Shown here one piece after another: positions 1-64,000 of a DNA stretch of 64,000 nt. How positions within the stretch are numbered: position 1 is the first letter of the stretch; each line of letters begins with the position of its first letter. This DNA comes from Candidatus Omnitrophota bacterium (GTDB lineage Bacteria > Omnitrophota > Omnitrophia > Omnitrophales > Aquincolibacteriaceae). A program made the position numbers and the translations under genes. The notes beneath the pieces were generated by a model. The model saw only the letters and a list, made by a program, of their open reading frames with translations, had not been told where the DNA came from and did not search any database. Location of the stretch: contig JAKLIQ010000001.1 in assembly GCA_022709525.1 (NCBI GenBank), forward strand, positions 78,709-142,708. The letters run 5' to 3'.

Positions 1-640
1 AAGCGGTCTCCACAAGGAGGCGGCCGCGATCGTGCGCGATGCCATGAAAAAACACGGCAAGATCATTTTTAACGGGAACAATTATTCCGAAGAGTGGGTC
101 GCGGAGGCCAAGAAGCGCGGTTTGCCCAACATCAAGACGGGCGTCGAGGCCTTGGCGTCCATGGCGACCCCGGAAGCCGTGAAGCTTTTCGAGAAATACA
201 AAGTGCTCTCCAAAGGAGAGCTGCACGCGCGTTATGAGATCTACCTCGAGGGTTACGTGAAACATGTCAATATCGAGGCCCGGGCGGCGGTCCAGATGGT
301 AAAGCGCCAGTACCTGCCCGCGGTGATCGCCTTTACCAAGCATCTTGCCAAGGCGATCGCGCAGCTTAAAACGGCCGGCGTTTCCGCCAAGGTCCAAAAG
401 CAGCTTTTGTCCAGCGTGACCGAGCTTTTGGAATCGGCCAATGACAAACTCGAAGTCCTCGAAAGCTCGATCGAAAAAGCGCACGCGGTCAAAGACCTCA
501 TCAAACGCGCCGAGGCGTTTCGCGACAAAGTCGTAGTGGCTGCGAACGATCTTCGCAAGGATATCGACGCTCTTGAAGGTTTGACCCCGGCGGATCTCTG
601 GCCGGTGCCGACTTACGCGGAAATGCTTTTTAAGCTCTAA
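1..640 (+). CDS. glnN: C-terminal portion of a type III glutamine synthetase (GlnN-like); the 5' end lies outside the window
   Basis: The ORF is open from the window edge to a stop at 638-640. The C-terminal region (NGNNYSEEW...RGLPNIKT...YEIYLEGYVKHVNIEA) resembles the GSIII C-terminal extension as recalled. It lies next to amtB-glnK. Confidence 0.55.
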   Translation, partial: SGLHKEAAAIVRDAMKKHGKIIFNGNNYSEEWVAEAKKRGLPNIKTGVEALASMATPEAVKLFEKYKVLSKGELHARYEIYLEGYVKHVNIEARAAVQMVKRQYLPAVIAFTKHLAKAIAQLKTAGVSAKVQKQLLSSVTELLESANDKLEVLESSIEKAHAVKDLIKRAEAFRDKVVVAANDLRKDIDALEGLTPADLWPVPTYAEMLFKL

Positions 641-651
641 CTCTTAAAACG

Positions 652-701
652 CCAAAGCGGGTTCTCTCATCCTCGGGACGAACCCGCTTTGGGCGTCTTT
701 T
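652..701 (+). terminator. Rho-independent terminator after glnN
   Basis: Stem ccaaagcgggttc ... gaacccgctttgg is followed by tctttt. Confidence 0.55.
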
Positions 702-782
702 GATCTGCCAGACAAACCACTTTCCCACGGGCAGTCCGCTTTGTATACTGGGCGGGATTTTGCGCAAGGGGCGCGGGAGAAT

Positions 783-1178
783 ATGATGATCAGTACCGGG
801 GTCAAGGGTCTCGACCAGGTCATTACCGGATTGCGGCTTGGCGATAATGTTGTCTGGCAGATCGATGCCATTCACCATTACGCCGAGCTTGTGGCCTCCT
901 TCGTCCGGAGATCCCTTGAGGAAAAAAAGCGCGTCGTCTACATTCGCTTTGCCAACCATGAACCCCTCCTGAAAGAGGACGACAAGAGCGTTACGGTCTA
1001 TAAGCTGGACCCGCACGCGGGGTTTGAGCCCTTTTCCGCCCAGATCAACAGCATCGCCAAAAAGGAAGGCGAAGGCGTTTTTTACGTGTTCGATTGCCTT
1101 TCCGACCTCTTGTCCGCCTGGGCCAACGATCTCATGATCGGCAATTTCTTCAAGATCACCTGCCCCCTACCTCTATGA
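783..1178 (+). CDS. N-terminal part of a frameshifted gene: degenerate KaiC/RecA-like domain with no intact Walker A motif
   Basis: MMISTGVKGLDQVITGLRLGDNVVWQ resembles the KaiC/RadA N-terminal motif. The frame ends at a TGA immediately after a C5 run (1163-1167). The +1 frame then continues without a stop into the next ORF. Confidence 0.5.
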   Translation: MMISTGVKGLDQVITGLRLGDNVVWQIDAIHHYAELVASFVRRSLEEKKRVVYIRFANHEPLLKEDDKSVTVYKLDPHAGFEPFSAQINSIAKKEGEGVFYVFDCLSDLLSAWANDLMIGNFFKITCPLPL

Positions 1179-3372
1179 GCTTAACACCATCGCCTACTTT
1201 GGCATCTTGAGGAATCGCCACTCCTTTAAAACGGTCGCGCGCATTCGCGACACGACCCAGCTCTTGATCGATGTTTATCACTATCATGGCGATTGCTACG
1301 TCCATCTTCTGAAGGTCTGGAACCGCTATTCGCCGACCATGTTCCTGCCCCATATCCAGCAGAAAGAAAAGTTCGTTCCGATCGCCAACAGCGCCGACGC
1401 CGCAAAGGTCTTTTCCGAGATCTTCAAGAAAGGATCCAAAAGCGCGAAGAGGAATCTTGACTACTGGGACCAGCTTTTCCTTAAGGCCGAGGATCTCGCG
1501 GGATCCAAAGGCATTTCCCGCGACTCCAAAGAGCAGATGATGGACCAGCTTTGCCGTGTCATCCTGGCTCGGGACGAGAAGATGCTCGGCCTCGCCAAAG
1601 AGAACCTTACGCTTGAGGACCTTCTGAACATCAAAGCGAGGATGATCGGGACGGGATTCATCGGGGGAAAATCCGTCGGCATGCTGATCGCCCGAAGCAT
1701 TCTCGCCAGGGCAAAGTCCCTCGAGACCGAAAAACTCTTTGAGGCCCATGATTCCTTCTATATCGGTTCCGATGTTTTTTATACCTATATCGTCGAGAAC
1801 GGCCTGTGGAAGGATCATATGGCCCAGCGCACTCCGGAAGGTTTTTTTGAAAAAGCCGGAAAGCTCCATGAGAGACTTTTGACAGGGATTTTCCCCGAGG
1901 AGATCAAAGACCAGTTCCTGCAGATGATCGAATACTTCGGCCAGTCGCCCATCATCGTGCGCTCAAGCAGTCTTCTCGAGGACAGTTACGGGAACGCCTT
2001 TGCCGGGAAATATGAAAGCGTTTTTCTTGTCAATCAGGGTCCGCCGGAAGAACGGTACTCCAAATTTGTGGAGGCGGTCCGCCGCATTTACGCCTCCACC
2101 ATGAACCCGGATGCTTTGTCTTACCGTCTTCAACGCGGGCTGGACCAGATGGACGAGCAAATGGCGCTTCTCGTGCAGCGGGTTTCGGGCGCTTATCACA
2201 AAGATTACTTTTTCCCCGATGCCGCCGGCGTCGGGATCTCGCAAAACGTGTTCGTCTGGAAAAGAGGCCTCGACCCCAAGGCGGGCATGCTGCGCTTGGT
2301 GCTGGGTCTCGGGACGCGCGCGGTCAACCGGGTCGAGGGGGATTATCCGCGAGTCGTAGCGCTCGATGAACCGCTGCTCAAGGCCTACGACGGGATGGCC
2401 GCAACACAGAGGTTTTCGCAGCATGACGTCGATGTTCTGAATATCAAGGAAAATACACTGCAGACGGTCCCTTTCAGAAAACTGCTTAGAGAAAAGATCA
2501 ACGTGCCTTTGGATCTTTTCGCAATCAAGGACGAGGAGGTTGCGGAAAAATTGCGGGCGTCAGGATCCGACGAAGAACCCTGGATCATTACCTTTGACAA
2601 TCTGGTCTCCGAAACAAAGTTCGGCGCGACCATGCAAAAGATCCTCAAAACCCTTGAGGCGGCCTATGGCTATCCGGTGGATATCGAATTCACGGTCAAT
2701 TTTAAAAAAGACGGCGCGTTCCAGGTAAACCTGCTCCAATGCCGCCCGATGCAGACCAAAGGCCTGGGGCATCGCGTCAGGATCCCCAAGACGATCCCGA
2801 AGAACAGGATCGTTTTTCAATCCAAAGGGAATTTTCTTGGAGGGAACATCCTCCAGGCGATCGATAAGATCATCTATGTGGACCCAAAAGCTTATTGCGG
2901 TTTGGATACACAGTCGGAGCGCTATGACGTTGCGCGCGCTGTAGGAGAGCTTAACCGCAAGATCGAAAGCCGGGACAAGGCCGCCGTGATGCTTTTAGGC
3001 CCCGGCCGGTGGGGAACGACCACTCCCTCTCTCGGCGTCCCCGTTTCTTTTGCCGAGATCAACCATATCACGGTCCTCGGCGAGATCGCGTTCACGGCCG
3101 AGAACAATTGCCCCGAGATCTCCTTCGGGACCCATTTTTTCCAGGATCTGGTAGAGACCGGGATCTTCTATGTGGCGCTTTTCCCAGACGACCCCGGAGC
3201 GGGGGTGTCCATGGACCAAAAGTTTTTTGACGCTATCCCCAAAACCCTCCGGAAATTAGCGCCGGACTATAAAAAATACGAAGATGTTGTCAAAGTCTAC
3301 GATGTTAAAAAGAACGCCCTGAAGATCGCCGCCGACGTCCTGTCGCAAAAAGTCGTCTGCTATTTTGAATAA
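1165..3372 (+). CDS. PEP/pyruvate-binding (PPDK_N-like, PEP-utilizing enzyme family) protein; continuation of the preceding ORF after a frameshift
   Basis: FIGGKSVGMLIARSI resembles the GGKxxN motif of the PEP synthase / PPDK N-terminal nucleotide-binding domain. The 721-aa ORF begins without a stop in continuity with the upstream frame: ...ITCP|YLYELNTIAYFG. Confidence 0.45.
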   Translation, partial: PYLYELNTIAYFGILRNRHSFKTVARIRDTTQLLIDVYHYHGDCYVHLLKVWNRYSPTMFLPHIQQKEKFVPIANSADAAKVFSEIFKKGSKSAKRNLDYWDQLFLKAEDLAGSKGISRDSKEQMMDQLCRVILARDEKMLGLAKENLTLEDLLNIKARMIGTGFIGGKSVGMLIARSILARAKSLETEKLFEAHDSFYIGSDVFYTYIVENGLWKDHMAQRTPEGFFEKAGKLHERLLTGIFPEEIKDQFLQMIEYFGQSPIIVRSSSLLEDSYGNAFAGKYESVFLVNQGPPEERYSKFVEAVRRIYASTMNPDALSYRLQRGLDQMDEQMALLVQRVSGAYHKDYFFPDAAGVGISQNVFVWKRGLDPKAGMLRLVLGLGTRAVNRVEGDYPRVVALDEPLLKAYDGMAATQRFSQHDVDVLNIKENTLQTVPFRKLLREKINVPLDLFAIKDEEVAEKLRASGSDEEPWIITFDNLVSETKFGATMQKILKTLEAAYGYPVDIEFTVNFKKDGAFQVNLLQCRPMQTKGLGHRVRIPKTIPKNRIVFQSKGNFLGGNILQAIDKIIYVDPKAYCGLDTQSERYDVARAVGELNRKIESRDKAAVMLLGPGRWGTTTPSLGVPVSFAEINHITVLGEIAFTAENNCPEISFGTHFFQDLVETGIFYVALFPDDPGAGVSMDQKFFDAIPKTLRKLAPDYKKYEDVVKVYDVKKNALKIAADVLSQKVVCYFE

Positions 3373-3506
3373 AAAAAGCCGGCTTTTTCCGGCCCGCAAT
3401 ACCCGTTTTCCTCTTTAAGATCTTCTAACCCGCCTCTTTTCAAAAAGGCTATTTTTCCTCTACAAACCCAAGGATATTTTTGGCTAATCCTCTTGTCAGC
3501 TGAAGT

Positions 3507-3522
3507 TGGCATGGCTCTTGCA
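3507..3522 (+). promoter_or_regulatory. sigma54 (-24/-12) promoter upstream of amtB
   Basis: TGGCAT-N5-TTGCA is a near-perfect match to TGGCAC-N5-TTGCA. It lies 60 nt upstream of amtB, a nitrogen-regulated gene. Confidence 0.6.
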
Positions 3523-3584
3523 TATTTGTAGGCGATTTTTGCTATTAAAATAAAACTACAAAATTGTCATTTAATGGAGGAAAT

Positions 3585-4913
3585 ATGAAAAAAATGACAC
3601 TGCTTCTGAAAGGTATGGCCGCCATTTTTGCCATGATTGCTTTTCCCAAGATCCTGTTGGCCTCGGAGACAGCGCCACTTGCGGTGAACGGGGGGGATAC
3701 TGCATGGGTGCTGATCTCCGCGGGGCTTGTTTTTTTGATGACCCCCGGGCTCGCGTTCTTCTACGGCGGCTTGGTCCGTAAAAAGAACATGCTCTCGGTC
3801 CTCATGCAATGTTTCATGCTGATGTGTCTTATGACCTTGCAATGGGTCGTGATCGGCTACACGCTTTCCTTCGGCCCGGACGTTAAAGGAATGATCGGCA
3901 ATTTAAGCTGGGCGGGTCTGCATGGGGTTGGCGTAGAGCCCTTTGCCGATTATTCGGCCACGATCCCGCATCAAGCGTTCATGATCTTTCAGGCGATGTT
4001 CGCGATCATCACGCCAGGGCTTATTTTGGGCGCGTTCGCGGAACGCATGAAATTTTCCGCCTTTTGCGTCTTTTCACTTCTCTGGGCGACTTTTGTTTAC
4101 GATCCTGTTTGCCATTGGGTCTGGGGCGTGGGCGGTTTCTTGAGGAATTCAGGCGCTCTGGATTTTGCCGGCGGTACCGTCGTGCACATCAATGCCGGCA
4201 TCGCAGCGCTTGTCTGCGCCCTTGTGCTCGGTAAAAGAAAAGGTTATCCCGGACATATGTCGCCTCCACACAATCTTCCGTTCGCCGTATTGGGAGCGGG
4301 GTTGCTTTGGTTCGGCTGGTTCGGTTTCAACGGGGGAAGTTCGTTGGCCGCGAACGGCCTTGCGGCAAGCGCCCTTGTGGTGACCCACATTGCCGCTGCG
4401 GCCGCAGGACTTACCTGGTCGCTGCTGGAATGGAAGATCAGCTCAAAGCCGACCATGCTCGGCATGATCACGGGTGCGGTCGCGGGGTTAGTCGCGATCA
4501 CGCCGGCTGCGGGATTCGTCACACCGATCGATGCCATCTGGATCGGCGCCGGCGTTTCCCTGATCTGCTATTTCTTTGTCGCGGTGGTCAAAACCAAGCT
4601 GGGTTATGACGATTCGCTCGACGCTTTTGGCGTTCACGGTATCGGCGGCATCTGGGGCGCATTAGCCACAGGCCTTTGGGCCACCAAGACGGTCAATCCG
4701 GCCGGCAACGACGGCCTTTTTTACGGGAATCCGGGACTTTTTCTGATCCAGCTTAAAGCCGTGGCCGTGACGATCGTTTATTCATTCATTATTTCTTGGG
4801 TTCTCTTGAAGATCGTAGACGCCGTGATGGGTCTGCGCGTTTCGGAGGACGAAGAACGCATCGGGCTTGATCTTACGCAGCATCGTGAATCTGGTTACAC
4901 CATTCTGGATTAA
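3585..4913 (+). CDS. amtB: Ammonium transporter (Amt family)
   Basis: Multi-TM protein with Amt signature regions (AWVLISAGLVFLMTPGLAFFYGG..., HINAGIAAL...). GGAGG lies 7 nt before the ATG at 3585. It is followed by glnK. Confidence 0.9.
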   Translation: MKKMTLLLKGMAAIFAMIAFPKILLASETAPLAVNGGDTAWVLISAGLVFLMTPGLAFFYGGLVRKKNMLSVLMQCFMLMCLMTLQWVVIGYTLSFGPDVKGMIGNLSWAGLHGVGVEPFADYSATIPHQAFMIFQAMFAIITPGLILGAFAERMKFSAFCVFSLLWATFVYDPVCHWVWGVGGFLRNSGALDFAGGTVVHINAGIAALVCALVLGKRKGYPGHMSPPHNLPFAVLGAGLLWFGWFGFNGGSSLAANGLAASALVVTHIAAAAAGLTWSLLEWKISSKPTMLGMITGAVAGLVAITPAAGFVTPIDAIWIGAGVSLICYFFVAVVKTKLGYDDSLDAFGVHGIGGIWGALATGLWATKTVNPAGNDGLFYGNPGLFLIQLKAVAVTIVYSFIISWVLLKIVDAVMGLRVSEDEERIGLDLTQHRESGYTILD

Positions 4914-5014
4914 CCCCGTTAGAGATTTTTATATCTCGAAATGGGCTGTATGAAAATCGGCGTGAAAAAAATATAAAAATAATCCCGTAGGGACAGGTTA
5001 GATCTCTAACGGGG
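4914..5014 (+). promoter_or_regulatory. Perfect 13-bp inverted repeat (ccccgttagagat / atctctaacgggg) enclosing the amtB-glnK intergenic region
   Basis: The arms are at 4914-4926 and 5002-5014, separated by 75 nt. The right arm ends 2 nt before the glnK RBS aaaaggagg. Confidence 0.35.
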
Positions 5015-5030
5015 TAAAAGGAGGAAGACC

Positions 5031-5372
5031 ATGAAATACATTGTCGCAGTGATTCAGCCAGACCGGGTGGACGAGGTCCTCCGGATCCTTGAAGAAAAGG
5101 AGATCCATCTTGTGACGGTTTCGACTGTTCTCGGCCGGGGCCGGCAGAAGGGCATCTCGGAAGTTTACCGCGGCCACAAAGAAGGCGGCCGGCTTCTCAA
5201 GAAGGTTAAACTCGAGATCGCCGTCAACGAAGAATTTGTGAAAGCGACCGTGGACGCGATCAAGGAAGGCGCGCGGACCGGCCATGTCGGCGACGGAAAG
5301 ATCTTTGTTCTCGATCTCGCGGAATGTTTCCGCATCCGTACCGGCGAAACGGGAAAAGTCGCGATCGGATGA
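5031..5372 (+). CDS. glnK: Nitrogen regulatory protein P-II
   Basis: 112-aa P-II protein with the T-loop GRGRQKGISEVYRGHK, which includes the Tyr uridylylation site context. It lies downstream of amtB. Confidence 0.9.
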   Translation: MKYIVAVIQPDRVDEVLRILEEKEIHLVTVSTVLGRGRQKGISEVYRGHKEGGRLLKKVKLEIAVNEEFVKATVDAIKEGARTGHVGDGKIFVLDLAECFRIRTGETGKVAIG

Positions 5373-5409
5373 ACGATCCGATCTGAGATTCAAAAGGGAG
5401 GTAGCCCAT

Positions 5410-6723
5410 ATGAGGAATATACGAAGCGGTTTTTGGAGTTTTTGTTTGATCATGATGTATTTATCACCGGGGGTGGCGTTCGCCGAAGACAGTGAGATCG
5501 CCGCGCTGAAGGCGCAGATCGATACACTCACACGGAAGCTCGAGGCCATGGACAGCAAGATGATGACTATGGAAAAACCCGCTCCGGGAACGCAGGCGGT
5601 CTATATCCCGCCCGCGCCGGATGAAAAGAAAGGCTTCCTCCGCGCGATGGAGGACATCCAAATGGGCGGTTATGTGGAAGCCCAGTTCCAGAACAAAGTG
5701 GATCTGCCGCGTGGCACCGGCAATACGGGCCGTTCGCTGACCGATAAGGCCGCCGACACCTTCTCCATGAACGCGGCAAAGCTTTGGTTTGAAAAAGCCG
5801 CGAACCCGGAAGGCGGCGCCGGATTCCGTATCGATCTGATGATGGGAAGCGATGTGCAGTATTACTTCAACAATCTGACACGCGACAACGGAAGCACTTC
5901 CACCACGGCGTTCGCTTTTGAACAGGCCTATGTGCAATACATCGCGCCGCTTTGTTTCTGGTCCGACAGCAAGATCTTGCCGCATACGATCGACATCAAA
6001 GCCGGCCGGATGGTCACCTTGGCGGGCAATGAAGTGATCGAGGGGCCTTTTAACTGGAATATCAGCCGTTCGGTCTCTTTCGGTTACGCGATCCCGTTCA
6101 CGCATACCGGGGTGCGCGTTTCCTACAATCTCTTTAATGATTTCCTGACCGTTTATCACGGCGTCAATAACGGCTGGGATGTCGATGTCGACAATAACTC
6201 GTATAAAACGCTCGAGAACGCTTTCAGCTTCAGTCCATTCAAGAACACGAAGTGGACCACGGCGACCTATTTTGGTCCTGAAAATAATAACGCGAGCGGG
6301 GATAAGCGTTTCCTGGTCACGAACGTTCTCAGCTGGGACGCGACCGCAAAGCTCTCGTTTGTCGGAGAATTTGATTTCGGCAATCAAAACCGCGTCGACA
6401 CGGCCATGGATAATAATTTTGACACGGCTCAATGGTTTGATTATGCGGCCTATGCCCGCTACAAATTCACCGATAAGCTGGCCGCGGCTTACCGTTTCGA
6501 GCTCTTCGATGACAGCCGGCGTTACCGCAACTGGACCGGCGAGGGCGTGAACGGCGCTGCCCGGGACCTTGCGAATACGATCACGCTTGAGTACAAGCCT
6601 TACGAGAACATGATCGCGCGGGCGGAGTACCGGATCGATTACGCTCATGCCGACGACGGGCATGTGTTCGGCGGGAAACAACAGCAGAACACGCTCGGCG
6701 CTCAATTAAGCTACTTGTTCTAA
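5410..6723 (+). CDS. Outer-membrane beta-barrel porin-like protein with an N-terminal coiled-coil segment
   Basis: Signal peptide (MRNIRSGFWSFCLIMMYLSPGVAFA), then a coiled coil, then alternating amphipathic strands ending in a C-terminal ...LSYLF. RBS aagggagg precedes ATG 5410. It sits directly after glnK. Confidence 0.5.
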   Translation: MRNIRSGFWSFCLIMMYLSPGVAFAEDSEIAALKAQIDTLTRKLEAMDSKMMTMEKPAPGTQAVYIPPAPDEKKGFLRAMEDIQMGGYVEAQFQNKVDLPRGTGNTGRSLTDKAADTFSMNAAKLWFEKAANPEGGAGFRIDLMMGSDVQYYFNNLTRDNGSTSTTAFAFEQAYVQYIAPLCFWSDSKILPHTIDIKAGRMVTLAGNEVIEGPFNWNISRSVSFGYAIPFTHTGVRVSYNLFNDFLTVYHGVNNGWDVDVDNNSYKTLENAFSFSPFKNTKWTTATYFGPENNNASGDKRFLVTNVLSWDATAKLSFVGEFDFGNQNRVDTAMDNNFDTAQWFDYAAYARYKFTDKLAAAYRFELFDDSRRYRNWTGEGVNGAARDLANTITLEYKPYENMIARAEYRIDYAHADDGHVFGGKQQQNTLGAQLSYLF

Positions 6724-6783
6724 AGAAAGGTTTCGTCCCGGCCCAAGATCGCCTCCCCTGGTGATTCGAGAAGTACCCCTTCT

Positions 6784-6886
6784 CAGGGCCGGGTTTCTTT
6801 TTAAAGAGGATCAACAAAACCCGGACCAGTCCCAAACAACTTTGCTGAATATCGAAAGAGATTGGGGCAGGGCCGGGTTTCTTTTT
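6784..6886 (+). terminator. Two copies of the motif cagggccgggtttcttttt (6784-6802 and 6868-6886), forming terminator-like hairpins with the upstream sequence cccggccc/aaacccgg
   Basis: Direct 19-nt repeat of GC-rich sequence plus a T-tract downstream of the porin gene. Confidence 0.4.
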
Positions 6887-6938
6887 CATAAAATTTAATG
6901 TGGCTTTCCAAAAAGTTCGGTGCTAAATTATCCGCGCT

Positions 6939-7307
6939 ATGAAAAAGTCCCTCAAGGCGTTAACCGCGTTGGTTCTTCTTGCTATTTTTACCTTCCCGCT
7001 TTTTGCGGAAGAAGCAGAGATCCAAGCCGAAGGGACGCCGCAGCGGAAACTCCAACGCGGATTCCTCAATGTCGCCCTTTCACCGATCGAGATCTCCAAC
7101 GAACTTGCCAAAGAAGTCCGCAACGACACTTTTCCGCCGAGTTGGGTTGCGGGATTAGGACGCGGTGCGGTCTATACGGTGGGGCGGGCCTTAGTGGGAG
7201 TTTACGAAATGGTGACTTTTCCGCTGCCTTATCCGGCGAATTACAAGCCGGTCCTCCAGCCCGAATTTACCTGGCAACATTTACCTTCCGAAAAAGCTTC
7301 TTCATAA
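6939..7307 (+). CDS. Small secreted protein; paralog of the ORF at 36291-36671
   Basis: Signal peptide MKKSLKALTALVLLAIFTFPLFA. It shares the motifs KL.RG..N..LSP.E......GVYE..TFP.P.P..YKP...P with the second copy. Confidence 0.55.
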   Translation: MKKSLKALTALVLLAIFTFPLFAEEAEIQAEGTPQRKLQRGFLNVALSPIEISNELAKEVRNDTFPPSWVAGLGRGAVYTVGRALVGVYEMVTFPLPYPANYKPVLQPEFTWQHLPSEKASS

Positions 7308-7425
7308 AAAGGTAAATGTAGTCCTGATTTCCTCGAAGTTTTTTAGATAAGATCAGGGCAGCACTTGCCCGAAAGCAAGACTTGAGACGTCAGACCAGAG
7401 ACTGTAGACGAAAAAAATAAAAGTT

Positions 7426-8589
7426 TTAGCTGTGGCCTGTTGTCTGTGGTCTGCGGTCTAGGAAATCGAAGATTTCTTTTGCCGCCCGTCTGCTCGCGCC
7501 CTTTTCCCCGAGTTTTTCTTTCACCTCCCGGAACTCTTCTCTCATTTTTTCATGCAGTTCCGGGCTTCGGAGGAAGACGCGCGCTTCATGGGCGAGGGTT
7601 TCGGGGTGGGCGTCCTGCTGGATGAACTCCGGGACCACGCGGGTATCCGCAAGAAGGTTCACAAGGCCCAAGTAGGGGACTTTGATGAGGTATTTCCCGA
7701 GCAAATAGGTGGACCAACTTGCTTTGTAAAGGAGGAAGAACGGCGTTCCGATCAGCGTCGCCTCAAGCGTGGCGGTCCCGGAGGCCACGAACGCAAAATC
7801 CATAGCTTTGACCAGTTCATAGAACGGGGTTTCCGGGCATGTCACCTTTACGGGCGAGGCCTGGAGGAGCGTGTCATAGATTTCGGGGCGCACATTGGCT
7901 GATCTTGAAATAAAGAAAACCGTTTCGGGGATGTCTTTTTGGAGGTAGGAGGCGGCTTTCAGCATGACCGGGAGGATGCGCCGCACCTCTTTTTCCCTTG
8001 AGCCGGAAAAAAGCCCGATCGCCATTTGCTCTTGGGAGATCCCGAGTTGAGAACGCAAAACGGCCGCGTCGGGGAGTTCCGGGATCGCATCCAGCAGGGG
8101 ATGGCCCACGAATTTCACCGCGACGCCTTCCTTTTCATAAAAATCCTTTTCGAACGGCAAGATCACAAGCATCTCACGGATATGTTTTTTAACGATATGG
8201 ATCCTGCGTTTTCCCCAGGCCCAAAGTTGCGGGGAAATATAGTAAAGGACAGGAGCGTTCGCGGAGATCTTTTTAGCGAGCCGGAGGTTAAAGGCCGGGG
8301 AATCGATCAAGACGATGGCGTCGGGTTTTTCCTTCCGGATGTTCCGGATCGTTTCGTGGAAGATCTCGAGGTATTTGAAATAATTCCGGAGCACATCGCC
8401 CAGCCCCAGCGCGGAGATCTTTGTCATATCATGGAAGACCCGCATGCCGGCCGCTTGCATTTTGGCGCCGCCGACGCCGCAGAAAACGGTACCGGGAGCA
8501 AGTTTCCGGATCTCGGAGATCAAATGGGCGCCGTGGAGATCGCCGGATGCTTCACAAGCAACAAGGAAGATTTTTTTAGGAGCCGTCAT
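7426..8589 (-). CDS. lpxB: Lipid-A-disaccharide synthase
   Basis: N-terminus KIFLVACEASGDLHGAHLI plus overall LpxB-like length and motifs. Confidence 0.85.
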   Translation of the reverse strand: MTAPKKIFLVACEASGDLHGAHLISEIRKLAPGTVFCGVGGAKMQAAGMRVFHDMTKISALGLGDVLRNYFKYLEIFHETIRNIRKEKPDAIVLIDSPAFNLRLAKKISANAPVLYYISPQLWAWGKRRIHIVKKHIREMLVILPFEKDFYEKEGVAVKFVGHPLLDAIPELPDAAVLRSQLGISQEQMAIGLFSGSREKEVRRILPVMLKAASYLQKDIPETVFFISRSANVRPEIYDTLLQASPVKVTCPETPFYELVKAMDFAFVASGTATLEATLIGTPFFLLYKASWSTYLLGKYLIKVPYLGLVNLLADTRVVPEFIQQDAHPETLAHEARVFLRSPELHEKMREEFREVKEKLGEKGASRRAAKEIFDFLDRRPQTTGHS

Positions 8590-9527
8590 TTGCTGGAAGA
8601 AGGCTTGGGCTGGTTCGCTTGAACTTTGCGGGCGATCTCAAGAGCAAGCTTGAGTGCGTCACGGGCGGCAGTATCGGGCCGGCCGAGGCTTTTCCCGGAG
8701 CGGATATTTGAAAGGAAAAATTTCAATTCTTCCTTCAGCGGCTCGGCTTTTTCGATGTCGACGGTTTCCTGCACGATCTCGGCGCCGTTCTTACGGAAGA
8801 TCTTGCAGGCCTGCGCGCCGTAATCGAGTGAAATGTAGGCGTCTTCCTGGAAGATCCGGATCTTGCGCTGTTTTTCGAACGTGAGGCGCGAAGCGGTGAT
8901 GTCGGCGACGGCGCCGTTCTTGAATTTCATGCGGACATTCGCGATATCTTCGAAGGGCGTAAGCACGTTCACGCCGATCGCGTCGAAGCTGGCGACCTGG
9001 GATTTCACAAGCCCGAGCACGATATCCAGATCATGGATCATGAGGTCCAGCACGACGCCGCAGTCATTGATGCGGCCGGTAAAAGGGCCCAGGCGGTGGA
9101 TCTCAAAAAAGCGGATGTTCTTGGCGATCTCCTCGATCCGTTTAAAGCCGGGATTATGGCGTTCGATGTGGCCGACCTGAAGCGCGCAGTTTTTTTTTCG
9201 CGCCAGCGCAAGAAGTTCATCCGCCTCTTCAAGCTTCAACGTGATGGGTTTTTCGATCAAAGTATGAATGCCGGCTTTGAGGAATTCCTTGGCGACGGCG
9301 TAATGGGTCGAAGTCGGGGTGGCGATACTGACGGCCTCGACTTTTCCGATCAATTCCAGGGGGTTTTGATAATAATGAGTTCCGAGCTCTCTGGCTTTTT
9401 CCTGCTTTGCGGGGTCACTGTCAGAGATGCCGACCAGTTCGGATTCAGCAAGTTCGCGGTAAATGCGGGCGTGTTCCTTACCAAGATGCCCAACCCCGAC
9501 CACACCGACTTTTAGCGCTTCTACCAT
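8586..9527 (-). CDS. Gfo/Idh/MocA family NAD-dependent oxidoreductase, possibly a GnnA-like UDP-GlcNAc 3-dehydrogenase
   Basis: N-terminal Rossmann fold VGVVGVGHLGKEHARIY and EKP motif. It overlaps the lpxB start by 4 nt, so the two are co-transcribed. The GnnA assignment is an inference from context. Confidence 0.6.
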   Translation of the reverse strand: MVEALKVGVVGVGHLGKEHARIYRELAESELVGISDSDPAKQEKARELGTHYYQNPLELIGKVEAVSIATPTSTHYAVAKEFLKAGIHTLIEKPITLKLEEADELLALARKKNCALQVGHIERHNPGFKRIEEIAKNIRFFEIHRLGPFTGRINDCGVVLDLMIHDLDIVLGLVKSQVASFDAIGVNVLTPFEDIANVRMKFKNGAVADITASRLTFEKQRKIRIFQEDAYISLDYGAQACKIFRKNGAEIVQETVDIEKAEPLKEELKFFLSNIRSGKSLGRPDTAARDALKLALEIARKVQANQPKPSSSK

Positions 9528-9669
9528 CCTAAATCCTTTGTATTTCGAGGCTTAACAAGGGAGCGAACGAAGTTTTGAGAGCTTAAATCATAACCTTGAG
9601 CAGTGTCAACGAATATGTTACAGTGTGCGGGCTCAGAGGGACTGCCCCCTCGTTTCTCCCGGAGGATCC

Positions 9670-11421
9670 ATGGATATCTATAAGCGGCTCTTGGCGTATG
9701 TGAAGCCCCATAAGTGGCGTCTTATGGTGGCGATCCTTGCCATGTTCGCGTATTCTGTCGCGAACTCGCTTGTCTCGGCCACGCTCTACATCATCGTCAA
9801 CGGCCTTCACAATAAAAGCGAAGTCCGCTTAGATGACCTCCCGCATGTGCCCTTCCTTTCCTCCATCTCGTTCCCGGTTTTCTGGATCCCGTTCATCATG
9901 GTCGGCGTTTTTTTTCTGCGCGGTTTTTTCGATTATGTCTCGAACTATCAGATGTCGAATGTCGGGATCCGCGCGATCCGCAAGGTCCGGGACGACCTTT
10001 ACCGGCATCTTGTCTATCTCTCGCATGATTTCTACTCCAAAGGCCGGACAGGGGATTTCCTTTCCCGCATCATGAACGATGTCGGCCAGATCCAAGGAGC
10101 GATCACCGACGTGATCGTGGACCTTGTCAAACAGCCGCTCGTGATCCTTTTCAACATTCCCTGGGTTTTTCTCTGGGGCGGCAAATACGCGCTTTTCGCC
10201 GTGCTGATCTTCCCGCTTGTGGCGATCCCGATCGTGCTTTTGGGAAAACAACTTCGCAAGCTGACCAAAAAAATGCAGGAACGGACCGGTGACATTACCG
10301 CTTTTCTCGGCGAGACGCTTTCGGGCTTTCATATCGTGAAGGCCTTCTGCCGTGAAGAGCGCGAGATCAGCCGTTTTGAGGAGATCAACCGGAGCGTGTT
10401 CGAATATTTTCGCCGGACTATCCGCGTGACGATCATCCAGAGGCCTTTGATCGAGGTCATCGGCGCCGTCGGCGCCGCGATCGCTGTGCTTTTTGGCATC
10501 AAGTATCTTCCGCCCGACCGTTTTGTCGCGTTTGTGGGCTCGCTTTTTATTTTTTACGAGCCCTTAAAAAAGATCAGCAAGGTGAACAGCACGATCCAGC
10601 AGTCCATTGCCGCGGGTCAGCGCATTTTCGAGGTTCTTGACGCCCAGCCAAGCATCAAAGACAGGGCTGATGCGGTCGGTTTCGCAGAGCCGGTCCGCGA
10701 AGTGAGGTATGAGAACGTTTCTTTTGCCTATGAGGCGGGGGATTATGTTCTCGAGGATATCAATATTACGGCCAAACACAATGAGGTCGTCGCGATTGTT
10801 GGGGCAAGCGGTTCAGGGAAGACCACGCTTGTGAACCTGCTTTTGCGTTTTTATGATCCCGCGCAGGGTTCGATCAAGATCAACGGAAAAGATATCCGTG
10901 ATCTTACGCTTAATTCTCTTCGCGATATGATCGGCGTGGTCTCCCAGGAAACCGTGCTTTTTAACTGTTCCGTCCGGGACAATATCGCCTACGGCCGTCC
11001 GAACGCGAGCCTGGAGGACGTTAAGAAGGCCGCTGCGATCGCTTACGCGGATCATTTCATCGAAACGCTGCCCCAGGGTTACGACACCCAGCTCGGGGAA
11101 CGGGGTCTCAAGCTTTCAGGCGGGGAGCGCCAGCGTCTCGCGATCGCCCGCGCGCTTTTGAAGGATCCGCCGATCCTTGTGTTGGATGAGGCGACTTCCC
11201 ATCTTGATACGCAAAGTGAACAAGAGGTGCAGAAGGCGCTTGAAAACCTCATGAAGGCGCGCACCGTTTTTGTGATCGCCCACCGCCTTTCCACGATCCA
11301 GAAGGCCGATCGGATCCTTGTCATGGATAAAGGCAAGGTTGTCCAGCAGGGGACGAACGAATTCCTGCTGCGTCTAGGCGGGATCTATAAAAAGCTTTAC
11401 GACCTGCAATTTAATGTTTAG
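9670..11421 (+). CDS. msbA: ABC transporter with fused permease and ATPase, MsbA-like lipid A/lipid exporter
   Basis: Six-TM N-terminal domain; Walker A GASGSGKTT; ABC signature LSGGERQRLAIARAL; Walker B ILVLDEATSHLD. It is divergent from the lpxB operon. GGAGGA lies 4 nt before ATG 9670. Confidence 0.65.
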   Translation: MDIYKRLLAYVKPHKWRLMVAILAMFAYSVANSLVSATLYIIVNGLHNKSEVRLDDLPHVPFLSSISFPVFWIPFIMVGVFFLRGFFDYVSNYQMSNVGIRAIRKVRDDLYRHLVYLSHDFYSKGRTGDFLSRIMNDVGQIQGAITDVIVDLVKQPLVILFNIPWVFLWGGKYALFAVLIFPLVAIPIVLLGKQLRKLTKKMQERTGDITAFLGETLSGFHIVKAFCREEREISRFEEINRSVFEYFRRTIRVTIIQRPLIEVIGAVGAAIAVLFGIKYLPPDRFVAFVGSLFIFYEPLKKISKVNSTIQQSIAAGQRIFEVLDAQPSIKDRADAVGFAEPVREVRYENVSFAYEAGDYVLEDINITAKHNEVVAIVGASGSGKTTLVNLLLRFYDPAQGSIKINGKDIRDLTLNSLRDMIGVVSQETVLFNCSVRDNIAYGRPNASLEDVKKAAAIAYADHFIETLPQGYDTQLGERGLKLSGGERQRLAIARALLKDPPILVLDEATSHLDTQSEQEVQKALENLMKARTVFVIAHRLSTIQKADRILVMDKGKVVQQGTNEFLLRLGGIYKKLYDLQFNV

Positions 11422-11433
11422 GCGGGAAAATCT

Positions 11434-11706
11434 TTAAAGCCGGCTGTTGAAATCATCCACGGTCCGCTCCAGGTCCTGGATGCGCTCCGATAAAGAACTC
11501 ACTTCCTGACGAAGTTCCGCAACGCTCTGTTCGAGATCATCCATTCTTTCGTCTTTGAGGGTCTTTTGGAGACTGGCCATTTCCTGCGGAGTCCCGCTCA
11601 TGCCGTCGGTTTCCGTAACCGCGTTCTCTGTTGCACGAGAAGCCGGTATGACAGTCAAAAAGAGCAATATGCCAAATACGGAAAGGGCGGAAAGTTTTTT
11701 CTGCAT
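11434..11706 (-). CDS. Small secreted coiled-coil protein
   Basis: Signal peptide MQKKLSALSVFGILLFLTVIPASRA followed by a heptad-like helical region. Confidence 0.4.
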   Translation of the reverse strand: MQKKLSALSVFGILLFLTVIPASRATENAVTETDGMSGTPQEMASLQKTLKDERMDDLEQSVAELRQEVSSLSERIQDLERTVDDFNSRL

Positions 11707-11715
11707 AGATTGGGA

Positions 11716-12147
11716 TTAGAATTTGAAGAGGTTGATCTTGGCAGCGTCGCCGGACCTGTCTTCGGGCTCTTCGATCGTGTAGCTGTCATCTTTCGCGTAG
11801 CCGAACGAGACGACTTTTTTAACGCCCTTGATCGTGTTATCGACGACTTTTTCACCCGCTTTTTGGGATCCGTCCAGCGTGCCGACCACCGGTTTTTCGG
11901 TGATCGTGCCTTCAGCCGTGTCGCTTAAAGTGTCTTTAACATTGTCAACCGTCATTTCCTTAACGCCGGTCGCAAAATTCTTTGCCGGATGGCGTTTTTC
12001 GGTCGTTTCGGTTTCTTTTTGCATTTGTTTCTCGAGTTTTTCCTGTTCACGGGCAGCCTCATCGTATTGCCCGCGGCGGCTCATGCCAAGGTTCAAGGAA
12101 ACGGCAAGGATCATCAAAAGGACGGTGACGGCGAATTTTTTGTTCAT
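11716..12147 (-). CDS. Secreted hypothetical protein
   Basis: Start chosen at MNKKFAVTVLLMILAVSLNLG with RBS gaggga. The protein ends ...INLFKF. Confidence 0.4.
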   Translation of the reverse strand: MNKKFAVTVLLMILAVSLNLGMSRRGQYDEAAREQEKLEKQMQKETETTEKRHPAKNFATGVKEMTVDNVKDTLSDTAEGTITEKPVVGTLDGSQKAGEKVVDNTIKGVKKVVSFGYAKDDSYTIEEPEDRSGDAAKINLFKF

Positions 12148-12411
12148 GAATAGGTTCCCTCGTTTCAAGATCGAATCATGCCACGAACCTCTTTTATTGC
12201 GTGGGGGCGTAGTATACAAAAACCAGCGGGGTCGAGCAAGGGCTGTTTGATTTTTCCCCTAAGGTAAGTTATACTGCCCTGCCCTTGTTAAGTTTTTATC
12301 ATCGCTGAACTTAGCACTGTTTTCTATTTAATTTTAAAGGTTAACAGTGCTATACCGCAGACCCGTTGATTTTTAATGTTATGCGGTATTAGAGCGTTTT
12401 TACGGAGGAAA

Positions 12412-13707
12412 ATGAAAAAGATCAATATCGGGCTTCTGGGATTAGGCCAGATCGGCACGGGTCTTTACGAGATCCTTGCCGCCAAGAAGGGTCTCTTCGC
12501 GTGCCAGCTGGGTGTGTCCTTCGAGCTCAAGCGTATCGCGGAAAAATACCCGGAGCGCAATAAAAAGGTCCGTCCTCCCAAAAAGATCATGACTAAAGAT
12601 GCCTTCTCTGTCGTGAGAGACCCGTCCATCGACGTCGTGGTCGAGTTGATCGGCGGGACGACGGTCGCGCGCCAGCTGATCAAAGAGGCGCTCAAGAACG
12701 GCAAGCATGTGGTGACCGCCAACAAAGCGCTTTTAGCCGAACACGGCGACGAGATCTTCGCCCTCGCGCATAGGATGAAACGTTGGCTTTGTTTTGAGGC
12801 GAGCGTCGGCGGCGGGATCCCCTGCATCAAGGCTCTTCGCGAGGGGCTCGCGGCGAACCGGATTGATTCCGTACACGCCATCATCAACGGCACCACGAAC
12901 TATATTCTGACCCAAATGACCGCCAAAGGGATGAGTTTCGCGGAGGCGCTCGCCGGCGCGCAGAAGCAGGGCTACGCGGAAGCGAACCCTTTTCTTGATG
13001 TGAGCGGGCATGACGCCGCGCACAAGCTCGCGATCCTTGCGCGTTTTGCGTTCGGCGGAAAAGTGAAATTCAAAGACATCTACTGCGAAGGCATCACCGA
13101 GATCTCAAGCGACGACATCGCTTTCGCCAAGGAATTCGGATATACGATCAAATTGCTTGCCATCGCCAAAAAATCGGGGAGCGGCATGGAAGCGCGCGTT
13201 CAGCCGACACTTTTGCCGAATTCGCATATTTTGGCGAGCGTGAACGGATCATTTAACGCGATCCTGATGCGCGGCGACGAAGTGGGCGACGTGCTTTTTT
13301 ACGGTCGCGGAGCCGGGCCGCACCCGACCGCCAGCGCCGTGATCGCGGACCTTGTGGATATCGCCAAAGCCGGGGCCGAAGGGCCAGCGGAAGACCGGTT
13401 CATGGTGCGCGCACTTGGGAAAACGATCCCGGTGAAAAGTATTTTTTCGATCCAATCGCGCTATTATCTTCGTTTTAATGTGATCGACAGACCCAGCGTG
13501 CTGGCGGGGATCTCGAAGATCCTGGGCAAACACGGTATCAGCATTTCGGATGTGATGCAGCGTGAACGTAGTGTCGGCCGCGTGGTGCCGCTCATTCTTC
13601 TAACCCATGCTACACACGAAAAAGATCTCAGAGCCGCGGTCCGCGAGATCGACGGCCTGTCCTGCATCAAAGGCAAAACTCAGGTGATTCGCATCGAAGA
13701 GGCGTGA
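12412..13707 (+). CDS. hom: Homoserine dehydrogenase with C-terminal ACT domain
   Basis: NAD-binding motif [12 protein letters not shown]. Core matches the family: ...[19 protein letters not shown]...[16 protein letters not shown] lies 3 nt before ATG 12412. Confidence 0.9.
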
Positions 13708-13748
13708 TCAAATTTCAGATTTGCAATTTCAGATCGAAAACTGAATCC

Positions 13749-14819
13749 ATGGAAAAATACGCAGTCAAGAAAATCGGGATCATCGAACGCTACCAGGAAT
13801 ATCTTCCGGTTACGGAAAAAACTCCGATCGTCTCGCTCAATGAAGGCAATACGCCGCTCATTCTTGCGGAAGCGCTGCCTAAAGAGCTGGGCCTTAAGAA
13901 TATTCGGATCTATTACAAATTCGAAGGCTTGAACCCGACGGGATCTTTCAAAGATCGCGGCATGACCATGGCGATCTCGAAAGCGGTTGAAGCGGGATCG
14001 AAAGCCGTGATGTGCGCTTCGACCGGGAACACCTCGGCTTCCGCGGCGGCTTACGCGTGCCGCTCGGGGCTCAAATGCTATGTCTTGATCCCGGAAGGGA
14101 AGATCGCGAAGGGAAAACTTTTGCAGGCATACCGTTACGGCGCCAAAGTGATCATGATCGAAGGGAATTTCGACAAGGCCCTCGAGCTTGTAAAAGAAAT
14201 GACCAAGGACGGCAAGATCACGCTTGTAAACTCGATCAATCCTTACCGTATCGAAGGGCAGAAAACCGCAGCGTTTGAGATCGTCGATGACCTCGGCGAC
14301 GCGCCGGAATATCACGCGATCCCGGTCGGGAACGCCGGCAACATCACGGCTTACTGGAAAGGTTACAAGGAATATCAAAAAGCGGGAAAATCCAAGACGC
14401 TGCCCAAGATGCTCGGGTTCCAGGCCGCGGGCGCCGCGCCGATCGTGCTCGGCCATCCGGTGGAAAAGCCCGAAACGATCGCGACCGCGATCCGGATCGG
14501 AAATCCCGCCAGTTGGCAGGGGGCCGTCAACGCGCGCGACGAATCGGGCGGTTTGATCGATATGGTGACGGATGAAGAGATCACCAAAGCGTATCGTTTT
14601 ATCGCGGAGCGGGAAGGCGTTTTTGCGGAGCCGGCCTGCGCCGCGCCGGTCGCGGGAGTGATCAAACTTGCTCAAAAGAAATTTTTCAAGGAAGGAACAA
14701 GGATCGTGATCACATTGACGGGCGCGGGCCTGAAAGACCCGGATTTCGCGCTCAGCTTTGACGATCCGGTCTTTAAAGTCAAATCCACGCTTGAGGCCGT
14801 TAAGGAGGTCATCCGATGA
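13749..14819 (+). CDS. thrC: Threonine synthase
   Basis: PLP-lysine motif [10 protein letters not shown] and [11 protein letters not shown]. Start chosen at ATG 13749. The ORF track begins at an upstream GTG. Confidence 0.85.
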
Positions 14820-16015
14820 AATATATCGTCGTAGTGCTTGCGGGCGCCGCGGATCATCCGACCGAAGAGCTCGGTGGCAAGACCCCTTTGGAAGCGGCCA
14901 AGGTCTCGAACTTGAATTTTTTTGCGAAGACCGGCAAGGTCGGGACCGCGAAGCTTGTTTCCGACCGCCTGCCGCCGTCGCCCGATGTGAGTCTCTTCAA
15001 TCTTTTGGGCTATGACGCCGGCAAGCTTTATACCGGCCGTGGCCCGCTTGAGGCGGCGGATAAGGAACTCACGCTTGACGATAAAGAGGTCGCGTTCTGC
15101 ATGAACTTTATCACCGAGGCGGCGGGCAACTTGGCCGACCCGACGGCCGGCAACATCAGCACCAAAGAAGCGAGAGCGCTCGTGAATTTTCTTAACAAGA
15201 AGGTCGCAAGCGATTTCGTCCGTTTCTTTTCCGGGTCCGGGCACCGGCACATCGCCGTGATCAAGGATGCGCACGGGTTCGAAGCCTTATCCGCCAAAAC
15301 CCAGGCGCCGGAAAGCGTGATCGGGGAGAAGATCGACGACATTCTGCCGAAAGGCCCCGGCGAGGAATTGATCCGCAAACTGATGTATGACGCCCGACTG
15401 CTTTTGCAGGACCATGAGATCAACCAGGTGCGCGTGGACCTCGGGGAAAATCCGGCCAACATGGTCTGGCTTTGGGGCCAAGGCAAAAAACCATCGCTTA
15501 AGCCGTTTCGCGAATGTTTTGATATTTCCGGCGGCGCCATGGTCGCCGCGCGCGAATACGCGAAAGGTCTGGGGCGGACGGCGGGCTTGACCGTCATGGA
15601 GGTCAAGGAAGAGGGCGAAGAGCCGGCGGCTTTTTATGACAAGATCTCCAAGGTCGCCATCGACGCCGCGAACGAAAAAGATTTTGTCTGCCTTTTCCTT
15701 CATACGCCGGAAGAAGCGGCGCGGGCCGGGGACGTGAAAGGAAAGATCTCGGCTCTCGAAGGGATCGATTTTTTTGTGTTGTCCAAACTCCGGAAATATC
15801 TCGAACAGTCGAAGGACGCGAGGCTTCTGGTGACGCCGGGGCATGCGACACTCTGGAAAATGAAAGAGACGGTCCGCGATAGCGCTCCGTTCGTCATCGC
15901 CGGCAAGAACATTATGGCGGATGAAGTGGAGCGTTTCTCAGAGATCGCGGCCAAGACTTCGGAATTGAAATTCAACAAAACCACGGAATTGATGCCCTTT
16001 TTTATTACTAAATAA
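14816..16015 (+). CDS. Cofactor-independent phosphoglycerate-mutase (archaeal iPGM/ApgM)-like protein; the proposed non-canonical homoserine kinase of thr operons
   Basis: iPGM-like sequence, overlapping the thrC stop by 4 nt. No thrB is present. Matches my recollection of the TIGR02535 proposed homoserine kinase context. Confidence 0.6.
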
Positions 16016-16017
16016 AG

Positions 16018-16142
16018 GGACTCGTTCCTCGCCTGGCTCTCATTAATTTTTTTGGAAGCCAGTGCAGCACCGTGGTGCGGGACTAGGGACTCGCAAAAAC
16101 AAGGGACGCAGACGAGTCCCGAGGAGCTAGTCCCGAGTCCCC
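16018..16142 (+). repeat. Copy A of a palindromic GGGACTCG...CGAGTCCC element (long form, about 125 nt)
   Basis: It starts 2 nt after the stop codon. It is about 80% identical to copy B at 18995-19120, including the internal hairpin cctggctctc...ggaagccagtgcag. Confidence 0.8.
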
Positions 16143-16200
16143 AACGTGCTTGTTTCTTTGAGATTCAAACATAATCAAATTATTTCTTAGGAGTTAAAAA

Positions 16201-17418
16201 ATGTCACTTATTGTTCAGAAATATGGCGGCTCTTCCGTCGCCAATGCGGAAAAGATCCTGCGGGTCGCTCAACGCGTCATTAAAACGAAACAGGCGGGAA
16301 ATAAGGTCGTGGTGGTCGTCTCCGCCATGGGCGATATGACTGACGACCTTATCACGCTCGCGGACCAAATCAATAGGGATCCCGAAGAGCGCGAAATGGA
16401 TATGCTTCTTTCGACCGGGGAGCAGGTTTCGATCGCGCTTCTCGCAATGGCGATCCACAAACTCGGGCATGAAGCAGTTTCATTTACCGGATCACAGGTT
16501 GGTATTATCACGGACACGTTCCATAGCAAAGCCCGTATTCAAAATATCAGTCCGGAACGCATCAAGAAAGCTTTAGCGGACGGAAAGATCGTGATCGTGG
16601 CCGGTTTCCAGGGGCAGACGCCTTCCGGCGAGATCACAACGCTCGGGCGCGGCGGTTCGGATCTGACGGCCGTGGCGCTCGCGGTGGCTTTGCGTGCGAA
16701 ACATTGCGAGATCTATACGGATGTGGACGGGATCTATACCGCGGACCCGCGTGTGATCCCCGAAGCCAGTAAAATGGATGTCGCGACCTACGACGAGATC
16801 CTGGAACTGGCGTCGCTCGGCGCAAAGGTGATGCATTCCCGGTCGATTGAGGTCGGTAAAAAATTCAACATGCCCATTTGGGTATGCAATTCCCATAAAG
16901 ACATTAAAGGAACTCTTATCACGAAGGAGAACAAGAAAATGGAAGAAGTCGTCGTTAGCGGTGTCGCCCTTGCAGAAGATGAAGCCAAGATCACCCTGTT
17001 CCGCGTGCCGGACCGTCCGGGCGTGGCGGCGAAGATCTTTCAAACGCTCGCCGACGCGAACGTGAACGTGGATATGATCATCCAGAACAAAACGCAGACG
17101 AACTCGACGGACGTGTCCTTTACGGTCTTCAAGAACGAACTGACCAAGGCCATGAAAGTCGTTAAAGCCAACGCCAAAAAACTTGGCGTCAAAGACGTTG
17201 TCTGTGACGAAAATATCGCCAAAGTCTCGATCGTCGGGATCGGCATGCGCTCGCATTCCGGCATCGCGTCCAAAATGTTCTCAACGCTCGCGAAAAATAA
17301 GATCAATATCGATATGATCTCCACTTCCGAGATCAAGATCTCTGTCGTGGTGGCCGGCGACAAGGGCAAGCTCGCCGCCCGCGCCATCCATCAGGCGTTC
17401 GGGCTCGGGAAAAAATAA
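16201..17418 (+). CDS. lysC: Aspartate kinase with C-terminal ACT domains
   Basis: [10 protein letters not shown]-terminal motif; overall aspartokinase-like. Confidence 0.9.
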
Positions 17419-17423
17419 TAAGC

Positions 17424-18989
17424 ATGAAAAGCAAAAGGATCCTCTTTTACGATACAACGCTTCGCGACGGCTCGCAGGCCGAGGGGATCAGCCTGTCCAG
17501 CCACGACAAGGTCTTGATCGCAAAAAGATTGGATCAGTTCGGGATCCACTACATCGAGGGCGGATGGCCGGGCTCCAACCCGAAAGACATGGAATTTTTC
17601 AAAATGATCAAGAAGGCCGGGGTCAGGCGGTCGAAGATCGCGGCATTCGGTTCCACGCGCCGCGCGCATACCAAAGTCAAAGAAGACCCGCAGGTGAAGG
17701 CTTTACTTGAGGCCGGCACCAAGGTTGTAACGGTTTTCGGAAAATCCTGGGATTTTCATGTGACGGAAGTTTTCAAGACCGCGCTTAAAGAAAACCTGCT
17801 CATGATCTACGAGACGGTCGCGTATCTTAAGGACCGGAAGATCGAAGTGATCTATGATGCGGAGCATTTCTTTGACGGCTTCAAGGCGAATCCCGAATAT
17901 GCGCTGAAAGCCTTGCAGCAGGCGGCCAAAGCGGGCGCGAATAATCTCACGCTTTGCGATACCAACGGCGGAACATTGCCCCACGAGGTGCGCCACGCCA
18001 TCCTCAAAGTGAAGCGTACGGTGAAAACACCGCTCGGGATCCACTGTCATAACGATTCCGATCTTGCGGTCGCGAACTCGATCCAGGCCGTAGGAGAAGG
18101 CTGCGTGCTTGTGCAGGGGACCGTCAACGGTTACGGCGAACGCTGCGGGAACGCGAATCTTATCAGTATTATCTCGGACCTACAGCTTAAGATGAAGATC
18201 CCGTGCTTTCCGCCAAAAAAGATGAAAGAACTGACCTCACTTTCACATTATGTCGCGGAGATCTGCAATATGCCGCTTGCCAACAACCAACCGTTCACGG
18301 GGCGGTCGGCTTTTGCGCATAAAGGCGGCGTTCATATTAACGCGATGGTCAAGAACGCCAAAACCTATGAACACGTCGAGCCAAAAGTGGTCGGCAATTA
18401 CCGCCGTTACCTTGTTTCCGAACTCGGCGGCAAGACCAACATCATGATCAAAGCCAAGGAGCTCGAACTGCATTTCCAGAAGGATTCGCCGGAATCCAAG
18501 AAGATCCTGACCGAGATCCAGCGCCTGGAACATGAGGGCTATCAATTCGAGGCGGCGGAAGCGAGTTTTGAACTTCTCGTCCAGCGGCTTCTTGGAAAAC
18601 TCAAGCCGTTCTTTAAAACGGAATCCGTTTCCGTGCGCACCGAAAGGATCGGCGGGGGCGAGCCGCGCTCGATCGCTGACGTGAAACTTTCGGTCGGAGG
18701 GATGGAGCACTTTGAGTCCGCGGAAGGGGACGGCCCGGTGAACGCGCTCGATTCGGCGCTCCGCAAAGCGCTCCAGAAGTCCTATCCCGTGATCCATGAG
18801 ATCCATCTGACCGACTATAAAGTGCGTGTCGTTAATTCCGAAGCCGGCACGGCCGCCAAAGTGCGCGTTTTCATTGAATTCCAGGATAAAGAAAAAACCT
18901 GGACCACGGTCGGCGTTCACGAGAACATCATCGAAGCCAGCTGGAAAGCCCTCGTCGAAGCGATCGAGTATAAACTGCATAAAGGATAA
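17424..18989 (+). CDS. cimA: Citramalate synthase / 2-isopropylmalate synthase family (LeuA type 2, CimA-like)
   Basis: TTLRDGSQAEG HMGL-like motif; roughly 520 aa with a C-terminal regulatory domain. Context with lysC/hom/thrC suggests a threonine-independent isoleucine route. Confidence 0.65.
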   Translation: MKSKRILFYDTTLRDGSQAEGISLSSHDKVLIAKRLDQFGIHYIEGGWPGSNPKDMEFFKMIKKAGVRRSKIAAFGSTRRAHTKVKEDPQVKALLEAGTKVVTVFGKSWDFHVTEVFKTALKENLLMIYETVAYLKDRKIEVIYDAEHFFDGFKANPEYALKALQQAAKAGANNLTLCDTNGGTLPHEVRHAILKVKRTVKTPLGIHCHNDSDLAVANSIQAVGEGCVLVQGTVNGYGERCGNANLISIISDLQLKMKIPCFPPKKMKELTSLSHYVAEICNMPLANNQPFTGRSAFAHKGGVHINAMVKNAKTYEHVEPKVVGNYRRYLVSELGGKTNIMIKAKELELHFQKDSPESKKILTEIQRLEHEGYQFEAAEASFELLVQRLLGKLKPFFKTESVSVRTERIGGGEPRSIADVKLSVGGMEHFESAEGDGPVNALDSALRKALQKSYPVIHEIHLTDYKVRVVNSEAGTAAKVRVFIEFQDKEKTWTTVGVHENIIEASWKALVEAIEYKLHKG

Positions 18990-18994
18990 AGCCG

Positions 18995-19120
18995 GGGACT
19001 CGGGATTCGTAGCTCGCCTGGCTCTCGTTAATTCTTATCGGAAGCCAGTGCAGTACTTTAGTGCGGGACTCGAAAAAACGAGGAACCAAAACGAGTCCCT
19101 AGGAACTAGTCCCCAGTCCC
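18995..19120 (+). repeat. Copy B of the GGGACTCG...CGAGTCCC element (long form)
   Basis: It starts 6 nt after the cimA stop. It is homologous to copy A over about 125 nt. Confidence 0.8.
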
Positions 19121-19129
19121 GTTTTCATT

Positions 19130-21988
19130 ATGGACCTAGACAAACAATATAATTCCAAAGAAGTCGAGACGAAATGGTATTCCCTATGGGAATCGAAGGG
19201 CTATTTCCGTCCGCAGAGCGACGAAAAACGGGGACTCCGGGCTCGGGACTCGTCCCTCGGAAAAGTTCCTCACGAGTCCCTAGGAACTAGTCCCGAGCGA
19301 CGTCCGTATGTGATCGTGATTCCGCCACCGAACGTGACGGGGATCCTGCACATGGGCCATGCGCTCAACAATTCCATTCAGGATATCCTTGTTCGCTGGA
19401 ACCGTATGAAGGGCCGGGACACGCTCTGGGTTCCGGGCGTTGACCACGCGGGCATCGCGACGCAGAACGTGGTCGAGAAAAAACTCGCCAAAGAAAAGAA
19501 AACGCGCTGGGATCTTGGCCGCGAAAAGTTTCTCAAAGAAGTCTGGAAATGGAAAGAAGAGCACGGTTCCACGATCACGCGCCAGCTGAGGCGGCTTGGC
19601 GCCTCCTGCGACTGGTCGCGAGAGCGTTTTACAATGGATGAGGGGCTCTCCAAGGCCGTGCGCGAGGCTTTTGTCACGCTTTATGAAAAGGGCCTGATCT
19701 ATCGCGGCAATTACATCATTAATTGGTGCCCACGCTGTGAGACCGCGCTTTCGGACGAAGAGGCGGCGCACAAGGACGTGCAAGGCGGCCTTTATCATAT
19801 CAAGTATCCCTGCCTGCCGGCCGGCAGGCTATCGTCGGAAGTCCGCGGACCGTATGAGAAAATGGGTGAGGATCATATTGTGGTCGCCACGACCCGGCCC
19901 GAGACCATGCTGGGTGATACCGCGGTCGCAGTCCATCCGGATGATCCGCGCTACAAGCACCTGATCGGTCAAAAGGTCATCCTGCCTTTAATGGAACGCG
20001 AGATCCCTGTGATCGCCGATGAACTTGTCGATCCCGAATTCGGAACCGGGATCGTCAAGGTCACGCCCGCGCATGACCCGAACGATTTCGCGATAGGGCA
20101 CCGCCACAAACTCGAACAGGTCAATGTTATGACGCCGGACGGCAAGATCAATGAAAACGGCGGCGCCTATAAGGGCATGGACCGCTTCGAAGCCCGCAAG
20201 AAGATCCTCCATGACCTCGAAGAGCGCGGGCTTTTTGTCCGTCGCGATTCGCATTTGCACGCGGTCGGGCATTGTTATCGTTGCGATACCGTGATCGAGC
20301 CTTATCTTTCCAAGCAATGGTTCGTCAAGATGCAGCCGCTGGCCGAGAAAGCGCTCAAAGCTCATGAACAGGGAAAGACCGTTTTCTATCCTGACCGCTG
20401 GACCAAGGTTTATACCAACTGGCTTCGCAATATCCGCGACTGGTGCATTTCCCGCCAAATTTGGTGGGGGCATCAGATTCCAGCCTGGCATTGTTCCCAA
20501 TGCCAGGCTGCGGGACTCGCATCTCGCACCTCGGGGCTCGACAAGCGAGAAATCCAAACGAGTCCCGAGTCCCGAGTCCCGAGCAACGATGGGATTATCG
20601 TTGCCCGCGAGAAACCCGGAAAATGTCCCCGCTGCAGCAGCAAAGACCTCGTTCAAGACCCCGATGTGCTCGATACATGGTTTTCCTCTTGGTTGTGGCC
20701 GTTCTCAACGCTTGGTTGGCCGGAAAAAACCGACGATGTGAAAAAGTTTTATCCGACGTCGGACCTGATCACGGCGCCGGAGATCATCTTTTTCTGGGTC
20801 GCGCGCATGATCATGGCGGGTCTGGAATTCATGGGAGAAGTTCCTTTCAGTCGCATTTATATTCACGGAACGGTCCGCGCGGCAACCGGTCTTAAAATGT
20901 CAAAATCGCTCGGCAACTCGATCGATCCGCTCGAAGTGATCGAAGAAATGGGTGCCGACGCGCTCCGTTACAGCATGATCATGCTCTCCTCGCAGGATGT
21001 TTTCCTCTCCCGGGAGAAGTTTGAAGTCGGCCGCAATTTTGCCAACAAAGTCTGGAACGCCTGCCGGTTTGTTTTGATGCAGATCGCGGATCTCAAAGAA
21101 GCTTCAGCGGATCCAAAACAATTCGAAAGATCAGCGTTATCCCTTCCAAGCCGCTGGATCCTTTCTCGACTGGAAGAAAAGTCCGCCGGGATCGAACGCC
21201 ATCTTGCGCAATTCGGCCTCGCCCAGGCCGCGACCGAGCTTTATCATTTCGTATGGGACGATTTTTGCGACTGGTATATCGAGCTCGCCAAACCGATGAT
21301 CCAATCCGAAGACCCTGCGGTAAAGCTCCAGACGCAAAAAGTCCTTTTCTTTGTCTGTGAGAGGATCCTCCGGCTTCTGCATCCTTTTGTGCCGTTCATC
21401 ACCGAAGAGATCTGGCAGAAATTCAAAGAAAGAGCCGTGGACGGGAAGACTTGGCCGGAAAGCATCATGCTCGCCGCATGGCCGCACGACGGGAAGAAGC
21501 AATTCCATGACGCGGCCGCCCAGAAAGCCGTCGGCTTTTTGCAGGATGCCGTGACCGGGATCCGGGACCTGCGCGTCCGGTTCCAGATCGCGCCGACCGA
21601 TAAATTGAAAGCGGTGGTCGTCTGCAAAGAAAAAGGGACCCAGGAGGTTTTCAAGGCCTTTGAACGCGAAGTGAAAACGCTCGGCCGGTTGGCGGAACTT
21701 CAGTGTGTCCGCGAATTCCAGAAAAAAGGCGCTATGGCGGCCAATTCGTTCGCCGCGTTCGATGTCTTCATTTCTCTCGAGGGGATCCTGGACCCCGAGG
21801 AAGAGAAAAAGCGGCTCCAGAAAAAGATCCGGGAGACCGAACAGTGGATCGAACAGATCCTTAAAAAAGTCGGGAATCCTTCTTTCGCCGAAAAGGCTCC
21901 GAAGGAGATCCTTGAGAAAGAGAAAGAAAAACTCGAAGATGCCAAAAAACTTCTCGTATCCTACAAGACCCAGCTCGCAAGTTTCTAG
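19130..21988 (+). CDS. valS: Valyl-tRNA synthetase
   Basis: HIGH motif (PPPNVTGILHMGHALN) and KMSKS motif (KMSKSLGN), plus a C-terminal coiled coil. It carries two in-frame repeat-derived inserts. Confidence 0.9.
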   Translation: MDLDKQYNSKEVETKWYSLWESKGYFRPQSDEKRGLRARDSSLGKVPHESLGTSPERRPYVIVIPPPNVTGILHMGHALNNSIQDILVRWNRMKGRDTLWVPGVDHAGIATQNVVEKKLAKEKKTRWDLGREKFLKEVWKWKEEHGSTITRQLRRLGASCDWSRERFTMDEGLSKAVREAFVTLYEKGLIYRGNYIINWCPRCETALSDEEAAHKDVQGGLYHIKYPCLPAGRLSSEVRGPYEKMGEDHIVVATTRPETMLGDTAVAVHPDDPRYKHLIGQKVILPLMEREIPVIADELVDPEFGTGIVKVTPAHDPNDFAIGHRHKLEQVNVMTPDGKINENGGAYKGMDRFEARKKILHDLEERGLFVRRDSHLHAVGHCYRCDTVIEPYLSKQWFVKMQPLAEKALKAHEQGKTVFYPDRWTKVYTNWLRNIRDWCISRQIWWGHQIPAWHCSQCQAAGLASRTSGLDKREIQTSPESRVPSNDGIIVAREKPGKCPRCSSKDLVQDPDVLDTWFSSWLWPFSTLGWPEKTDDVKKFYPTSDLITAPEIIFFWVARMIMAGLEFMGEVPFSRIYIHGTVRAATGLKMSKSLGNSIDPLEVIEEMGADALRYSMIMLSSQDVFLSREKFEVGRNFANKVWNACRFVLMQIADLKEASADPKQFERSALSLPSRWILSRLEEKSAGIERHLAQFGLAQAATELYHFVWDDFCDWYIELAKPMIQSEDPAVKLQTQKVLFFVCERILRLLHPFVPFITEEIWQKFKERAVDGKTWPESIMLAAWPHDGKKQFHDAAAQKAVGFLQDAVTGIRDLRVRFQIAPTDKLKAVVVCKEKGTQEVFKAFEREVKTLGRLAELQCVREFQKKGAMAANSFAAFDVFISLEGILDPEEEKKRLQKKIRETEQWIEQILKKVGNPSFAEKAPKEILEKEKEKLEDAKKLLVSYKTQLASF
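19231..19295 (+). repeat. Copy C of the element (short form), in-frame inside valS, encoding RGLRARDSSLGKVPHESLGTSPER
   Basis: gggactccgggctcgggactcg...cacgagtccctaggaactagtcccgag matches the termini of copy B. The GYF...IPPPN spacing is about 23 aa longer than in E. coli ValRS as recalled. Confidence 0.7.
20511..20584 (+). repeat. Copy D of the element (short form), in-frame inside valS, encoding AAGLASRTSGLDKREIQTSPESRVPSN
   Basis: cgggactcgcatctcgcacctcggggctcg...aaacgagtcccgagtcccgagtcccgag. Confidence 0.7.
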
Positions 21989-22835
21989 CCGGGAACCCGG
22001 CGCCTACGGCCATCCGTTACCCGTTTCGCGGCGGACGCTCAATTTTATCAAGGAAGCGTTGAAAGAAGATATCGGGAGCGGGGACATGACTTCCAACCTG
22101 CTTATCCCTCCCTATGCGAGAGGGGAAGCGCGGGTGATCGCCAAGACCCGGGGTATTTTTTGCGGCGAGCGGCTTGTGCGCGAACTCTTCAAGATCGTGG
22201 ATCCCAAGGTCAAACTTGAATTCCGTATTCATAACGGCGGCCGGCTGCGCCCCGGAAAGACCGTTTTTAAAATGCGGGGCCATGTCCGCTCGATCCTTAA
22301 AGCCGAACGGACCATGGTGAATTTTATCAGCCATCTTTCCGGCGTCGCGACCAAGACCCGTCAGTTCGTGGACCGGGTTAAAAAATATCCGGTGCTGATC
22401 CTGGATACCCGGAAAACCACGCCGATCTGGCGCGAACTTGAAAAAGTCGCGGTGCAGGTCGGCGGCGGACGGAACCACCGCCAGGGGCTCGATGAATTCC
22501 TGTTCGTAAAAGAAAACCACAGGATCCACGGCGACCTGAAAAAATTACGCCGTCATCCCGGTGCATTCGAGATCGAAGTGCGGAGTCTCGGGGAGCTATG
22601 GGAGGCCATCGGCCTGCGGCCCAAGGTCATTTTGCTCGATAATTTTACGCCGAAAGAAGCCAAGCGGGCGGTCGAGATCGTCCGCAAAGAGGCCCCGGGA
22701 GTGATCGTTGAGGCCTCGGGAGGGATCACGCTTGAAAATGTCCGAAAATTCGCCGCGGCCGGTGTCGATACCATTTCAGTCGGCTCGCTCACGCATTCCA
22801 TTAAAGCCGTCGATTTTTCGCTCTTGGTGGATTAA
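21939..22835 (+). CDS. nadC: Nicotinate-nucleotide pyrophosphorylase (quinolinate phosphoribosyltransferase)
   Basis: NadC-like sequence: ALKEDIGSGDMTSNLL...RTMVNFISHLSGVAT...VDTISVGSLTHS. No start codon lies between the valS stop and the conserved N-terminus. The in-frame ATG at 21939 inside the valS 3' end is the likely start. The start is uncertain. Confidence 0.7.
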   Translation: MPKNFSYPTRPSSQVSSREPGAYGHPLPVSRRTLNFIKEALKEDIGSGDMTSNLLIPPYARGEARVIAKTRGIFCGERLVRELFKIVDPKVKLEFRIHNGGRLRPGKTVFKMRGHVRSILKAERTMVNFISHLSGVATKTRQFVDRVKKYPVLILDTRKTTPIWRELEKVAVQVGGGRNHRQGLDEFLFVKENHRIHGDLKKLRRHPGAFEIEVRSLGELWEAIGLRPKVILLDNFTPKEAKRAVEIVRKEAPGVIVEASGGITLENVRKFAAAGVDTISVGSLTHSIKAVDFSLLVD

Positions 22836-22861
22836 CCAGCCAGCAACTTGAGGAGAGGGTC

Positions 22862-23356
22862 ATGAAGAAACGCGCAAAAACAAAAAATGAAATGCTCGAT
22901 CTCGTCGCCGCGATGGCGAAACTTGTGGAGCGGCTCGAGGTCCTTGAGAAAAAGACGGATTCCCTTACCGGCCGCGTCGGGTCCTTACCCTCTGAGATCA
23001 AGCAATACCTGCAGAATCTTCGCCCCGGCCCCAAGGAGCACCATCTCCCGGCCCCCCACGCCGGATCTTCCCAGGCGCCGCGTGAAAAGATCCTCTACGA
23101 AGTCGTTTGCTCCGATTGTTTCAAAAATTGCAAAGTCCCTTTTAAACCGAGCGAAAACCGGCCGGTCTATTGCCCGGAATGTTTCGCGATCCGTAAAGCC
23201 GGCCACGTCCCGCAGGACCCGACGCAGCGTGTCAAGCCAATGCACCCGCCCAAACAGATCGTGCCGCTTGTGCATAAAAAGGCGAAACCGCTCAGCCCTT
23301 CCAAGCGCGCCGCTTCTCCCAAAAAGAAAAAATCCGCCAAACGGTCCAAAAAATAA
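22862..23356 (+). CDS. Zinc-ribbon protein (CSDCF...PVYCPECF) with an N-terminal coiled coil and a Lys-rich basic tail
   Basis: Cys4 motif C-x2-C-x17-C-x2-C. The tail KRAASPKKKKSAKRSKK suggests nucleic-acid binding. Confidence 0.4.
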   Translation: MKKRAKTKNEMLDLVAAMAKLVERLEVLEKKTDSLTGRVGSLPSEIKQYLQNLRPGPKEHHLPAPHAGSSQAPREKILYEVVCSDCFKNCKVPFKPSENRPVYCPECFAIRKAGHVPQDPTQRVKPMHPPKQIVPLVHKKAKPLSPSKRAASPKKKKSAKRSKK

Positions 23357-23418
23357 CGGGCGCTTTCAAACGCGTAAGGCTCCTTTTTCGTGTTTGCCGT
23401 GTGGTAAAATACCTCATC

Positions 23419-24033
23419 ATGAGACCTCAAAACGCGTTTAGGATCTTGGCCTTCAGCCTTCTTCTTTCCGGTTGCGCGACGTTATTCGGATGGGATATTC
23501 ACGCACCCGGCGTTCTTTCCCAGAGGTTTTATGAGCGCGTCGAGCCGCTCGACCAACGCATCGGGCTTTACCTTGATCCCTCTTTTTCGGACCTGATCTC
23601 GAAGAACAAAGGCGGCCGTTTCGCGGACCCACAGACCTACTATATCGGAGAAGCCTACGTGCCTCTGGTGATCGAGGGGTTTCAGCGGGGGTTTGGGGAA
23701 TTCCTCTTTCTTGAAGATGAGCCCCGGCGGGAAGTTTTGGCCCAATACGGGATCACTTACGCGGTCTATATCAGGCCTCGCGCCTTTACCAACGATGTGA
23801 CGCTTAAGGGCCAGAAGGTCGGATTTGAATCCGACACCTTCGTCTTTGATGCTGATCTGAATCTCCTGGACCGTTTCCAGACGACGGGAACCAGCGATTC
23901 CAAAAAAGTTTTCGCCAAGCGCGGCGGCCCGCAGGTCAACTTGAACGGCGCGCTTGAAAATAATGTCGAAAGCATCGTGCTTCATATCCAGGACGCGGTT
24001 CGGAGCGGCCGGTGGAAGAAAGGCGCGGCATGA
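23419..24033 (+). CDS. Lipoprotein, hypothetical
   Basis: Signal peptide with lipobox LLLSGC. Confidence 0.45.
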   Translation: MRPQNAFRILAFSLLLSGCATLFGWDIHAPGVLSQRFYERVEPLDQRIGLYLDPSFSDLISKNKGGRFADPQTYYIGEAYVPLVIEGFQRGFGEFLFLEDEPRREVLAQYGITYAVYIRPRAFTNDVTLKGQKVGFESDTFVFDADLNLLDRFQTTGTSDSKKVFAKRGGPQVNLNGALENNVESIVLHIQDAVRSGRWKKGAA

Positions 24034-24617
24034 AAAGGGTCCTGACAATCGTAACGATCCTTTTTTGGAGGATGGGAACGGTTTGTGGCGCCGAAAACGA
24101 AGTGCTGCAGGAAAGCGGCGCGAAAGTATTCGTCCGCGAGCATCCGCAGACCGGCCAGTCGTTCGTCAGTCTCCGAACCGAAGGAAAAGAGGGGCGGGAC
24201 CTTTTTAAAGGATTTACCCGCCGCGAGATCAGGCCGGACTACAAGATGCTTGATCCTAAAACGAAGTCGGGCGAGATCCCTTACGAAGGGCCCGTGAGCG
24301 ACCGGACCAAAGTATATGTCTTTGCCGCGACGATCGCCACGCTCGGAGTCGCGGGAAGCGCCGTCGCGGCCGCGGCTTTTCCGGCGAGCGCCGCCGCTGC
24401 GGCTAGTTCCGGCGGCGGAGCGGTGCTTGGCACCGGCGCTGCCGTGGTCGCAGGCGTCGCGGCGGATATTGTCGTGGAATCTCATATCGCGCCCGGAGAA
24501 GAGAATTATATCCACGAGGGCAAAACGGAATCTGCGACGGGCAGTCCGAAGAAGCTCAGCTTTCAGGAGATCATCCGGGAGCAGGACGCTTTGGGACCGA
24601 AGGAAAATATGATATGA
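24030..24617 (+). CDS. Secreted/membrane hypothetical protein with an Ala/Gly-rich hydrophobic segment
   Basis: Signal peptide MKRVLTIVTILFWRMGTVCGA. ATGA overlap with the upstream ORF. Confidence 0.4.
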   Translation: MKRVLTIVTILFWRMGTVCGAENEVLQESGAKVFVREHPQTGQSFVSLRTEGKEGRDLFKGFTRREIRPDYKMLDPKTKSGEIPYEGPVSDRTKVYVFAATIATLGVAGSAVAAAAFPASAAAAASSGGGAVLGTGAAVVAGVAADIVVESHIAPGEENYIHEGKTESATGSPKKLSFQEIIREQDALGPKENMI

Positions 24618-26632
24618 GCGAATTTAAATTAGTTTCTTCCATGACGCCGAAAGGCGATCAGCCGCAGGCGATCGAAAAACTGATCGCGGGTTTCCGGTCG
24701 GGCAAAAAAGAGCAGGTCCTCATGGGCGTGACCGGTTCCGGGAAAACCTTCACCATGGCGCATGTGATCGAGGGGCTCGGCAAACCGACGCTTGTGATCT
24801 CGCATAATAAGACCCTTGCTGCGCAGCTTTACGCCGAGCTCAAGGAATTCTTTCCCGGAAATGCCGTCGAGTATTTCGTTTCTTATTACGATTACTACCA
24901 GCCCGAGGCGTATATCCCGCACACGGATACCTACATCGAAAAAGACGCCTCGATCAACGAAGATTTGGACCGTCTCCGGCTTTCAGCCACAAGCTCCATT
25001 CTTTCGCGAAAAGACTGCATTATCGTTTCAAGTGTTTCCTGTATCTACGGCCTCGGCGCGCCGGAGGATTGGCAGGGGATGCTTATCACGATCAAAAAGG
25101 GCGATCCTGCGGACCGGGATAAATTCCTCTCGGACCTGATCGGCCTTCAATATGAAAGGGTTGAAACGGAATTGCGGCGCGGGACATTCCGTGTGCGCGG
25201 CGGCAGGATCGATCTCCTGCCATCCTACGGTCAGAACCCTTACCGGATCGACCTTGGTCCCGAAACGGTCGAGCGGATCACGCTTCTTGACCCCGTGAAA
25301 TTCACCGCGATTAAGGAGATCGAAAAACTCGCCGTTTATCCGGCCAAACATTTCGTGACGCCGGGCGACCGTTTGGAAACCGCCGTCGTTTCGATCGAAC
25401 AAGAAATGAAAGAGCAGGTCAAAAAACTCCTTAGCGAGGGCAAAGAGCTTGAAGCGAAACGTTTGGAATCGAGGACTCAGTATGATCTTGAGATGCTTAA
25501 AGAGGTCGGTTATTGTTCGGGTGTCGAGAATTATTCGCGCCATCTTGCCGGCCGCGCTCCCGGTTCCACGCCTTATACGCTCCTTGATTACTTTCCCAAG
25601 GATTTCCTCATGATCATCGACGAGTCGCACCAAAGCGTGCCGCAGATCCGCGGCATGTTTAACGGCGATATCTCCCGGAAAAAAGTCCTCGTTGAACACG
25701 GTTTCCGCCTGCCTTCCGCGCTTGATAACCGGCCGCTGCGATTCCCGGAATTTGAAAGCAAGATCAAACAATGCCTTTATGTTTCCGCCACGCCCGGGCC
25801 TTATGAAATAGGCCGCGCGCCGGAAGTGATCGAACAAGTCATCCGGCCGACCGGGCTGATGGACCCGGAGATCGAGGTTCGCAGGACGAAGGGCCAGATC
25901 GATGATCTGATCGCCGAGATCAAAAAGCGCGCCAAGGCGGGGGAACGGACGATCGTAACGACCTTGACCAAAAAAATGGCCGAAGACCTGAGCCGCTATC
26001 TGAAAGAGATTGGGATCAAAGTCCATTATCTTCACTCGGAATTCGACGCTTTTGAGCGTGTGGAGATCCTGCGTGATTTCCGGCTTAAAAAATACGATTG
26101 CGTGATCGGCGTGAACCTGTTGCGCGAAGGCCTGGACCTTCCGGAAGTGTCGCTGGTGGCGGTGCTTGACGCCGACAAAGAAGGTTTTTTAAGGAGCGAT
26201 GTTTCGCTCATTCAGATCGCGGGCCGCGCCGCGCGCCACATTCATGGCAAGGTGATCATGTACGGCGATAAGATCACGGATTCCATGAAGCGGGCAATCG
26301 ACGAGACTACGCGCCGCCGCAAAATCCAGGAGCATTACAATCTCGTGAACCGCATCACACCGGTCTCGATCAAAAAAGAGATCAAAGACGGGATCGAGAA
26401 ATGGAAAAAAGCAGAAGAATTTGTTCATGACGTCGTTCACGAGTCCGGCAGGGAATACGAAACCAAGAACTATCTCGCATTTTTGAAACAGCGGATGGAA
26501 TCCTGCGCCAGGGCCCTTGAATTCGACAAGGCCGCCCGCTACCGCGATGAGATCCGGCGTCTGGAAGCAGGAATGCCAAAAGAAAAAACCGCCCTGGAAC
26601 CCGCGCCTAAGAAGTCAAAACGCAAGCTTTAA
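24614..26632 (+). CDS. uvrB: Excinuclease ABC subunit B
   Basis: GVTGSGKTFTMAHVI Walker A; YYDYYQPEAY beta-hairpin region; C-terminal UVR domain. Confidence 0.95.
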   Translation: MSEFKLVSSMTPKGDQPQAIEKLIAGFRSGKKEQVLMGVTGSGKTFTMAHVIEGLGKPTLVISHNKTLAAQLYAELKEFFPGNAVEYFVSYYDYYQPEAYIPHTDTYIEKDASINEDLDRLRLSATSSILSRKDCIIVSSVSCIYGLGAPEDWQGMLITIKKGDPADRDKFLSDLIGLQYERVETELRRGTFRVRGGRIDLLPSYGQNPYRIDLGPETVERITLLDPVKFTAIKEIEKLAVYPAKHFVTPGDRLETAVVSIEQEMKEQVKKLLSEGKELEAKRLESRTQYDLEMLKEVGYCSGVENYSRHLAGRAPGSTPYTLLDYFPKDFLMIIDESHQSVPQIRGMFNGDISRKKVLVEHGFRLPSALDNRPLRFPEFESKIKQCLYVSATPGPYEIGRAPEVIEQVIRPTGLMDPEIEVRRTKGQIDDLIAEIKKRAKAGERTIVTTLTKKMAEDLSRYLKEIGIKVHYLHSEFDAFERVEILRDFRLKKYDCVIGVNLLREGLDLPEVSLVAVLDADKEGFLRSDVSLIQIAGRAARHIHGKVIMYGDKITDSMKRAIDETTRRRKIQEHYNLVNRITPVSIKKEIKDGIEKWKKAEEFVHDVVHESGREYETKNYLAFLKQRMESCARALEFDKAARYRDEIRRLEAGMPKEKTALEPAPKKSKRKL

Positions 26633-26730
26633 TTCCCCCCGAGCTTCTGTTATACTACCGCCCTGCTTCGAAGTCGATCTTTGTAACCTACGGCGCGGGG
26701 TGGAGCAGCTCGGTAGCTCGTTGGGCTCAA

Positions 26731-27153
26731 GTGGATACAAAACTCAAGTCAGACATAGCAGAAAGTGCCGTTCTTACCCGGCTTTTGAAAGAGGGATTTA
26801 GAGTTCTTAAACCCGTAGGCGACAGGTTGCCATACGACCTGGCCTTGGACATGGGTAAAAAACTTTTCAAGATCCAAGTCAAAAGCGCGTGGGGCAAGGA
26901 CGGCATCTACAATGTTGACAGCCGGCGGACCAAAACAAACCGGCGGAAAATGTTGCGAAGTCGTTATGCTGAAGACGACTTTGATTTTGCTGTGTTGTAT
27001 ATTGAGGATCTCGGTATTTTCTATGTGATGCCGCGGAATGTTTTTGATTCTTATAAAAGCGGGATCAGAATTGTAGAAAAGATCACAAGGCAGAGAACGC
27101 CGAGATCCGGAAAATATCGCGAAGCTTGGGATTTGTTGAAAAGGGCCGCTTAA
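26731..27153 (+). CDS. Intron-encoded putative homing endonuclease, 140 aa, possibly PD-(D/E)xK-type like I-Ssp6803I of the cyanobacterial tRNA-fMet intron
   Basis: The ORF fills the peripheral 5' part of the intron. Motif LPYDLALDMGKKLFKIQVKS is PD-(D/E)xK-like. Its GTG start lies 3 nt after the 5' splice site, so the true start is uncertain. Confidence 0.5.
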   Translation: MDTKLKSDIAESAVLTRLLKEGFRVLKPVGDRLPYDLALDMGKKLFKIQVKSAWGKDGIYNVDSRRTKTNRRKMLRSRYAEDDFDFAVLYIEDLGIFYVMPRNVFDSYKSGIRIVEKITRQRTPRSGKYREAWDLLKRAA

Positions 27154-27253
27154 CCGGAAACGGTTAAGGCAACACCTGTCAAACTCGGTGAACCCTGTCA
27201 GATGGGAATACCGAACCAAGCCTTACGGATCGTTCGTGAGGAAGGCGTAGAGA

Positions 27254-28981
<1,728 letters not shown>

Positions 28982-29227
28982 GATGACAGGCCTCCTTTCA
29001 GGCAGGGATCGAAAGCGCCAGCCCGGCGCTTTGATCGAGAAACGAATAATACACCCGCCGTCAAGTGGACGGAAGCCGTTCGCCCTTTCTGTTTTGCTAT
29101 CCAATGCCGAACCAGCCATTGCGCAAGCATAGCTAATGAGCCGTTCCGGGCATATTCCGGAGGCGGCTCGGGCATCTCAAAATCTTCGATGGTCAGATCT
29201 CTGGATTTATCAGCTCTATCCCGATCC

Positions 29228-30061
29228 TTATGTGCAGGATGGATCAGAGACAGCACCTCCCTTGTAGCGTTTATAGCGCTGTTTATAAAACTCTTCTTTC
29301 TCAAACCGGCGGAGTTCTGCTTCCGCCTTGTGGATTTCGTCGTACTCGTCAACGAAGTCCTCATCAAACTCAAGATAATTGTTCAAAACGAGTGTGCTGT
29401 TCTTTTTGTTGACGAAAGTTGTTTCTCCTTCGCGTCTGAGCAGTTCCTCCATCGTTGCGAAATAGAAACACTCCGGACAATGTTCAAGTTTCTTGAACCA
29501 CTCGATCATCGATTTTCTTTCCACGAGATAGAGAAAGGCGCTGATGCCCTCGTTTTTGACCCAGGTATCTATGAGCACCCGATCATAATACCGCTTACTC
29601 TTCAGCGTCCGTTCGATCTCGATCACAAAACTGTGTTTTCGGCCATCATCAGCCAGGCCATCCGGGACCTTTCTCCGTTCCGTCTTACTTTTCAACACGC
29701 GCTCAGATGTCCAGATGAGCCCCGGAGAACGCTCTAGGATAATACGCGCATCCGTGACCCAAACATCGTGCTCGTAGATTTTCAGGTCCACTCCATCCAG
29801 CGGTCGTAGTCCGTTCGACAGATCCAGGCTCCTCAGGTGCTTTACGCCTTTGGCGGTCGTGAGATAAAGCGTGTCATGACCGACCCTTGGCTTCACGGCT
29901 TTCAAATAACCCTGTCGCATCAGGAGATTCACTCTTCTTGCCGGGACCTTGTACATGCTCAGGCTCTCGGGGAAGAACTTCTTGGCGATATGCCTCAGGA
30001 GCAGAAACTTCTGCTCAAGGCACATCTTCAGGATCTCCGAATCTCTTTCTGTAATGATCAT
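29228..30061 (-). CDS. Hypothetical protein with N-terminal winged-helix-like region (possibly replication-relaxation family)
   Basis: N-terminal helix-turn-helix-like region ILKMCLEQKFLLLRHIAKKF...LMRQGYLK and an acidic C-terminus. It lies in the recombinase island. The family assignment is a guess. Confidence 0.3.
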   Translation of the reverse strand: MIITERDSEILKMCLEQKFLLLRHIAKKFFPESLSMYKVPARRVNLLMRQGYLKAVKPRVGHDTLYLTTAKGVKHLRSLDLSNGLRPLDGVDLKIYEHDVWVTDARIILERSPGLIWTSERVLKSKTERRKVPDGLADDGRKHSFVIEIERTLKSKRYYDRVLIDTWVKNEGISAFLYLVERKSMIEWFKKLEHCPECFYFATMEELLRREGETTFVNKKNSTLVLNNYLEFDEDFVDEYDEIHKAEAELRRFEKEEFYKQRYKRYKGGAVSDPSCT

Positions 30062-30235
30062 CCGCTACTTGTTCCTTATCTGATTTCGTGAGAGACATAT
30101 TAAAAATTGATCTGACGGTGGAGCGATCTGCGTCGTGTCATTTTTGTGATCTTCAAATCTCCGGTACTTCTTGGGCTTTAGCGCCGTGTTAGCAACCAGG
30201 CTTTAGACTGGTCTTGGTTTTTATTTATAATTTCA

Positions 30236-30587
30236 AATACCCCTCATGGGACATTGAGTTAAGGAGGGGGCGTTCAACGTTTGCGCACATTTTTATACTT
30301 GAAATAAATTTTCACGAACATCGATCTGATCCATTTAACCTGTCCGAAAGATCCCAAATTCTCCGGAAACCGTTCCGCAAGAAAATCATCAATTTCCCAA
30401 ACAAGCCTCTCATGGGAGGTCGAGTTACGACATGGTCGTTCACACCAAACGAACATTTCTAAGCTTGAAATAAATTTTTCAGCGATTTTGTCCGCCTTTC
30501 TTTTACCTTGATAACCCCTCATGGGAGGTCAATTTACGACATGGGTGTGACGCTTTTGGGAAGGTTTTTAAGCTTGAAATAAAGTTT
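30236..30587 (+). repeat. Three imperfect direct repeats of 75-80 nt (30236-30311, 30405-30479, 30514-30587), iteron-like
   Basis: Each unit has the form cctcatgggaggtcRaKttacgacatgg...cttgaaataaaKttt. Peptides encoded inside are not conserved between copies, so a DNA or RNA function is more likely. Confidence 0.6.
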
Positions 30588-31027
30588 ATCGCATAGCAAC
30601 TGCCACTCGGATAAAAGCTCCGGAGGGATTAAGGTCTTGATAGGTAAGAACCCAAAGAAGGAATCTTAAAGGTCGTCTTTTGTTTATGCCCGGTCCACCA
30701 GAGGACGGATCTGTCTAACGCGATGTGGCAGATAAGAACCGGGGAAAGTTAAGAGCATGGGGACATTCAAAACGATATATTTCTTAAAAACAGAAGAAAG
30801 GATTATCCCTATCCAGCCCAGATTCATTTCAACAGCTTGCCCGAAGCCCGTCACAATGCAGCCGACCACTCCATCTCGCTCCAACAGATTATGAGAGGGA
30901 GTGGTCGGGTGCACGCAACAAGGGCGAAGGGCAAGCGCTGATTGAACTTAAGTAGGGCTGGACTGGTGGAATCCATTCCCTCACTTCATTCCACCGACCT
31001 GACCCGATCGAAATCGGTCAAAAATGT

Positions 31028-31072
31028 GAATGGTATACTCGACTTTACAAATGGTATATCGAATGGTATACT
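31028..31072 (+). promoter_or_regulatory. Three tandem (G/A)AATGGTATA(C/T) boxes upstream of fic
   Basis: gaatggtatac, aaatggtatatc and gaatggtatact lie 40-85 nt upstream of the fic ATG. Three similar boxes lie at 32138-32181. Confidence 0.5.
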
Positions 31073-31113
31073 GATGTTGAAGCTAGACCGTTAACCGAAA
31101 CAGAGGTGCAACC

Positions 31114-32151
31114 ATGAATTCCTTCAAGAATGATAATCTCGAAATGCCTTTAAGCTCGGTTTGGCTGCTGAGCGGGATCTCGGAGTACAAAGGCAAGCAG
31201 GAACTTTACACAAAGCAGGCACCGCAGGTCCTTAAAACCCTTATTGAAATGGCGCTAATCGAAAGCGCGGAATCTTCCAACCGCATCGAAGGCGTCACAG
31301 TTGACCGGGAACGTCTTAAACCGCTCGTTATCGGTCATAGCAAGCCCCGGGACCGCTCTGAAGAGGAAGTGGCCGGATACCGCAAGGCCCTCGACCTGAT
31401 TCATAAAAAATACGACACCTTGCAGATCACTCCGGATCTTATCAAGGAACTGCATCGTTTATGCCGGGGTGAATCATGGGATGCCGGGAAGTGGAAGGAG
31501 AAGGATAACGACATTATCAAAAAATACCCCGATGGCCGCGTGGAAGTGATCTATAAGCCCGTTAGCGCGGCGAAAACACCGGAGGCCATGGAGCAACTGT
31601 GCCTTAGCTACAGACATAGCATCGATCAGCTGAGATACCCTTCGCTTTACGCCATCGCCTGCCTTGTTCTTGATTTCCTCTGCGTCCATCCTTTCCGGGA
31701 CGGGAACGGCAGGGTTTCCAGGCTTCTGACATTACTGGCGCTTTATCAACACGGGTTTATGGTGGGAAAATATATCAGCATCGAGCGCATTGTGGAGCAG
31801 TCCAAGGAAACGTATTACGAGACGCTCAACAAAAGCTCACAGCAGTGGCATGAGGCCAAACATGATGTCCTTCCGTGGTTTAATTATTTCCTGGGGACCA
31901 TTACCGCTGCCTACAAGGAATTCGAAGAACGCGCCAGCCATGCAAGCCCGGAACGGGGCGCCAAGACCGGCATTGTCGAGGCCGCGGTTGATCGGCAGCT
32001 TGGAGAATTCAGTATTTCCAATATTGAGCAAGAGTGTCCGAATGTCAGCCGGGTCATGATCAAAAAAGTTCTCAGCCAGATGAGCAACGCCAAAAAGATC
32101 AAATGCCTCGGCAAGGGCAAGTCAGCCAAGTGGTTGCGAATGGTATCCTAA
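31114..32151 (+). CDS. fic: Fic family protein (class II, with an internal inhibitory SxxxEG helix and a C-terminal winged-helix)
   Basis: Fic motif HPFRDGNGRVSR; inhibitory motif SAESSNRIEGV near the N-terminus. Confidence 0.9.
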   Translation: MNSFKNDNLEMPLSSVWLLSGISEYKGKQELYTKQAPQVLKTLIEMALIESAESSNRIEGVTVDRERLKPLVIGHSKPRDRSEEEVAGYRKALDLIHKKYDTLQITPDLIKELHRLCRGESWDAGKWKEKDNDIIKKYPDGRVEVIYKPVSAAKTPEAMEQLCLSYRHSIDQLRYPSLYAIACLVLDFLCVHPFRDGNGRVSRLLTLLALYQHGFMVGKYISIERIVEQSKETYYETLNKSSQQWHEAKHDVLPWFNYFLGTITAAYKEFEERASHASPERGAKTGIVEAAVDRQLGEFSISNIEQECPNVSRVMIKKVLSQMSNAKKIKCLGKGKSAKWLRMVS

Positions 32152-32181
32152 GTCTCGCGATGGTATATCAAATGGGATATT
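32138..32181 (+). promoter_or_regulatory. Second set of three ATGGTATA-like boxes, overlapping the fic stop and preceding nuc
   Basis: gaatggtatcc, gatggtatatc and aaatgggatatt lie immediately upstream of the ATG at 32187. Confidence 0.45.
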
Positions 32182-32186
32182 AACGA

Positions 32187-32723
32187 GTGCACATGCGAAA
32201 AAACATCTGCTGTATAGTTGTTCTGATCATTATTTTTCTCTCCATCCCCGCATCGTTGCAAGCCAAACAAACGGCCACCGATGAGCAGGTTTATTTTTCC
32301 CCTAAAGGTGGATGCACAGAGGCCATTGTCAAGAATCTGGATCAGGCCGAAAGATATGTGCTTGTTCAGGCATATTCCTTCACGTCGAAGCCCATTGCCG
32401 AAGCTCTCGTCGACGCGCACAAGCGCGGCGTGAAAGTAAAAGTGCTTTTGGACAAGAGTCAGCGGAATGGCAAAGGGAGCAAGCTCTCCCTATTGGCTGA
32501 GGCCGGGATACCTGTCAGCATTGACACCAAACACTCGATTGCTCACAATAAGGTTATGATTATCGACGGCGTTACTGTAATCACGGGTTCTTTCAATTTT
32601 ACCAGCGCCGCCGAAGACAAAAACGCCGAAAATCTTTTAGTCGTTAGAGATAAGGTTATCGCGAGGAAATACCGCAATAACTGGAACAAACATCAGAAGC
32701 ATTCCGAGCTGTATCAGATATAA
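32187..32723 (+). CDS. nuc: Secreted phospholipase-D superfamily endonuclease (Nuc-like)
   Basis: Signal peptide; HxK(x4)D motif IAHNKVMIIDG; size and organization like plasmid Nuc. Confidence 0.8.
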   Translation: MHMRKNICCIVVLIIIFLSIPASLQAKQTATDEQVYFSPKGGCTEAIVKNLDQAERYVLVQAYSFTSKPIAEALVDAHKRGVKVKVLLDKSQRNGKGSKLSLLAEAGIPVSIDTKHSIAHNKVMIIDGVTVITGSFNFTSAAEDKNAENLLVVRDKVIARKYRNNWNKHQKHSELYQI

Positions 32724-32801
32724 AATATGCGGCGAGATAAAAACCGATGTATTCCTTGAATGACAGAGATAGAGGAATTGAAAATGAGGAGGAAATGCCA
32801 A

Positions 32802-33530
32802 ATGAAAAAAGCGATTTTAGCGTTGTGTGGGATAATGTTATTAATGCTCGAAACATTTACGCCCTGCTGTGTTGCCGAGGAAAGCAAAAGATATACGGAT
32901 GAATTTTTATTCGTCAATTCTTATCTTGAGTGCTTAGAAAATTATATATCTATTCAAACATATGATGGTCTTATGGTAACAGGAAAGGCCAATTATTCTT
33001 CCGAAGAAGTTGTCAACAGCGCTTTTATGAAACAATTAAAAAAAGAACAGGAATTCATTTCGGAAATGATTCGTGCAATGGGAAAATATTCCGATTCTCC
33101 GGTAGATAGCATCAAGAACGCCTCCAATACAATTTTGGAAAAATATCAGAAAATGCAAGCTCTGAACACCAAAGCGCAAGATGCATATTTTCATGTGAAG
33201 ACGGGGCAATTTAAGGCGGGCATTTTGACCGGCAGCGAACTTTTCGATGAAAAGCAAGCTATTGAAAGCGGCATGTTTTTTGAGGAAGAAAATTTAATGA
33301 GACAAATTTTGTTTCCCAAAGGTAGCTCTGTAATGAAAATAACTGCCGAAGAGAAAAAACAGCTTCAAGAAAAAATAAGAAGCTTAAAACAGATCAGCCT
33401 TGCCAAGGAGCATTCTATTGGCGAAGGAGAGTATTTAGTGGCCGAGGGAGGACAGTTTCTCAAATTTTTTTTACAGGCTTTCCAACGATTTATAGATATT
33501 AATTTTCCTTGTTTGAAAACAGTAGCGTGA
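32802..33530 (+). CDS. Secreted hypothetical protein, low GC
   Basis: Signal peptide MKKAILALCGIMLLMLETFTPCCVA. RBS gaggagg lies 9 nt upstream. The alternative start is 32784. Confidence 0.4.
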   Translation: MKKAILALCGIMLLMLETFTPCCVAEESKRYTDEFLFVNSYLECLENYISIQTYDGLMVTGKANYSSEEVVNSAFMKQLKKEQEFISEMIRAMGKYSDSPVDSIKNASNTILEKYQKMQALNTKAQDAYFHVKTGQFKAGILTGSELFDEKQAIESGMFFEEENLMRQILFPKGSSVMKITAEEKKQLQEKIRSLKQISLAKEHSIGEGEYLVAEGGQFLKFFLQAFQRFIDINFPCLKTVA

Positions 33531-33627
33531 AATAGCTGTGGTGTTTTAGTTCCGCTTATGCATCGCTTATTTTAAAACGAAACTCCAGAATTTTGAGCGA
33601 GGTAGGCCCAAAAGGAGATGCTATAAA

Positions 33628-34311
33628 ATGACTATGGAAGCGCACTGTTTCCAAAACGTTCAATGGATTAAATTTATCTTGCCGATCTTTGCGACATTTC
33701 TTGGCGCTTGGCTCGCTTTTTTCTTGCAAAATCGTAGGGATGCTAAAAAACAGGAAAAAACCAACTATGGAGTACTTTTAAAAACACAGGCGTTATTTTA
33801 TGAATATTTTGAAGCTATTTATTCGGTCAAAAAAGATTTTTTAGACCAGCATGCAAAAGACGCAGAGAGATCAACAAGGGTTAAGCATATTAGTCTTTGC
33901 CAAAAGTTCTCTGAGCTTGATTTCGAAGGCATATCCTTTATCCTTACAACAAAAAATCCGGACTTGTTTGGTGATATTGTATGCACCTATAGAAAGTGCG
34001 TTTCGGCTATAGAAGCCATTAATGAGCGCAATAAGCAATACGGAAAATACAGCGGAGGGATTGCCAAAAGTATCGATTTGGGAAGTGGCAAATCTCAGGT
34101 AGATTTAATATTTCTTAGAGATTTTACAGACATTATGTATAGGGAAACGGATCAGGTGCTACAACGCATTAAACAAATCGACGGTGAATTACAGCAATTC
34201 ATAAAAGAAAAATTTAAAGGGAAACATGCCCTGAAAGTTACTTTTGTCGAGACTGCGACGCAATGCGCCAAAGGAAATGCAGACGGAGGCGGTCATGAAA
34301 CCGTCGCTTAA
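33628..34311 (+). CDS. Membrane-anchored hypothetical protein (one N-terminal TM helix)
   Basis: RBS aaggag; TM segment FILPIFATFLGAWLAFFL; no recognizable domain. Confidence 0.4.
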   Translation: MTMEAHCFQNVQWIKFILPIFATFLGAWLAFFLQNRRDAKKQEKTNYGVLLKTQALFYEYFEAIYSVKKDFLDQHAKDAERSTRVKHISLCQKFSELDFEGISFILTTKNPDLFGDIVCTYRKCVSAIEAINERNKQYGKYSGGIAKSIDLGSGKSQVDLIFLRDFTDIMYRETDQVLQRIKQIDGELQQFIKEKFKGKHALKVTFVETATQCAKGNADGGGHETVA

Positions 34312-35161
34312 AAATAAGATATTAAACTATATCGCTATGGGGTTTATTTTTTCCCCATGTTTATTGCCCCCTTTTCTTTGGATTAGATTGCTTGCGGTTG
34401 ATATCGATGTTAAGTTGAAAATAATGTGCCTTGCCTTTTTCAGCGCCGTCGTTCCTCTTATGATTGTCATTCTCGGTTTTGCCTGGGTTTGTTTTTTTGC
34501 AGTTTGCCTGTTCTTTAAAAATGTTTTCGACGAAACATTTCGTAATAAGCATGATTCATATCGAGATAATGATAAATGGCTCAGTGAAACCTTCAGTGAT
34601 GTTCATAAGCTTTTTAATAAGTGGGATAAATCAGAGAGGTGGAAAAAAACCAACGCAACGCTTCTGTGTGTCTTTTTTTTATCGGGAGCAGGAATTTCTT
34701 GGATTGATTTCGACCATAGAATTAAAGTGAAAACCGATAATCTTTCAAACATTGTTTCCATGAACATCATTGGGGATATCGATTTGCCAGTTTCTAAGCA
34801 AGGCCTTGTAAAACAGCGTGGTCTCCCAAAATCTGTTGATGTCCGATACCGGGGCGATGGGAAGAAATACAAGTTTGAAACATTGAGTTATGACTGGGCG
34901 GCCGGGCAAATGGAGGTTGTTTTCGTCAATGACAACTATGCGGATGGAATTGTTCGATATAAGCCGACGGATTTAAGCGTAAAAGTTTTGTTGCGTGATG
35001 TGTCGCACGTAAAGCAAAAGCCTTTGAAGTCTTATACCATTAGCGTCGTGAATACTAACGGCAAAACTTTATTAATTCGTGTCCAAAAAAATCAAAAAAT
35101 AAGTTCGATCACATATTTTGGTTCTTCCGCAAAGAAAGGGGCGATAAGACTGCTCCGATAA
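34295..35161 (+). CDS. Polytopic membrane protein with a C-terminal beta-rich soluble domain, hypothetical
   Basis: It overlaps the upstream ORF by 17 nt. GGAGG lies 5 nt before the ATG. There are 4-5 predicted TM helices. Confidence 0.4.
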   Translation: MKPSLKNKILNYIAMGFIFSPCLLPPFLWIRLLAVDIDVKLKIMCLAFFSAVVPLMIVILGFAWVCFFAVCLFFKNVFDETFRNKHDSYRDNDKWLSETFSDVHKLFNKWDKSERWKKTNATLLCVFFLSGAGISWIDFDHRIKVKTDNLSNIVSMNIIGDIDLPVSKQGLVKQRGLPKSVDVRYRGDGKKYKFETLSYDWAAGQMEVVFVNDNYADGIVRYKPTDLSVKVLLRDVSHVKQKPLKSYTISVVNTNGKTLLIRVQKNQKISSITYFGSSAKKGAIRLLR

Positions 35162-35214
35162 GGGATCATTTTCGATATAACTATCAAAGAAGTTGTTTTT
35201 ATCTGGAGCAAGTT

Positions 35215-35691
35215 ATGGGTCATTGGGATCGCAAGAATGTTCCGCAAAAAGGATGGGAATGCATTGATTTCTATGATTTATGTGCCGATGCGAATGAAGT
35301 TTATGCAACATGTGAAATGTGTGGGCAAGAGCGAATACGATATGTTCATGTAATGCGGCATCCAGATTTTTATGACGACTTGTTGGTTGGCTGTGTATGT
35401 GCCGGAAAAATGTCAGATGACTATGTCAATCCTGAAAAACACGAAAAGATTCTGAGTAATCGATCAAAACGTCGAAAAAGTTGGCTGAGCCGAACTTGGC
35501 GAGTATCGGCAAAGGGTAATGATTTTCTTAATGTTAAGGGGCATAACGTAACCATTTTTCCAGCAAAGTATCGATTAGGCCATTGGTGTTTTAAGATAGA
35601 CGATGATTTTAATCAAAATACCTATGAAGACAAAAATCGCGCAAAATTGGCGGCATTTGACTTGCTGCAAAAATATAACGAAAAAATTTAG
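35215..35691 (+). CDS. Cys-rich (CxxC...CxC) zinc-finger-like hypothetical protein
   Basis: CEMCGQ...GCVCAGK cysteine cluster. It is the last gene of an apparent three-gene operon. Confidence 0.4.
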   Translation: MGHWDRKNVPQKGWECIDFYDLCADANEVYATCEMCGQERIRYVHVMRHPDFYDDLLVGCVCAGKMSDDYVNPEKHEKILSNRSKRRKSWLSRTWRVSAKGNDFLNVKGHNVTIFPAKYRLGHWCFKIDDDFNQNTYEDKNRAKLAAFDLLQKYNEKI

Positions 35692-35712
35692 TTAATCGAG
35701 ATGGTTAGGTCC

Positions 35713-35950
35713 ACGGTTTCAAACCGCAAATTCTCCTCGGCCCAATATTTCGCGAAATGTTCCCCACTTTTCCGGATTTCACGCTCGACGGCCCGATTAA
35801 GAACAGATATAATCACCCAGCTGTTTTAGGGAAAATTTCAAGGTGGGCTTAAGAGGTTCTTACGGGCTGCGGACGGGATTGCGGGGAAAGATCAACGGTT
35901 TCAAAAGCGAGAGCTTCCTCGGTCCAGTATTTGGCGAAATGTTCCCCCGC
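35713..35950 (-). pseudogene. Two diverged copies (35713-35768 and 35893-35950) of a decayed coding fragment. Minus-strand translations are ...EHFAKYWAEENLRFET... and ...EHFAKYWTEEALAFET...
   Basis: A 56-nt direct repeat whose differences are concentrated at codon third positions when read on the minus strand. Neither copy has a start codon or a long ORF. Confidence 0.4.
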
Positions 35951-35962
35951 TACCAATTGAGA

Positions 35963-36000
35963 AACCCGCCAGGGATTTATTCCTTGGCGGGTTTTTCTTT
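35963..36000 (+). terminator. Rho-independent terminator
   Basis: aaacccgccagg-gatttattc-cttggcgggttt followed by tttcttt. Confidence 0.6.
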
Positions 36001-36290
36001 ACGGCGGCTGTACCATCGGTAAAAAACTTGCCTAGTCGGCTTGCTTTTTGGGGGTTCATCAGGTAGCTTTCCGCCATGGTTTAATCCCGCTAGCTTTTCC
36101 TGGGGAAAATCCAGTTAAACCTTGCAAGAAAGTGCTCATGAAGAGGATCACGATCTTTCTGTTTCTGCTGGCAGTTACCTACGCCTTCGCGGCTCTGGCA
36201 TTTGCCCACTAAGAGCTAAAACAAGCGATCTTTTAAAAAGGACAGGTAATGGAAACTTGCCCATCCTTTTTTGCGCTTCGGGCCATTCCT

Positions 36291-36671
36291 CTATTCGAAA
36301 TTCTCTTTGGCAAAAGTTTGGACGGGTTTTGCGCTTCGGGCGTCCCAGTCCGCGAATGTTGTGACGGGTTCGATAAGCGGCTTGTAGTCTTTCGGAACGG
36401 GGAACGGGAATGTCAGCACTTCGAAGACCCCCACCAGCTCTCTTGTCACGAAAACCGAAAGCCCCTTGAAGATCCCTCCCAGTATCGCGACAGATTCATC
36501 GTTGTTTTTCTCCATCAAAATAGGCTGCGTGTAGAGCTCCCCGGGGGAGAGAACGATATTGGCAAGGCCCCGGCCGAGCTTTGTGAACGCATTGTCTTCG
36601 GCTCGGCATATCGCAGTCCCGCAAGCCAAGCAAAAAAAGATCGTCCCCAGAACCAAAAAAGTTTTTTTCAT
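36291..36671 (-). CDS. Small secreted protein; paralog of the ORF at 6939-7307
   Basis: Signal peptide MKKTFLVLGTIFFCLACGTAICRA. It shares the motifs KLGRGLANIVLSPGE...GVFEVLTFPFPVPKDYKP with the first copy. Confidence 0.55.
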   Translation of the reverse strand: MKKTFLVLGTIFFCLACGTAICRAEDNAFTKLGRGLANIVLSPGELYTQPILMEKNNDESVAILGGIFKGLSVFVTRELVGVFEVLTFPFPVPKDYKPLIEPVTTFADWDARSAKPVQTFAKENFE

Positions 36672-36837
36672 GCCTCACTCCTTTTAGGTAGATGAAAGAT
36701 ACAAATCCGGCTTTGCGGGATCGATCCCGCACGCTTATTGTATCGGCCAATCCCCTTGGAATTGAACGTCCTTTGGTATTTTCCGGAGGCGGTCAAACCG
36801 CTGGTTTTTTTGTTTCGGACAACCTAGAATAGCGGCC

Positions 36838-37872
36838 GTGAAGATCGAAAAAAATAAATCCCTCAAACTCCTGAACACCTTCGGTATTGACGTCATCGCA
36901 AAATATTTCGTTGAAGTGTGTTCTGTCGATGAGTTCAGAGAGCTTTGCCGCGATCCGGAATTCGTCCGTACAAGAAGGCTTATTCTGGGCGGAGGCAGCA
37001 ACGTCCTTTTGACTGGCGATTTTGACGGATGGGTCGTGAAAAATTCGATCCCCGGCATTTCGATCGCCGCCGAAACCGGAGGCGAAGTAACCGTCAAAGC
37101 CGGCGCGGGCGAGAACTGGCATGATCTTGTCATGTGGTCGATCGAGCGGGATTACGCGGGCCTTGAAAATCTTTCGCTTATTCCCGGTCTGACGGGCGCT
37201 GCGCCGATCCAGAATATCGGGGCTTATGGCGCCGAACAAAAAGATGTGTTCGACCAGCTTGAAGCGATCGAGATCGGTTCGGGTGATAAGGTGATTCTGA
37301 AAGCCGGGGATTGCGCTTTTGGGTATCGCGACAGCATTTTCAAACGTCAATGGAAGAACCGTTTTTTCATTACCTCAGTCTCATTCAAACTCGCGAAGCT
37401 CTCTTCTCCCAATGCTCACTATCGTTACCGGGCGGAATACGGCAATGTCCGCGCCATGCTCGATGAAATGAAAGTCCAGGATCTTTCCCTCAAAGCAATG
37501 AGCGAAGCGGTTTGCCGTATCCGGCGCGCCAAACTTCCGGACCCTAAAGAGCTCGGCAACGCCGGAAGTTTTTTTAAAAATCCCTCTATCCCCCAAGCTC
37601 AATTCGAGGCGCTTGCTTCAAAATATCCCGAGATGCCGCATTATCCGCAAGAGGACGGCAGGATCAAGGTCCCGGCCGGTTGGTTGATCGAACAATGCGG
37701 CTGGAAGGGCAAGAAGGTCGGCCGCGCGGGTTGCCACAAAACCCAGGCGCTTGTGCTTGTCAATTATGGCGGCGCAACGGGCCGGGAGGTCCTTGAATTC
37801 GCCGAGTCTATTCGCGGGTCCGTGACTGAAAAATTCGGCATCGAACTCTCTTCCGAAGTGAATATTATTTGA
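36838..37872 (+). CDS. murB: UDP-N-acetylenolpyruvoylglucosamine reductase
   Basis: FAD-binding domain ILGGGSNVLL and LIPGLTGAAPIQNIGAYG; C-terminal MurB domain. Confidence 0.85.
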   Translation: MKIEKNKSLKLLNTFGIDVIAKYFVEVCSVDEFRELCRDPEFVRTRRLILGGGSNVLLTGDFDGWVVKNSIPGISIAAETGGEVTVKAGAGENWHDLVMWSIERDYAGLENLSLIPGLTGAAPIQNIGAYGAEQKDVFDQLEAIEIGSGDKVILKAGDCAFGYRDSIFKRQWKNRFFITSVSFKLAKLSSPNAHYRYRAEYGNVRAMLDEMKVQDLSLKAMSEAVCRIRRAKLPDPKELGNAGSFFKNPSIPQAQFEALASKYPEMPHYPQEDGRIKVPAGWLIEQCGWKGKKVGRAGCHKTQALVLVNYGGATGREVLEFAESIRGSVTEKFGIELSSEVNII

Positions 37873-37997
37873 AAAAGCCGGTCTCAAGCGGCGGTTTCTA
37901 GCAAGAGGAAAATCTTGTTTTTGCCCCTGCGAGGGCATAGAATCCCCATGTTTGAAGTTATAGGTCGTTCAACCAGGGGAATAGGTCGCTTCCATCC

Positions 37998-40900
37998 ATG
38001 AAAAAAGCGTTTTCCTTCTTTATTGCTTTAACCCTCGTTTTCTCTCCAGTCATGTCCGCATTCGGAGCTACCGCCGTGACGCAGGATGCGTCCGGCACTT
38101 GGTCCTCAAGCGGAAATCACCTCGATGATGGAACCATTGCCGAAGCTTTGACTACCGCTGATCTTACCATAGGGGCCGGCCGAACCATTACGGTTCAAAA
38201 CAATAACGTGGCGGATGATAATAGCGGGAATAAGAATACGTTCGTGCTTGGAACCGTTTCCAACGCGGGAGGAACGGGCAGCTTGATCATAAATACCGGC
38301 GCTAGCGTTGTCGGCGACGGCACTCTTAATGTCACGGTGGGAGCGGCGACGATCGGCGGATCTTTTACGGTAGAAAACTTGGGGTCTTCCACTAAATCGA
38401 CGACAGTTAGCATTACAAATGGATTGACGCTTAACGGCGCCGGAAATTTAACCGTTGCCAACTATGCTTCTACGGACAGCAAGACGGTCGATTTGACGGT
38501 GGGTGGTGACTTCAGCACCGTCACATCATCCGTAATGATCACTTCTTCTGTAAATGCGGTAACAGGCGCTAATTCAACTTTAATCCTAAATGGCGCCTCG
38601 ATTAGCATTGCCGGCGGCGTTACTCTTTATGACAATGCCGGCGGCTCTTCTATTCTGACTTTTAACCGTGCCGGTGACCAGACCATCACCGCCGCGATCA
38701 ATGGAGGCGGCGCGGGACAAGGAGCATTAAATGTAACCGGCACGGGGGATACAACATTTAACAGCGCAGTTGGTACCACCTCTTTGAAGGAGATCAACAT
38801 TGCCGCCGGATCGGGGAAGATAACCACATTTGGGGACATTGCAAATGCAACCACTATTACCATGACCGGCGCCGGAACAGCGCAGTTTGACGACGCAGTT
38901 ACTGCAACAGACCTCAACCTTAGCTCAACAGGAACTGTTATTTTGAACGCAACGTTGACGGGAGATATTAATTTTTCCGATGATGGAACCGTGCAATTGG
39001 CTGATGGAGAAAATATTACCGGAAACATTGCTACCAGCAACGGCGGAGAGGGAAATCTGGTTTTGAAAGGAGCGCATGTTGTTGGCGGCACTGTTGGTAC
39101 GTCCTCAGCCGCCCTTAATACGATTACAGCGGACGGTTTGGGGACATTGACCGATCTTCAAGGGGATGTTTATGCCGGCACTCTTAATTTTGGCGCGGAC
39201 GGCGAAGTCCAGGTCAACGGCACAGCGGGTTTTGAGACCGTTGATAATACGACAGGCAGCGACCAAAGCGGCACTTTGACTTTTCTTGGCGCCGCCACCA
39301 TCGCCGGGAATGTCGGAGATAGTAATTCGCTTAAGGCGGTCAATGCCTATGGGGCAGGAACTATTTCAGGCGGCGACGGCGTAGATTTTCAAGGCGATTT
39401 CAATGTGGATGTCCTGAATTTTTACGGTGACGGCGAGGTCCGCATAGCCGGCAGCGCCACTTTGACCGGAAATATCGCCAATAATACCGGCGGCGATAAC
39501 ATGGGAACCGTTATTTTTGAAGGTAATGCGACCATTGCGTCCGGGATCGGCCTGAATACGGCATGTTTAAAAATCGTCGATATCAGCGGTGCCGTGGGCA
39601 CAACGGTCACCGTTAATGATGATCTTTACGCCCAAGATGTCTTGATCGATGCCGGCGAGCTCTATATGAACGGGGATTTGAGGACCTCCTCGCTTTCGAC
39701 GGTAAAATTCCAGGGTGACGGCCTCTTGACCCTAGCCAATGGCGGCTATCAGATCGTTACCAGCATTGTCAATGACACGGGCACGGATAAACAAGGCACG
39801 CTCGCTTTTGAAGGCGATGGAACGGTCACGAATTCCATCGGCGCTTCCGGAGCCGCTTTAAAGGCCATCAACGCCAATGGCAATGACACGGTCTATTTGC
39901 AGGGCGATGTTTATGGCGATACGGTCAGTTTTGGGAATGACGGAGAGCTTGATATCAGCGGGACCGCCGAATTGGGCACCGTGACCAACGATAGCGGAAG
40001 CGATGGCTTCGGCACTTTAACCTTCCAGGGAAGTGGTACCATCACGGGAGACGTCGGTGTTTCCGGCGCGAGCTTGAACACGATCAACGCAAACGGTTCC
40101 GGCGCAACGCTTGATCTGCAAGGAACTGTTTATGTGAGCGCTTTGAACTTTGGCAACGACGGCACGATCAATCTTGCGGACGGAAAAAATCTTAACGGCG
40201 CCGTCACCAATAATTCGGGGTCGACGGCCGGCACGTTGAATTTTCTTGGGGATTCTACCGTATCAGGGGATGTCAGCGCTTCCGGGGCCGAACTTAATCA
40301 AGTAGGTGTGAATGGGGCCGCCGGCACCAATGTTCTTTTCAAGGGCGATGTGTATGCCACAACATTGAATTTTGGCGGCGATGGATCCTTCACGATGGGG
40401 ACTAAAGAGAATATTTATGCCGATGTCACCACTGCGGCAGACGGCACCGGAGAACTTATTTTTAAAGGATCTTCGAACGTGAATGGCAACGTAGGCGTTT
40501 CCGGAACAGCCGTCAGGTTGATCACTCTGAGCGGCGGTTCCGGCCGCGATGTCCTCTTCAAAGGAGATGTCTATGCGGCAACATTGAATTTTGACGATGA
40601 CGGGTCGGCGACGATGGGCACCAATGAAACCCTTAACGCTAATGTGACCACTTCCAATGATGGCGCGGGAGAATTGATCTTTAAAGGAAGCGGCACTGTC
40701 ACGGGAGACGTTGGGGCAATCGGAGCCGTCCTTAGGCAGATCAGCGCGAACGGCGGATCGGGAAGGAACGTGCTTTTAGATGGCGATATTTTTGCAACGA
40801 CGCTTGATTTTGGGGACGATGGTACCGTCCAAATACAGGACGGGAAGAATCTTAACGCCACCGTGACGGCCAGCGCCGGGGCTGGAACGGGGACGCTCAC

Positions 40901-42662
40901 GTTTCTCGGTTCGACCACGACCGGCGGCGATATCGGCGCGATCGGCAACGAATTACGAGCCGTTAATTTTAACGGCGGTTCCTCCAATCTCGGCCACGAC
41001 ATTGCGGCCAACACCGTGGCCATTGATACGGGCGCCACCCTTACCCTGACCGGCGACCGGACCATCACGGGCGATCTGACGCTTGCGGGTTCCGGCGGTG
41101 CGGGAACGGGAACTCTCGAGCTTGGTGCGAACTTATTGACGCTTTCCGGAACTTATACGCAGGACGCGACCGCGCAAGTGTTGAGCTTATCTATTACCGA
41201 TGCGACAACTTACGGAAAGATCGACGCTTCCGCGACAGGAACGGCCGCTTTTAGCGCTGGAACGGTCAACGTGACCCTTGGCGGCGCGACGATCGCCAAT
41301 GGAACCCAGTTCACGATCTTTGATGCGGCCGGGGGCACCGTTACGACGGCCGGGATCACCGTGGCGGTTGTCGATAGCACGACAGTCACATTTAATCTTA
41401 GCAGCACGGGCGATGATCTGATCCTGACGGCCGTGACCGGACGGGGCGGAACTTTTCAAAGCGCCTCCACCAACGGAAATATCGAGGCCGTCGGCGCGGT
41501 GTTTGATCAGATCGAATCGGGAGGCGGCGGCACCGGCGACATGCAAAATGTTATTGATACGCTTAACGGCATGACAAGCGATGAGGAAGTCGCAAATGCC
41601 ATGGGGACCATGATGCCCGACATGAGCTCCGGGTCGATGCAGGCCAGTCTCAATCTGTCAGGGCAAAATTTCACGATGATCAGCAACCGCTTGGGCGGTA
41701 TGCGGAACGGTTTTCTGGGTGCCGGCGTCTCAGCCGGAGAAATGCTAAACGGCGTGGGCGTGTGGTTACAGGGTCTTGGCAGTCACATGAAACAGGATCC
41801 CCGCCGCGGGGTTGAAGGTTATCAAGCCAATCTGTTCGGAACCACGGTCGGCGCCGACAAAGTAATAGACCGGCATTTTCGCGCGGGTTTAGCCGGCAGT
41901 TACGGCTTTGCGCGCGTGAAATCCAAAACGGCGGGGAGCCCATCGGATGATATCAACAGCTTCCAAGGGACGATCTACGGGAGCTACGATTCTCTAGACC
42001 TCTGCGAAGCCCGTCAGAGCGGCCGGAAATCCTACGAAGCGGTGCGCAGCCAGGTCGAGAATTCCTGGTATGCGGACGGCATGTTCGCTTTTACGCAAAA
42101 CAATTATGATAGCCGCCGCGAGATCTGGCTGACTCCGGCAACAAAACGCGTCGCAAAAGCGGATCATCATGCTCAGCAATATTCCACCCAGTTCGAGACC
42201 GGTTACACCTTTGTATTCGAAAAAACAAAGGCGTTCGAATTTACACCGTTCGCGTCCTTGGGTTACAACTATCTGTATATGAACAAGTATAAGGAAGACG
42301 GCGCAAATGCTTTGAATCTTACGGTGGATGGGGAAGGCTACAATCAGCTCGAGCAGGGACTCGGGACAAAGCTCGCGTATCCGATCGCGGCAGAGAAAGT
42401 CGGGACATTCATTCCTTCGGTGAAGGCCGCCTGGCTTTACGATTATATTGCCGATGCATTCGAAACGACCGCAAGTTTTGCCGGCGGAGGGCCCGCCTTT
42501 AGCACCCAGGGAGCGAAACCCGCGAAGAACGGGATCCTCTTCGGCGCCGAGCTGGCATTCTTAAACAAAGGGAACATCACAGCGACTGGAAATTGGGATA
42601 TGGAGCTCAAAGACGAATATATGAGCAATACCTATTACGGTACCGTCCGCTACGATTTTTAA
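37998..42662 (+). CDS. Autotransporter (type Va) with a roughly 1,250-aa repeat-rich passenger and a C-terminal beta-barrel translocator
   Basis: Signal peptide; roughly 10 tandem repeats of about 70 aa (...GDVYA.TLNFG.DG...T..N..G...G.L.F.G...); C-terminal domain with MGTMMPDMSSG...GVWLQGLGSHMKQD...ending YYGTVRYDF. Confidence 0.75.
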   Translation: MKKAFSFFIALTLVFSPVMSAFGATAVTQDASGTWSSSGNHLDDGTIAEALTTADLTIGAGRTITVQNNNVADDNSGNKNTFVLGTVSNAGGTGSLIINTGASVVGDGTLNVTVGAATIGGSFTVENLGSSTKSTTVSITNGLTLNGAGNLTVANYASTDSKTVDLTVGGDFSTVTSSVMITSSVNAVTGANSTLILNGASISIAGGVTLYDNAGGSSILTFNRAGDQTITAAINGGGAGQGALNVTGTGDTTFNSAVGTTSLKEINIAAGSGKITTFGDIANATTITMTGAGTAQFDDAVTATDLNLSSTGTVILNATLTGDINFSDDGTVQLADGENITGNIATSNGGEGNLVLKGAHVVGGTVGTSSAALNTITADGLGTLTDLQGDVYAGTLNFGADGEVQVNGTAGFETVDNTTGSDQSGTLTFLGAATIAGNVGDSNSLKAVNAYGAGTISGGDGVDFQGDFNVDVLNFYGDGEVRIAGSATLTGNIANNTGGDNMGTVIFEGNATIASGIGLNTACLKIVDISGAVGTTVTVNDDLYAQDVLIDAGELYMNGDLRTSSLSTVKFQGDGLLTLANGGYQIVTSIVNDTGTDKQGTLAFEGDGTVTNSIGASGAALKAINANGNDTVYLQGDVYGDTVSFGNDGELDISGTAELGTVTNDSGSDGFGTLTFQGSGTITGDVGVSGASLNTINANGSGATLDLQGTVYVSALNFGNDGTINLADGKNLNGAVTNNSGSTAGTLNFLGDSTVSGDVSASGAELNQVGVNGAAGTNVLFKGDVYATTLNFGGDGSFTMGTKENIYADVTTAADGTGELIFKGSSNVNGNVGVSGTAVRLITLSGGSGRDVLFKGDVYAATLNFDDDGSATMGTNETLNANVTTSNDGAGELIFKGSGTVTGDVGAIGAVLRQISANGGSGRNVLLDGDIFATTLDFGDDGTVQIQDGKNLNATVTASAGAGTGTLTFLGSTTTGGDIGAIGNELRAVNFNGGSSNLGHDIAANTVAIDTGATLTLTGDRTITGDLTLAGSGGAGTGTLELGANLLTLSGTYTQDATAQVLSLSITDATTYGKIDASATGTAAFSAGTVNVTLGGATIANGTQFTIFDAAGGTVTTAGITVAVVDSTTVTFNLSSTGDDLILTAVTGRGGTFQSASTNGNIEAVGAVFDQIESGGGGTGDMQNVIDTLNGMTSDEEVANAMGTMMPDMSSGSMQASLNLSGQNFTMISNRLGGMRNGFLGAGVSAGEMLNGVGVWLQGLGSHMKQDPRRGVEGYQANLFGTTVGADKVIDRHFRAGLAGSYGFARVKSKTAGSPSDDINSFQGTIYGSYDSLDLCEARQSGRKSYEAVRSQVENSWYADGMFAFTQNNYDSRREIWLTPATKRVAKADHHAQQYSTQFETGYTFVFEKTKAFEFTPFASLGYNYLYMNKYKEDGANALNLTVDGEGYNQLEQGLGTKLAYPIAAEKVGTFIPSVKAAWLYDYIADAFETTASFAGGGPAFSTQGAKPAKNGILFGAELAFLNKGNITATGNWDMELKDEYMSNTYYGTVRYDF

Positions 42663-42708
42663 ACATTACGGATTTTCCAAAACTTCCACCAAGGAAAGGG
42701 GTGCAGTA

Positions 42709-42981
42709 ATGCGTAAATTGGTAATGGCGTTCATGGTTCTCGCTTTAATGCTGGGAGGGGCGTCTCTGACTGCCTACGCGGCGGATTGTACGAAAGACAC
42801 GCCGTTCGATAAAGTTTGGGATTGGGGCACCACGATCGGTAAAGAAGGCATGGAAAAAAACAAGGTCCTTGCGAAGAATAAGGCCGATCGCGTTGCCGCC
42901 TGCACCAAGCGCGAAGCGGAAAAAGCCGCCAAAGAAGCCCAAAAAGCGGCTGGCGATATGAAAAAGAAGCTCGGGTTCTAA
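42709..42981 (+). CDS. Small secreted Lys-rich protein
   Basis: Signal peptide MRKLVMAFMVLALMLGGASLTAYA; RBS aaggaaagggg. Confidence 0.45.
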   Translation: MRKLVMAFMVLALMLGGASLTAYAADCTKDTPFDKVWDWGTTIGKEGMEKNKVLAKNKADRVAACTKREAEKAAKEAQKAAGDMKKKLGF

Positions 42982-43014
42982 GACCGGGTTTTCGCGGAAA
43001 TTCAGTTTTGAAAT

Positions 43015-43047
43015 GGCCTGATCGTCCATGATCAGGCCATTTTATTT
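43015..43047 (+). terminator. Rho-independent terminator
   Basis: ggcctgatc-gtccat-gatcaggcc followed by attttattt. Confidence 0.6.
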
Positions 43048-43056
43048 AAAATAAAG

Positions 43057-43085
43057 GGAACTTTTTACCAGTTGCCAGCGTCTAA
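43057..43085 (+). promoter_or_regulatory. ECF sigma-factor-type promoter (GGAAC-N17-CGTCTAA), probably autoregulatory
   Basis: The GGAAC -35 element and the CGTCT -10 element are separated by 17 nt. It lies about 110 nt upstream of the ECF sigma gene. Confidence 0.5.
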
Positions 43086-43196
43086 ACGTTAGAGGCCTAA
43101 GAAGCGCTATCCTTGTCTCTCACTTCTTTTTCTTGAGGGCGACAAGGATTGCCCCATCCCGCCGCTACAAAGGCGGGATGAAAGGAATTGGGACTA

Positions 43197-43759
43197 TGCA
43201 AGAGATCGAGAAGGAGCTGATCGTAAGAGCGGGACAGGGCGACATGAAGGCGTTTCGGGATATTTATGAGCGGGCTTCCGCTTATGTCTATACCCTTGCC
43301 TATCGCGTTACCAACAAAAAGCATGACGCCGAAGAAGTGACGCAGGATGTGTTCCTTAAGATCCATCGCAATCTCGGCTTTTTTAAATTCGAATCGTCTT
43401 TTAAGACCTGGCTTTACCGGATCGCCGTCAACACGGCTCTTAACCATGCGAAAAAAAGGGGCCGTGTGGCCGCGCGCGAAGTCGAAGAAGTGTTTGAAGA
43501 CCCCGTGACCGTGACCCAGCCCGAGGCCAGAGATCGCCTGGAAGCGGAGGATGCCGCCGGCAAGCTCAAGGTTTTATTGGATCGGCTGAATCCGGACCAG
43601 CGGGCCTGTATCGTGCTTAGGGAGATCGAAGGTTTGGATTACCAGGAAATTTCGAGAAGTCTTGGGATCAATATCAATACGGTCCGTTCGCGGCTCAAAA
43701 GAGCCCGGGAGGCCTTGATGATCCTTGGACGGGGGGAGGTGGCGAACCATGCAGTGTAA
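43197..43759 (+). CDS. RNA polymerase sigma-70 factor, ECF subfamily
   Basis: Region 2 (FLKIHRNLGFF...WLYRIAVNTALNH) and region 4 (IVLREIEGLDYQEISRSLGININTVRSRLKRARE). Confidence 0.85.
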
Positions 43760-44246
43760 AAAAGCGCAGGAAGTATTGCTGACAAGATATCTGGACAAGG
43801 AGATGGGCTCAAAGGAACAAGCCAGGATCGAGGAGCATTTGGCGGCCTGTCCGGGATGCCGGGAGTTTCTAGAAACTGTCAAGGTGACGGCCGTGGCCCC
43901 TTTTAAAGAGGCGACTGAAATACGGCCGGATGATGTGGTCTGGCAGAGGATCCAGGAAAAGATCGCGGCCAACGAAACCCGCCTTTGGGGTTGGCTTGAA
44001 AGGTTGGCTGATGCGTCGGTTCCTTGGCTAAGGGTCGCCCGGCCGGTCTTTGGCACGGCGTTTGTTGCGGCCTTGACCTTGTTGGTTGTTGTACTTGCAA
44101 GATGGCCGTTGGCCCAGACAGATCCTGTTTATGGCTATATGCTCGAGCAAACGATGTTTTTAAGTGACCTCGGCGCCGGGAACACGGATCTCCTGAACGG
44201 CGACTTTGCGGAGTATGACGTCATTTTTGATCAGATGGCCGGGTAA
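43749..44246 (+). CDS. Anti-sigma factor (zf-HC2 type) with a TM segment
   Basis: HLAACPGCRE motif. It overlaps the sigma gene (ATG at 43749, TAA at 43757-43759). TM helix AFVAALTLLVVVLA. Confidence 0.7.
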   Translation: MQCKKAQEVLLTRYLDKEMGSKEQARIEEHLAACPGCREFLETVKVTAVAPFKEATEIRPDDVVWQRIQEKIAANETRLWGWLERLADASVPWLRVARPVFGTAFVAALTLLVVVLARWPLAQTDPVYGYMLEQTMFLSDLGAGNTDLLNGDFAEYDVIFDQMAG

Positions 44247-44302
44247 TGGAACTTTTAGCCATTCCCGGTTGTCTTAGTAACCGGAAAAAGGAGGGTACTC
44301 AA

Positions 44303-44839
44303 ATGACAAAAAAACTAACGATGATCATAGGGGTTTTGGCAGTGACCGGCTTGATGGCGGGCATTCCCGCACTTTACGCGGAATCGCCGGACGGGGGCCC
44401 CACAGACGAACAAGGCATTCGGCAATGCGACCTCAAGGGAACAGGTTACGGATGGGGAAGCGGCCGCAAGCAGCGGGATCCCGAAGCGTTTTTTAAGGAT
44501 CTGAACCTTACCGCTGAACAGAAAGAGCAGTTGAAAGCCCGGCGCGAAGCCGGCATGCAGCAGTCCAAAGCGGTCAGAGAACAGCTCAAAGTAAAAATGC
44601 AGGCGCTTCATGAGGAGATCGCCAAGCCCGGAACCACCCGGGAAAGCGTGAACGGGCTTATCGGGGAGATCAATGCCCTTAAGGCCCAGATGTTCTCCCA
44701 GAGGATCGACGGCATTTTTACTACGAAACAGGTCCTCACGCCTGAGCAATTCACGAAAATGGAAGAGAAACATAAGAAGTGGATGGAAAAGAAAGGCCGG
44801 GGTTGGGGGAATAGGGGCGGGGGGCAAAAAGAAGGTTAA
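44303..44839 (+). CDS. Periplasmic Spy/CpxP/ZraP-like stress protein (LTxxQ family)
   Basis: Signal peptide and two LTxxQ motifs (LNLTAEQKEQL and LTPEQFTKM). Gly-rich C-terminus. RBS aaggagg. Confidence 0.65.
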   Translation: MTKKLTMIIGVLAVTGLMAGIPALYAESPDGGPTDEQGIRQCDLKGTGYGWGSGRKQRDPEAFFKDLNLTAEQKEQLKARREAGMQQSKAVREQLKVKMQALHEEIAKPGTTRESVNGLIGEINALKAQMFSQRIDGIFTTKQVLTPEQFTKMEEKHKKWMEKKGRGWGNRGGGQKEG

Positions 44840-44862
44840 CCTCCAATCCTGTATTAAGTGGA

Positions 44863-44901
44863 GCCGGATCTCCTCTTGGCGGGGAGATCCGGCCTTTTTT
44901 T
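44863..44901 (+). terminator. Rho-independent terminator
   Basis: gccggatctcc-tcttggcgg-ggagatccggc followed by ctttttttt. Confidence 0.65.
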
Positions 44902-45060
44902 AGAGGCCCTAACACCCGCTTCTCATCAAGCCCGTTTTTTGCTATCATACCCGCCCTGAGCCCATTGGGTTCAGGGCAGTCCCGCATCCGACGTGGCGCG
45001 GGGCGCCCGTGTCTTTTTCCAAACCATAATATTACTTAAAAACGTTGGAGATCTAACGAG

Positions 45061-45840
45061 GTGGAAACGCTTTCTCAAAGACAAAATGGCATTCTCCGGG
45101 GGGTCATCGAGACTCATATCGAGACCACCCAGCCGGTGGGTTCCCGCGCTATCGCCGAAAAATACGCCTTCTCTTTCTCTCCGGCGACCATCCGCAATGA
45201 GATGGGAACCCTGGAGGAAATGGGTTATTTGACGCACCCGCATACTTCCTCCGGCCGCCTGCCGACGGACCGCGGCTACCGCTATTATCTTGATCACACT
45301 TCGTTCGAGGAACCTTCTCAAGGGCCTTTTGAGCGTTTGGCCGAGGATCTTTCCGCCGGGATCGATGAAGAAAAACTCGAGGAATTCTTAGACCGGGTTT
45401 CCATCCTGCTTTCTTCGCTCTCCCAGGAGGTCGGGTTGACCTTGATGCCTCTCGGAGGAAACGCTTTGTCCGAGAAGCCGGCGCGGTTTAAATTCTCATT
45501 ACAAGGATTGCCTTACATCCTGGAACAGCCCGAATTCCAGGATGTCCGCAAGGTCAGGAATCTCATCGGGGCTTTTGAGGAAAGATCCACGCTGACGAAG
45601 TGGGTCCTGACGCATGCCGACCGTGACCACGTTTCGGTGTCCGTAGGCCGTGAACACTCCAGCGAAGCCCTCGAGGATTGCGCGATCGTCACTGCCCGCT
45701 ACGTCAGCGGCGGGAACCGCCAGGGAGCTATCGCGATCTTGGGCCCGAAACGCATGGCTTACCGGCAGATCATCCCATTAGTTTCCCGCATGGCGGTCGT
45801 GGTCGGGGATCTTATGGCGCATGTGGAGCCCGAAGCATGA
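45061..45840 (+). CDS. hrcA: Heat-inducible transcription repressor HrcA (short form)
   Basis: N-terminal winged helix (QRQNGILRGVIETHIETTQPVGSRAIAEKY). It is followed by grpE and dnaJ. Confidence 0.75.
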   Translation: METLSQRQNGILRGVIETHIETTQPVGSRAIAEKYAFSFSPATIRNEMGTLEEMGYLTHPHTSSGRLPTDRGYRYYLDHTSFEEPSQGPFERLAEDLSAGIDEEKLEEFLDRVSILLSSLSQEVGLTLMPLGGNALSEKPARFKFSLQGLPYILEQPEFQDVRKVRNLIGAFEERSTLTKWVLTHADRDHVSVSVGREHSSEALEDCAIVTARYVSGGNRQGAIAILGPKRMAYRQIIPLVSRMAVVVGDLMAHVEPEA

Positions 45841-46496
45841 TGAACTTTCATTCCAAGAAGCACCATGGTTCTGATAAAAAATCTCAGGATCCGTCCTCGG
45901 AAAAACAGGAAACCGCGCCTTCTCCGGCTCCAGGCAAGGACGGCAAGATCGAGATATCAGTTCACGAATATGAGGAGCTCAAAAAGAAGGTCCAGGAAAT
46001 CGAGGGGTTGCGGGAAAAATTCCTGCGCGCGGCCGCGGATTTCGAGAACGCCAAGAAACGGAACGCCAAAGAAAAAGAGGATTTCATTAAATTCAGCCAG
46101 GAAAGGATCCTGCGCGAGATCCTGCCGGTGCTGGATAATTTTGAGCGGGCGGTGAGCCACGCGACCGCGGCTTCGGCGAACGCTTCGGCCTATGAGGACC
46201 TGCGGAAAAATCTGACCACCGTGATCGCGGGCGTCGAGCGAGTGGAAAAACAGCTGGTCGATATCCTTAAAATGCACGGCCTGAAACGGATCGAAACTTC
46301 GGGCCAAATCTTCAACCCTCATTTCCATGAGGCCGTTGCGCACGTAGCCGAAGAGGGCAAAGAGGACCAGATCGTCGACGAGCTGGAGCCCGGCTACATG
46401 CTTCACGACCGTCTTCTCCGTCCGGCCAAAGTCCGGGTCCGGACATCTCCCAAACGGACGTCCGCTCCCGAAGAAAAACAGGACGAGATCACCTAA
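45837..46496 (+). CDS. grpE: Nucleotide exchange factor GrpE
   Basis: GrpE core [21 protein letters not shown]...[11 protein letters not shown]. Its ATG overlaps the hrcA stop. Confidence 0.85.
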
Positions 46497-46503
46497 TTAA
46501 ATC

Positions 46504-46575
46504 GGGACTCGGGGTTCGCCCCTCGGGACTCGAACAAAATGTGACGAGCCCCAAGTCTCGAGGAACGAGCCTCGG
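46504..46575 (+). repeat. Copy E of the GGGACTCG...CGAG(T/C)CCC element (short form)
   Basis: gggactcggggttcgcccctcgggactcg...gacgagccccaagtctcgaggaacgagcctcgg. It starts 8 nt after the grpE stop. Confidence 0.6.
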
Positions 46576-46585
46576 TTTTATTAAT

Positions 46586-47680
46586 ATGAAAAAACGCGAT
46601 TATTATGAAGTGCTTGGGGTCAGCCGGAACGCCGATGCCGAGTCGATCAAAAAAAGTTACCGCAAGCTTGCGCTCCAATACCACCCTGACCGGAACCCGG
46701 GCGACAAGGCCTCTGAAGAAAAATTCAAAGAGGCCGCCGAGGCCTATGCCATTTTAAGCGACCCCGACAAACGGACCCGCTACGACCAGTTCGGGCACAG
46801 CATGGGCGGCGCCGGATTTTCCGGCTTTGAAGGGTTTCAGGACGCTTTTGGCGGGTTCAGCGATATCTTTGGCGACCTCTTCGAGGATTTCTTTGGCGGC
46901 GGGTCCGGGCGCCGCCGCGGCCGCGGGCAACGCGGTTCGGACCTTGAATACAGCGTCGAGATGACGCTCGCGGAAGTTTTGACCGGGAAGACTTTTAACC
47001 TTGAGATCCCGCGCAAAGAGACTTGCGGAGAGTGCCAGGGAACGGGCGCCGAAAAAGGAACGAAGAAAAAAATCTGTCCCGATTGCGGCGGCCGGGGCGA
47101 AGTGCGCGTTTCGCAAGGTTTTTTTACGCTTCGCAGGACCTGCCCGCGGTGCCGCGGCGAAGGAGAATCGATCGAAAAGCCGTGCCAGGCCTGCCGCGGC
47201 GAAGGACGCGTCAAAAAGACGCGCAAACTCGAAGTGAAGATCCCCGCGGGGATCGAGCACGGTTCGCGGCTGCGCGTGACCGGCGAAGGCGAGGCCGGCC
47301 AGGGCGGCGCCTCGCGCGGCGATCTTTATATTCATGTGCTCGTCAAAAAACACAAGACCTTCGAACGCCGGGGCCAGGATGTTTATTGCGAGGTTTTGAT
47401 CCCTTACACGGTTGCGGTCTTGGGGGGCGAAGTGGAAGTGCCGACGATCACAGGAACGGCGCGCCTTGAGATCCCCGCCGGCACCCCGGCCGGGAAGGTC
47501 GTCAAGATCAAAGGCGAAGGCGTGGCAGTTTTCGGGATGCCTGAGCGGCGCGGCGATGAATACGTCAAAGTCGATATCGAGATCCCGGCAAAGCTCAGCA
47601 AGATCGAACGCGAATTGCTCGAAAAACTCGCGGCCGAACGCAAAGAAAAGATCCACGCAAAAAAAGGATTCTTTCAATAG
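46586..47680 (+). CDS. dnaJ: Chaperone DnaJ
   Basis: J-domain (DYYEVLGV...HPDRN); G/F region; four CxxCxGxG repeats. Confidence 0.95.
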
Positions 47681-47688
47681 GAGTGATC

Positions 47689-48120
47689 ATGGACTATTTT
47701 GATTACCGTTACAGGGTGCTTTACGCTGATACCGACCAGATGGGGATCACCTACTACGCGAATTATTTCAAGTGGTTCGAGGCCGCCCGCACCGAATATT
47801 TCCGGGCGCTGGGTTTTCCCTATACCGAATGCGAAAAAAAAGGCATCTATCTTCCCGTCGCGGAGGCGCACGCCAATTATGTTGCGCCCTCGACCTATGA
47901 CGACGATATCATTGTTCGCACCAGCGTGGCGGAGATCGGTAACAGCACGCTGCGGTTCGAATACCAGGTCATGAAAGCCAAGACCCAGATCATGGTCGCG
48001 ACGGGCTATACGGTGCATGTGTTCGTGAACAAAGCCATGAAACCGTGCCGCGTGCCGGAGGAGATCAAGCGGGTCGTTAAAGAGCACACGCTTCTCAAAA
48101 AACGCTGCCGCTGCAAATGA
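47689..48120 (+). CDS. Acyl-CoA thioesterase, YbgC/4HBT hotdog family
   Basis: YADTDQMGITYYANYFKWFEAARTEYF matches the 4HBT motif. AGGAG lies 6 nt before ATG 47689. Confidence 0.7.
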   Translation: MDYFDYRYRVLYADTDQMGITYYANYFKWFEAARTEYFRALGFPYTECEKKGIYLPVAEAHANYVAPSTYDDDIIVRTSVAEIGNSTLRFEYQVMKAKTQIMVATGYTVHVFVNKAMKPCRVPEEIKRVVKEHTLLKKRCRCK

Positions 48121-48135
48121 CGCGGCAGAGCCGCG

Positions 48136-48200
48136 CGGGACTCGTATCTCGGGACTCGTCACTCGTGACGGTCTAAACGAGTCCCTGGTCCCGAGTCCCG
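48136..48200 (+). repeat. Copy F of the GGGACTCG...CGAGTCCC element (short form)
   Basis: gggactcgtatctcgggactcgtcactcgtgacggtctaaacgagtccctggtcccgagtcccg. It lies about 16 nt after the thioesterase stop. Confidence 0.65.
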
Positions 48201-48247
48201 AATTTGGTATACTGTGCATCCAGCAGGCCTTTAAAAAGAAGGATCCG

Positions 48248-49297
48248 ATGGTTAAAAAAATAAGAGTAACGGTCTTAGGCGACGGAGGATGGGGCACGGC
48301 GCTCGCGCTTGTTAACGTCCGCCGCGGCAATGACGTCATGCTTTGGTCCGCTTTTGAGGATTATGCAAAAATCCTGGATAAAGAACGCGAGAATGTCAAA
48401 TTCCTTCCCGGCGTCAAGCTGCCCCGGGAGCTGGCGATTACTTCCAATTTAAAAGAGGCCGTTGATTTCGGCGAGATCCTGGTGCTTGCGATCCCGTCCC
48501 AGTACCTCCGCAATATCCTTTTCAAACTCCGCGAACTTGATTATAAGGGCAAGATTCTGGTCAGCACCGCCAAGGGGATCGAGAAAAAGACCTGCCTCCG
48601 CTCTTCCGAGATCATCCGTTCGGTTCTTGGCAAGAACGCGCCCGTGGTCGCCTTATCGGGGCCGTCGCATGCCGAGGAAGTGGCCCGGAAGATCCCGACC
48701 CTGACGGTGGTCGCTTCCGATGACATGAAAAACGCTCAATATGTTCAGGAGCATTTCCGCGACCCGCAATTCAGGATCTATGTTCAAAAAGATATTATCG
48801 GGGCGGAGTTCGGCGGCGCGCTCAAGAACGTGATCGCGATCGCGGCCGGCGTTTGCGACGGGCTGAAATTCGGCGACAATACCAAGTCCGGGCTTATCAC
48901 GCGCGGGCTTTATGAAATGGTGCGCCTCGGCGTCAAACACGGCGCTAATCCGAACACCTTCTTTGGGCTCTCCGGGATCGGAGATCTCATCACCACCTGC
49001 TTTTCCAAACACGGCCGCAACCTTTATGTCGGCCGGGAGCTCGGCAAGGGCCGGAAGATCAAGGAGATCCTTGCGGGGATGGCGATGGTGGCGGAGGGCG
49101 TGGATACTTCCTTAAGCGTCCATCAGCTTTGCGAGCGCGAAGACCTCCATCTTCCTATCATGCACGAGGTTTACCGGATGCTTTTTGAGGATAAAGATCC
49201 CGAGGAAGTGGTCTCGACGCTTCTTTCGCGGACACCCTACGAAGAATGGAAGGCGTTTGACCTGAGTTCTTTTAAGGCGAGATCTACAAAGAAATAA
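48248..49297 (+). CDS. gpsA: NAD(P)H-dependent glycerol-3-phosphate dehydrogenase
   Basis: VLGDGGWGTALA dinucleotide-binding motif; conserved GpsA core. Confidence 0.9.
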   Translation: MVKKIRVTVLGDGGWGTALALVNVRRGNDVMLWSAFEDYAKILDKERENVKFLPGVKLPRELAITSNLKEAVDFGEILVLAIPSQYLRNILFKLRELDYKGKILVSTAKGIEKKTCLRSSEIIRSVLGKNAPVVALSGPSHAEEVARKIPTLTVVASDDMKNAQYVQEHFRDPQFRIYVQKDIIGAEFGGALKNVIAIAAGVCDGLKFGDNTKSGLITRGLYEMVRLGVKHGANPNTFFGLSGIGDLITTCFSKHGRNLYVGRELGKGRKIKEILAGMAMVAEGVDTSLSVHQLCEREDLHLPIMHEVYRMLFEDKDPEEVVSTLLSRTPYEEWKAFDLSSFKARSTKK

Positions 49298-49310
49298 AAC
49301 GTTCTTATTC

Positions 49311-49357
49311 AAATAAAAAAGGGACAGGCATGAAGTAATTGCCTGTCCCTTTTTTTG
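49311..49357. terminator. Bidirectional rho-independent terminator between convergent gpsA and the FadL-like gene
   Basis: aaaaaaaaa-gggacaggc-atgaagtaatt-gcctgtccc-ttttttt. Confidence 0.7.
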
Positions 49358-49377
49358 CCACCTGCTAGATGCTGTTT

Positions 49378-50793
49378 TTATGCCGCCGGTTTGATATCGA
49401 TCGAAGGCGCCGCCGGAGCATCCTCGGCTTTGGTGCCATAAGCCCGCGGGAAGATGTCGTCCCATTTCATCGTCAGCGTGAACGCGAATTGCTGCAGGTA
49501 GGAATGATACGTTCCGTCCACCGACGAATTAAGGAGCGCCGCGTTTTCCGCGATGTCATTATTGACGCGCCTTCTGAAATAGAATGCGTTCGAATACATA
49601 ACATCCGCGGTAAGGTATTTGTTGATGGCATAGCCAAGCCCAAGGCTGAAAGAAACGCGGTTTGAATCCGGCACGGACGGCGTGAAGTGAGTTTTCGGGA
49701 CGGGCGTCCAGTAATAATACGACCCGCCGCGGAGCGTTAATTTATCCGTAAGTTTGTGACTAACGCCCAACTGGATCCCGTACGCATTCTGCCAGTCTTT
49801 ATTGGCCATGCGAATGTTGTTTAGAATAATATCATCCGCGGCGTTTCCTGAAGGATCATTGACAAAATAAAGACGCTTGAACGTGGACCAGCGCGACCAT
49901 GTAAAATCGATCTCATAATGGGTTTTTTTGGTCGGCTGAAATGCGTAGGCCCATGTCATGTTCATAGGGAGCGGGAGCTTGGTGTGAACGCCGGTTTCGA
50001 AGTTTCGAAGACCAAGACCTCCTAAAGCAACGGGGATATTGGAATTCTCTACTTTAACTCGCCCCTTAAGATCCATCACCACGGGGCTACGGAAATAATA
50101 ACCAAAACGATGCTTTTCTTTTAATTTTATGAGAGCGCCTAATTGCCAACCCCAGTGGTTACCGGAGGTATTGATCCGGACCTGTCCGTCCGGCGAAGTC
50201 ACTCCAAAAAGCGAAGTATATAAGTTGTTAGGGTAGCCCTGGATCCCGCCGAAATCGTAGACCCGGTACCACATCGGGCCGCCGCCGACATTCAGCCAAT
50301 CCGTGACCTTGTAGGCAACGGTGGGCTTGATCGTGAACATCTTGAGGTAATTGCGCCAACCGGTGTAATGGGCGGCGGGGTCATTGGAATTATATTTATT
50401 CATCAACCCGAACGGGGAATCGGTGCCGACGCCGAGCGTCAACCGGTCGCAGAAGATCTTGCCGGGGTTGATCGTGAAATAAGCGGTCGGGACCATACTG
50501 AGCGTGCCCGAACTGCGGGTATCGCCGGTGACGCTATTGTCTTTCCAGGTGAACAGACTAATGAAACTGGAGTTGCCCTGGAATTGAATGCCCGGAAGGT
50601 CCGCGATGCCGGCCGGGTTATAAGAGATCGCCGCCGGCTCATCCGGCGTGGCGGTTCCCGCGCCGCTTAAAGCCAATTGTTTTGCGCTGAACGAGGCATT
50701 TTCAAGCCCGCCCCCGCCCACCGCGTAAGCTGCCATAGGGGAGATGAAAACAAGAGCGATCATGATCCCTGCCGAGAAAGCTTTTTTCATCAT
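49378..50793 (-). CDS. Outer membrane transport protein, OmpP1/FadL/TodX family
   Basis: Signal peptide and the N-terminal hatch-region motif ISYNPAGIADLPG. About 450 aa of beta-barrel-like sequence. Confidence 0.6.
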   Translation of the reverse strand: MMKKAFSAGIMIALVFISPMAAYAVGGGGLENASFSAKQLALSGAGTATPDEPAAISYNPAGIADLPGIQFQGNSSFISLFTWKDNSVTGDTRSSGTLSMVPTAYFTINPGKIFCDRLTLGVGTDSPFGLMNKYNSNDPAAHYTGWRNYLKMFTIKPTVAYKVTDWLNVGGGPMWYRVYDFGGIQGYPNNLYTSLFGVTSPDGQVRINTSGNHWGWQLGALIKLKEKHRFGYYFRSPVVMDLKGRVKVENSNIPVALGGLGLRNFETGVHTKLPLPMNMTWAYAFQPTKKTHYEIDFTWSRWSTFKRLYFVNDPSGNAADDIILNNIRMANKDWQNAYGIQLGVSHKLTDKLTLRGGSYYYWTPVPKTHFTPSVPDSNRVSFSLGLGYAINKYLTADVMYSNAFYFRRRVNNDIAENAALLNSSVDGTYHSYLQQFAFTLTMKWDDIFPRAYGTKAEDAPAAPSIDIKPAA

Positions 50794-51051
50794 GAGTTTA
50801 AACTCCTCATTGGTTTTCTATCTAATTTTCTATCTAAATGGATGACACCCGCTGCGCTTCCGGAAAAATACCGAAATACTTCTGCTAGGTTATCGAACCG
50901 GAAGGGGGTTTTCTTCAGCTGTTTTTAATTGAGTTTCTCTCATTGGGTATAAAAATGATTATTAATGCTATAAATCACTATTAAAAATACTAGTTTGACT
51001 TGTAAATATTTAAATAGAATGTTAGAGTTCAAACAGAACAGGAGGCATATC

Positions 51052-51243
51052 GTGTCTTCGGATGAGTTGGATTGTAGATTGGCCCAGATCAAGGATAAAA
51101 AGCTCGCAAGCGAGACGCGGCGCTTCCTCTTGAATCTTTTTCTCCTCTTCGACGGAGACCCCCCGCCGCCCATCCAGCGCTATATCGTCGAGATCCTGGA
51201 ATTGCTCGAGGCCAAAGGAGTTCCCGCCAGGGTCCGTATTTAG
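51052..51243 (+). CDS. Small hypothetical protein (63 aa) in a low-GC region
   Basis: AGGAGG lies 6 nt before GTG 51052. It contains a PPPP segment. Support is weak. Confidence 0.25.
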   Translation: MSSDELDCRLAQIKDKKLASETRRFLLNLFLLFDGDPPPPIQRYIVEILELLEAKGVPARVRI

Positions 51244-51423
51244 CATTCTCTGAATGGCTGCCAAGGCGGCCCTCCGCTCACTCGGAAAGTCTATTATTAG
51301 TAGATTTAATACTTCTATAAATATCCTCCCGGCGATTTTTTCCTTCTTTCCCGTTCCTTTCTTGCCGAGGCGGGACTATGTTTATACCGACAGGAACAGA
51401 AAAAAGTTTTGAAGGAGGCGGTT

Positions 51424-51672
51424 ATGGAAAACGCCGCAGAAAAAGAAAAAGCTTTACCGGTCGATCAAGTTCCCGACAACGTATGGTTCCAGATCACATT
51501 CACGCTCGACCCTAAGAGTTATCGGCGTCTTTGGGCCTATGCCGAAAGCGTCAATTCAGGGGTTTCGAGTGTTGTCCGTGAAAAGATCTTGGAATTTCTA
51601 AAAGAGTTGAAACCCTTGCCGTCGGTCCGAAGATTTCATTTCGGATTAAATGATGAGGAAAGCCGCTCGTGA
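51424..51672 (+). CDS. Small ribbon-helix-helix (CopG/Arc-like) DNA-binding protein candidate, translationally coupled to the giant gene
   Basis: GGAGG lies 5 nt before ATG 51424. The predicted beta-strand VWFQITFTLD is followed by two helices, which is the RHH pattern. Its TGA stop overlaps the GTG start of the next gene (gtga). Confidence 0.4.
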   Translation: MENAAEKEKALPVDQVPDNVWFQITFTLDPKSYRRLWAYAESVNSGVSSVVREKILEFLKELKPLPSVRRFHFGLNDEESRS

Positions 51673-54600
51673 AAAGCGCTTTTTCGTATCCGGTCAGAAT
51701 CGTTGCGATCCTGACCGCTATTCTTTTTGCCTGGAATCAGATCGTTTGGGCGGATGGCATCCAGTCGGTGCAGCCGTATGATCCTGAAACTTCGCAACCG
51801 ACAACCTCGGCGATCTCTCAGGATCCTCCCGTCGCGCCGGAAACTCTTTCCCTTCCGGAAACCACTCAAGATTTTCTCACCAGCGATTTTCCGCTAAGCC
51901 CCGCGACCCCCGAATCTCCGGACGGACAAGGCGGCGGGGAACCCTTACAGACGGAGACTACGGCGGACGGGCACACCCTCTTTCATGTCTATGAAAATGA
52001 ATCGATCCAGGAGGCCATCAACGGAGCATCCGTAGGAGATACCGTATTTCTTCACGCGGGCATTTACAATCAATCCGTCACCTTAAGACAAGGAGTAAAT
52101 CTTAAAGGAGAAGATAGCGCCACCGTCATTCTTGACGGGCAGGGAATGTTCAGGGATGTGATCCTGGCGCAGGGGGATAATCTGATCGAAGGCATTACGG
52201 TCAAGGGTGGAGCGCCTTATGCCGGGCCAAAATCCGCGATCAGAATTGAAGGCAACAATGTTATTCTCCGGAACAGCCGGGTGGTCGATAACGCGGATTA
52301 CGGGGTCTACCTGCGCTCCGGAAATAATATCCTTATCGAAAGGGTGTTCTTTCAGAACAACCATCTTGCCATCCAGCATCCAAGCGCTGCGGCAACGAAT
52401 GTTGTGATCCGCTATAACACCATGGTGAATAACAGCATCGGGATCAATATTTTAAGCGGTGTTACTCCCAGGATCGAAAACAATATCATCACCGGAAGCA
52501 GTTTTTGCGCGATCTACGAATTCAACTGGAACGCTTACGCGACCGGCCAGTTAAGCCGCGGGTTTGCCGTTCTTGAGAACAACGTCTTTTCCGGCAACGC
52601 GTGGCGGCCGACCGCCTACGGAAGCTCGACGCCCCCGGTCGTTGAAAATTCAGCCGCCGGCAATATCACGGCGGACCCTCAATTCAATAGCGACTATTCC
52701 ATCCCCGAAACTTCGCCTGCTTACGGTAAAGGGGCGTTCTTGCCAGCAGCTTTTTTGTGGGCTGTTAACAGGGCAGATCAGTTTAATGTTTCTTACAGCA
52801 TCCAAACGATTTTCGAAAACGGCACCGCAAAAGGTTTTCGGATTCTTTACACCGAAGGATCTCATGAAGAATTCTATAACAACGGAGCCATGGTGCTTGA
52901 TATAACTCCGCCTCAAATCAGTTTTTCTTCGACAAGCATTTTTACCAATCAAGTCGATTATGAGTTCGTCTATATCGTGGACAACATTGAGAAAAAAGAA
53001 TTCTACCATCTCAATCCCGGTCAAAATCCGATTACCTTGGAAGCTGTAGATATTTTTGGGAACAAAGCGAGCCAAACCGTCATAGTAATGCTCGATCAAG
53101 TTGCCCCCACAGGGACACTCACTATCAATGATGGCGACCAAGAAACAAATTCCAGATTCGTCGTTCTTTCTTTTGATATTCAAGATGATTCGCCTTTGAA
53201 AGATGTTCGTTTTTCGTTGGATGGAGGAAACAGCTGGATGGATTGGGAAGAATTTGCAGCGTCAAAAGTAATAACATTCTCTGAAGATGAAGGGGAGAAA
53301 GAAATCCTTTGTCAATTGCGTGATGCGGCGGGGAATAGCGCTTCGTTTTCCGATGTGATCCGTTTTACGATGTCACCCTCCAAGCCGGCTATCCAGTTTC
53401 TTTCACCTTCAACAGCGACTAACCCTCTCTATTTGCTTCGCTATACCGTCAATGGAGTTGAGCGCCAGGAAACCTGGCAGCTTCAGCCGGGCGAAAACCA
53501 TTTGATGGTTTGTTCATCTTTTGGAACCTTGCCGGCATTTGGCGATCATGTTGTTGTTTTGGACCAAGAAGAAACTCCTTTGCCTGAAATGCCAGTATTT
53601 TCAGGATTGCCTTCGGCGCTTACTTCCGTCACCGCTTCGAATGGCCTTATTTTCAAATATGATCCCAGCACGTTGGTTGCGATTGAAAAGACCGGCGAAT
53701 ACACACTCTTCAATTTAATATTTGATGCACAGAATAACCTTACGGGAGGTGTGCTTCTTTTTGAAAATGGGGACCAGTTACTTTTCCAAAATAATAAACC
53801 AATTTATCGTTTAGCGCAGAGTGGTGAAAGAACGGTTTATAACGAAGACGGGTCTGTGGCCTATGTTTTGACCGTAGATAATAAAAAAATACGATTCGCC
53901 TATCATGTCGACATTTCCGGCAAGGTCATTGGCATAGCCAGCTTCGAAGAAACCGCTACAAGTCTTTACGATGAAAAAGGCCGACCGGTTTGGATTAAAA
54001 AAAGCGGCGGGATTTCCATTCTCTTTCAAGACGGATTTTTAAACACTTATACCGATGCTGCCGGCAATGTTTTTCATTATGAAGTTTCTATTCTTCGCGA
54101 AGGGAACGATCTGATCGGGTATCGTTCAGAACTTGTTTCGGTCGCTTTATCGGGGACATCGGTTGAGATGCCCATCGCGACCGTTCTTAACGATCTCGAA
54201 TCTTATCCTTCGATCAAGCCAACTATCGAAGAAGAAATTTCCAAAACCATCGAATATGACGCTGCCGGGAATATGAAAACTGTTATTTCCGGAAAAGGAG
54301 AAATTCTCCGGCTTGCCGCCCAATTGCCTGAAGCATTGACCAACAACGCGGGAGAAATTTTCCAATTTCAAAGCTCTATTTTGCAAGATAACGAATGGTT
54401 TTCGATGGCTTCGGACCAGGGAAGCTTGGAGCAGATTTTTGATGCCCAGGGTCAATTGGCTGGTATTCGTTTGAGCGATGGAACAGTTTTTGATATTTCA
54501 GCGCTCAGTTTGAACGAAATCAGATTGGAGGACGGCAGTATTTTAAGCCAGCTTGTTTGGAATGGGCAGAACTTAACGGGTTTCAGGCGCCAAAATACCG

Positions 54601-57600
54601 ATGGCTCCGCAGACATTTATCAAAATTCTTATCTCATGGAACATGTTGATCCTGAAGGGAATCGTACTCTCTATATTCTTTACAAAGAGCCCGGCAAGCC
54701 TACCCAACACAAACCTTCCGAAATCCATATGGCGGATGGAAGAACCTACAAGGTTATTGAATTTAAAAATGCAAGCGGCGCCTTAGAACGGATCAATGAA
54801 TTAACTTCGATAACGCTTCCTGACGGAGGAAAGGTTGAATTTGAGAACGGCGTTCCAGTCCGATATATCCAATATCAAGAAGTCCGTCTCGATGCTGAAA
54901 CATTGCCGGAACTTCCGAACGGTCAATCCTATATCCCGTCTTTGACTTTTCCCGAATTGGAACTTCGCGGTATCACGATCGACGCGACAGGCAATATTCT
55001 TTCCGGAGAGATTTTATACCGGGACGGTACCCAGCATTTAATAAAAAATGGAGTGCTTTATAAACAGATCACGCCTGGCGGCCAGATCGTGGAATTCAAT
55101 GAAAATTTTGAAAATACGTGGGATCCTCCGCAAGCTACTTTGCCCCAACCTCTTACTCAGGAAGAATTGGCTTACCGTAATGCTCTTATTGAAGCACAAC
55201 TTGATTACTTCAAAGAAGGCGTCGGCCTTCATCAGCTAACGGGGCTTCCGCTGGACAATTATCAAACCGGCGCCGCAGAACCCGCGGATTACAGCCAGGC
55301 AACTCTCGTCGGATTTTGGGCCGAGATCCTGGTTGCTATTGCAACGGGAGATTATGTCACTTCCAAAATGACGCAAGAAGAGGCCCTCTCAAAGCTTGAA
55401 AATCTTCTAGCGGCTTATCGTCAGGCGCAATTGGAAGCCGGTTGGAACGGAATGCTGGCCTTTTTTACGATCGTTGAAAGCCAGGAAGAAATTCTAGACA
55501 GCCAGGGGTTGCCTACGGGCGAAATGCGAACAGTTATTCATTATGAGAATAGATTTAATCAGTATGGCTTCGGGGACACGCTGAATCTTTCCGTAAGCCT
55601 GGCCTCTGTGATAGGAGCGCTTGAAGGGCGTTCCTTGGGCGCCTCGCTGGATATTTTTAAAAATAATATATTGGAGACAGCAAACAATATTTTAACGGAT
55701 CAAGAAGCCGGGTATGCCGCGTTCTACGATCCATCTAAAAAAAGATTCCATGGGTCTTACGCGAAGGACCCCGCTACCGGGACGTGGAAATTCGTCAAAG
55801 ATTTTTATATCGACCGTGTTTTCAGCGAATTCCGGACAGGGCTTATCTGGCTGGCCGCGAAGTACCCTCAATATCAAGAAGCCGTTAACGCGATTGATGT
55901 GGCTTTTCGTTCTTATCAGAGCGAAAGCGGCGAGGTTGTCGATAATGTTGCGCCGTGGGACGGCGGAGCTTTTCAGATGTTCTGGCCGCAAATCCATGTT
56001 GATGAGACCCAGTATCCCGAGTTCGCCGTAGCTCTCCGAAATTTTCTTTATACCCAAGCCGAATTTGTGAATCAAAACGATATCGCAGGATTACTTTCGG
56101 CTGGCGCGGATCCCGGGCAAGGATATGAAGGAAAGATCGGGGTCCCTTATGCCGCGGAGACCGATGATCCGCTTCATACCGATATCGGTTCGCTTTACGG
56201 TCTTGCTTCGGCATTCTCCGTGGCGCCGCATTACGTTCTGCAATTTTTTAAAAATATCGAAGCCGCTATTCCCGGCGTTCTTACCGGAGCGGGTTTTGCC
56301 GATTCCGTGAAATTTCTTACCGAAACCTCGACGGATCCTGTGAGCGGGGAAGAGCTCATCACGCGAACGCCGGTGCTGGCAACCGAATATTTTGGCGTCG
56401 ATCAAGCTTCCTTTGTGCTTTCGTTGCTTCAAACAAGCCGGAGTTATTTTTCAAATTACCTGAATCAAACCAACACCAAAAATTCTTTCGATAACCTTTA
56501 TCGGTCCTTTCAATTCAATTTAACACCGGTGGAAAAAAACTTGCCGCCGCCTCCCGATTTCGGGTTGACACAGGAAAATCTTTATACCGGAAGCGAGACG
56601 AATCCTGACGGCAATGGATATCCTTTGGTGAAAGAAGATGCCTTTATTTCTTCCCTTTTTGATCCGGAGTACGGGGAAGGACATATCTATAATTATCGAA
56701 CGCCCAGCGGTGCTTTCCATCATACCGGGATAGAATTCCTTTCTTCTGCCGGTGAAACGGTCTCCATGGGACTTCAAGAATTTCTTTTGCTTCCGGGTCG
56801 CCGGGATGCCGCCCGCTCTCTCTTTGAATCGCTTAACTTTGATCTTTTTGATCAGGCGAAAGCTCAGGGGGCTTTTTATACTCCCGGCTACGGTTTTGCC
56901 AACGGCGCTTTGGCCTATGTTCCTCCCATGGGAGAAGTTCAAACCGTTCAATTTGATTTTCGTGATGTCACCAGACCGGTAGGTTTGTGGGCCCAATTCC
57001 AGGGGATCGATCTCAACAATTTTGACTTTATCTCAGTTCCTATCAAGCTTGATTTAAATACCGATGTGGCCATGCGGCTCAAATTTGAATTGAAAGGAAT
57101 GGGCGAGGTTTTTATAACGCCGGAACTTACTCATGAATGGCAATATATTCAAGTGCCCATCAAAAAACCCTCCTCATTACTTACCGAGATCGCAGTGGTG
57201 GCTCAATCCATGGATGGCAGTCCCATCAAAGGGGAATTTCTTTTGGGGCCGCTTTCTACTTTTAAGATCCGGACAAACAATACCATTGACTGGCAATCAC
57301 TGATCGGAAAAACAAACGCTCAGCTTCAAAATCTTTTAAAAAGCGCCGCGTTAGAACAACCTAGTAGCGGCGGCATTGTCACCAAGGAAGAGATCCTCGA
57401 AGATTTCGTGATCGATTCCCAGGGGAAGCTTGTGAGCGGGATCTTGAGAAAAGCTAATGGCGAAATTCAGTATTATCAAAGCGGGCAACTGATGAAATGG
57501 GTTTTCCCGAGCGGAAGAACAGTGCTTTTTGAAAACGGGCTTGCGACCTTTGTTGTCGATCTGGCTCGCGGCCAGTTGGAAGAATCGCGATTCTATTATG

Positions 57601-60600
57601 ATCAAGACCTTCGCGGCCAGCTTCATTCGTTTGTGATTCAGGAGAATGACCGGAAAAGGGTTTTTAACGCTCAGGGAGAACTTGAGCTGCTTGTCGAAGA
57701 AGGATTTCTCGCACATTTTGAACAAGGCGAAATTTTATCCATTGAAACCCCCACGGCCACTTTAACCAACATTGTTCTTGCTGACGATCTCAGGATCTTA
57801 ACGGCACACGTCAAAATGAAAAATGGGTCGGAATTCGATATCGATCAAACGCAGGAACAGGCGGTCAGCTTTAGTGATGGCGTTAAACTTTTTTATTCAA
57901 ACCGGGAAGTCACGGCGATCGAAACACCGTCAAACGGCAGGACCGAACTTCAGTATGATTACGACGCGTTAGGCCGGTTAATGGGCGTCAATGTCTCGTT
58001 TCAAGAGGTTGGAAGCAGCGCTGTTGTCGAAATGAGCTTAAGTGATTTTTTGAATTTACCAAGCCGGGAGGTAGAAAAAACGTATTTACTGAAAGAAGGC
58101 GCTCTGGATCTGGACTCCGTTTCCTCCATTTTAGGATATAGCGTGGGGGGAACGGTCAATCATCTCTGGTTGGACGCGCGTAAAGAAGGCGGCAGTTTTT
58201 ACAATGGTTGGGCGTGCACAGAGCCGGCTTGTTGGAATTTCGGATACAACGCGAATACGCCTACGATCGGCATGGCGTTCAATTATGCCGCGCCTGTGAA
58301 TCTTTCCGACTATGATTTTCTTTCCGTAACGATCCGTTTGGATCCCGGCGTGACATGGCCGCAGGATTTCGTTCTTTCCGTCAAAGATGGTTACTGGGCA
58401 AGGTTTTCTTACGCCATTCAGGGGCTGACCGAGGAATATCAAACTTTTACTATTCCTTTGGCCGGGAAGACATGGGCCATGAACCAGCTGACATTGGAGA
58501 TCCAAGGCGGGGATCACGATCCCCTGGCTTATGGATCGATGGGCAAAGTATTTCTGGAAGATGTTTCCTTTTTTTCCATTCATGACGGGGAAAACCCCAT
58601 TTGGGAAGCCCAGGCGGGGATCACCGATGCTCAGATCCAAAACCTGAAGATCGAATCGGATAATTTGAATAGCGTCGGTGCTCACATAGCTTCTCAAACC
58701 CCTCTTCAATATGAAGCCCTTCGCGCATTTCTGGACCTTCCGACTTATATGATCTACCAGCAAGAAACGTCGGGGAGCGATTTCCAGCTCGAGCATTTCA
58801 GGCGTTTTGACGGAAGCCAGATCGATCTGGAAGGCCAAAACGTTAGCCGCGTCATTTTGCCCGATGGCACGATCAACGAATATTCAGCTACTGGGAATAC
58901 GGCGGAGGGAACCATTCTAGATCCCGGAAATGGTGTGAGTGATATCGGGAATATAAACTACAGCTATGGAGCTCTCCGGCGGATCACGCAAGCGGACGGG
59001 CGGCAATATGAGCTTTCTTATGAATTTGATCCAGGCGGTGCGGAAATAACGGTATTCCGCGACATACTTACGGGAGAAGTGAGGCGATTCAAAGGCGGAA
59101 AACTTATTTCTGCAACCGATCCCAATCAGATCCAGACTCATTATCTTTATGAAAATGGCGAATTGATCGGGGCGGAACTGACCTATCACAATCGCGTTCT
59201 CAATAGCACGCAATATTTCTTCAACGGGGAAGAAACTCAGGTCACGGATGAGCGGGGGACCACATGGTTCTATGATAAAGACGGTAAATTGCTCAAACAT
59301 ATGACGCGGGACGGTTTTCTCTATGAGTATTCGGAATTCACGCAGCCTCTTTCGGAAGGGCAGACAGTCGATCCAGATGATTATAAGAATGCCGTTTACG
59401 CAGGGAACGGTCTTACAGCCGTTACTCTTAAAGGTTATCAAGCTCCGAATGGTTCTTGGATCTTATGGGATGAGGAACACGGTTCCGAGATCCACTTGGC
59501 ATCAGGGGCGCAAGGAGTGAATCTTGTCTTTGACGGAGAGCAGAAAATTCAGAGCGGGCAGATCCAATTTCCGGACGGCATGCTTCTTGAGATCGAAAAT
59601 TATATCCCTGTTCGAGGCCGTCTTGCGAGCGGGGAAACTTTTGAATATACACTTCCACAAGCTACGGACCACGAAATACTTCAAGGTCCGGATGGCAGCT
59701 ATCTTGGATTTTGTTTCAAGATCGGCACGACTCGTTTTACTTACAGCCCGCTCGGAGAATTGGTTAAGACAGAGTCTGAGGACGGCGTCACTCATCTTTT
59801 CACCTATACGCGCAATCGTTGGGGAGACATCATAAATTACACAAATCTTGAACGCCGCCAGATCGCTTTCAACGGAGTCCCTTTTCCCAAAGAAGTAAAG
59901 CTCATTGCCGGAACGGATCAAAAACTCATGGATTCCGGAAATGAAATAGCGGTTCATAACGGGAATGGATTCATTGTTGGAATATACAAAGAAAGCGCGA
60001 ACCAGTGGGATGTTTATTCCGGAAGTTTTGCGTCTGAAGCGGACCGGATCGGTCTCAGACATTTTCTTTCAGAGATCAAGACCGGCGATTTCGTGGCCAT
60101 GACGGTTTCAGATTCCGCTTTTTCGCAAGTCGATGAAGAGATCTTTTCGCTTTTGGAAGGGATGGGGGCCGGAGCGGTTCGTCAGGCGGCCGCCAGTAAC
60201 AGTTCATGGAGTTTTTTTGGAAATGAAAATCTGAATTTAGGGGAGGGACGTGAAGCCGTTGGCGTAAATTCCTTCTCGACCCTGACAGAAACAAGTAGAT
60301 TTGAAAGCTTGATCAGGAATCAAAATCTTTTTTTTCAAAATGCCCCGATGTCTTTAAACATAGCCCCGGAGATTTCGGCGGGCTTTTCTCAGTTTTTGAA
60401 AGATTATCTTCCCCTAAAAGCGGCCCGAGACCTTCAGGCGGTAACCGTTTACAACAAACAGGATGAGATTGTGTTCTCAAGGCGGCTTGATGGGATCAAT
60501 TCCTATTATGAATTCGGGAAAGTAAGGGAAACATTCGACGGGAATGGCGAGCTTTTAAGCGTTCATGAATACGTTTGCCCCGAAACCGGCTGCCATAGCG

Positions 60601-63600
60601 CAGAAGATATGGCGCTTAAAAAGATCACGCTTGTGAAGAGCCGTCAGGATTTTGAAGCCCAGGCGATAGAACTTTCCGAACAGATAGAACAAGCGAAATT
60701 CGAAGCGCTTTACCGCCTGGCTTGGCAGGATGAGGTGGCGCGCGCCCAGATCAAAGAAAATGTAGATGCCGGCGTCGCCCAGATCAATGCACAGATATCC
60801 AGTTTGGAGTCCCAGCGTTTTAAAAAAGTTAAAGAATGTCGCAGCTTTCTTTTTTGGAAACATTGCGAAGAAAGGACCTACGAGGTCCCGGGTGTCCAAT
60901 CCGCCATCAATCAATTAGCGGGCCAGCGCGCCGAGCTTGTTCGGACCGGTGAAGAGCAGCTCGCGGCGATTCCTGGCGCGATGGCGGCGAAACAGATCGA
61001 GATCGAACAGGCGACAGCTCAAAAGATGGCCGAACTGGTCGCGCAAAAAGAAGCTTTTCTTTTGGATATCCTGCGCGAAGAAATGGAACCGATCATTACG
61101 GATTTTTATCGCCGCATCCTCGGCCGGGATGCCAGTGAAGAAGAATTCAATTCCTGGGTTGACCGGTATAAGGAGGCCGGGGCGCTTGATATTCAAATTC
61201 TTCAAACGGAATTGCAAACCTCCGAAGAAAAGATCCTTCGTGAAGCCCAAAAAACAGCCATCATCGAAAATATCAGGACCCTTTTAAATACTTATGTGGC
61301 CGGAACTCCGGAAGAAAAGTCAGCGATCCTGCAAACTTTACATCTCGAGGCTTCCGAGGCCGTGGATCTTAACGCGGAAGATGTGAACAAGATCCTCGAA
61401 TGGCTCGAAAGCCGCGATCTCCATTTCGGGCAATCCGCATTCTTATCCCTTAAGGAAATGCTCGCTTCTAAAGGCGTGGATGTCCCTGTGGAGACGATTG
61501 GAAAAGAAGCGATCCTGATCGACATCTTGGCCGGCGTGATCACGCGCTTCACGGAAGGCGATATTCTGATCTCAACATTTGCTCTCAACAGGACCGCGGC
61601 TATTCATGGCCAGGAATTTACCACGGTCAAATATTCCTATCAGGATCTTCTCGCGCTTTATCAAAGCGTATGCCCGGATCTTGCGAGCGCTTGCCCCTTG
61701 CGCGTGATCGCCCATATCGATGAAGACCATTTTGTGGTCATCAAGAAAGTGACAGATACCGAGGTTATCTATGAAGAGACCAATAAAGGGGCGAATGGCT
61801 CGGATGTCACGATCTCAAGAGAAAATTTTCTCAGGGTTTGGACCGCGGAAAATGATGCGGGACATTTAATTGTCTCGCAGGAACAGGCGCTTGAAACACA
61901 GAGGCTTTCCGATCAGGAAGCCATGAGGATAAGAGGCTCTTTCTTCGGGATCGACGATCTTATTTTTTGGGCTTTTGTGGCGAGCATGGTCTTTACGGTA
62001 GCGTCGGTCGCCGTTTCTTTCTTCAGTCCCGCGCTCGGGAAGATCCTCGGCTATGCGGCGCTTGTGGCCGGCATTGTGGGGATCGTGGCGAGCATCGGTC
62101 AGTTCGTCGTGCAGGGTCTTAAGATGGTTTTTTCCAGCATCTCAAGTCAGGGCTTTTTTTCTACCATCAAACAAGGCCTGGCTTATGTGGGAAAAGTTCT
62201 CTGGGCGCCCGTTAAGGCCGTAGGCCAGTTCATCCAGAACGGTTTTCAATTTCTAACAAGTGGTTTTTCAGCCGGGTTCGGGAGTTTTGGTTCCGGGATC
62301 GCCCAAATAAAAGATTTTCTTCTAGTCGGGGCGAACGAAATTTATAAAGACGGTGTTTTGATCGGCCGCGAATTTACATTTTCCCAGATCGCGGCCCGTC
62401 AATTAGTGGCGGCGGGACTTAATATGGGTGTTTCAAGCGGTCTGGAAGGTTTAGGGCTTGATCCTCAGCTTTGCCAGCTCGCGGGCGCTTTTGTGGGCGG
62501 GGGTTTTCTTGGGATCGGGCAGGCGGGTTCAAGTTTCATACGGTCGGGACTGCAGAATTTTGCCTTACAAGGCGTTTCCCAGCTTGGGCTTCGGCTCGGC
62601 CTCGCGCCGCCGATCGCAAGCGCCCTCTCACTTGTTGCCTCCACGAGCCTTACCGCTTTATTTGACGGCAGTTTTAACCTTAAAACTTTTTCTGATATCG
62701 CTCCCACCCTCGCATCCCAGCTCACCATGGGCGGCATGGAACTCATCGGCCGCTCCTTAGGCCTCGATCCCCGCATTACACAGCTTTTAGGACTCCCCAT
62801 ATCCTCAATCGTAGGAAATATTACAGCCCGATTTTCGGGAACTGTTATCGGGTATCGGGATGATGGTACGCCGATTTATGTGACAAGCCAATATGATACC
62901 GGTTCCCTCTGGGATTCCATAAAAAATTCCTTGGTTAATGGCATCCAACAAATCGGATTTGTTTTTGGGGGAGAATCTACGAATTCGATCTTTGGTTCTT
63001 TGCTGAGCAGCAGCATTTTAAATTCTGTCGGAAGTATTTTGGGCAGCGAAGGACTTTTCAATGGCATTTTGGATATTCTTAAAACGACGGTTCTTGCGCC
63101 CTTGAATCTTATAAACGGTATTGTCCAGACAACGATCCAAGGGCTTCGGAATTTCAATGATCTGATCCAGGAAAAAGGATTAATCGGAGCCTTTGAATCG
63201 TTAGCCACTTCCATTTTTAGCCGGAGTGCCCTCGAAAAGCTTCTTGGTTTTGGAGGGATTTCGGGGTTTTTAGGTTCTGCGGCTAAAAACTTGACCACGC
63301 TCGCAAATGGCCAGCAGGTGCAGGAACAGAAAGTCGACGGCTCCACATCTCTTTATTATGATCTGTTTGGAAATTTTATTGGCAAGAAAGAGAACGGAGT
63401 TACGCAGATCGGCACCTTTGGCATTAACTCTGTGGGCAAGTGGGCGCTTCTGGCAGGAACTTTTATTAGTAATGTAGTAGCTGATTGGGCATTTGCCGGA
63501 GAAGTAAATAATGGCCAACTCAAAAGCGGAAAGCTTTATCAAAACGGAACACTCGTAGGTGAATTTACACCTGAAAATAATGATGGAAGCATTATCATCA

Positions 63601-64000
63601 ATGGCAGTCACCCAGATGCTCAGCGGTTCAGTTCCTCAGGCGGATTCTGGGGCATGGTTTTTAAATTCATACCTTATGCCATGGAGTTTGTGTTCAACGG
63701 CGGCCTTCTTCAGGGGGTTAATTTTACTTCTGGTTCTTCCCAAAATACGGATTCCAATAAGCCATTTTTTGTTTTAGCGAATGGTGTTGGAAATCCTTCG
63801 GCTACAGGTTCGCCCGATTACATTAATAATTTAACATCCGATCTTCAAACAAGCAGCAATGGCCAGATTGCTTATGATGACATTATAAAACCACCGCTTT
63901 ATAATGCATTGCTCAATGGCGGGACAACCGACCAGGTAAAAGATATCCTGCATTGGATCGCAGAATCAAATACCCCCTATATCCGTTTGGACCTTGTCGG
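51669..64000 (+). CDS. Giant secreted multidomain protein, more than 4,100 aa, continuing past the window end. Domains in order: signal peptide; parallel beta-helix repeats; long uncharacterized region; YD-like repeats; C39-like papain-fold domain; TM-helix cluster; Gly/Ser-rich segments.
   Basis: Frame 0 is open from the stop at 51654 to the window end. No complete + ORF in that frame appears in the track, and manual translation found no stop. Signal peptide VKSAFSYPVRIVAILTAILFAWNQIVWA. Other landmarks are NNVILRNSRVVDN...NNILIERVFFQNN (PbH1-like) and YD-like motifs (YDYDALGRL, YSYGALRRIT..YELSYEFD, WFYDKDGKLL...YEYSEF). A C39-like pattern is HFGQSAFLSLKEMLASKG...HFVVIKKV...NFLRVW. Hydrophobic helices lie at about 61960-62115. 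Confidence 0.7.
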   Translation, partial: MKSAFSYPVRIVAILTAILFAWNQIVWADGIQSVQPYDPETSQPTTSAISQDPPVAPETLSLPETTQDFLTSDFPLSPATPESPDGQGGGEPLQTETTADGHTLFHVYENESIQEAINGASVGDTVFLHAGIYNQSVTLRQGVNLKGEDSATVILDGQGMFRDVILAQGDNLIEGITVKGGAPYAGPKSAIRIEGNNVILRNSRVVDNADYGVYLRSGNNILIERVFFQNNHLAIQHPSAAATNVVIRYNTMVNNSIGINILSGVTPRIENNIITGSSFCAIYEFNWNAYATGQLSRGFAVLENNVFSGNAWRPTAYGSSTPPVVENSAAGNITADPQFNSDYSIPETSPAYGKGAFLPAAFLWAVNRADQFNVSYSIQTIFENGTAKGFRILYTEGSHEEFYNNGAMVLDITPPQISFSSTSIFTNQVDYEFVYIVDNIEKKEFYHLNPGQNPITLEAVDIFGNKASQTVIVMLDQVAPTGTLTINDGDQETNSRFVVLSFDIQDDSPLKDVRFSLDGGNSWMDWEEFAASKVITFSEDEGEKEILCQLRDAAGNSASFSDVIRFTMSPSKPAIQFLSPSTATNPLYLLRYTVNGVERQETWQLQPGENHLMVCSSFGTLPAFGDHVVVLDQEETPLPEMPVFSGLPSALTSVTASNGLIFKYDPSTLVAIEKTGEYTLFNLIFDAQNNLTGGVLLFENGDQLLFQNNKPIYRLAQSGERTVYNEDGSVAYVLTVDNKKIRFAYHVDISGKVIGIASFEETATSLYDEKGRPVWIKKSGGISILFQDGFLNTYTDAAGNVFHYEVSILREGNDLIGYRSELVSVALSGTSVEMPIATVLNDLESYPSIKPTIEEEISKTIEYDAAGNMKTVISGKGEILRLAAQLPEALTNNAGEIFQFQSSILQDNEWFSMASDQGSLEQIFDAQGQLAGIRLSDGTVFDISALSLNEIRLEDGSILSQLVWNGQNLTGFRRQNTDGSADIYQNSYLMEHVDPEGNRTLYILYKEPGKPTQHKPSEIHMADGRTYKVIEFKNASGALERINELTSITLPDGGKVEFENGVPVRYIQYQEVRLDAETLPELPNGQSYIPSLTFPELELRGITIDATGNILSGEILYRDGTQHLIKNGVLYKQITPGGQIVEFNENFENTWDPPQATLPQPLTQEELAYRNALIEAQLDYFKEGVGLHQLTGLPLDNYQTGAAEPADYSQATLVGFWAEILVAIATGDYVTSKMTQEEALSKLENLLAAYRQAQLEAGWNGMLAFFTIVESQEEILDSQGLPTGEMRTVIHYENRFNQYGFGDTLNLSVSLASVIGALEGRSLGASLDIFKNNILETANNILTDQEAGYAAFYDPSKKRFHGSYAKDPATGTWKFVKDFYIDRVFSEFRTGLIWLAAKYPQYQEAVNAIDVAFRSYQSESGEVVDNVAPWDGGAFQMFWPQIHVDETQYPEFAVALRNFLYTQAEFVNQNDIAGLLSAGADPGQGYEGKIGVPYAAETDDPLHTDIGSLYGLASAFSVAPHYVLQFFKNIEAAIPGVLTGAGFADSVKFLTETSTDPVSGEELITRTPVLATEYFGVDQASFVLSLLQTSRSYFSNYLNQTNTKNSFDNLYRSFQFNLTPVEKNLPPPPDFGLTQENLYTGSETNPDGNGYPLVKEDAFISSLFDPEYGEGHIYNYRTPSGAFHHTGIEFLSSAGETVSMGLQEFLLLPGRRDAARSLFESLNFDLFDQAKAQGAFYTPGYGFANGALAYVPPMGEVQTVQFDFRDVTRPVGLWAQFQGIDLNNFDFISVPIKLDLNTDVAMRLKFELKGMGEVFITPELTHEWQYIQVPIKKPSSLLTEIAVVAQSMDGSPIKGEFLLGPLSTFKIRTNNTIDWQSLIGKTNAQLQNLLKSAALEQPSSGGIVTKEEILEDFVIDSQGKLVSGILRKANGEIQYYQSGQLMKWVFPSGRTVLFENGLATFVVDLARGQLEESRFYYDQDLRGQLHSFVIQENDRKRVFNAQGELELLVEEGFLAHFEQGEILSIETPTATLTNIVLADDLRILTAHVKMKNGSEFDIDQTQEQAVSFSDGVKLFYSNREVTAIETPSNGRTELQYDYDALGRLMGVNVSFQEVGSSAVVEMSLSDFLNLPSREVEKTYLLKEGALDLDSVSSILGYSVGGTVNHLWLDARKEGGSFYNGWACTEPACWNFGYNANTPTIGMAFNYAAPVNLSDYDFLSVTIRLDPGVTWPQDFVLSVKDGYWARFSYAIQGLTEEYQTFTIPLAGKTWAMNQLTLEIQGGDHDPLAYGSMGKVFLEDVSFFSIHDGENPIWEAQAGITDAQIQNLKIESDNLNSVGAHIASQTPLQYEALRAFLDLPTYMIYQQETSGSDFQLEHFRRFDGSQIDLEGQNVSRVILPDGTINEYSATGNTAEGTILDPGNGVSDIGNINYSYGALRRITQADGRQYELSYEFDPGGAEITVFRDILTGEVRRFKGGKLISATDPNQIQTHYLYENGELIGAELTYHNRVLNSTQYFFNGEETQVTDERGTTWFYDKDGKLLKHMTRDGFLYEYSEFTQPLSEGQTVDPDDYKNAVYAGNGLTAVTLKGYQAPNGSWILWDEEHGSEIHLASGAQGVNLVFDGEQKIQSGQIQFPDGMLLEIENYIPVRGRLASGETFEYTLPQATDHEILQGPDGSYLGFCFKIGTTRFTYSPLGELVKTESEDGVTHLFTYTRNRWGDIINYTNLERRQIAFNGVPFPKEVKLIAGTDQKLMDSGNEIAVHNGNGFIVGIYKESANQWDVYSGSFASEADRIGLRHFLSEIKTGDFVAMTVSDSAFSQVDEEIFSLLEGMGAGAVRQAAASNSSWSFFGNENLNLGEGREAVGVNSFSTLTETSRFESLIRNQNLFFQNAPMSLNIAPEISAGFSQFLKDYLPLKAARDLQAVTVYNKQDEIVFSRRLDGINSYYEFGKVRETFDGNGELLSVHEYVCPETGCHSAEDMALKKITLVKSRQDFEAQAIELSEQIEQAKFEALYRLAWQDEVARAQIKENVDAGVAQINAQISSLESQRFKKVKECRSFLFWKHCEERTYEVPGVQSAINQLAGQRAELVRTGEEQLAAIPGAMAAKQIEIEQATAQKMAELVAQKEAFLLDILREEMEPIITDFYRRILGRDASEEEFNSWVDRYKEAGALDIQILQTELQTSEEKILREAQKTAIIENIRTLLNTYVAGTPEEKSAILQTLHLEASEAVDLNAEDVNKILEWLESRDLHFGQSAFLSLKEMLASKGVDVPVETIGKEAILIDILAGVITRFTEGDILISTFALNRTAAIHGQEFTTVKYSYQDLLALYQSVCPDLASACPLRVIAHIDEDHFVVIKKVTDTEVIYEETNKGANGSDVTISRENFLRVWTAENDAGHLIVSQEQALETQRLSDQEAMRIRGSFFGIDDLIFWAFVASMVFTVASVAVSFFSPALGKILGYAALVAGIVGIVASIGQFVVQGLKMVFSSISSQGFFSTIKQGLAYVGKVLWAPVKAVGQFIQNGFQFLTSGFSAGFGSFGSGIAQIKDFLLVGANEIYKDGVLIGREFTFSQIAARQLVAAGLNMGVSSGLEGLGLDPQLCQLAGAFVGGGFLGIGQAGSSFIRSGLQNFALQGVSQLGLRLGLAPPIASALSLVASTSLTALFDGSFNLKTFSDIAPTLASQLTMGGMELIGRSLGLDPRITQLLGLPISSIVGNITARFSGTVIGYRDDGTPIYVTSQYDTGSLWDSIKNSLVNGIQQIGFVFGGESTNSIFGSLLSSSILNSVGSILGSEGLFNGILDILKTTVLAPLNLINGIVQTTIQGLRNFNDLIQEKGLIGAFESLATSIFSRSALEKLLGFGGISGFLGSAAKNLTTLANGQQVQEQKVDGSTSLYYDLFGNFIGKKENGVTQIGTFGINSVGKWALLAGTFISNVVADWAFAGEVNNGQLKSGKLYQNGTLVGEFTPENNDGSIIINGSHPDAQRFSSSGGFWGMVFKFIPYAMEFVFNGGLLQGVNFTSGSSQNTDSNKPFFVLANGVGNPSATGSPDYINNLTSDLQTSSNGQIAYDDIIKPPLYNALLNGGTTDQVKDILHWIAESNTPYIRLDLV

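Follow-up and report, generated by a model that had tools for sequence, protein, structure and literature searches.

Bacterial repeats built from G-rich heptamers are already known: units of the form GGGANTN have been recognized since the cyanobacterial STRRs, and they have been catalogued in Xanthomonas. Rehm et al. (2015, PLoS One, PMC4692102) described G-rich heptamer repeats of the form GGGNATC, namely GGGAATC in Xanthomonas and the STRR unit GGGGA(C/T)T in Nostoc. These arrays contain at least two units with point variants, are dispersed over the genome, and include many convergent inverted pairs that form stem-loops. Most lie no more than 50 nt past a stop codon among co-oriented ORFs, 7–11% are intragenic, and neither an associated IS nor a function is known (PMC4692102).

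Other systems also offer comparisons. REPs and REPINs (Bertels and Rainey 2011, PMC3116915) involve inverted doublets of short extragenic palindromes that fold in ssDNA or mRNA; they number hundreds per genome, form genome-specific families, and place new copies in or beside existing ones. In Rickettsia, PheT carries a 63–84-bp RPE-7-like insert (PMC1779305). Direct repeats of the heptamer TAACTGA occur in Beggiatoaceae, Cyanobacteria and Bacteroidetes, and have been proposed as sites for a translational regulator (MacGregor 2015, PMC4679880).

Six heptamer-armed palindromes

The window analyzed here is a 64-kb stretch of Omnitrophota DNA. The word GGGACTCG occurs 20 times on its two strands against 1.84 expected, an 11-fold enrichment, and none of 100 shuffles reached 20. 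Six hairpin-forming elements with arms made of strings of the GGGACTC unit were found and are named E1–E6. They are imperfect palindromes whose arms are short tandem arrays of 7-nt units, laid out as (GNNNCTC)n – loop – (GAGNNNC)n. The left-arm units are mostly GGGACTC, with GGGACTC/A/G variants listed among the arms, and the 12–39-nt loop is A-rich as a rule. TRF detected a period of 7 at four arms (16113–16141, 20559–20583, 48139–48169 and 48178–48201). A further, unpaired GGGACTCG at 42356 has no partner arm and looks like a chance occurrence.

E1–E6 fall within the known GGGANTN class of G-rich heptamer repeats. Like the repeats of Rehm et al., they are tandem arrays of at least two GGGANTN-like 7-nt units, as seen by TRF, and they are inverted pairs in six of six cases, four just past stop codons between co-oriented genes and two intragenic. 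Unlike those repeats, they have GGGACTC as the unit, an Omnitrophota host, shorter arms (2–4 units, with non-G-rich units mixed in) and a loop consensus; two of them are in-frame insertions in an aminoacyl-tRNA synthetase, and two carry a nested module.

RNA folding was better than that of shuffled sequences for five of the six elements (z = −3.2 to −4.4), E3 being weaker (z = −1.6), and the hairpin energies range from −32 to −57 kcal/mol. The motif enrichment, the significant folds and the 85% identity of E1 and E2 bear out the preliminary description's view of a homologous, dispersed, hairpin-forming family. Its count of six copies, four of them shorter than the long pair, was also right, but it overlooked that two of these lie within the valS frame. 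Within the species, six independent assemblies show zero differences in E1–E4, and thus the elements are not assembly artefacts. The lack of length differences across these assemblies also rules out hypervariability or phase variation. No insertion polymorphism was found among strains that are 99.95–100% identical, so activity on a short time scale is not demonstrated.

The unit has the form G3N4, as do repeats shown to form G-quadruplexes in vitro (PMC4692102), and arms in other phyla frequently have at least four units. On this basis the elements could be simple-sequence repeats acting through four-stranded DNA or RNA structures, as G-quadruplex or i-motif, a role that has been proposed for GGGAATC and GGGGACT repeats. 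However, none of the six elements has four G3 tracts with loops of at most 7 nt, no canonical G4 motif overlaps any of them, and an arm holds at most three neighbouring G3 tracts. Arms in Omnitrophota average only 2.3 units, many of which have no GGG (GTTCCTC, GCATCTC), and pairing with the complementary arm into a hairpin of the energies given above would be in competition. The Rehm repeats favour at least four units whose G tracts are intact; E1–E6 do not, and they have no G-quadruplex potential. We consider this explanation extremely improbable.

Other searches gave little. Rfam returned no match at the gathering threshold across the window, and a permissive scan of 15900–19400 gave only a chance-level S15 match. 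A sigma-54 promoter reading of CTGGCTCTC... was dropped on inspection by eye, as the −12 element is missing. Searching the literature by sequence gave no match for tandem heptamer strings, and single heptamers matched only irrelevant primers. Non-canonical units showed no extra arm-to-arm complementarity in Omnitrophota (2.22 vs 2.24 of 7) and a marginal excess in other phyla (3.40 vs 3.18 of 7), both in a register that is unreliable.

Intergenic copies and the nested module

Four elements are intergenic. The long composite E1 (16017–16141) lies between a PhosphMutase-family ‘thrB-like’ gene (stop 16013–16015) and lysC (start 16201), and the long composite E2 (18995–19120) between cimA (stop 18987–18989) and valS (ATG 19130). 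The degenerate short element E5 (46504–46575) separates grpE (stop 46494–46496) from dnaJ (ATG 46586), and the short element E6 (48137–48199; TRF period 7) separates a 4HBT thioesterase gene (stop 48118–48120) from gpsA (start 48248). The predicted folds are −57.4 kcal/mol (z = −3.8) for E1, −52.5 kcal/mol (z = −3.8, multibranch) for E2, −35.2 kcal/mol (z = −3.2) for E5 and −35.5 kcal/mol (z = −4.0) for E6. The protein encoded at 49378–50790 returned no record on look-up.

From stop codon to element start, the four distances are 1, 5, 7 and 16 nt, and the flanking genes are co-oriented. The preliminary description had given E2 its exact limits and placed E1 one position too far right, at 16018–16142. 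It correctly noticed that the two long copies are alike and directly follow stop codons; the alignment raises their identity from about 80% to 85%, and the spacing is 1 nt from the TAA that ends the thrB-like gene and 5 nt from that of cimA, not 2–6 nt. The internal hairpin cctggctctc...ggaagccagtgcag and the iterated ends that it reported are present.

The left side of E1 consists of an outer arm, GGGACTC GTTCCTC, followed by the nested module and then by GGGACTA GGGACTCG; a 19-nt A-rich loop leads to the right arm CGAGTCC CGAGGAG CTAGTCC CGAGTCCC. In E2 the loop is aaaaaacgaggaaccaaaa, and GTTTTC directly follows the right arm. E6 reads GGGACTC GTATCTC GGGACTCG, loop, CGAGTCC CTGGTCC CGAGTCCC. 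E5 is followed by GGTTTTATT, and its tail is terminator-like.

The long form is no length variant; it is a composite in which a separate two-hairpin module of 48–49 nt lies between two left-arm heptamers of a short palindrome. On the plus strand, the module spans 16031–16078 in E1 (59.2 bits with model R1) and 19016–19064 in E2 (55.7 bits). In the E1 fold, hairpin A, GCCTGGCTCTC-loop-GGAAGCCAGTGC, precedes a small hairpin B, GCAC-cgtg-GTGC; in E2, hairpin A is followed by GTAC-ttta-GTGC. The stem of hairpin B varies in sequence among copies, with pairing always kept. At the E1 site, the relatives L120 and L107 have the short form without the module, and at the E2 site L117 has a module-free short form whose loop is almost identical. 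The module is present in 14 metagenome contigs within differing, unrelated host palindromes, and its distribution is independent. Nine module-bearing contigs gave no Rfam match. Repeats inserting into existing repeats have been described for REPINs (PMC3116915).

The placement of the intergenic copies supports the proposed likeness to REPs. Like REPs and REPINs, E1–E6 are palindromic, repeated and hairpin-forming; unlike them, the arms are heptamer arrays and not 20–35-nt REPs, and two of the six lie in a gene, whereas REPs are essentially extragenic. Nostoc punctiforme carries small dispersed repeats (SDRs), mobile sequences of 21–27 nt that reportedly nest in other repeats and hairpins (Elhai et al. 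2008, Genome Research). By description, the SDRs would be the nearest precedent for the module in E1 and E2, from which they differ in size and sequence.

The elements are not canonical intrinsic (Rho-independent) terminators: a U tract is absent at E1 and E6, and E2 has only GUUUUC. A sense-strand terminator scan reported only part of E5, and terminator-like sites were not enriched over shuffles.

Selected cis-acting RNA hairpins, that is, intercistronic mRNA stabilizers or partial terminators that arose in place and were kept for the needs of the operon, would fit the position of all four intergenic copies 1–16 nt past a stop codon in co-directional gene strings. The short T runs after E2 and E5 agree with this, as does the transcription of the Xanthomonas repeats (PMC4692102), and in most relatives some heptamer palindrome fills the same spacers, even one of another heptamer family. 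Nevertheless, two of the six copies sit in a coding frame, other genomes have copies between divergent genes, and the missing U tracts of E1 and E6 and the unenriched terminator scan count against this reading. Moreover, the close relatives L117 and L140 manage with 30-nt spacers that have no hairpin. We consider such an origin rather unlikely.

These hairpin-free versions occur at the thrB-like–lysC spacer and are mutually homologous. In the window, as in L107, L118 and L120, the spacer is occupied, and L119 and L022 have other heptamer families there. Different loci and MAGs have in common the composite right arm CGAGTCC-CGAGGAA/G-CNAGTCC-CGAGTCC, which suggests that a defined element was copied and argues against local growth. 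In L022, another MAG, a non-orthologous copy (3141–3203) has a loop that agrees with that of E2 at 18 of 19 bases. As a check for target-site duplication, of which no case was found, a comparison of an intergenic filled site in L022 with an empty site in the window (12200–12380) was not clean. Filled, empty and differently filled sites in close Omnitrophota provide material for working out the insertion mechanism.

In-frame copies in valS

The remaining two elements are short and lie in the valS frame, on the plus strand. E3 (19231–19301), recognized from the translation, encodes roughly RGLRARDSSLGKVPHESLGTSPE, residues ~33–57 of ValRS, a segment that follows the N-terminal helix and precedes the HIGH-motif strand. 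The segment has no counterpart in T. thermophilus ValRS, and many orthologues have an empty site (L140, for instance, reads ‘SDSGKKTTGKPYV’); L118 has a similar element. This site resembles replacement of a native linker more than a simple insertion.

E4 (20512–20584; −39.4 kcal/mol, z = −4.4; TRF period 7) adds 69 nt (23 codons; LASRTSGLDKREIQTSPESRVPS) to the CxxC...CxxC loop of the zinc knuckle, and its right arm is (CGAGTCC)x3. It is common to the window and L117. Alignment with the T. thermophilus ValRS structure (1gax) shows a gap at the insert. The empty allele in L140 reads ...GCGGGAC|AAGAG..., and relative to it E4 is a clean 69-nt insertion after the native GGGA(C), with no target-site duplication; a clean excision footprint was likewise not found.

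The valS frame stays open through both elements, at ~23 codons each. All six frames of a canonical heptamer array are free of stop codons, so that a copy readily survives in frame. The AlphaFold pLDDT is below 50 at residues 35–56 (E3) and 465–485 (E4), and low confidence is confined to these two inserts. In other orthologues, the ValRS sites are empty or occupied by other heptamer families, and the orthologues with empty sites are scattered over the tree. Because the NJ tree of ValRS is star-like with short internal branches, it does not tell whether the elements are ancestral and had their arms rewritten or were inserted independently several times. In other genomes, in-frame copies also occur in PriA, PrmC, LeuRS and HrpA.

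E1–E6 behave much like the Rickettsia RPEs: they are palindromic and dispersed, both intergenic and in frame within genes that include an aminoacyl-tRNA synthetase, with lineage-specific proliferation and inserts tolerated as an extra surface peptide. The open valS frame, the absence of the inserts from orthologues and the purely local drop in pLDDT agree with this likeness, which is one of behaviour and is no evidence of homology; a relationship in sequence is not expected. Compared by description, RPEs differ in being 100–150 bp long, AT-rich, limited to Rickettsiales and not made of tandem 7-nt units.

The inverted ends, small size and many copies had invited another reading, a lineage-specific MITE with GGGACTCG and CGAGTCCC as terminal inverted repeats, moved by a DDE transposase that recognizes these ends. 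Yet the supposed terminal repeats lie innermost in tandem arrays of 7-nt units, variable in number where a MITE has fixed ends, and E4 shows no duplication. The long form is a nested composite, and the window has no transposase with matching ends. The family extends over at least six phyla or classes and hence is not lineage-specific. This leaves a MITE very unlikely. No transposase of Y1 or DDE type and no other candidate mobilizing gene was identified among the called genes of the window; what defines REPINs is their link to a gene for a RAYT (Y1 tyrosine transposase) with the same REPs on either side, and no RAYT is among those called genes.

We propose, with slightly better than even confidence, that E1–E6 are selfish, non-autonomous hairpin repeats of REP/RPE type. 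In this model, a trans-acting activity would recognize the folded arms in single-stranded DNA and copy the elements to new places, and slippage would alter arm length in 7-nt steps. Copies would survive only at harmless sites, just after stop codons within operons, or in protein surface loops when the element length is a multiple of three. Once established, they would be transcribed as stable stem-loops, which may, as a by-product, shield the 3′ ends of upstream mRNAs or slightly reduce read-through.

Distribution across phyla and the shared word

One scan gave at least 110 GGGACTC-armed palindromes from several phyla, the hosts including Acidobacteriota, Gemmatimonadota, Omnitrophota, Xanthomonadales, Hyphomicrobiaceae and others; in all, the palindromes are spread over at least six phyla or classes. 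This wide distribution of the GGGACTC form is absent from the paper on Xanthomonas and Nostoc (PMC4692102), and the lineage specificity expected in the preliminary description is not seen. By crude counts across phyla, the gene context is co-oriented in 45 cases, convergent in 13 and divergent in 7, a co-oriented-dominated pattern in agreement with Rehm et al. 2015 (PMC4692102). Only 4 matches were found in 2.9 million viral contigs; phage carriage was thus rejected, and there is no obvious vehicle for spread. The TAACTGA repeats (PMC4679880) are similar as a tandem 7-nt word at many intergenic sites in distant phyla with no evident transfer mechanism; they differ from E1–E6 in being direct, rarely inverted, AT-rich and located just upstream of start codons.

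A GGGACTC palindrome in at least six distant lineages means that any explanation must be general. A single mobile element family hardly accounts for one 7-nt word that recurs, with unrelated loops, in at least six phyla, and the wide sharing of the word may reflect either a host factor that is conserved or a cause in DNA structure.

If the elements were arrays of sites at which a conserved trans factor binds or modifies the nucleic acid in a 7-nt register, this would fit the positions GGGA-N-TC that are invariant across phyla. Such a factor could be a GANTC-type adenine methyltransferase or restriction system, or a ring-shaped RNA-binding protein reading NAG-N4 repeats, by analogy with HutP/TRAP. 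GANTC lies within all three common words (GGGACTC, GGGAATC and GGGATTC), a single word tends to recur at many sites per genome, and GACTC/GAGTC is ~2-fold depleted outside the elements (23 observed vs 44 expected) and reaches 40 per kb inside. GAATC and GATTC, however, show no depletion, Omnitrophota relatives build the same architecture from the GANTC-free words GGGCCAC, GGATGTA and CAGACCA, and no candidate factor was identified. We regard this reading as quite doubtful.

More speculatively, many phyla might share a trans-acting system that creates or preserves inverted arrays of a 7-nt word peculiar to each genome, at permissive sites that include loops of essential proteins, a scenario to which we give little credence. 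The word would be GGGACTC here; close relatives use GGGCCAC, GGATGTA, TCCAAGN or CAGACCA, and Xanthomonas uses GGGAATC. Differences at the same site may then be arms rewritten upon a change of the factor (a protein or a template RNA), and not independent insertions. Compatible with this, the word at one site tends to match the other sites of its genome, and the loop motif GAAAAATCC is common to GGGACTC-type and GGGCCAC-type elements. The layout (G-rich unit)n – filler – (complement)n is what would be expected if repeats were added from a template to the two 3′ ends of a break and these were then joined. A dedicated machinery, should there be one, would represent a widespread genome-shaping activity; otherwise, E1–E6 are ordinary selfish repeats.

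Repeated in-frame insertion into essential enzymes (ValRS, PriA, PrmC and LeuRS) also affects gene calling and protein length variation in uncultured phyla. One gene-calling pipeline cut the ValRS described here to 892 aa.

Heptamer-armed palindromes in the window

The motif GGGACTCG has 20 matches in the window, both strands counted, compared with 1.84 expected from dinucleotide-preserving shuffles, and none of 100 shuffles came near this number; the relaxed form GGGACTNG has 26 matches against 6 expected. Six palindromic elements were found: two long (E1, 16017-16141; E2, 18995-19120) and four short (E3, about 19231-19301; E4, 20512-20584; E5, 46504-46575, with a degenerate right arm; E6, 48137-48199). 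A lone GGGACTCG match without a partner lies outside them at 42356. The six-copy repeat family proposed in a preliminary description is therefore real, and its long copies are homologous, aligning over their whole length with 85% identity (about 80% had been estimated). When folded as RNA, five of the six elements significantly beat shuffled sequences (-35 to -57 kcal/mol, z = -3.2 to -4.4), the fold of E3 being weaker (z = -1.6). E1-E4 show zero differences in six independent same-species assemblies (one NCBI MAG, three JGI metagenomes and two ENA assemblies), which are 99.95-100% identical to the window. Thus, the elements are real rather than assembly artefacts, and the same comparison rules out hypervariability on short time scales.

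The arms, previously taken for fixed terminal inverted repeats, turned out to be short tandem arrays of 7-nt units, and Tandem Repeats Finder reports a period of 7 at four of them. Left arms read GGGACTC GTTCCTC..., GGGACTC GGGATTC GTAGCTC... or GGGACTC GCATCTC GCACCTC GGGGCTC, with the consensus G-N3-CTC, and right arms are complementary (CGAGTCC CGAGGAG CTAGTCC CGAGTCC). The loops span 12-39 nt and are mostly A-rich on the sense strand. In canonical (GGGACTC)n arrays, all six reading frames are free of stop codons, as TAA, TAG and TGA are all absent from their seven overlapping triplets and the complements.

The four intergenic copies all lie in co-directional gene strings. E1 separates a PhosphMutase-family gene of the hom-thrC cluster ("thrB-like") from lysC, 1 nt after the upstream stop; E2 lies between cimA and valS (5 nt), E5 between grpE and dnaJ (7 nt), and E6 between a 4HBT thioesterase gene and gpsA (16 nt). 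The long copies do closely follow stop codons as first described, at 1 and 5 nt rather than 2-6 nt. A short T run follows E5 and, weakly, E2, and none follows the other intergenic elements; terminator-like sites are not enriched, and a canonical intrinsic terminator was rejected for E1-E6. No Rfam family matched the elements. That they are intercistronic RNA hairpins maintained by selection is a reading for which the closeness to stop codons and the co-directional settings speak; we consider it unlikely, and two of the six copies are found within a gene.

In-frame copies inside valS

The valS frame (19130-21988, 952 aa) stays open across E3 and E4, and the insert peptides contain RGLRARDSSLGK... 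and ...TSPESRVPS. In an alignment with the ValRS of T. thermophilus (1gax), residues 33-57 or so, the E3 peptide, are part of the unaligned stretch ahead of the HIGH-motif strand, and the E4 peptide (about 462-484) has no counterpart in the zinc knuckle. In an AlphaFold2 model (mean pLDDT 72), both inserts fall below 50 (35-56 and 465-485); the model has further low-confidence segments.

The source MAG, GCA_035389965.1, is from Omnitrophota. We compared 116 Omnitrophota ValRS orthologues; those with a source name are all labelled Candidatus Omnitrophota. In many, the two sites are short (e.g. "SDSGKKTTGKPYV" and "CQAAGQEGILVSR"), while in others they are filled with heptamer-array translations, either of the GGGACTC type (RDSGL..., ...SPESRVPS) or of another type (TTDQRPQT...SLQSEVCSL). 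The zinc-knuckle insert reaches at least 8 residues in 45 of the 116. Compared with the empty allele of the comparison locus L140, the valS DNA of the window is longer by 69 nt at this site: E4, inserted after a native GGGA(C). This comparison revealed no target-site duplication. E4 is common to the window and its closest relative, L117, and another relative, L118, carries a very similar E3.

JGI gene calls at two loci (L002, L005) start ValRS at an internal GTG past E3, giving 892 aa, against 952 aa in the calls of NCBI and ENA. Conservation of the first 32 residues in every orthologue shows the long form to be correct; start-site prediction is evidently led astray by the in-frame repeat. Some orthologues, including P0095, have inserts at about six further positions (about 232-244, 530, 660, 728 and 770-790), and some of these read like translated copies of other known palindromic repeats (...PLPEGEG..., ...SPPSRGRGKGEG...).

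A second module nested in the long copies

We then compared the E1 and E2 sites with syntenic loci of relatives. Between cimA and valS, L117 has a short palindrome with the same right arm as E2 and a loop, aaaaaacaaagagccaaaa, nearly identical to that of E2, aaaaaacgaggaaccaaaa, but without the inner hairpin. Similarly, the thrB-like-lysC spacers of L120 and L107 hold short forms whose flanks are those of E1. What the long copies have in addition is a module of 48-49 nt between two left-arm heptamers (16031-16078 in E1, 19016-19064 in E2). It comprises two hairpins: hairpin A, which has a bulged U and consists of GCCTGGCTnTC, an AT-rich loop and GGAAGCCAGTGC, and hairpin B, which comes immediately after it.

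In metagenome contigs, a scan recovered 14 more copies of the module. Two of them (L123, L131) are nested in GGGACTC palindromes, as is one copy in L010, a locus from the genome scan; seven sit in palindromes of another, unrelated family (GTCATTGCGAG...CTCGCAATGAC), and the others lie elsewhere. The GTCATTGCGAG...CTCGCAATGAC family is itself widespread, and hosts hairpins A and B in L121, L122, L126, L127, L128, L132 and L134. The stems of hairpin B vary (GCAC, GTAC, GTACTTGCC, GTCCCAATTC, GTACTGAAT) and always keep their pairing. A covariance model of hairpin A matched the two window copies only, and no Rfam family matched the module-bearing contigs. Because the module is absent from orthologous short forms and present in unrelated palindromes, the long form is a composite of a short palindrome and another small element, or structured motif, which is independent of it and inserts into palindromes.

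Word replacement, distribution and origin

Relatives keep the same architecture at the same sites with differing 7-nt words: GGGACTC in the window, L117 and L118, GGGCCAC in L119 and L140, GGATGTA in L120, TCCAAGN in L022, and CAGACCA in many ValRS orthologues and at 7385-7460 of the window. The word at one site tends to equal that at the genome's other sites. The ValRS tree is star-like and does not separate repeated insertion from concerted rewriting. In the whole window outside the six elements, GACTC/GAGTC is about two-fold depleted (23 observed, 44 expected), and GAATC and GATTC are not. The depletion may hint at a GAGTC-specific restriction-modification system or may be a codon effect. 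Taken together, the shared sites with differing words, the matching of words within genomes, the star-like tree and the depletion leave a small chance that a programmable repeat-writing system, as yet undescribed, exists. The 7-nt period and the GACTC depletion could also suit an array for 7-nt-register binding or GANTC modification, which we consider quite unlikely; of the GANTC words, GAATC and GATTC show no depletion.

The spacers thrB-like-lysC, lysC-cimA and cimA-valS of L119, L120, L022, L118 and L140 contain palindromes with GGGCCAC, GGATGTA, TCCAAGN and GTGTCAA; in L117 and L140, 30 nt with no palindrome separate the thrB-like gene from lysC. The family at 7385-7460 reads GACGTCA GACCAGA GACTGTA, an A-rich loop and CTGTGGC CTGTTGT CTGTGGT CTGCGGT. 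LpxB takes its last ~10 codons and its stop from this repeat, because the right arm runs over the 3' end of the gene (lpxB, ORF 7426-8589 on the minus strand). This family is also the source of the TTDQRPQT...SLQSEVCSL inserts.

To analyze the distribution, we scanned one genome per species with the pattern GGGACTCG-N10-40-CGAGTCCC-N9-GTCCC. At least 110 stretches matched, against about 8 estimated by chance under uniform base composition, or a few tens allowing for high G+C. Among the matches listed, 96 of 110 have more canonical units than the pattern requires and 72 have four or more, and single MAGs give up to ten loci. Hosts among them include Acidobacteriota, Gemmatimonadota, Omnitrophota, Hyphomicrobiaceae, Craterilacuibacter, Planctomycetota and, within Xanthomonadales, Lysobacter, Rhodanobacter, Pseudoxanthomonas, Dyella and Xanthomonas; their loops are conserved within a genome and unrelated across phyla. 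By crude gene calls, neighbours of the matches listed are co-oriented in 45 cases, convergent in 13 and divergent in 7, and 29 matches lie inside long ORFs. Pfam confirmed in-frame insertions in PriA and PrmC (Omnitrophota), LeuRS (Acidobacteriota) and HrpA (Lysobacter). Viral contigs gave four matches only. The supposed lineage-specificity is thus refuted, and a classical lineage-specific MITE, which the placement of the copies had first brought to mind, is very improbable.

Heptamer repeats are known as GGGAATC in Xanthomonas and GGGGA(C/T)T in Nostoc (Rehm et al. 2015, PMC4692102). Xanthomonas has about 185 per genome, written (GGGANTN)n, and 70-75 repeats per genome form convergent inverted pairs; most heptamer repeats lie between co-oriented ORFs, within 50 nt of the preceding stop codon, and 7-11% fall inside genes (PMC4692102). 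They are transcribed, unlinked to IS elements and G4-forming in vitro, and their potential functional role "remains to be elucidated" (PMC4692102). E1-E6 resemble this class in unit form, inverted pairing and placement, but not in G4 potential, since none of them has four G tracts next to one another; G4 elements are a most improbable reading despite the kinship. Rickettsia palindromic elements are characterised by insertion in frame, in one case into PheT (PMC1779305), and E3 and E4 resemble them in this behaviour. REPINs, the best-studied hairpin doublets, need RAYT transposases, and one REPIN may also insert into another (PMC3116915), and TAACTGA is another 7-nt word, in direct repeats, common to distant phyla (PMC4679880). 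The window elements are a new member, from Omnitrophota, of a known, unexplained class of heptamer-armed palindromic repeats. Of the preliminary interpretation, the hairpin repeat family stands and the restriction to one lineage falls; the in-frame insertions and the nested second element are added to it.

At identical sites, relatives differ by presence or absence and by family replacement, and empty alleles are mutually homologous; non-orthologous sites share near-identical loops and composite arms. The family is homologous, hairpin-forming and heptamer-built, survives in frame in protein loops and hosts a second element. We lean towards a selfish-type account, which we hold to be slightly better than an even bet. 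Copies would arise by insertion of a defined element rather than local growth, carried out by a putative trans-acting activity that recognises the folded arms. Arm length would drift through 7-nt slippage, and selection would filter insertions to harmless places.

Elsewhere in the window, 26749-36000 resembles an integrated element, with a large serine recombinase (27254-29119, minus strand), a PDDEXK_5 protein, Fic and PLD-like genes, several ORFs without a family match and a 21-nt inverted repeat, 90% complementary, at 30857-30913. A 1554-aa autotransporter is encoded at 37998-42662, and a giant 4357-aa beta-helix/RHS-like protein starts at about 51670 and runs past the window end.

What the first reader, a model, noticed from the sequence alone, without database searches (positions are those of the whole stretch)
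19231..20584. Two copies of the palindromic element inserted in-frame inside valS, adding peptide segments to valyl-tRNA synthetase
Short-form copies at 19231-19295 and 20511-20584 lie inside the valS ORF without breaking the frame. They encode RGLRARDSSLGKVPHESLGTSPER, between the GYF motif and the IPPPN/HIGH region, and AAGLASRTSGLDKREIQTSPESRVPSN, just before the conserved DVLDTWFSS region. The encoded peptides are low-complexity and rich in S, G, R, P and E. The first insert lengthens the GYF-to-IPPPN spacing by about 23 aa compared with E. coli ValRS as I recall it. In-frame proliferation of a palindromic element inside essential genes is the hallmark of Rickettsia palindromic elements and is otherwise rare.
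Basis: partly seen in the sequence, partly recalled or inferred. Interest (0 to 1): 0.8.

Follow-up and report, generated by a model that had tools for sequence, protein, structure and literature searches.

The report
Palindromic repeats read through inside valS
Two copies of a small palindromic repeat that is otherwise intergenic sit in frame inside the essential valyl-tRNA synthetase gene of an uncultivated Omnitrophota bacterium, adding two probably floppy loops, and related bacteria carry different repeats at the same two spots.

Summary
valS (19130-21988, +, 952 aa) contains two copies of a 64-75-nt imperfect palindrome, at 19229-19297 and 20511-20583. A profile built only from 25 intergenic copies on other contigs finds them at E=8e-11 and 1e-15. 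It finds just four other places in the window, all intergenic.

Compared with 110-120 Omnitrophota ValRS orthologues, both segments are lineage-specific. Site 1 adds 19 aa between the GYF strand and the IPPPN/HIGH strand. Site 2 adds 23 aa inside the CxxC...CxxC knuckle. AlphaFold gives pLDDT below 50 only over the two inserts (aa 34-56, 466-484) and the KMSKS loop; the rest matches T. thermophilus ValRS.

- The element is a lattice of 7-nt units: GGGACTC on the left arm and GAGTCCC on the right.
- The same two ValRS loops are insertion hot spots across the phylum and carry several unrelated-looking inserts; every one read at DNA level was palindromic.
- The same family also sits in frame in a nadE gene on another contig.

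Best reading: a REP/RPE-like selfish repeat, tolerated and translated only in permissive hydrophilic loops. How it spreads is unknown. It is not a member of the RPE or GTAG/CGTC REP families. Novelty: new variant of a known kind.

The parts
19130..21988 (+). valS, valyl-tRNA synthetase, 952 aa. One uninterrupted frame through both elements; HIGH (HMGH) and KMSKS motifs present.
   Evidence: ORF list. Pfam tRNA-synt_1, Anticodon_1 and Val_tRNA-synt_C on the identical protein P0001. E=3e-229 to T. thermophilus ValRS 1gax. AF2 model TM 0.76/0.83 to 1gax.
19229..19297 (+). In-frame element copy 1 (site 1). Encodes about R34-R57, between the N-terminal GYF strand and the IPPPN/HIGH strand. Net +19 aa.
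   Evidence: nhmmer E=7.9e-11 with a profile of foreign intergenic copies. Inverted repeat I4/I5. Hairpin -31.9 kcal/mol, which is weak (z -1.84; 9 of 200 shuffles fold as well). Lag-7 self-identity 0.44. pLDDT below 50 at aa 34-56. Same family at the same position in L124 and L129.
20511..20583 (+). In-frame element copy 2 (site 2). Encodes L463-S485 inside the CxxC...CxxC knuckle. Net +23 aa (69 nt).
   Evidence: nhmmer E=1.3e-15. Hairpin -39.4 kcal/mol, z -3.8. Lag-7 self-identity 0.62. pLDDT below 50 at aa 466-484. Orthologous copy of the same length in L005/P0002. Empty site CQAAG|NDGIIV in P0026 and P0034, with near-identical empty sites in P0025 and P0018.
18992..19123 (+). Intergenic long-form copy filling the cimA-valS spacer. 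It is a short form plus a nested 47-nt hairpin module at 19017-19063.
   Evidence: (E=1e-15). The orthologous spacer is only 12-75 nt, with no GGGACTC-family hit, in L124, L125 and L126, so this is a lineage-specific insertion.
16014..16141 (+). Intergenic long-form copy upstream of lysC, with the nested module at 16032-16079.
   Evidence: (E=2e-15). L124 has a short form in this spacer in the opposite orientation. The spacer is only about 30 nt in L126 and L127.
46502..46575 (+). Intergenic short-form copy, degenerate, directly upstream of a dnaJ-like ORF (named from the start of its translation only).
   Evidence: E=2.6e-10.
48136..48203 (+). Intergenic short-form copy.
   Evidence: I3; E=3.7e-11.

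Best explanation
**What it is.** The window comes from a Candidatus Omnitrophota genome. That genome carries a family of small (about 50-80 nt) dispersed imperfect palindromes. Each is built from 7-nt units: GGGACTC and variants (GNNNCTC) on the left arm, an A-rich loop, and the complementary units (GAGNNNC, mostly GAGTCCC) on the right arm.

**Where the copies are.** Most copies fill short spacers between genes. Two copies lie inside the essential gene valS.

**Why they persist (inferred).**
- Their inserted lengths keep the frame, and the frame in use has no stop codon.
- They sit with the A-rich loop on the sense strand, so they encode hydrophilic peptides rich in S, G, R, P and E.
- They fall in two surface loops that tolerate extra length: the linker before the first Rossmann strand, and the loop of the zinc knuckle.
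- I infer that they are simply transcribed and translated, giving a functional ValRS with two extra disordered loops of 19 and 23 residues.

**Why the same two loops recur (inferred).** In related Omnitrophota these two loops carry other palindromic repeats. I take this to reflect repeated insertion followed by purifying selection, which leaves only insertions at permissive sites.

**Shown versus inferred.**
- Shown: family membership of both copies, frame maintenance, lineage specificity, presence/absence differences at orthologous positions, the heptamer architecture, and predicted disorder.
- Inferred: translation of the inserts, neutrality, the selection filter, and mobility by an unknown agent acting in trans.
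For: **Family membership**
- A profile built from foreign intergenic copies finds both valS copies (E=1e-15 and 8e-11) and only four other sites in the window.
- There is a 21/21 identity with the neighbouring intergenic copy.

**Frame and lineage specificity**
- One 952-codon frame runs through both copies.
- Empty sites exist in close relatives.
- The orthologous copy at site 2 in L005 has the same length and about 88% identity by my own count, which points to an old insertion that has been kept.
- Site 1 holds the same family in L124 and L129, and a right-arm-only remnant in L005.

**Structure**
- AF2 mean pLDDT is 83. Stretches below 50 occur only at aa 34-56, aa 466-484 and the KMSKS loop.
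- The core matches ValRS structure 1gax.

**Mobility**
- Elements are present, absent or oppositely oriented in orthologous spacers of syntenic genomes.
- In the long forms a second small module is nested inside the element.

**Generality**
- The same family is in frame in a nadE loop on L044, adding 18 aa relative to structure 5kha.

**Selection filter**
- Open frames of the A-rich orientation encode hydrophilic peptides (Kyte-Doolittle -1.26), against -0.22 for the other orientation.
- All intragenic copies are in the A-rich orientation.

**Heptamer lattice**
- Lag-7 self-identity is 0.48 against 0.2-0.3 at other lags. The four other repeats measured (three from orthologue valS site 2, one from the L129 spacer) give 0.42-0.77.

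**Not an artefact**
- The sequence is identical in three assemblies.
Against: - There is no expression evidence. Translation of the inserts is inferred only from frame maintenance.
- No transposase, target-site duplication or parent element was identified, so mobility rests on presence/absence comparisons alone.
- A simple permissive-site filter does not obviously explain the concentration in valS. Among eight syntenic genes in 7-8 genomes, nearly all insertions of 8 aa or more are in valS, one is in uvrB, and none are in hom, thrC, apgM, lysC, cimA or nadC.
- The right arm (GAGTCCC x3) of the site-2 copy is identical in two lineages whose ValRS proteins are only 84-85% identical. This could indicate constraint or gene conversion rather than neutrality.
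- Only three independent intragenic events support the orientation argument.
Confidence: 0.8

Rival explanations
1. The inserts are retained because they do something. One possibility is that the hairpins in valS mRNA (-32 and -39 kcal/mol, the first about 100 nt after the start codon) tune translation, mRNA stability or processing. Another is that the added disordered loops give ValRS a lineage-specific interaction. Under either reading, valS is a preferred host rather than merely a tolerant one.
For: - Insertions are strongly concentrated in valS compared with seven neighbouring conserved genes.
- Site 2 is at least 12 aa longer than the modal spacer in 55 of 119 orthologues, and site 1 is at least 9 aa longer in 27 of 113.
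- The site-2 copy has been kept at the same length, with a perfectly conserved right arm, across lineages whose ValRS proteins are 84-85% identical.
- The site-2 hairpin and the intergenic copies fold better than shuffled sequence (z -3 to -4.3).
Against: - Insert sequences differ completely between close relatives, and empty sites are common. No single peptide or RNA sequence is therefore required.
- The site-1 hairpin is not clearly better than shuffled sequence (z -1.84).
- Both inserts are predicted to be disordered.
- ValRS is by far the largest and most loop-rich of the genes compared, which alone favours tolerance.
Confidence: 0.12
2. The segments did not arrive by insertion of a mobile element. 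Instead they arose in place, by slippage-driven expansion of heptanucleotide tandem repeats and inverted duplication at fragile sites. Their similarity to intergenic copies would then come from gene conversion between heptamer arrays.
For: - The 7-nt lattice.
- A pure four-unit GAGTCCC tract with no left arm at site 1 of L005, and a tract of about three GTTCCCC units at site 1 of L127.
- A 21-nt exact identity between the site-1 copy and the copy 181 nt upstream, which fits local conversion.
- No target-site duplication or transposase was found.
Against: - The whole element, meaning left arm, characteristic loop AAAAACGAGGAACC-like and right arm, is shared with copies on many unlinked contigs. 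In-place growth does not predict this.
- Orthologous spacers differ by all-or-none presence and by orientation.
- The half-elements are equally well explained as decay products.
Confidence: 0.06
3. The segments are not part of the mature protein. They would be skipped by translational bypassing or removed from the transcript. Alternatively, the N-terminal 60 codons are not used and translation starts after element 1, as the JGI gene call has it.
For: - Gene callers start valS just downstream of element 1 in two genomes: P0001 at V61, immediately after the element, and P0051 at M75 in the query's numbering.
- Strong hairpins lie within the coding sequence.
Against: - In every orthologue examined the frame stays open through the inserts, and the conserved N-terminal segment (KWY..WE..GYF) stays in frame upstream. 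Skipped or excised segments would not need this.
- Insert lengths are always multiples of three.
- The region upstream of site 1 is conserved across all 110 aligned sequences (Y7, Y17, W20, E21 and F26 are invariant).
Confidence: 0.02

Closest known systems
Rickettsia palindromic elements (RPE; Ogata et al. 2000 and 2002, as summarised in PMC10969869 and PMC3733652)
   Same: A dispersed palindromic repeat found both between genes and in frame inside essential housekeeping genes. It adds a peptide segment at positions compatible with the fold, and the host gene stays intact.
   Different: - Size: about 50-80 nt here, against about 100-150 nt for RPEs.
- Built from 7-nt units, with no shared sequence and in a different phylum.
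- Nearly half of the RPE copies first described in R. conorii lie in ORFs. Here intragenic copies are a small minority and are concentrated in valS.
- The encoded peptide is not conserved as a family signature, because the copies are read in different frames.
REP/REPIN elements and intragenic REPs (GTAG- or CGTC-tagged; PMC3733652)
   Same: - Short palindromes, mostly between co-directional or convergent genes.
- Occasionally lie entirely within ORFs.
- There is a precedent for different REPs at about the same site of one gene (recB of two Xanthomonas species).
   Different: - No GTAG or CGTC terminal tag; the ends are GGGACTCG and CGAGTCCC.
- Longer, multi-unit arms with 7-nt periodicity.
- No RAYT transposase was identified, and only 64 kb was examined.
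Heptanucleotide tandem repeats: cyanobacterial STRR, and the G-rich GGGAATC (Xanthomonas) and GGGGA(C/T)T (Nostoc) repeats (PMC4692102)
   Same: - A 7-nt repeat unit with a GGG core; GGGACTC differs from GGGAATC at one position.
- Dispersed, and mostly within about 50 nt of ORF ends.
- From my own recollection, not checked here: STRR units also occur inside the RNase P RNA gene of heterocystous cyanobacteria, and small dispersed repeats are found embedded in heptamer arrays in Nostoc (Elhai et al. 2008).
   Different: - Those repeats are direct tandem arrays, discussed as G-quadruplex formers. Here two arrays of opposite polarity flank a specific loop and form a hairpin.
- The four other Omnitrophota repeats measured use non-G-rich units (AGACCAC, CCGTAC, GGATGAA, GGGGAAC).
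Bacterial MITEs that create in-frame fusions (Correia, ERIC, BOX, QMITE1; reviewed in PMC10969869)
   Same: A small non-autonomous repeat with inverted arms that can sit within ORFs.
   Different: No target-site duplication or parent insertion sequence is recognisable, and the size is at the low end for MITEs.

Membership tests
Valyl-tRNA synthetase (host gene) | Class I synthetase fold with HIGH and KMSKS motifs, an editing domain, an anticodon-binding domain and a C-terminal coiled coil | tested here: met
   Pfam PF00133, PF08264 and PF10458 on the identical protein. E=3e-229 to 1gax. AF2 model TM 0.76/0.83 to 1gax. HMGH and KMSKS are present in the translation.
Rickettsia palindromic elements (RPE) | Dispersed palindromic repeat with copies inserted in frame in protein-coding genes that remain intact | tested here: met
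Rickettsia palindromic elements (RPE) | Insertion at positions compatible with the protein fold (surface loops) | tested here: met
   pLDDT is below 50 only over the inserts and the KMSKS loop, with a confident core. This is a prediction; no solvent-exposure calculation was possible.
Rickettsia palindromic elements (RPE) | Sequence homology to RPE-1..10, length about 100-150 bp, a conserved encoded peptide, and the genus Rickettsia | tested here: not met
   Length is 50-80 nt. The organism is Omnitrophota. The copies are read in different frames, giving different peptides. No RPE sequence library was available for direct comparison.
REP / REPIN (RAYT-mobilised) | Conserved GTAG or CGTC tetranucleotide at one end of the palindrome | tested here: not met
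   The alignment of 25 copies begins GGGACTCG and ends CGAGTCCC, with no conserved flanking tag. The criterion is taken from PMC3733652.
REP / REPIN (RAYT-mobilised) | An associated IS200/IS605-like tyrosine transposase (RAYT) in the genome | not tested
   Only 64 kb of the genome was available and its proteins were not all scanned. The Pfam labels around valS show a serine recombinase but no Y1 transposase.
REP / REPIN (RAYT-mobilised) | Predominantly extragenic, in short spacers between genes | tested here: met
   Four of six window copies, and nearly all copies on other contigs, lie within a few to about 75 nt of ORF ends.
MITE | Terminal inverted repeats flanked by a target-site duplication, plus a parent insertion sequence with the same ends | tested here: inconclusive
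   Inverted arms are present. Comparing filled and empty valS sites gives ambiguous junctions: at site 2 the empty site GCGGGA|AGAGAT overlaps the element's first bases, and at site 1 the linker was partly replaced. No parent element was sought.
Heptanucleotide tandem repeats (STRR-like) | 7-nt unit periodicity | tested here: met
   Lag-7 self-identity is 0.48 and lag-14 is 0.41, against 0.18-0.33 at other lags. Site 1 gives 0.44 and site 2 gives 0.62.
Heptanucleotide tandem repeats (STRR-like) | A simple head-to-tail direct array of one unit | tested here: not met
   The copies are two arrays of opposite polarity around a conserved loop. Pure direct tracts occur only as apparent remnants, at L005 site 1 and L127 site 1.

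The most novel reading that the evidence does not exclude
Omnitrophota may harbour an undescribed class of small mobile repeats defined by architecture rather than by sequence: two opposed arrays of 7-nt units around a loop. Several lineage-specific unit sequences exist (GGGACTC, AGACCAC, CCGTAC, GGATGAA, GGGGAAC). On this reading the class is spread by a dedicated, still unknown machinery that recognises or generates the 7-nt lattice. It would also preferentially colonise, or be selectively kept in, particular loops of valS, where the copies could act as structured mRNA elements or as evolvable disordered loops.
Probability: 0.2. Interest if true: 0.75.

Novelty: new variant of a known kind. 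Interest (0 to 1): 0.55.

Why it matters
- Outside Rickettsia, there are few clear cases of selfish palindromic DNA being read through as protein in essential genes. This is a well-supported example in an uncultivated, small-celled phylum, with many natural replicates: dozens of orthologues with empty, filled or differently filled sites.
- That makes it a natural experiment on how proteins gain loops and on which positions of a class I synthetase tolerate insertions.
- The 7-nt lattice shared by the repeats I measured hints at a common generating mechanism that is not explained by the known REP/RAYT or MITE models.
- There is also a practical point. Gene callers truncate valS downstream of the site-1 repeat (immediately after it in P0001), so annotations of these genomes understate the phenomenon.

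Tried and rejected
- **Rfam.** No match at gathering thresholds over the whole window. At E<=1 over 15900-20700 the only hit was a sub-threshold S15-leader match. The elements and the nested long-form module are not a described RNA family.
- **tRNA scan.** None found.
- **Terminator and promoter scans.** Counts around the elements are no higher than in shuffled sequence. A terminator role is not supported by this crude test, although several intergenic copies are followed by T-rich tracts.
- **Metagenome pattern scan (CGGGACTCG N15-45 ACGAGTCCC).** It supplied about 25 true copies but no genome-wide census.
- **GTDB scan with the canonical loop pattern.** It found only one Omnitrophota MAG, so the taxonomic range is still poorly defined.
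- **Missing DNA.** P0034 (both sites empty) and P0056 had no stored DNA.
- **Orientation relative to flanking genes.** By my tally of the table, roughly 22 copies run with their flanking genes and 10 against. My ORF calling was crude, so I treat this as inconclusive.
- **Clustering of insert peptides.** Single-linkage clustering over-merged the low-complexity sequences, so I give no exact family count.
- **Literature.** Searches for Omnitrophota with palindromic, heptamer or repeat terms found nothing relevant.
- **Rejected readings.** An assembly artefact is excluded by three assemblies with identical sequence. A pseudogene is excluded by the intact motifs and the 84-85% identity to relatives.
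Full report
**1. What is in the sequence**

The window holds one long ORF at 19130-21988 (+), 952 aa. It is a valyl-tRNA synthetase:
- The identical protein in public data carries the tRNA-synt_1, Anticodon_1 and Val_tRNA-synt_C Pfam domains.
- It matches T. thermophilus ValRS (1gax) at E=3e-229.
- The nearest named relatives are all Candidatus Omnitrophota MAGs.

At 19229-19297 the sequence is GGGGACTCCGGGCTCGGGACTCGTCCCTCGGAAAAGTTCCTCACGAGTCCCTAGGAACTAGTCCCGAGCG. At 20511-20583 it is CGGGACTCGCATCTCGCACCTCGGGGCTCGACAAGCGAGAAATCCAAACGAGTCCCGAGTCCCGAGTCCCGAG. Both are imperfect inverted repeats (I4-I6). As RNA they fold at -31.9 and -39.4 kcal/mol. The second is clearly better than shuffled sequence (z -3.8); the first is only weakly so (z -1.84).

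**2. Is the similarity to intergenic copies real?**

Yes.
- GGGACTCG occurs 20 times against 1.8 expected, and the hits cluster in a few places.
- A 21-mer from the right arm of the site-1 copy is identical to the copy in the cimA-valS spacer 181 nt upstream.
- As an unbiased test, I collected 25 intergenic copies from other metagenome contigs, aligned them, built an nhmmer profile and searched the window. It found exactly six places:

| Place | Context | E-value |
|---|---|---|
| 16073-16141 | intergenic | 2e-15 |
| 19064-19123 | intergenic | 1e-15 |
| 46502-46574 | intergenic | 2.6e-10 |
| 48137-48203 | intergenic | 3.7e-11 |
| 19229-19297 | valS site 1 | 7.9e-11 |
| 20511-20583 | valS site 2 | 1.3e-15 |

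The identical valS with both elements is found in three separate assemblies. This is therefore not a chimera or an assembly error.

**3. Are they insertions?**

I aligned the protein with 120 Omnitrophota orthologues of 60-100% identity.

Site 1:
- The stretch between the GYFRP motif and YVIVIPPPN is 12-13 aa in 69 of 113 sequences, for example QSDHGKKTDGKP.
- Here it is 31 aa, a net gain of 19.

Site 2:
- The stretch from the first CxxC to D-DVLDTWFSS is 31 aa in the modal class. The closest insert-free relatives, which keep the same flanking residues (CKKCQAAG|NDGIIVSR...), have 32.
- Here 23 extra residues, L463-S485, sit exactly between AAG and NDG. That is 69 nt.

The AlphaFold2 model built on the 110-sequence alignment has mean pLDDT 83. 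Stretches below 50 occur only at aa 34-56, aa 466-484 and the KMSKS loop. The rest superposes on 1gax with TM 0.76/0.83. Both inserts therefore behave as disordered loops added to an otherwise normal enzyme. Site 2 lies between the two cysteine pairs of the knuckle (C455, C458 ... C499, C502).

**4. Anatomy of the element**

Aligning the six window copies shows two things.
- The two 'long forms' (16014-16141 and 18992-19123) are short forms with a 47-48-nt extra hairpin module nested inside the left arm. That module occurs only in these two copies.
- The 25-copy alignment gives the consensus [GGGACTC]n-G-TAAAAACGAGGAACCCAAAAC-[GAGTCCC / TAGTCCC / GAGNNNC]n.

The arms are arrays of 7-nt units. 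Self-identity is 0.48 at lag 7 and 0.41 at lag 14, against 0.18-0.33 at other lags. The valS copies give 0.44 and 0.62 at lag 7. No Rfam family matches.

**5. Relatives: the same two loops are hot spots**

Site 1 is at least 9 aa longer than the mode in 27 of 113 orthologues. Site 2 is at least 12 aa longer in 55 of 119. The inserts fall into several unrelated-looking peptide types. I fetched DNA for seven syntenic loci:

| Locus | Site 1 | Site 2 |
|---|---|---|
| L124 | same GGGACTC family, same position | empty |
| L129 | same GGGACTC family, same position | GGGGAAC/GTTCCCC family by peptide similarity; that family is confirmed at DNA level in its cimA-valS spacer |
| L005 (P0002, 84-85% identical ValRS) | four GAGTCCC units only, an apparent remnant | orthologous GGGACTC copy, same length, about 88% identical by my own count |
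| L125 | empty | different palindrome of AGACCAC / CAGTCTC units |
| L126 | empty | TACGGNG / CCGTAC units |
| L127 | about three GTTCCCC units | GGATGAA / CTTCATC units |
| L128 | a two-hairpin element of another kind | empty |

The four non-GGGACTC repeats that I measured all show a lag-7 peak of 0.42-0.77. Less frequent insertion sites exist near aa 232-245, 530, 663 and 770-790.

Across eight syntenic genes in 7-8 genomes, insertions of 8 aa or more are almost confined to valS. There is one in uvrB of L125, and none in hom, thrC, apgM, lysC, cimA or nadC.

**6. Evidence for mobility and generality**

- The cimA-valS spacer is 140 nt here and is filled by a long form. It is 12-75 nt, with no GGGACTC-family hit, in L124, L125 and L126, and it holds a different family in L129.
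- The spacer upstream of lysC holds a long form here and a short form in the opposite orientation in L124. It is only about 30 nt in L126 and L127.
- A further in-frame copy of the same family lies inside a glutamine-dependent NAD+ synthetase gene on L044. It encodes AGTRGSGLGTRKNEEPNRGTSPEEQVPS in a loop that is 18 aa shorter in structure 5kha.
- Most copies on other contigs are intergenic and lie very close to ORF ends.

**7. Why these copies survive**

- About half of all reading frames through intergenic copies are stop-free in either orientation, and 12 of 25 copies have lengths divisible by three. A frame-preserving insertion is therefore not improbable.
- Frames read with the A-rich loop on the sense strand encode markedly hydrophilic peptides (mean Kyte-Doolittle -1.26). 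The opposite orientation gives -0.22.
- All intragenic copies are in the A-rich orientation, with hydropathy of -1.0 to -1.7.
- This fits selection for loop-compatible peptides. Only three events are independent, so the inference is weak.

**8. Mechanism**

The best-supported account (confidence about 0.8) is a REP/RPE-like selfish repeat that is transcribed and translated where it is tolerated.
- Shown: family membership, frame maintenance, lineage specificity, presence/absence polymorphism, heptamer architecture and predicted disorder.
- Inferred: translation, near-neutrality, the selection filter, and mobilisation in trans by an unidentified enzyme.

The rivals are as follows.
- A functional role at the mRNA or protein level (0.12). 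The valS concentration and the conserved right arm favour it. The complete turnover of insert sequence among relatives counts against it.
- Origin in place by heptamer slippage and conversion (0.06). The half-elements favour it. The shared loop and the all-or-none spacer differences count against it.
- Bypass, excision or a downstream start (0.02). It is contradicted by universal frame maintenance and by the conserved in-frame N-terminal segment.

**9. Comparison with known systems**

- It works like Rickettsia palindromic elements (PMC10969869, PMC3733652). It is not a member of that family by size, sequence, lineage or peptide conservation.
- It resembles REPs in location, and intragenic REPs are documented in several species, including same-site REPs in recB (PMC3733652). 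It lacks the GTAG/CGTC tag, and no RAYT was identified.
- Its 7-nt unit recalls cyanobacterial STRR and the G-rich GGGAATC / GGGGA(C/T)T repeats (PMC4692102). Those are direct arrays, not opposed arrays around a loop.
- I found no paper describing such repeats in Omnitrophota.

**10. Verdict**

I rate it a new variant of a known kind, with interest about 0.55. The unexplained points are the 7-nt lattice shared by the measured repeats, the strong preference for two ValRS loops, and the mobilising agent.

Noticed in passing
window 16032-16079 and 19017-19063: The two long-form elements are short forms with a 47-48-nt extra hairpin module (CCTGGCTCTC..GGAAGCCAGTGCAG..) nested inside the left arm. 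The module occurs only in these two copies in the window, both directly upstream of a gene start (lysC, valS). It matches no Rfam family.
   Followed up: partly
window 19130-19310; L129 2779-3000: Public gene calls truncate valS downstream of the site-1 element although the frame is open from the conserved N-terminus. P0001 starts at V61, immediately after the element. P0051 starts further downstream, in the HIGH motif. Annotation pipelines therefore hide this insertion.
   Followed up: yes
window 19812-19829: A perfect 18-nt palindrome, GCCTGCCGGCCGGCAGGC, lies inside valS at a third length-variable site (aa 228-245). L126 appears to have a related palindrome in its valS. This may be a third, smaller insertion.
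   Followed up: partly
window 27254-36000: A serine recombinase ORF (27254-29119, minus strand) is followed by three direct repeats of about 30 nt plus 29 nt at 30240-30587 (spacing 166 and 109 nt), then a Fic-domain ORF (31114-32151) and a low-GC block (0.40 against about 0.53) at 32-36 kb. This looks like an integrated mobile element.
   Followed up: no
window 37998-42662: A 1554-aa ORF contains a run of diverged repeats at 39903-40822, mostly 219 nt apart (one 222-nt step), with an outlying copy at 39162. It is probably a repeat-rich surface protein.
   Followed up: no
ValRS orthologues P0017 and P0020: Two close relatives (83-88% identical) lack the CxxC...CxxC knuckle entirely. In its place they have the E. 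coli/Bacillus-type linker (YDAQENIYVARTEQEAKEKAKAKHGKEV). This suggests that the module at site 2 has been swapped by recombination.
   Followed up: no
L044 2963-3045: The same GGGACTC family lies in frame inside a glutamine-dependent NAD+ synthetase gene on another contig. It lengthens a loop by 18 aa relative to PDB 5kha.
   Followed up: yes
L125 uvrB, about aa 217; L125 valS, about aa 757; L129 valS, about aa 228 and 779-810: Further lineage-specific inserts, most with hairpin-forming DNA, occur in uvrB and at other ValRS positions in relatives. One example is CAATCCGACCTCCGAGGTCGGAGTGGTCCGACCTCGGAGGTCGGATTG, at -47.6 kcal/mol.
   Followed up: partly
L031, L071, L103, L110, L116, L118 (GC 0.67-0.72): High-GC contigs of unknown origin carry a different palindromic repeat that shares the GGGACTCG ends (CGGGACTCGTGAAGCG...CGCTTCACGAGTCCCG). 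The end motif is therefore not confined to Omnitrophota.
   Followed up: no

Follow-up and report, generated by a model that had tools for sequence, protein, structure and literature searches.

Long direct repeats and a conserved hairpin beside a MOB_C-like gene: a possible origin-of-transfer-like region in an integrative element of Omnitrophota

The non-coding region adjoining a relaxase-like gene in an Omnitrophota chromosome contains three direct repeats of 73 nt, which are real, strongly conserved DNA modules of a non-coding control region. Together with a hairpin located farther along the same region (H1), these modules may form an origin-of-transfer (oriT)-like cis region of an integrative mobilizable element (IME), spanning positions 30165 to 30995 of the window (the whole 64-kb stretch of DNA analyzed here), in which the repeats would serve as a relaxase binding array and H1 as the processing site; we give this interpretation an even chance of being correct. 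The kind of system is already known, i.e., a MOB_C relaxase, a direct-repeat binding site, and an inverted repeat within an IME. What is new is that the modules are an order of magnitude longer than known binding repeats, that they fall into three anciently diverged subtypes, and that they occur in a phylum for which we know of no described transfer origin and no documented conjugation.

Three direct repeats in a 1052-nt intergenic region

The repeat units are situated in an intergenic region of 1052 nt (30062 to 31113), which is flanked on its minus-strand side by a gene specifying a 277-amino-acid (aa) protein (29228 to 30061, −), followed by the gene for a large serine recombinase (27254 to 29119, −), the element integrase, in which the Pfam domains Resolvase, Recombinase, and Zn_ribbon_recom were identified. 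On the plus-strand side, genes for a Fic protein and a PLD-family nuclease are located together with four low-GC genes without an assigned function, and uvrB and murB flank the block as a whole. By these Pfam domains, a preliminary description of this DNA was correct in placing the repeats between a large serine recombinase module and fic.

Units 1 (30240 to 30312; subtype 1, CCCCTCATGGGACATTGAGTTAAG...GTTCAAYGTTTKCGAAC...CTTGAAATAAATTTT), 2 (30406 to 30478; subtype 2, CCTCTCATGGGAGGTCGAGTTACGACATGG..TTCACACCAAACGAAC...), and 3 (30515 to 30587; subtype 3, CCCCTCATGGGAGGTCCRTTTACGACAKGGGTGTTCATGGTTTGGGAAGGTTTTTAAGCTTGAAATAA) are each 73 nt in length, lie on the plus strand, and align without gaps, with nhmmer E values of 1e-17 to 1e-21 between copies and with similarity falling away in the flanks at the unit borders. 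The three repeats of the preliminary description, the coordinates of which lay within 1 to 4 nt of these refined ones, are thus confirmed and align significantly, and their spacings, given as ~170 and ~110 nt, measure 166 and 109 nt from start to start. The shared 5′ string that had been reported, ggaggtc..ttacgacatgg, is present in units 2 and 3 (GGAGGTC..TTACGACATGG) but not in unit 1, which reads GGGACATTGAGTTAAGGAGGGG there, and the embedded small open reading frames (ORFs; MGH, MGGRVTTWSFTPNEHF, and MGGQFTTWV, each closed by a stop codon) were found as stated.

A 5′ motif, CTCATGGGANNTNNNTTWA, and a 3′ motif, CTTGAAATAAANTTT, each occur exactly three times in the 64 kb, invariably within the units, compared to 0.03 and 0.12 expected occurrences, respectively, and none of 100 shuffles (0/100) reached three occurrences. 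No units besides these three were detected elsewhere in the 64-kb window. Each unit ends in a T-rich run, and the GC content of the repeat region is 39 to 42%, compared to ~53% in the flanks.

Conserved blocks also border the units. Block A (CTTGGGCTTTAGCGCCGTGTTAGCAACCAGGYTTTRGACTGGTC; 30165 to 30231, +) contains a sigma-70-like promoter, block C (GGRTAAAAGCYCCGGAGGGATTAAG; 30600 to 30640, +) is located immediately 3′ of unit 3, and block E, an inverted repeat (GGTGGAAT-N15-ATTCCACC; 30965 to 30995), represents the last conserved backbone bases before the variable cargo. The promoter (30202 to 30231, +; TTTAGA/TTGGAC-17/18-TATAAT) is aimed at unit 1, with the form TTTAGA-18-TATAAT in the window and TTGGAC-17-TATAAT in L001, L007, and L251 (L numbers denote related loci). 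In four lineages, such a promoter-like site precedes unit 1 by 7 to 9 nt, the predicted start being the first bases of unit 1, and it is missing in L003 and L050, where the subtype 1 unit is missing. As the promoter is directed into unit 1, transcription of the units may occur; no annotated gene is present for ~500 nt downstream of it.

A constant backbone with exchangeable cargo

Comparison with related loci by blastn revealed a sharply bounded conserved backbone of 3.65 kb (27345 to 30995), which consists of the integrase gene, the 277-aa relaxase-like gene, and a non-coding region of ~0.9 kb containing the repeats and H1. Similarity to L006, L007, and L251 ends at 30995, beyond which each carries different cargo, and cargo exchange may take place at this boundary, which might alternatively act as an insulator. 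At the opposite end, homology with four related serine-recombinase elements was observed to stop exactly at 27345, 91 nt before the recombinase stop codon. This position is probably the element end (att site), and the C terminus of the recombinase would therefore be completed by flanking DNA. In L251, the element was found at the same uvrB-adjacent site.

Among the related loci, L003 carries the same Fic-PLD set as the window, with 96% identity up to position 35959, while a Fic gene accompanied by a pilin-like gene is present in L001, AbiEi/AbiEii and a SIR2-STAND protein are encoded in L007, and a giant DnaJ-domain protein is encoded in L006. The integrase is also exchangeable, a tyrosine integrase occupying the place of the serine recombinase in L001 (where an HTH_17 protein is additionally encoded) and in L008/L009; at the loci inspected, the 277-aa gene family was always found beside a serine or a tyrosine integrase. 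Because the core is constant and the integrase and cargo are variable, these loci are viewed as a family of small integrative elements, of which the window holds a member of most likely ~9 kb, located in an Omnitrophota chromosome between roughly 27345 and position 35959 or beyond. Database names of homologs assign the host to Candidatus Omnitrophota.

Within the window cargo (31114 to 35691), the Fic protein matches the PADLOC model SoFic (E value of 1e-37) and the PLD nuclease matches DrmC models; the four following cargo genes (GC content of 37 to 41%) yielded no family match. On the basis of such profile matches, the cargo looks like anti-phage defense, represented by SoFic and the PLD nuclease here and by AbiE and SIR2-STAND functions elsewhere. 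Just upstream of fic, positions 31028 to 31072 contain three copies of AATGGTATA(Y), two of them exact (GAATGGTATACT), which overlap a TTTACA-17-TATACT promoter; these repeats, also present in L001 and L003, resemble an operator of the Fic cargo module. A 45-codon ORF (MGTFKTIYFLKTEERIIP...; 30757 to 30894), which extends into H1, was also noted. Its first ~15 residues resemble those of ORFs at the same place in L001, L006, L007, and L262, the frames diverging across H1, and it could be a leader peptide or a chance frame.

Distribution and conservation of the repeat units

Outside the window, a unit profile located one to three units upstream of 277-aa gene homologs at nine other independent loci of Omnitrophota (L001, L003, L006, L007/L252, L009, L010, L251, L255, and L262), the proteins encoded downstream of the units exhibiting 43 to 97% identity to that of the window. 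Three units are present in L001/L002, L007/L252, L251, and L262, two in L003 to L005 and in L006, and one in L255; L008/L009 harbor one good and one degenerate unit, and L010 harbors one degenerate unit. This linkage of units and gene holds regardless of integrase type (serine or tyrosine) and cargo. The distance from the gene start upstream to the array is 179 nt in the window and 37 to 534 nt in the other loci, with unit 1 beginning only 37 to 38 nt from the start codon in L006 and L262, and unit spacings in the other loci range from 99 to 166 nt.

The units fall into three subtypes, which occur in the same order across loci, such that unit 1 is orthologous to unit 1 elsewhere; identity is 81 to 89% within a subtype and 65 to 69% between subtypes. 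Orthologs of subtype 1 are present in L001, L006, L007, L251, and L262 (mean within-subtype identity of 81%). Unit 2 is 100% identical in L001 and 89 to 92% identical in L003, L007, L251, and L262 (subtype mean of 89%), and unit 3 is 81 to 85% identical in L001, L006, L007, L251, and L262. As the three subtypes keep their order across loci, the triplication is considered old and maintained. The alignment of all 20 distinct units is free of gaps and yields the consensus cCcCTCATGGGAggTcg..TTAcGaca.gg..gTTCA...ttt.cGAAc.TTt.TAaGCt.gAAATAaatTTt, in which the conserved blocks are CTCATGGGA, TTACGAC, GTTC-N9-GAAC, and the A/T-rich end TAAGCTTGAAATAAATTTT; the 5′ motif is found in the variants CTCATGGGAGG, CTCAAGGTAAGG, and CCATAGTATTGGG.

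In the three most divergent loci of the unit-bearing group (L006, L007, and L262), the units retain 78 to 92% identity to the window, compared to 74 to 77% for the winged-helix part of the 277-aa gene and 59 to 65% for its remaining C-terminal part. H1 is 87 to 88% identical in L006 and L007 (the L262 contig ends before H1), the region between positions 30641 and 30829 is 23 to 57% identical, and the inter-unit spacers range from 6 to 84%, the minimum being reached where a whole unit and its spacer are missing. These comparisons indicate that the units are conserved above the coding sequence and that selection acts on the unit DNA itself. Two further explanations of the units were considered and discarded. 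Scars of repeated insertions do not account for three subtypes whose order is maintained and whose conservation exceeds that of coding DNA, and arm-type or att sites of the integrase do not account for units which persist where a tyrosine integrase replaces the serine recombinase.

Beyond the unit-bearing group, the distant loci L257 and L261 possess direct repeats of their own beside H1, namely, three tandem 45-nt copies containing CCYCTCAAGGTAAGGTCAGTT in L257 and two copies of TCCATAGTATTGGGCAAAAA in L261, with a 5′ motif related to that of the 73-nt units. No match to the 1052-nt intergenic region was obtained by blastn against plasmids (PLSDB) and phages. A scan of metagenomic and viral sequences with the weakly specific pattern TTYYTAAGCTNGAAATA retrieved one true unit (L050) among the 240 stretches listed, and viral contigs yielded no match to unit and H1 patterns of higher specificity. 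Outside these elements, no relative of the repeat modules is detectable. In L050 (4272 to 4414), block A and a subtype 2 unit, 93% identical to the window, were observed upstream of an unrelated gene for a small membrane protein of 129 aa rather than a relaxase-like gene, from which it follows that the unit module can exist without the latter. In L003, ~70 nt of additional DNA, which bears a terminal hairpin (TCCCGAC...GTCGGGA) and may represent a miniature insertion, interrupts the second unit (~5300 to 5372, −) close to its 3′ end.

The adjacent 277-aa protein resembles MOB_C relaxases

The AlphaFold model of the 277-aa protein (pLDDT of 82.7) places a MarR-like winged helix at the N terminus and a PD-(D/E)XK nuclease domain at the C terminus, a predicted fold like that of MOB_C relaxases. 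Across 24 relatives, residues H97-D98, T102, R105, W116, E119, K130-V-P-D-G134, E147, E149, K153, and Y158 are invariant and include the catalytic residues KVPDG/ExE/K. The family profile aligns the segment KVPDG..hhEVERTLKNKRYY with the region KVPDRLAELDGRTVAFEVERTVKS of CloDF13 mobC (E value of 1.7e-5 in a small search). No PF13814 match above threshold was obtained by Pfam analysis of the window protein itself; the NCBIfam model MobC_subf (“MobC family replication-relaxation protein”) matches it with an E value of 2.9e-8 and 33 bits, relative to a cut-off of 200. PF13814 matches were recorded in 10 of the 24 relatives at an E value of ≤0.01 (best, 4.8e-7), and a precomputed PF13814 annotation exists for five homologs. 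A PDB sequence search with the family profile returned chance-level matches only. At the level of sequence profiles, the protein therefore appears to match the MOB_C relaxases (PF13814, Replic_Relax) weakly but consistently, and the Rep gene that the preliminary description suggested should be looked for corresponds to a gene of this replication-relaxation (MOB_C-like) family directly adjoining the units.

MOB_C relaxases, with which PF13814 is equated, occur in IMEs that have serine integrases, and the relaxases of some integrative elements additionally initiate rolling-circle replication (PMC5357655). For the Replic_Relax family, plasmid replication has been cited as a role, and a function as transcription regulator has been predicted from fusion to HTH domains (PMC3424549). 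The TraX protein of pAD1 combines a winged helix with a restriction-endonuclease-like domain and binds five direct repeats located 70 to 120 bp from nic (PMC12857230).

The only plasmid homologs are encoded by the Bdellovibrio plasmids pBdHAGR4 and pBdHAGR5 (L264 and L263; ~11 kb each), with 28% identity. There, the homolog overlaps a downstream gene for a TraD/TrwB-type coupling protein and is preceded by an inverted repeat with 32-nt arms. Both plasmids, which carry these MobC-like and TraD-type coupling protein genes, are typed as “non-mobilizable,” and genes for an Avd-like protein (as in diversity-generating retroelements) and for a mosaic adhesive trimer fiber protein were observed nearby. 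A search for a coupling protein among the tested genes of the window element and the called genes of the inspected Omnitrophota loci was negative, and no type IV secretion system (T4SS) gene is present in the element.

A conserved hairpin accompanies the gene family

H1 (GCTTGCCC...CCGACCACTCC...GGAGTGGTCGG...GGGCAAGC; 30835 to 30936) is a hairpin of ~100 nt and a candidate processing (nic) hairpin. Its predicted DNA fold has a free energy of −35 kcal/mol (z score of −7.6), and in an alignment of 11 loci, compensatory changes affect 7 of the 21 consensus pairs, with the central helix intact throughout. H1 is located ~250 nt beyond unit 3 in the window and ~10 to 35 nt from the gene start in the distant loci L009, L010, L255, L257, and L261. 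Comparable long inverted repeats are found 80 to 100 nt upstream of more distant homologs (L253, L254, and the Bdellovibrio plasmid L264). Among the cis features of the family, a long hairpin is consequently the most general one, the 73-nt units being characteristic of the Omnitrophota subfamily. Long hairpins of another type, closed by CCYGGGCATGCC...GGCATGCCYGGG, were observed in L050 (~4070 to 4195), L261 (~585 to 705), and L009 (~4500 to 4545) and are absent from the window.

Functional interpretation of the repeat units and H1

Under the oriT-like interpretation, the winged-helix domain of the 277-aa protein would bind the repeated units as double-stranded DNA, and the protein so bound would build a relaxosome-like complex. 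Once the integrase has excised the element, the nuclease domain would cut at or near H1, resulting in transfer and/or rolling-circle copying, and the unit array may also autoregulate the divergent promoters. In favor of this proposal, the non-coding region from 30165 to 30995 adjoins the relaxase-like gene. It is further favored by the linkage of the units to this gene family, by the conservation of their DNA and the constant order of the three subtypes, by the predicted fold and catalytic motif of the protein, by the coupling protein gene next to the Bdellovibrio homologs, by the presence of a long hairpin throughout the family, and by the separate repeats of L257 and L261. The closest parallel is oriT2/TraX of pAD1 (and also pAM373 and CloDF13 MobC), where the relaxase likewise combines a winged helix with a PD-(D/E)XK nuclease and the cis site adjoins its gene (PMC12857230). 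In pAD1, a large inverted repeat is accompanied by a series of direct repeats that forms a binding site distant from the cut site (PMC12857230), as is proposed here for the units. The two systems differ in that the direct repeats are 5 to 6 bp long in pAD1, whereas those of the Omnitrophota elements are 73 nt long, are present in one to three copies of three diverged subtypes, and lie ~250 nt from the hairpin; moreover, the Omnitrophota element is devoid of a coupling protein, and its intergenic region shares no sequence similarity with any PLSDB plasmid. A compact chromosomal relaxase-integrase module is also known from streptococcal IMEs of class 8, which combine a serine integrase with Rel_PF13814/MobC and a VirD4 coupling protein (PMC5357655). 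The Omnitrophota elements, in contrast, encode no coupling protein, may carry a tyrosine integrase and an HTH_17 protein instead (L001), and possess an unusually long conserved non-coding region.

Several observations argue against the oriT-like interpretation. The units are unevenly spaced and far longer than the pAD1 repeats, and H1 varies in its location with respect to the repeats, lying beyond them in the window and next to the gene start in L009, L257, and L261. The missing coupling protein and T4SS genes, the lack of documented conjugation in Omnitrophota, the sub-threshold profile scores, the promoter directed into unit 1, and the L050 unit beside an unrelated gene also count against it.

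Classical iterons measure 17 to 22 bp, are regularly phased, and in most cases have DnaA boxes and an AT-rich unwinding element at their flanks. The main idea of the preliminary description was that the units are iterons or the origin of an integrated plasmid-like element, which in terms of the present data would make them iteron-like sites of a vegetative origin at which the Replic_Relax protein acts as replication initiator of the excised circle. An integrated mobile element is indeed present, and the name of the “replication-relaxation” family, for which plasmid replication is among the cited roles (PMC3424549), the position of the repeats next to the gene, the GC content of 39 to 42% versus ~53% in the flanks, and the initiation of rolling-circle replication by some integrative-element relaxases (PMC5357655) are all consistent with such an origin. 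As in the theta plasmids pSC101, R6K, and P1, multiple direct repeats which vary in number between relatives lie beside the gene for a DNA-binding protein, here a predicted one; however, theta-plasmid iterons are short and phased and are accompanied by DnaA boxes, whereas the Omnitrophota units are 73 nt long with irregular spacings of 166 and 109 nt. No DnaA box (TTATCCACA, ≤1 mismatch) was found in positions 30062 to 31113, and the GC content beside the repeats is only moderately lowered and does not amount to an AT-rich unwinding element. The protein fold, moreover, is predicted to be that of a nuclease with a winged helix-turn-helix (wHTH) domain, as in MOB_C relaxases, rather than that of a Rep_3/RepA-type initiator, and the nearest plasmid homologs are paired with a coupling protein. 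With a relaxase-type neighbor, classical iterons do not fit, and a vegetative origin appears rather unlikely. A similarly doubtful proposition is that the units take no part in DNA processing and instead form an operator or promoter array, by means of which the divergent promoters of backbone and cargo are controlled by the wHTH protein or by a host factor. The prediction that Replic_Relax proteins are transcription regulators, derived from HTH fusion (PMC3424549), would suit this function, as would the distance of 37 to 38 nt between unit 1 and the gene start codon in L006 and L262 and the conserved TTGGAC-17-TATAAT promoter abutting unit 1. The nuclease catalytic residues are, however, invariant over 24 relatives, which argues that the protein is more than a repressor, and the covarying hairpin of ~100 nt and the fixed integrase neighborhood would be left unexplained. 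Control of promoters by the array is compatible with the oriT-like interpretation, the two not being mutually exclusive.

It is improbable that the units constitute a family of small RNAs, or a single multi-unit non-coding RNA, transcribed on the plus strand from the promoter at 30202 to 30231. The promoter-like site that precedes unit 1 by 7 to 9 nt in four lineages, the T-rich run closing each unit, and the folding of units 1 and 2, which is somewhat better than that of shuffled sequences (z scores of −2.5 and −2.8), would agree with transcription into RNA. Unit 3, on the other hand, folds no better than shuffled sequences on the plus strand (z score of −0.44), nor do any of the three units on the minus strand (−0.19 to −1.28), and RNAalifold analysis of 20 units yielded −3.4 kcal/mol and no compensatory pairs. 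The candidate helices CCTC-N4-GAGG and GTTC-N9-GAAC were rejected, as neither exhibited a compensatory change and the observed pairing was below the shuffled mean. Across the 64 kb, Rfam returned nothing at the gathering threshold and, at E values of ≤10, only chance-level miRNA and snoRNA matches, none of them on the units. Because no hairpin precedes the T-run, it is not an intrinsic terminator; neither unit 2 nor unit 3 possesses a separate promoter, and L003 and L050 retain units yet are devoid of the promoter. The small-RNA alternative raised in the preliminary description accordingly finds no structural support in a covarying fold or an Rfam match, the promoter into unit 1 leaving room for transcription as such. 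A repeat of the type III toxin-antitoxin RNA kind was also discarded, as the units are neither head-to-tail nor abutting cargo toxin genes, which vary between loci. That the units are short peptide genes of 16 codons (MGGx[VF]TTxxFxxxExF), repeated three times, is extremely unlikely. The 16-codon frame with its conserved TAA is open in 11 of the 22 units, and two more possess longer open frames, but 9 of the 22, including window units 1 and 3, contain an in-frame stop or lack a start. Differences are distributed as 124, 144, and 150 over codon positions 1, 2, and 3, i.e., with no third-position bias, and differing codons are synonymous in 44 cases versus non-synonymous in 246; no Shine-Dalgarno sequence is present upstream, and the best-conserved part of the unit lies 3′ of the stop codon. 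No conserved peptide signal was thus found in the 22 units, and the earlier argument for a function at the DNA level rather than through peptides is borne out by the interrupted frames and the codon differences. Two ORFs of 82 aa that cross the units, one on each strand, were likewise dismissed, being neither conserved nor biased in codon use.

We also regard it as very unlikely that the units and H1 represent the cis apparatus of a mobile island of an undescribed, self-contained kind that would occur in Omnitrophota and in related bacteria of predatory or epibiotic habit. In such an island, a restriction-endonuclease-like protein would assemble on the 73-nt modules (perhaps transcribed), process the hairpin, and move or copy the defense cargo without conjugation machinery, either by a new DNA-processing route or with unit transcripts as nuclease cofactors.

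Implications for gene transfer in Omnitrophota

Omnitrophota are, to our knowledge, an uncultured phylum in which the mechanisms of gene transfer are essentially unknown. Should the oriT-like interpretation be wrong, the units would still be among the most conserved non-coding sequences of these elements and would require another explanation. If it is correct, long modules which are better conserved than the relaxase gene would broaden the known form of MOB_C-type binding sites. Since the elements carry swappable, defense-like cargo, the 3.65-kb backbone (27345 to 30995) and the signatures of the units and H1 would then provide practical markers for defense islands in Omnitrophota genomes, and the region described here would represent the first recognizable mobilization (oriT-like) region in this phylum and would define a family of small integrative elements there.

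Follow-up and report, generated by a model that had tools for sequence, protein, structure and literature searches.

Triplets of direct repeats beside winged-helix Fic genes as probable binding sites of the Fic protein itself

The fic island and its two arrays of boxes

The DNA analyzed here is a 64-kb stretch (hereafter the window) of a Candidatus Omnitrophota genome, in which a fic gene lies within an island of about 9 kb. The island also encodes a large serine recombinase, a MobC-like replication-relaxation protein of the winged-helix type and, after fic, a secreted nuclease of the PLD family (nuc). One kilobase of non-coding DNA separates the MobC-like gene from fic, and the remainder of the island consists of low-GC open reading frames (ORFs) without a family match. 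The coordinates of these genes, and of the features discussed below, are given in Table 1.

Table 1. Genes, boxes and promoter-like elements of the fic island (positions counted from the first nucleotide of the window).
Feature	Coordinates	Strand	Remarks
Large serine recombinase	27254-29119	-	Island gene
MobC-like replication-relaxation protein, winged-helix type	29228-30061	-	Island gene
5' box 1, AATGGTATACT	31029..31039	+	Kept in 80-93% identical relatives (L089-L095, L162)
-35-like hexamer, TTTACA	31044..31049	+	Promoter scan; in the spacer between boxes 1 and 2
5' box 2, AATGGTATATC	31050..31060	+	Between the -35 and -10 hexamers
5' box 3, AATGGTATACT	31062..31072	+	Contains extended -10 TGgTATACT, hexamer 31067-31072
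fic, predicted class II Fic AMP-transferase with C-terminal winged helix	31114..32151	+	Pfam PF02661; homologue of PDB 8UQU
Winged-helix coding region, residues 283-345 (H1, strand, H2, H3, two wing strands)	31960..32148	+	AlphaFold2 model
Recognition helix H3, residues 313-325	32050..32088	+	AlphaFold2 model and co-variation
Putative specificity positions V314, K318, S321	32053-32055, 32065-32067, 32074-32076	+	Co-variation
3' box 1, AATGGTATCCT	32139..32149	+	Overlaps fic codons M-V-S-stop
3' box 2, GATGGTATATC	32159..32169	+	2 mismatches
3' box 3, AATGGGATATT	32171..32181	+	1 mismatch; weak -10-like GATATT at 32176-32181
nuc, secreted PLD-family nuclease (NucT/DrmC-like), 176 aa	32193..32723	+	Pfam PLDc_2, 4.8e-29; NCBIfam and PADLOC matches

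The fic product matches the Pfam family PF02661 with 54.6 bits (cut-off 24), and the columns of its catalytic motif HPFRDGNGRVSR (H192-P-F-R-D-G-N-G-R-V-S-R203) are invariant in 24 homologues. A second motif that is invariant in the alignment, SNRIEG (S55-N-R-I-E59-G60), lies in the same chain, N-terminal to the Fic core. It fits the pattern (S/T)xxxE(G/N) described for the inhibitory helix of class II enzymes (PMC9755527), which places the protein in class II; we thus predict that it is an auto-inhibited AMP-transferase. The closest solved relative is PDB 8UQU, a 'Fido domain-containing protein' (E 1.6e-94 over residues 19-342). A literature search found no paper for this structure, and we know of no DNA complex of it.

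The AlphaFold2 model of the full-length protein was poor (mean pLDDT 47) and confident for residues 281-345 alone. We therefore used only the C-terminal domain, and the model served neither for fold searches nor for reasoning on oligomers. In the C-terminal segment (pLDDT 72-88), helices at residues 283-293, 301-307 and 313-325 are interspersed with and followed by strands at 298-300, 329-331 and 339-342, so that the domain is predicted to have the architecture of a winged helix (wHTH).

Two arrays of three 11-bp boxes each (AATGGTATAYT) flank fic, at 31029-31072 and 32139-32181, and all six boxes are on the + strand. The start-to-start spacing of the boxes is 21 then 12 bp in the upstream array and 20 then 12 bp in the downstream one, and a 46-nt alignment of the two arrays needs a single indel. 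Between the upstream array and the ATG of fic (31114) lie 41 nt. The downstream array opens within the final codons of fic (cga atg gta tcc taa). Its end is separated by 5 nt from a GTG (32187) and by 11 nt from an ATG (32193), the latter being the nuc start chosen by other gene callers. An initial annotation of this DNA had described six repeated boxes with this placement, and our search recovered the same arrays.

That annotation had also judged six copies unlikely by chance, and the counts bear this out. The 8-mer ATGGTATA occurs five times in the window, against 0.32 expected, and none of 100 shuffled sequences reached five copies. Four of the five copies are inside the arrays (31030, 31051, 31063 and 32160). 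When both strands of the 64 kb were scanned with the 11-mer AATGGTATAYT, allowing at most one mismatch, five sites were found, none of them outside the two arrays; the one box missed (32159, GATGGTATATC) departs from the consensus at two positions. We also looked for a regulon within the window. No additional box with at most one mismatch was present, and with at most two mismatches there were 23 matches against 26.8 expected. In other words, the boxes are genuine and, in the window, restricted to the flanks of fic. The motif search that had been suggested earlier sets the two arrays apart from the rest of the 64 kb and reveals no wider regulon there. The fifth copy of ATGGTATA is isolated (35033, - strand) and within chance expectation.

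Comparison with the interval upstream of fic (30062-31113) showed that only the 46-nt array itself is duplicated there. The possibility that a former second copy of fic left a remnant ahead of the 5' array was considered and rejected, as a tblastn search of Fic against the same interval gave nothing significant. No Rfam family reached its gathering score in the window, and nothing credible was found in 30050-31120.

The triplet across the Fic subfamily

The window Fic belongs to a very large subfamily spread over many phyla; a single search gave about 8000 sequences with E below 1e-20. We gathered 80 loci from reference genomes and 80 from metagenomes, with homologues of 45-94% identity. The survey was made on the 131 non-redundant complete loci, of many phyla and 45-100% identity, in 155-nt windows placed upstream of the start and around the stop of fic. 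A triplet was defined as three similar 11-mers with spacings of 18-22 then 11-13 nt and a score of at least 25. By this definition, a triplet adjoins fic in 117 of the 131 loci (about 90%), and is found in 11 of 3681 control windows (0.3%), so that the conservation in homologous loci proposed as a check in the initial annotation is clear. The triplet is at the 3' end in 100 loci and at the 5' end in 21; in about 100 of the 131 (about three quarters), the 3' array is the only one. Both ends carry a triplet in four loci, namely two copies of the window island and the loci L089 and L090. The arrays are always on the fic strand. Those at the 3' end begin within the final codons or at the stop codon, and those at the 5' end finish 5-50 nt before the start.

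These results bear on the earlier idea that fic and nuc are co-regulated through the two arrays. A 3' array is found family-wide (100/131), whatever gene follows, and the PLD nuclease adjoins fic in copies of the window island only. Hence, the idea of a co-regulated pair finds no support: any control of nuc is incidental at best, and the array is part of the fic gene unit rather than of a fic-nuc pair. For annotation purposes, the pairing of fic and nuc in the window island is incidental. We looked for a conserved small partner gene beside fic, of the toxin-antitoxin or SoFic-AS1 type, and found none; the genes downstream of fic are unrelated across loci.

One might ask if the repeats reflect chance, coding constraint or an RNA element of the mRNA. 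The first box of the 3' arrays can indeed lie within codons, and in 14 of 115 loci, from lineages other than that of the window, an extra inverted copy makes box 1 a palindrome that could form an RNA hairpin. However, the counts are far above those of shuffled sequences and control windows. Lineages also differ in the frame that box 1 takes with respect to the stop codon: the protein ends as ...KRMVY* through box 1, as ...KKI* just before it, or as ...RKRDNKS* in box 2. Since the frame varies and the DNA is kept, the constraint acts on the DNA and not on the peptide. As for an RNA element, the 5' arrays sit upstream of the predicted transcription start, and Rfam gave no match. Chance, coding or RNA structure as the sole explanation is thus effectively refuted, and we attach a negligible probability to it.

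The position of the array also limits what it may do in general. We searched the 300 nt upstream of fic for cognate boxes in the loci of the 3' type and found only background (8 boxes in about 95 loci). Since these loci have a 3' array only and no cognate boxes upstream, occlusion of the fic promoter cannot be what the array does in general, and an operator role of the 5' array may be special to the clade of the window. A role of the 3' array as promoter or operator of the following gene was also considered and rejected: an ORF starts within 40 nt of the array in only 25 of 93 loci, and the downstream genes are unrelated. More distant homologues, on plasmids and viral contigs, have promoter-like hexamers 5' of the gene that are covered by inverted repeats. 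Taken with CccR and SoFic (see below), they suggest that autoregulation is general among Fic-wHTH genes. Plasmid and phage collections contained distant relatives only (at most 47% identity), and a search of E. coli genomes for presence/absence polymorphism, made with a proteobacterial fic query, gave no match.

Box type and the recognition helix of Fic

The box consensus of the family, AANNNGNTANT, is 11 bp long and varies by lineage, each variant being found with its own helix-3 sequence. The pairs are AATGGTATAYT with SRVMIKKVL, AATRGGGTAAT with SRDMIKIIF, AACGTGATAAT with SRPMIRVVLE, AAGAGGGTAAT with SRDMIRRVL, GTAAGGGTAGT with GREWIRSLL, AACTAGGTATT with GLDLIRQIL, AATTGGGTAAT with SVDMIRRVL, AATGTGGTAAT with SRDMIRVVMNRW, and AATWGGCTAMT with SxQLIKKVL. 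In PDB 8UQU, the wHTH helix reads SRDMVRLVL.

To control for relatedness, we analyzed 52 proteins of at least 64% identity that fall into three box types. Residue 314 predicts the box type perfectly: V or I goes with GGTATA, D or E with GGGTAA, and P with GTGATAAT. It carries 100% of the box-type information, and residues 321 and 318 are nearly as good, with 97% and 83%. Box-type information in Fic is concentrated beyond residue 300. The N-terminal part (residues 1-280) is equally similar in pairs of the same box type and in pairs of different types (identity of 0.80 vs 0.79). Hence, the association does not result from the shared ancestry of whole genes. When nearest neighbours are sought with the N-terminal part, 20 of the 52 proteins have a neighbour of another box type, against none of the 52 with the C-terminal part. 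The winged helix and its adjacent boxes thus appear to have moved jointly from one N-terminal background to another.

On helix 3, the spacing of residues 314, 318 and 321 is i, i+4, i+7, which puts them on one face of the helix. Over all lineages, the shared information of column 314 is highest with box positions 6-7, and that of residue 336, in the wing, with position 3. This co-variation of box type and recognition helix strongly, if indirectly, suggests that the winged helix of Fic reads the boxes, which we hold to be very probably the case. The earlier proposals that the boxes are protein-binding sites, and that the C-terminal winged helix of Fic itself is the regulator, fit well with these data, and the overlap of the 5' array with a promoter-like site (see below) also points to protein binding.

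Another regulator, either the MobC-like protein or a host factor, could instead use the boxes as operators to co-regulate fic and nuc. Two arrays do precede two genes, a MobC-like gene of the winged-helix type is located 1 kb upstream, and the gene also accompanies fic in the island of L092. Yet, box type tracks the recognition helix of Fic and not the gene neighbourhood, nuc is absent beside fic elsewhere, and the neighbours of fic are unrelated across loci. Among the loci examined, the MobC-like gene is found beyond the island copies only in L092. A gene present in a single related island cannot explain boxes that are family-wide, and the upstream winged-helix protein, which the initial annotation had offered as the other candidate regulator, loses its place. 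We consider it very unlikely that the boxes are operators of a regulator other than Fic.

Roles of the two arrays and comparison with known systems

The best promoter-like site near fic is TTTACA-17-TATACT preceded by TG, with 10 of 12 matches to a promoter consensus that is not established for Omnitrophota. The 5' array coincides with this site: the -35 hexamer falls after box 1 and before box 2, the promoter spacer holds box 2, and the extended -10 is formed by box 3. Among the relatives with an array on the 5' side (80-93% identity), the hexamer TTTACA or TTTACG is retained in 8 of 8, and the equivalent hexamer is not conserved in 3' arrays of the same box type. Since the array overlaps the promoter-like site, we regard autorepression of fic as fairly likely.

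In the mechanism that we propose, the recognition helix (residues 313-325) would read each 11-bp box, and its variable bases would be determined by residues 314, 318 and 321. All three sites point the same way; boxes 2 and 3 are 12 bp from each other, and box 1 precedes them by about two helical turns. Such an arrangement suggests that at least three winged helices bind head-to-tail, roughly along a single face of the DNA. Fic bound to the 5' array would exclude RNA polymerase and thereby repress its own, potentially toxic, gene. The repression would extend to nuc, which is probably co-transcribed and would then share the 5' operator, since no terminator-like site was found between fic and nuc. 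Such sharing would be a by-product of the layout of the island.

The 3' array of the window is the copy typical of the family, redundant and decaying in this clade. It has mismatches at 4 of 33 positions, compared with 1 for the 5' array, and degeneration has gone further still in L091, L092, L094 and L095. The loci L089 and L090, whose Fic is 93% identical, have kept the cognate 5' array, and their 3' array is of a foreign type, joined inside box 1. It thus seems that one array per gene, on either side, is under selection. The homology between the window island and that of L092 stops at 32142, inside the first 3' box. The promoter scan gave no good match for nuc and no promoter-like match in the 3' array; the GATATT at its end is a putative -10 absent from the output of the scan. 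At most, the 3' array of the window would act as a roadblock, with Fic bound to it, or as a weak internal promoter before nuc, with a start at GATATT, and it is doubtful that it has any role for nuc. The explanation as a whole, namely that the winged helix of Fic binds the boxes, that the 5' array serves self-repression and that the 3' array is redundant here, seems probable to us. The boxes, their conservation in the family, their co-variation with helix 3 and the overlap with the promoter-like site are observed, whereas physical binding, its stoichiometry and the direction of regulation are inferred.

Two other readings of the array deserve consideration. According to the first, the array is a DNA cofactor that steers the enzyme rather than transcription, by assembling or sequestering Fic oligomers and toggling AMPylation. 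It would account for the observation that one array anywhere beside the gene suffices: a single array per gene is kept, on either side; in the presence of a 5' array, the 3' copy is degenerate (window, L091, L092, L094, L095) or has been substituted (L089, L090); and in most loci the array is unable to act on the fic promoter. Related enzymes provide precedents. DNA binding stimulates CbFic2 of Coxiella burnetii and switches it between AMPylation and deAMPylation (PMC10628234), and in SoFic of Shewanella oneidensis both activity and DNA binding depend on dimerisation (bioRxiv 10.64898/2026.07.09.737422). However, CbFic2 binds DNA without clear sequence specificity, a single chromosomal site holds few molecules only, and a cofactor would not require the perfect promoter overlap seen in the window. 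For the Fic subfamily of the window, the idea is purely inferential, and we consider it rather improbable.

According to the second, the triplet is mainly a cis site of a mobile or recombining fic cassette (for attachment, as a junction or for the binding of its ends), with promoter overlap as a secondary matter; this is compatible with the binding of Fic. In about 24 of 120 loci, the unit formed by leader, fic and triplet is flanked by direct repeats of host DNA of 17-220 nt with 90-100% identity, several of them perfect and several located in the ends of hsdM or hsdR. They include repeats of 30 nt with 100% identity in L096 and L136, 32 nt in L025, 48 nt in the 3' end of hsdM in L088, 27 nt at the start of hsdR in L142, and 144 nt at the start of hsdM in L032. 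Genes that are nearly identical can have the array on the 5' or the 3' side, nested and tandem copies of fic are found in L159 and L174, and the wHTH-plus-box module has been swapped between N-terminal backgrounds. The junctions inside box 1 in L089 and L090, and the homology breakpoint between the window and L092 at the first 3' box, point the same way. Yet, no recombinase or transposase is consistently linked to fic, and the serine recombinase of the window island is absent from the other loci. The duplications vary in length and lie outside the boxes, some of them are genomic repeat elements (L123, L145), and the site consists of direct repeats, not of attC-like inverted repeats. No Fic domain is known to cleave or ligate DNA. 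As a test for circular permutation, the 5' array and leader of the window were also compared with the right end and left leader of 3'-type relatives, and the similarity outside the boxes and the ribosome-binding region was too weak to favour either answer. A site serving chiefly for mobility is unlikely in our view.

A related proposal joins several of these elements. In the 3' arrays, the site begins in the last codons of the very domain that would read it. The fic gene and its triplet might thus be a self-contained cassette that moves horizontally and keeps the DNA-binding domain and its own site physically adjacent, the use at a promoter being derived. We make this suggestion tentatively and hold it to be improbable. 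If true, domain and site would be swapped as one specificity module, and newly made Fic would be deposited in cis on its own coding DNA. In that case, the array would be a tether or allosteric switch of a toxin-like enzyme, with DNA in the place of an antitoxin or cofactor, and also a junction for recombination, insertion with long duplications and tandem stacking.

Returning to binding of the boxes by Fic and self-repression at the 5' array, the closest parallels are found among Fic-wHTH autoregulators. In Yersinia pseudotuberculosis, the Fic toxin CccR is an autorepressor whose footprint covers its own -35/-10 region (PMC9755527). Both systems combine a class II Fic with a C-terminal HTH/winged helix and repeated boxes of 10-11 bp over the -35/-10 region of the promoter, binding being predicted here. 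They differ in the layout of the site: CccR has two inverted repeats 26 bp apart, for a symmetric dimer, whereas the window has three direct repeats (spacings of ~20 and 12 bp), and in most relatives of the window Fic the array covers the stop, at the gene's 3' end. Nor was a secretion-system context evident among the annotated ORFs of the window. Relatedness to the CccR/SoFic group is low, as gauged by SoFic-type chains of the PDB (E about 1e-7, against 1.6e-94 for 8UQU).

SoFic, the name also given to a family of anti-phage defence systems (bioRxiv 10.64898/2026.07.09.737422; PMC12249575), binds the 100-bp stretch before its own start codon, and autorepression has been proposed for it (bioRxiv 10.64898/2026.07.09.737422). 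Like SoFic, the window protein has a Fic core and, at its C terminus, a winged helix, and the PADLOC SoFic model matches it with E 1.2e-37. It is not an orthologue: the NCBIfam equivalog NF046030 gives 48 bits against a cut-off of 550. The site of SoFic is undefined at the motif level, unlike the boxes of the window Fic, and fic is followed in the window not by a small antitoxin-like gene similar to AS1 but by the nuclease restricted to the island. CbFic2 is another Fic-wHTH protein, whose oligomeric state and catalytic mode are altered by DNA binding, which is a possible rationale for an array outside a promoter (PMC10628234). Its binding seems largely independent of sequence, whereas specificity in the window family appears sharp and co-evolving.

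As for the mode of binding, response regulators of the OmpR/PhoB type, such as PhoP of M. tuberculosis, place their winged helices head-to-tail on direct repeats spaced by about one helical turn, often with a further repeat (PMC4832192). The window Fic has no receiver domain and no homology to them, and its boxes have a period of 12 bp instead of 11, plus a box ~20 bp upstream. The likeness is therefore an analogy of mechanism only. The literature search found no description of triple direct repeats at Fic genes.

Overall, the window system works like the Fic-wHTH autoregulators and is probably one itself. It differs from the known ones by its three direct repeats, by the usual position of the site at the 3' end and by the apparent co-inheritance of domain and site as a module. 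Binding to their own promoter has been studied in two or three cases of Fic-wHTH enzymes; the sites have been little defined, and what DNA binding does is a matter of debate. The site architecture is now defined for one subfamily, as three direct 11-bp boxes, and follows an unexpected rule: the site normally covers the stop codon at the gene's 3' end, where it could not serve fic as a classical operator. This makes it testable whether DNA binding serves transcription, enzyme activity or the marking of a mobile cassette. The family's variants amount to a table of natural specificities, with at least nine helix/box pairs and with 314, 318 and 321 as the putative code positions, and these pairs could be used as ready-made orthogonal protein/DNA pairs. 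The boxes of CccR are A/T-rich and GATAAT-like, and one relative of the window Fic, in locus L070, has boxes of the GATAAGATAATC type.

Host-DNA duplications and signs of recombination at fic cassettes

We defined the fic cassette as a short leader, the fic gene, the triplet of direct 11-bp boxes and a short tail. Direct duplications of host DNA, 17-220 nt long and 90-100% identical, were found on both sides of such cassettes, among others at L096, L136, L025, L017, L088, L142, L032, L125 and L139 (L-numbers designate loci with Fic homologues). Several of them are located within the terminal parts of type I restriction genes, namely either end (3' or 5') of hsdM or the start of hsdR. No standard transposition mechanism accounts for duplications of such variable length.

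Sequence comparison also revealed signs of recombination between fic cassettes. In L089 and L090 (Fic 93% identical), the cognate 5' array is retained and the 3' array is of a foreign type, with the fusion point lying inside box 1. A 5'-truncated copy adjoins a second fic cassette in L159. L174 carries a second array downstream of fic and L138 a tandem pair of arrays upstream.

Inverted boxes and distant Fic genes

In some lineages, an inverted copy follows box 1, resulting in a perfect palindrome, e.g., AAAGGGTAATTACCCTTT. When at most one mismatch was allowed, such palindromes were present at 14 of the 115 loci, against 1 of the 344 controls. The lineages concerned include L029, L030, L033, L037, L056, L058 and L159, along with others; the palindrome is absent from the box type of the window.

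More distant genes encoding Fic proteins with a winged helix (34-47% identity) occur on plasmids (L169-L172, from Acidovorax, Clostridium, Lactiplantibacillus and Exiguobacterium) and on viral contigs (L176, L177 and L181). Their boxes are inverted repeats that overlie promoter-like hexamers on the 5' side of the gene. This is also the arrangement of CccR, the Fic autorepressor of Yersinia pseudotuberculosis, which likewise has inverted-repeat boxes over its 5' promoter. In two other viral contigs, L185 and L186, the fic reading frame is 75% identical across residues 1-111 and continues into unrelated sequence; the gene is apparently fused or disrupted past the region of the inhibitory helix.

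Structure of the island in the window

The features of the island around fic are listed in the table below.

Features of the island and its left edge (window coordinates)
Feature	Position	Characteristics
PDDEXK_5 endonuclease ORF	26731-27153	Pfam, 1e-38
Group I intron match	27125-27309	E 1.2e-10; just below threshold (45.7 bits vs 50)
tRNA-like match	27321-27384	E 0.019
~66-nt repeats	30240-30600	three copies, spacing 166 and 109 nt
Strong hairpin	30857-30913	arms 21 nt, 90% complementary; loop 15 nt; in the non-coding stretch
Low-GC block	32760-35691	37-43% GC vs ~53% elsewhere; downstream of nuc

At the left edge (26731-27384), the endonuclease ORF is followed by the intron match and then by the tRNA-like match, at which ARAGORN found no tRNA. 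This edge looks like a tRNA gene split by a group I intron with a homing endonuclease of the I-Ssp6803I type. The serine-recombinase ORF overlaps this putative intron and tRNA region; its length of 621 aa is probably too great, given that other callers predict 575 aa.

Between the MobC-like gene and fic, a 1-kb non-coding stretch harbors the repeated unit (CCYCTCATGGGAGGTC..ACGACATGG ... TAAGCTTGAAATAAA). This stretch is also conserved in L092, a related island, and may serve as the origin of transfer or replication of a mobilisable island. An Rfam search with its hairpin returned no credible match.

The low-GC block is island cargo. Its four ORFs have no match in Pfam, NCBIfam or PADLOC, and one of them has an N-terminus resembling a signal peptide.
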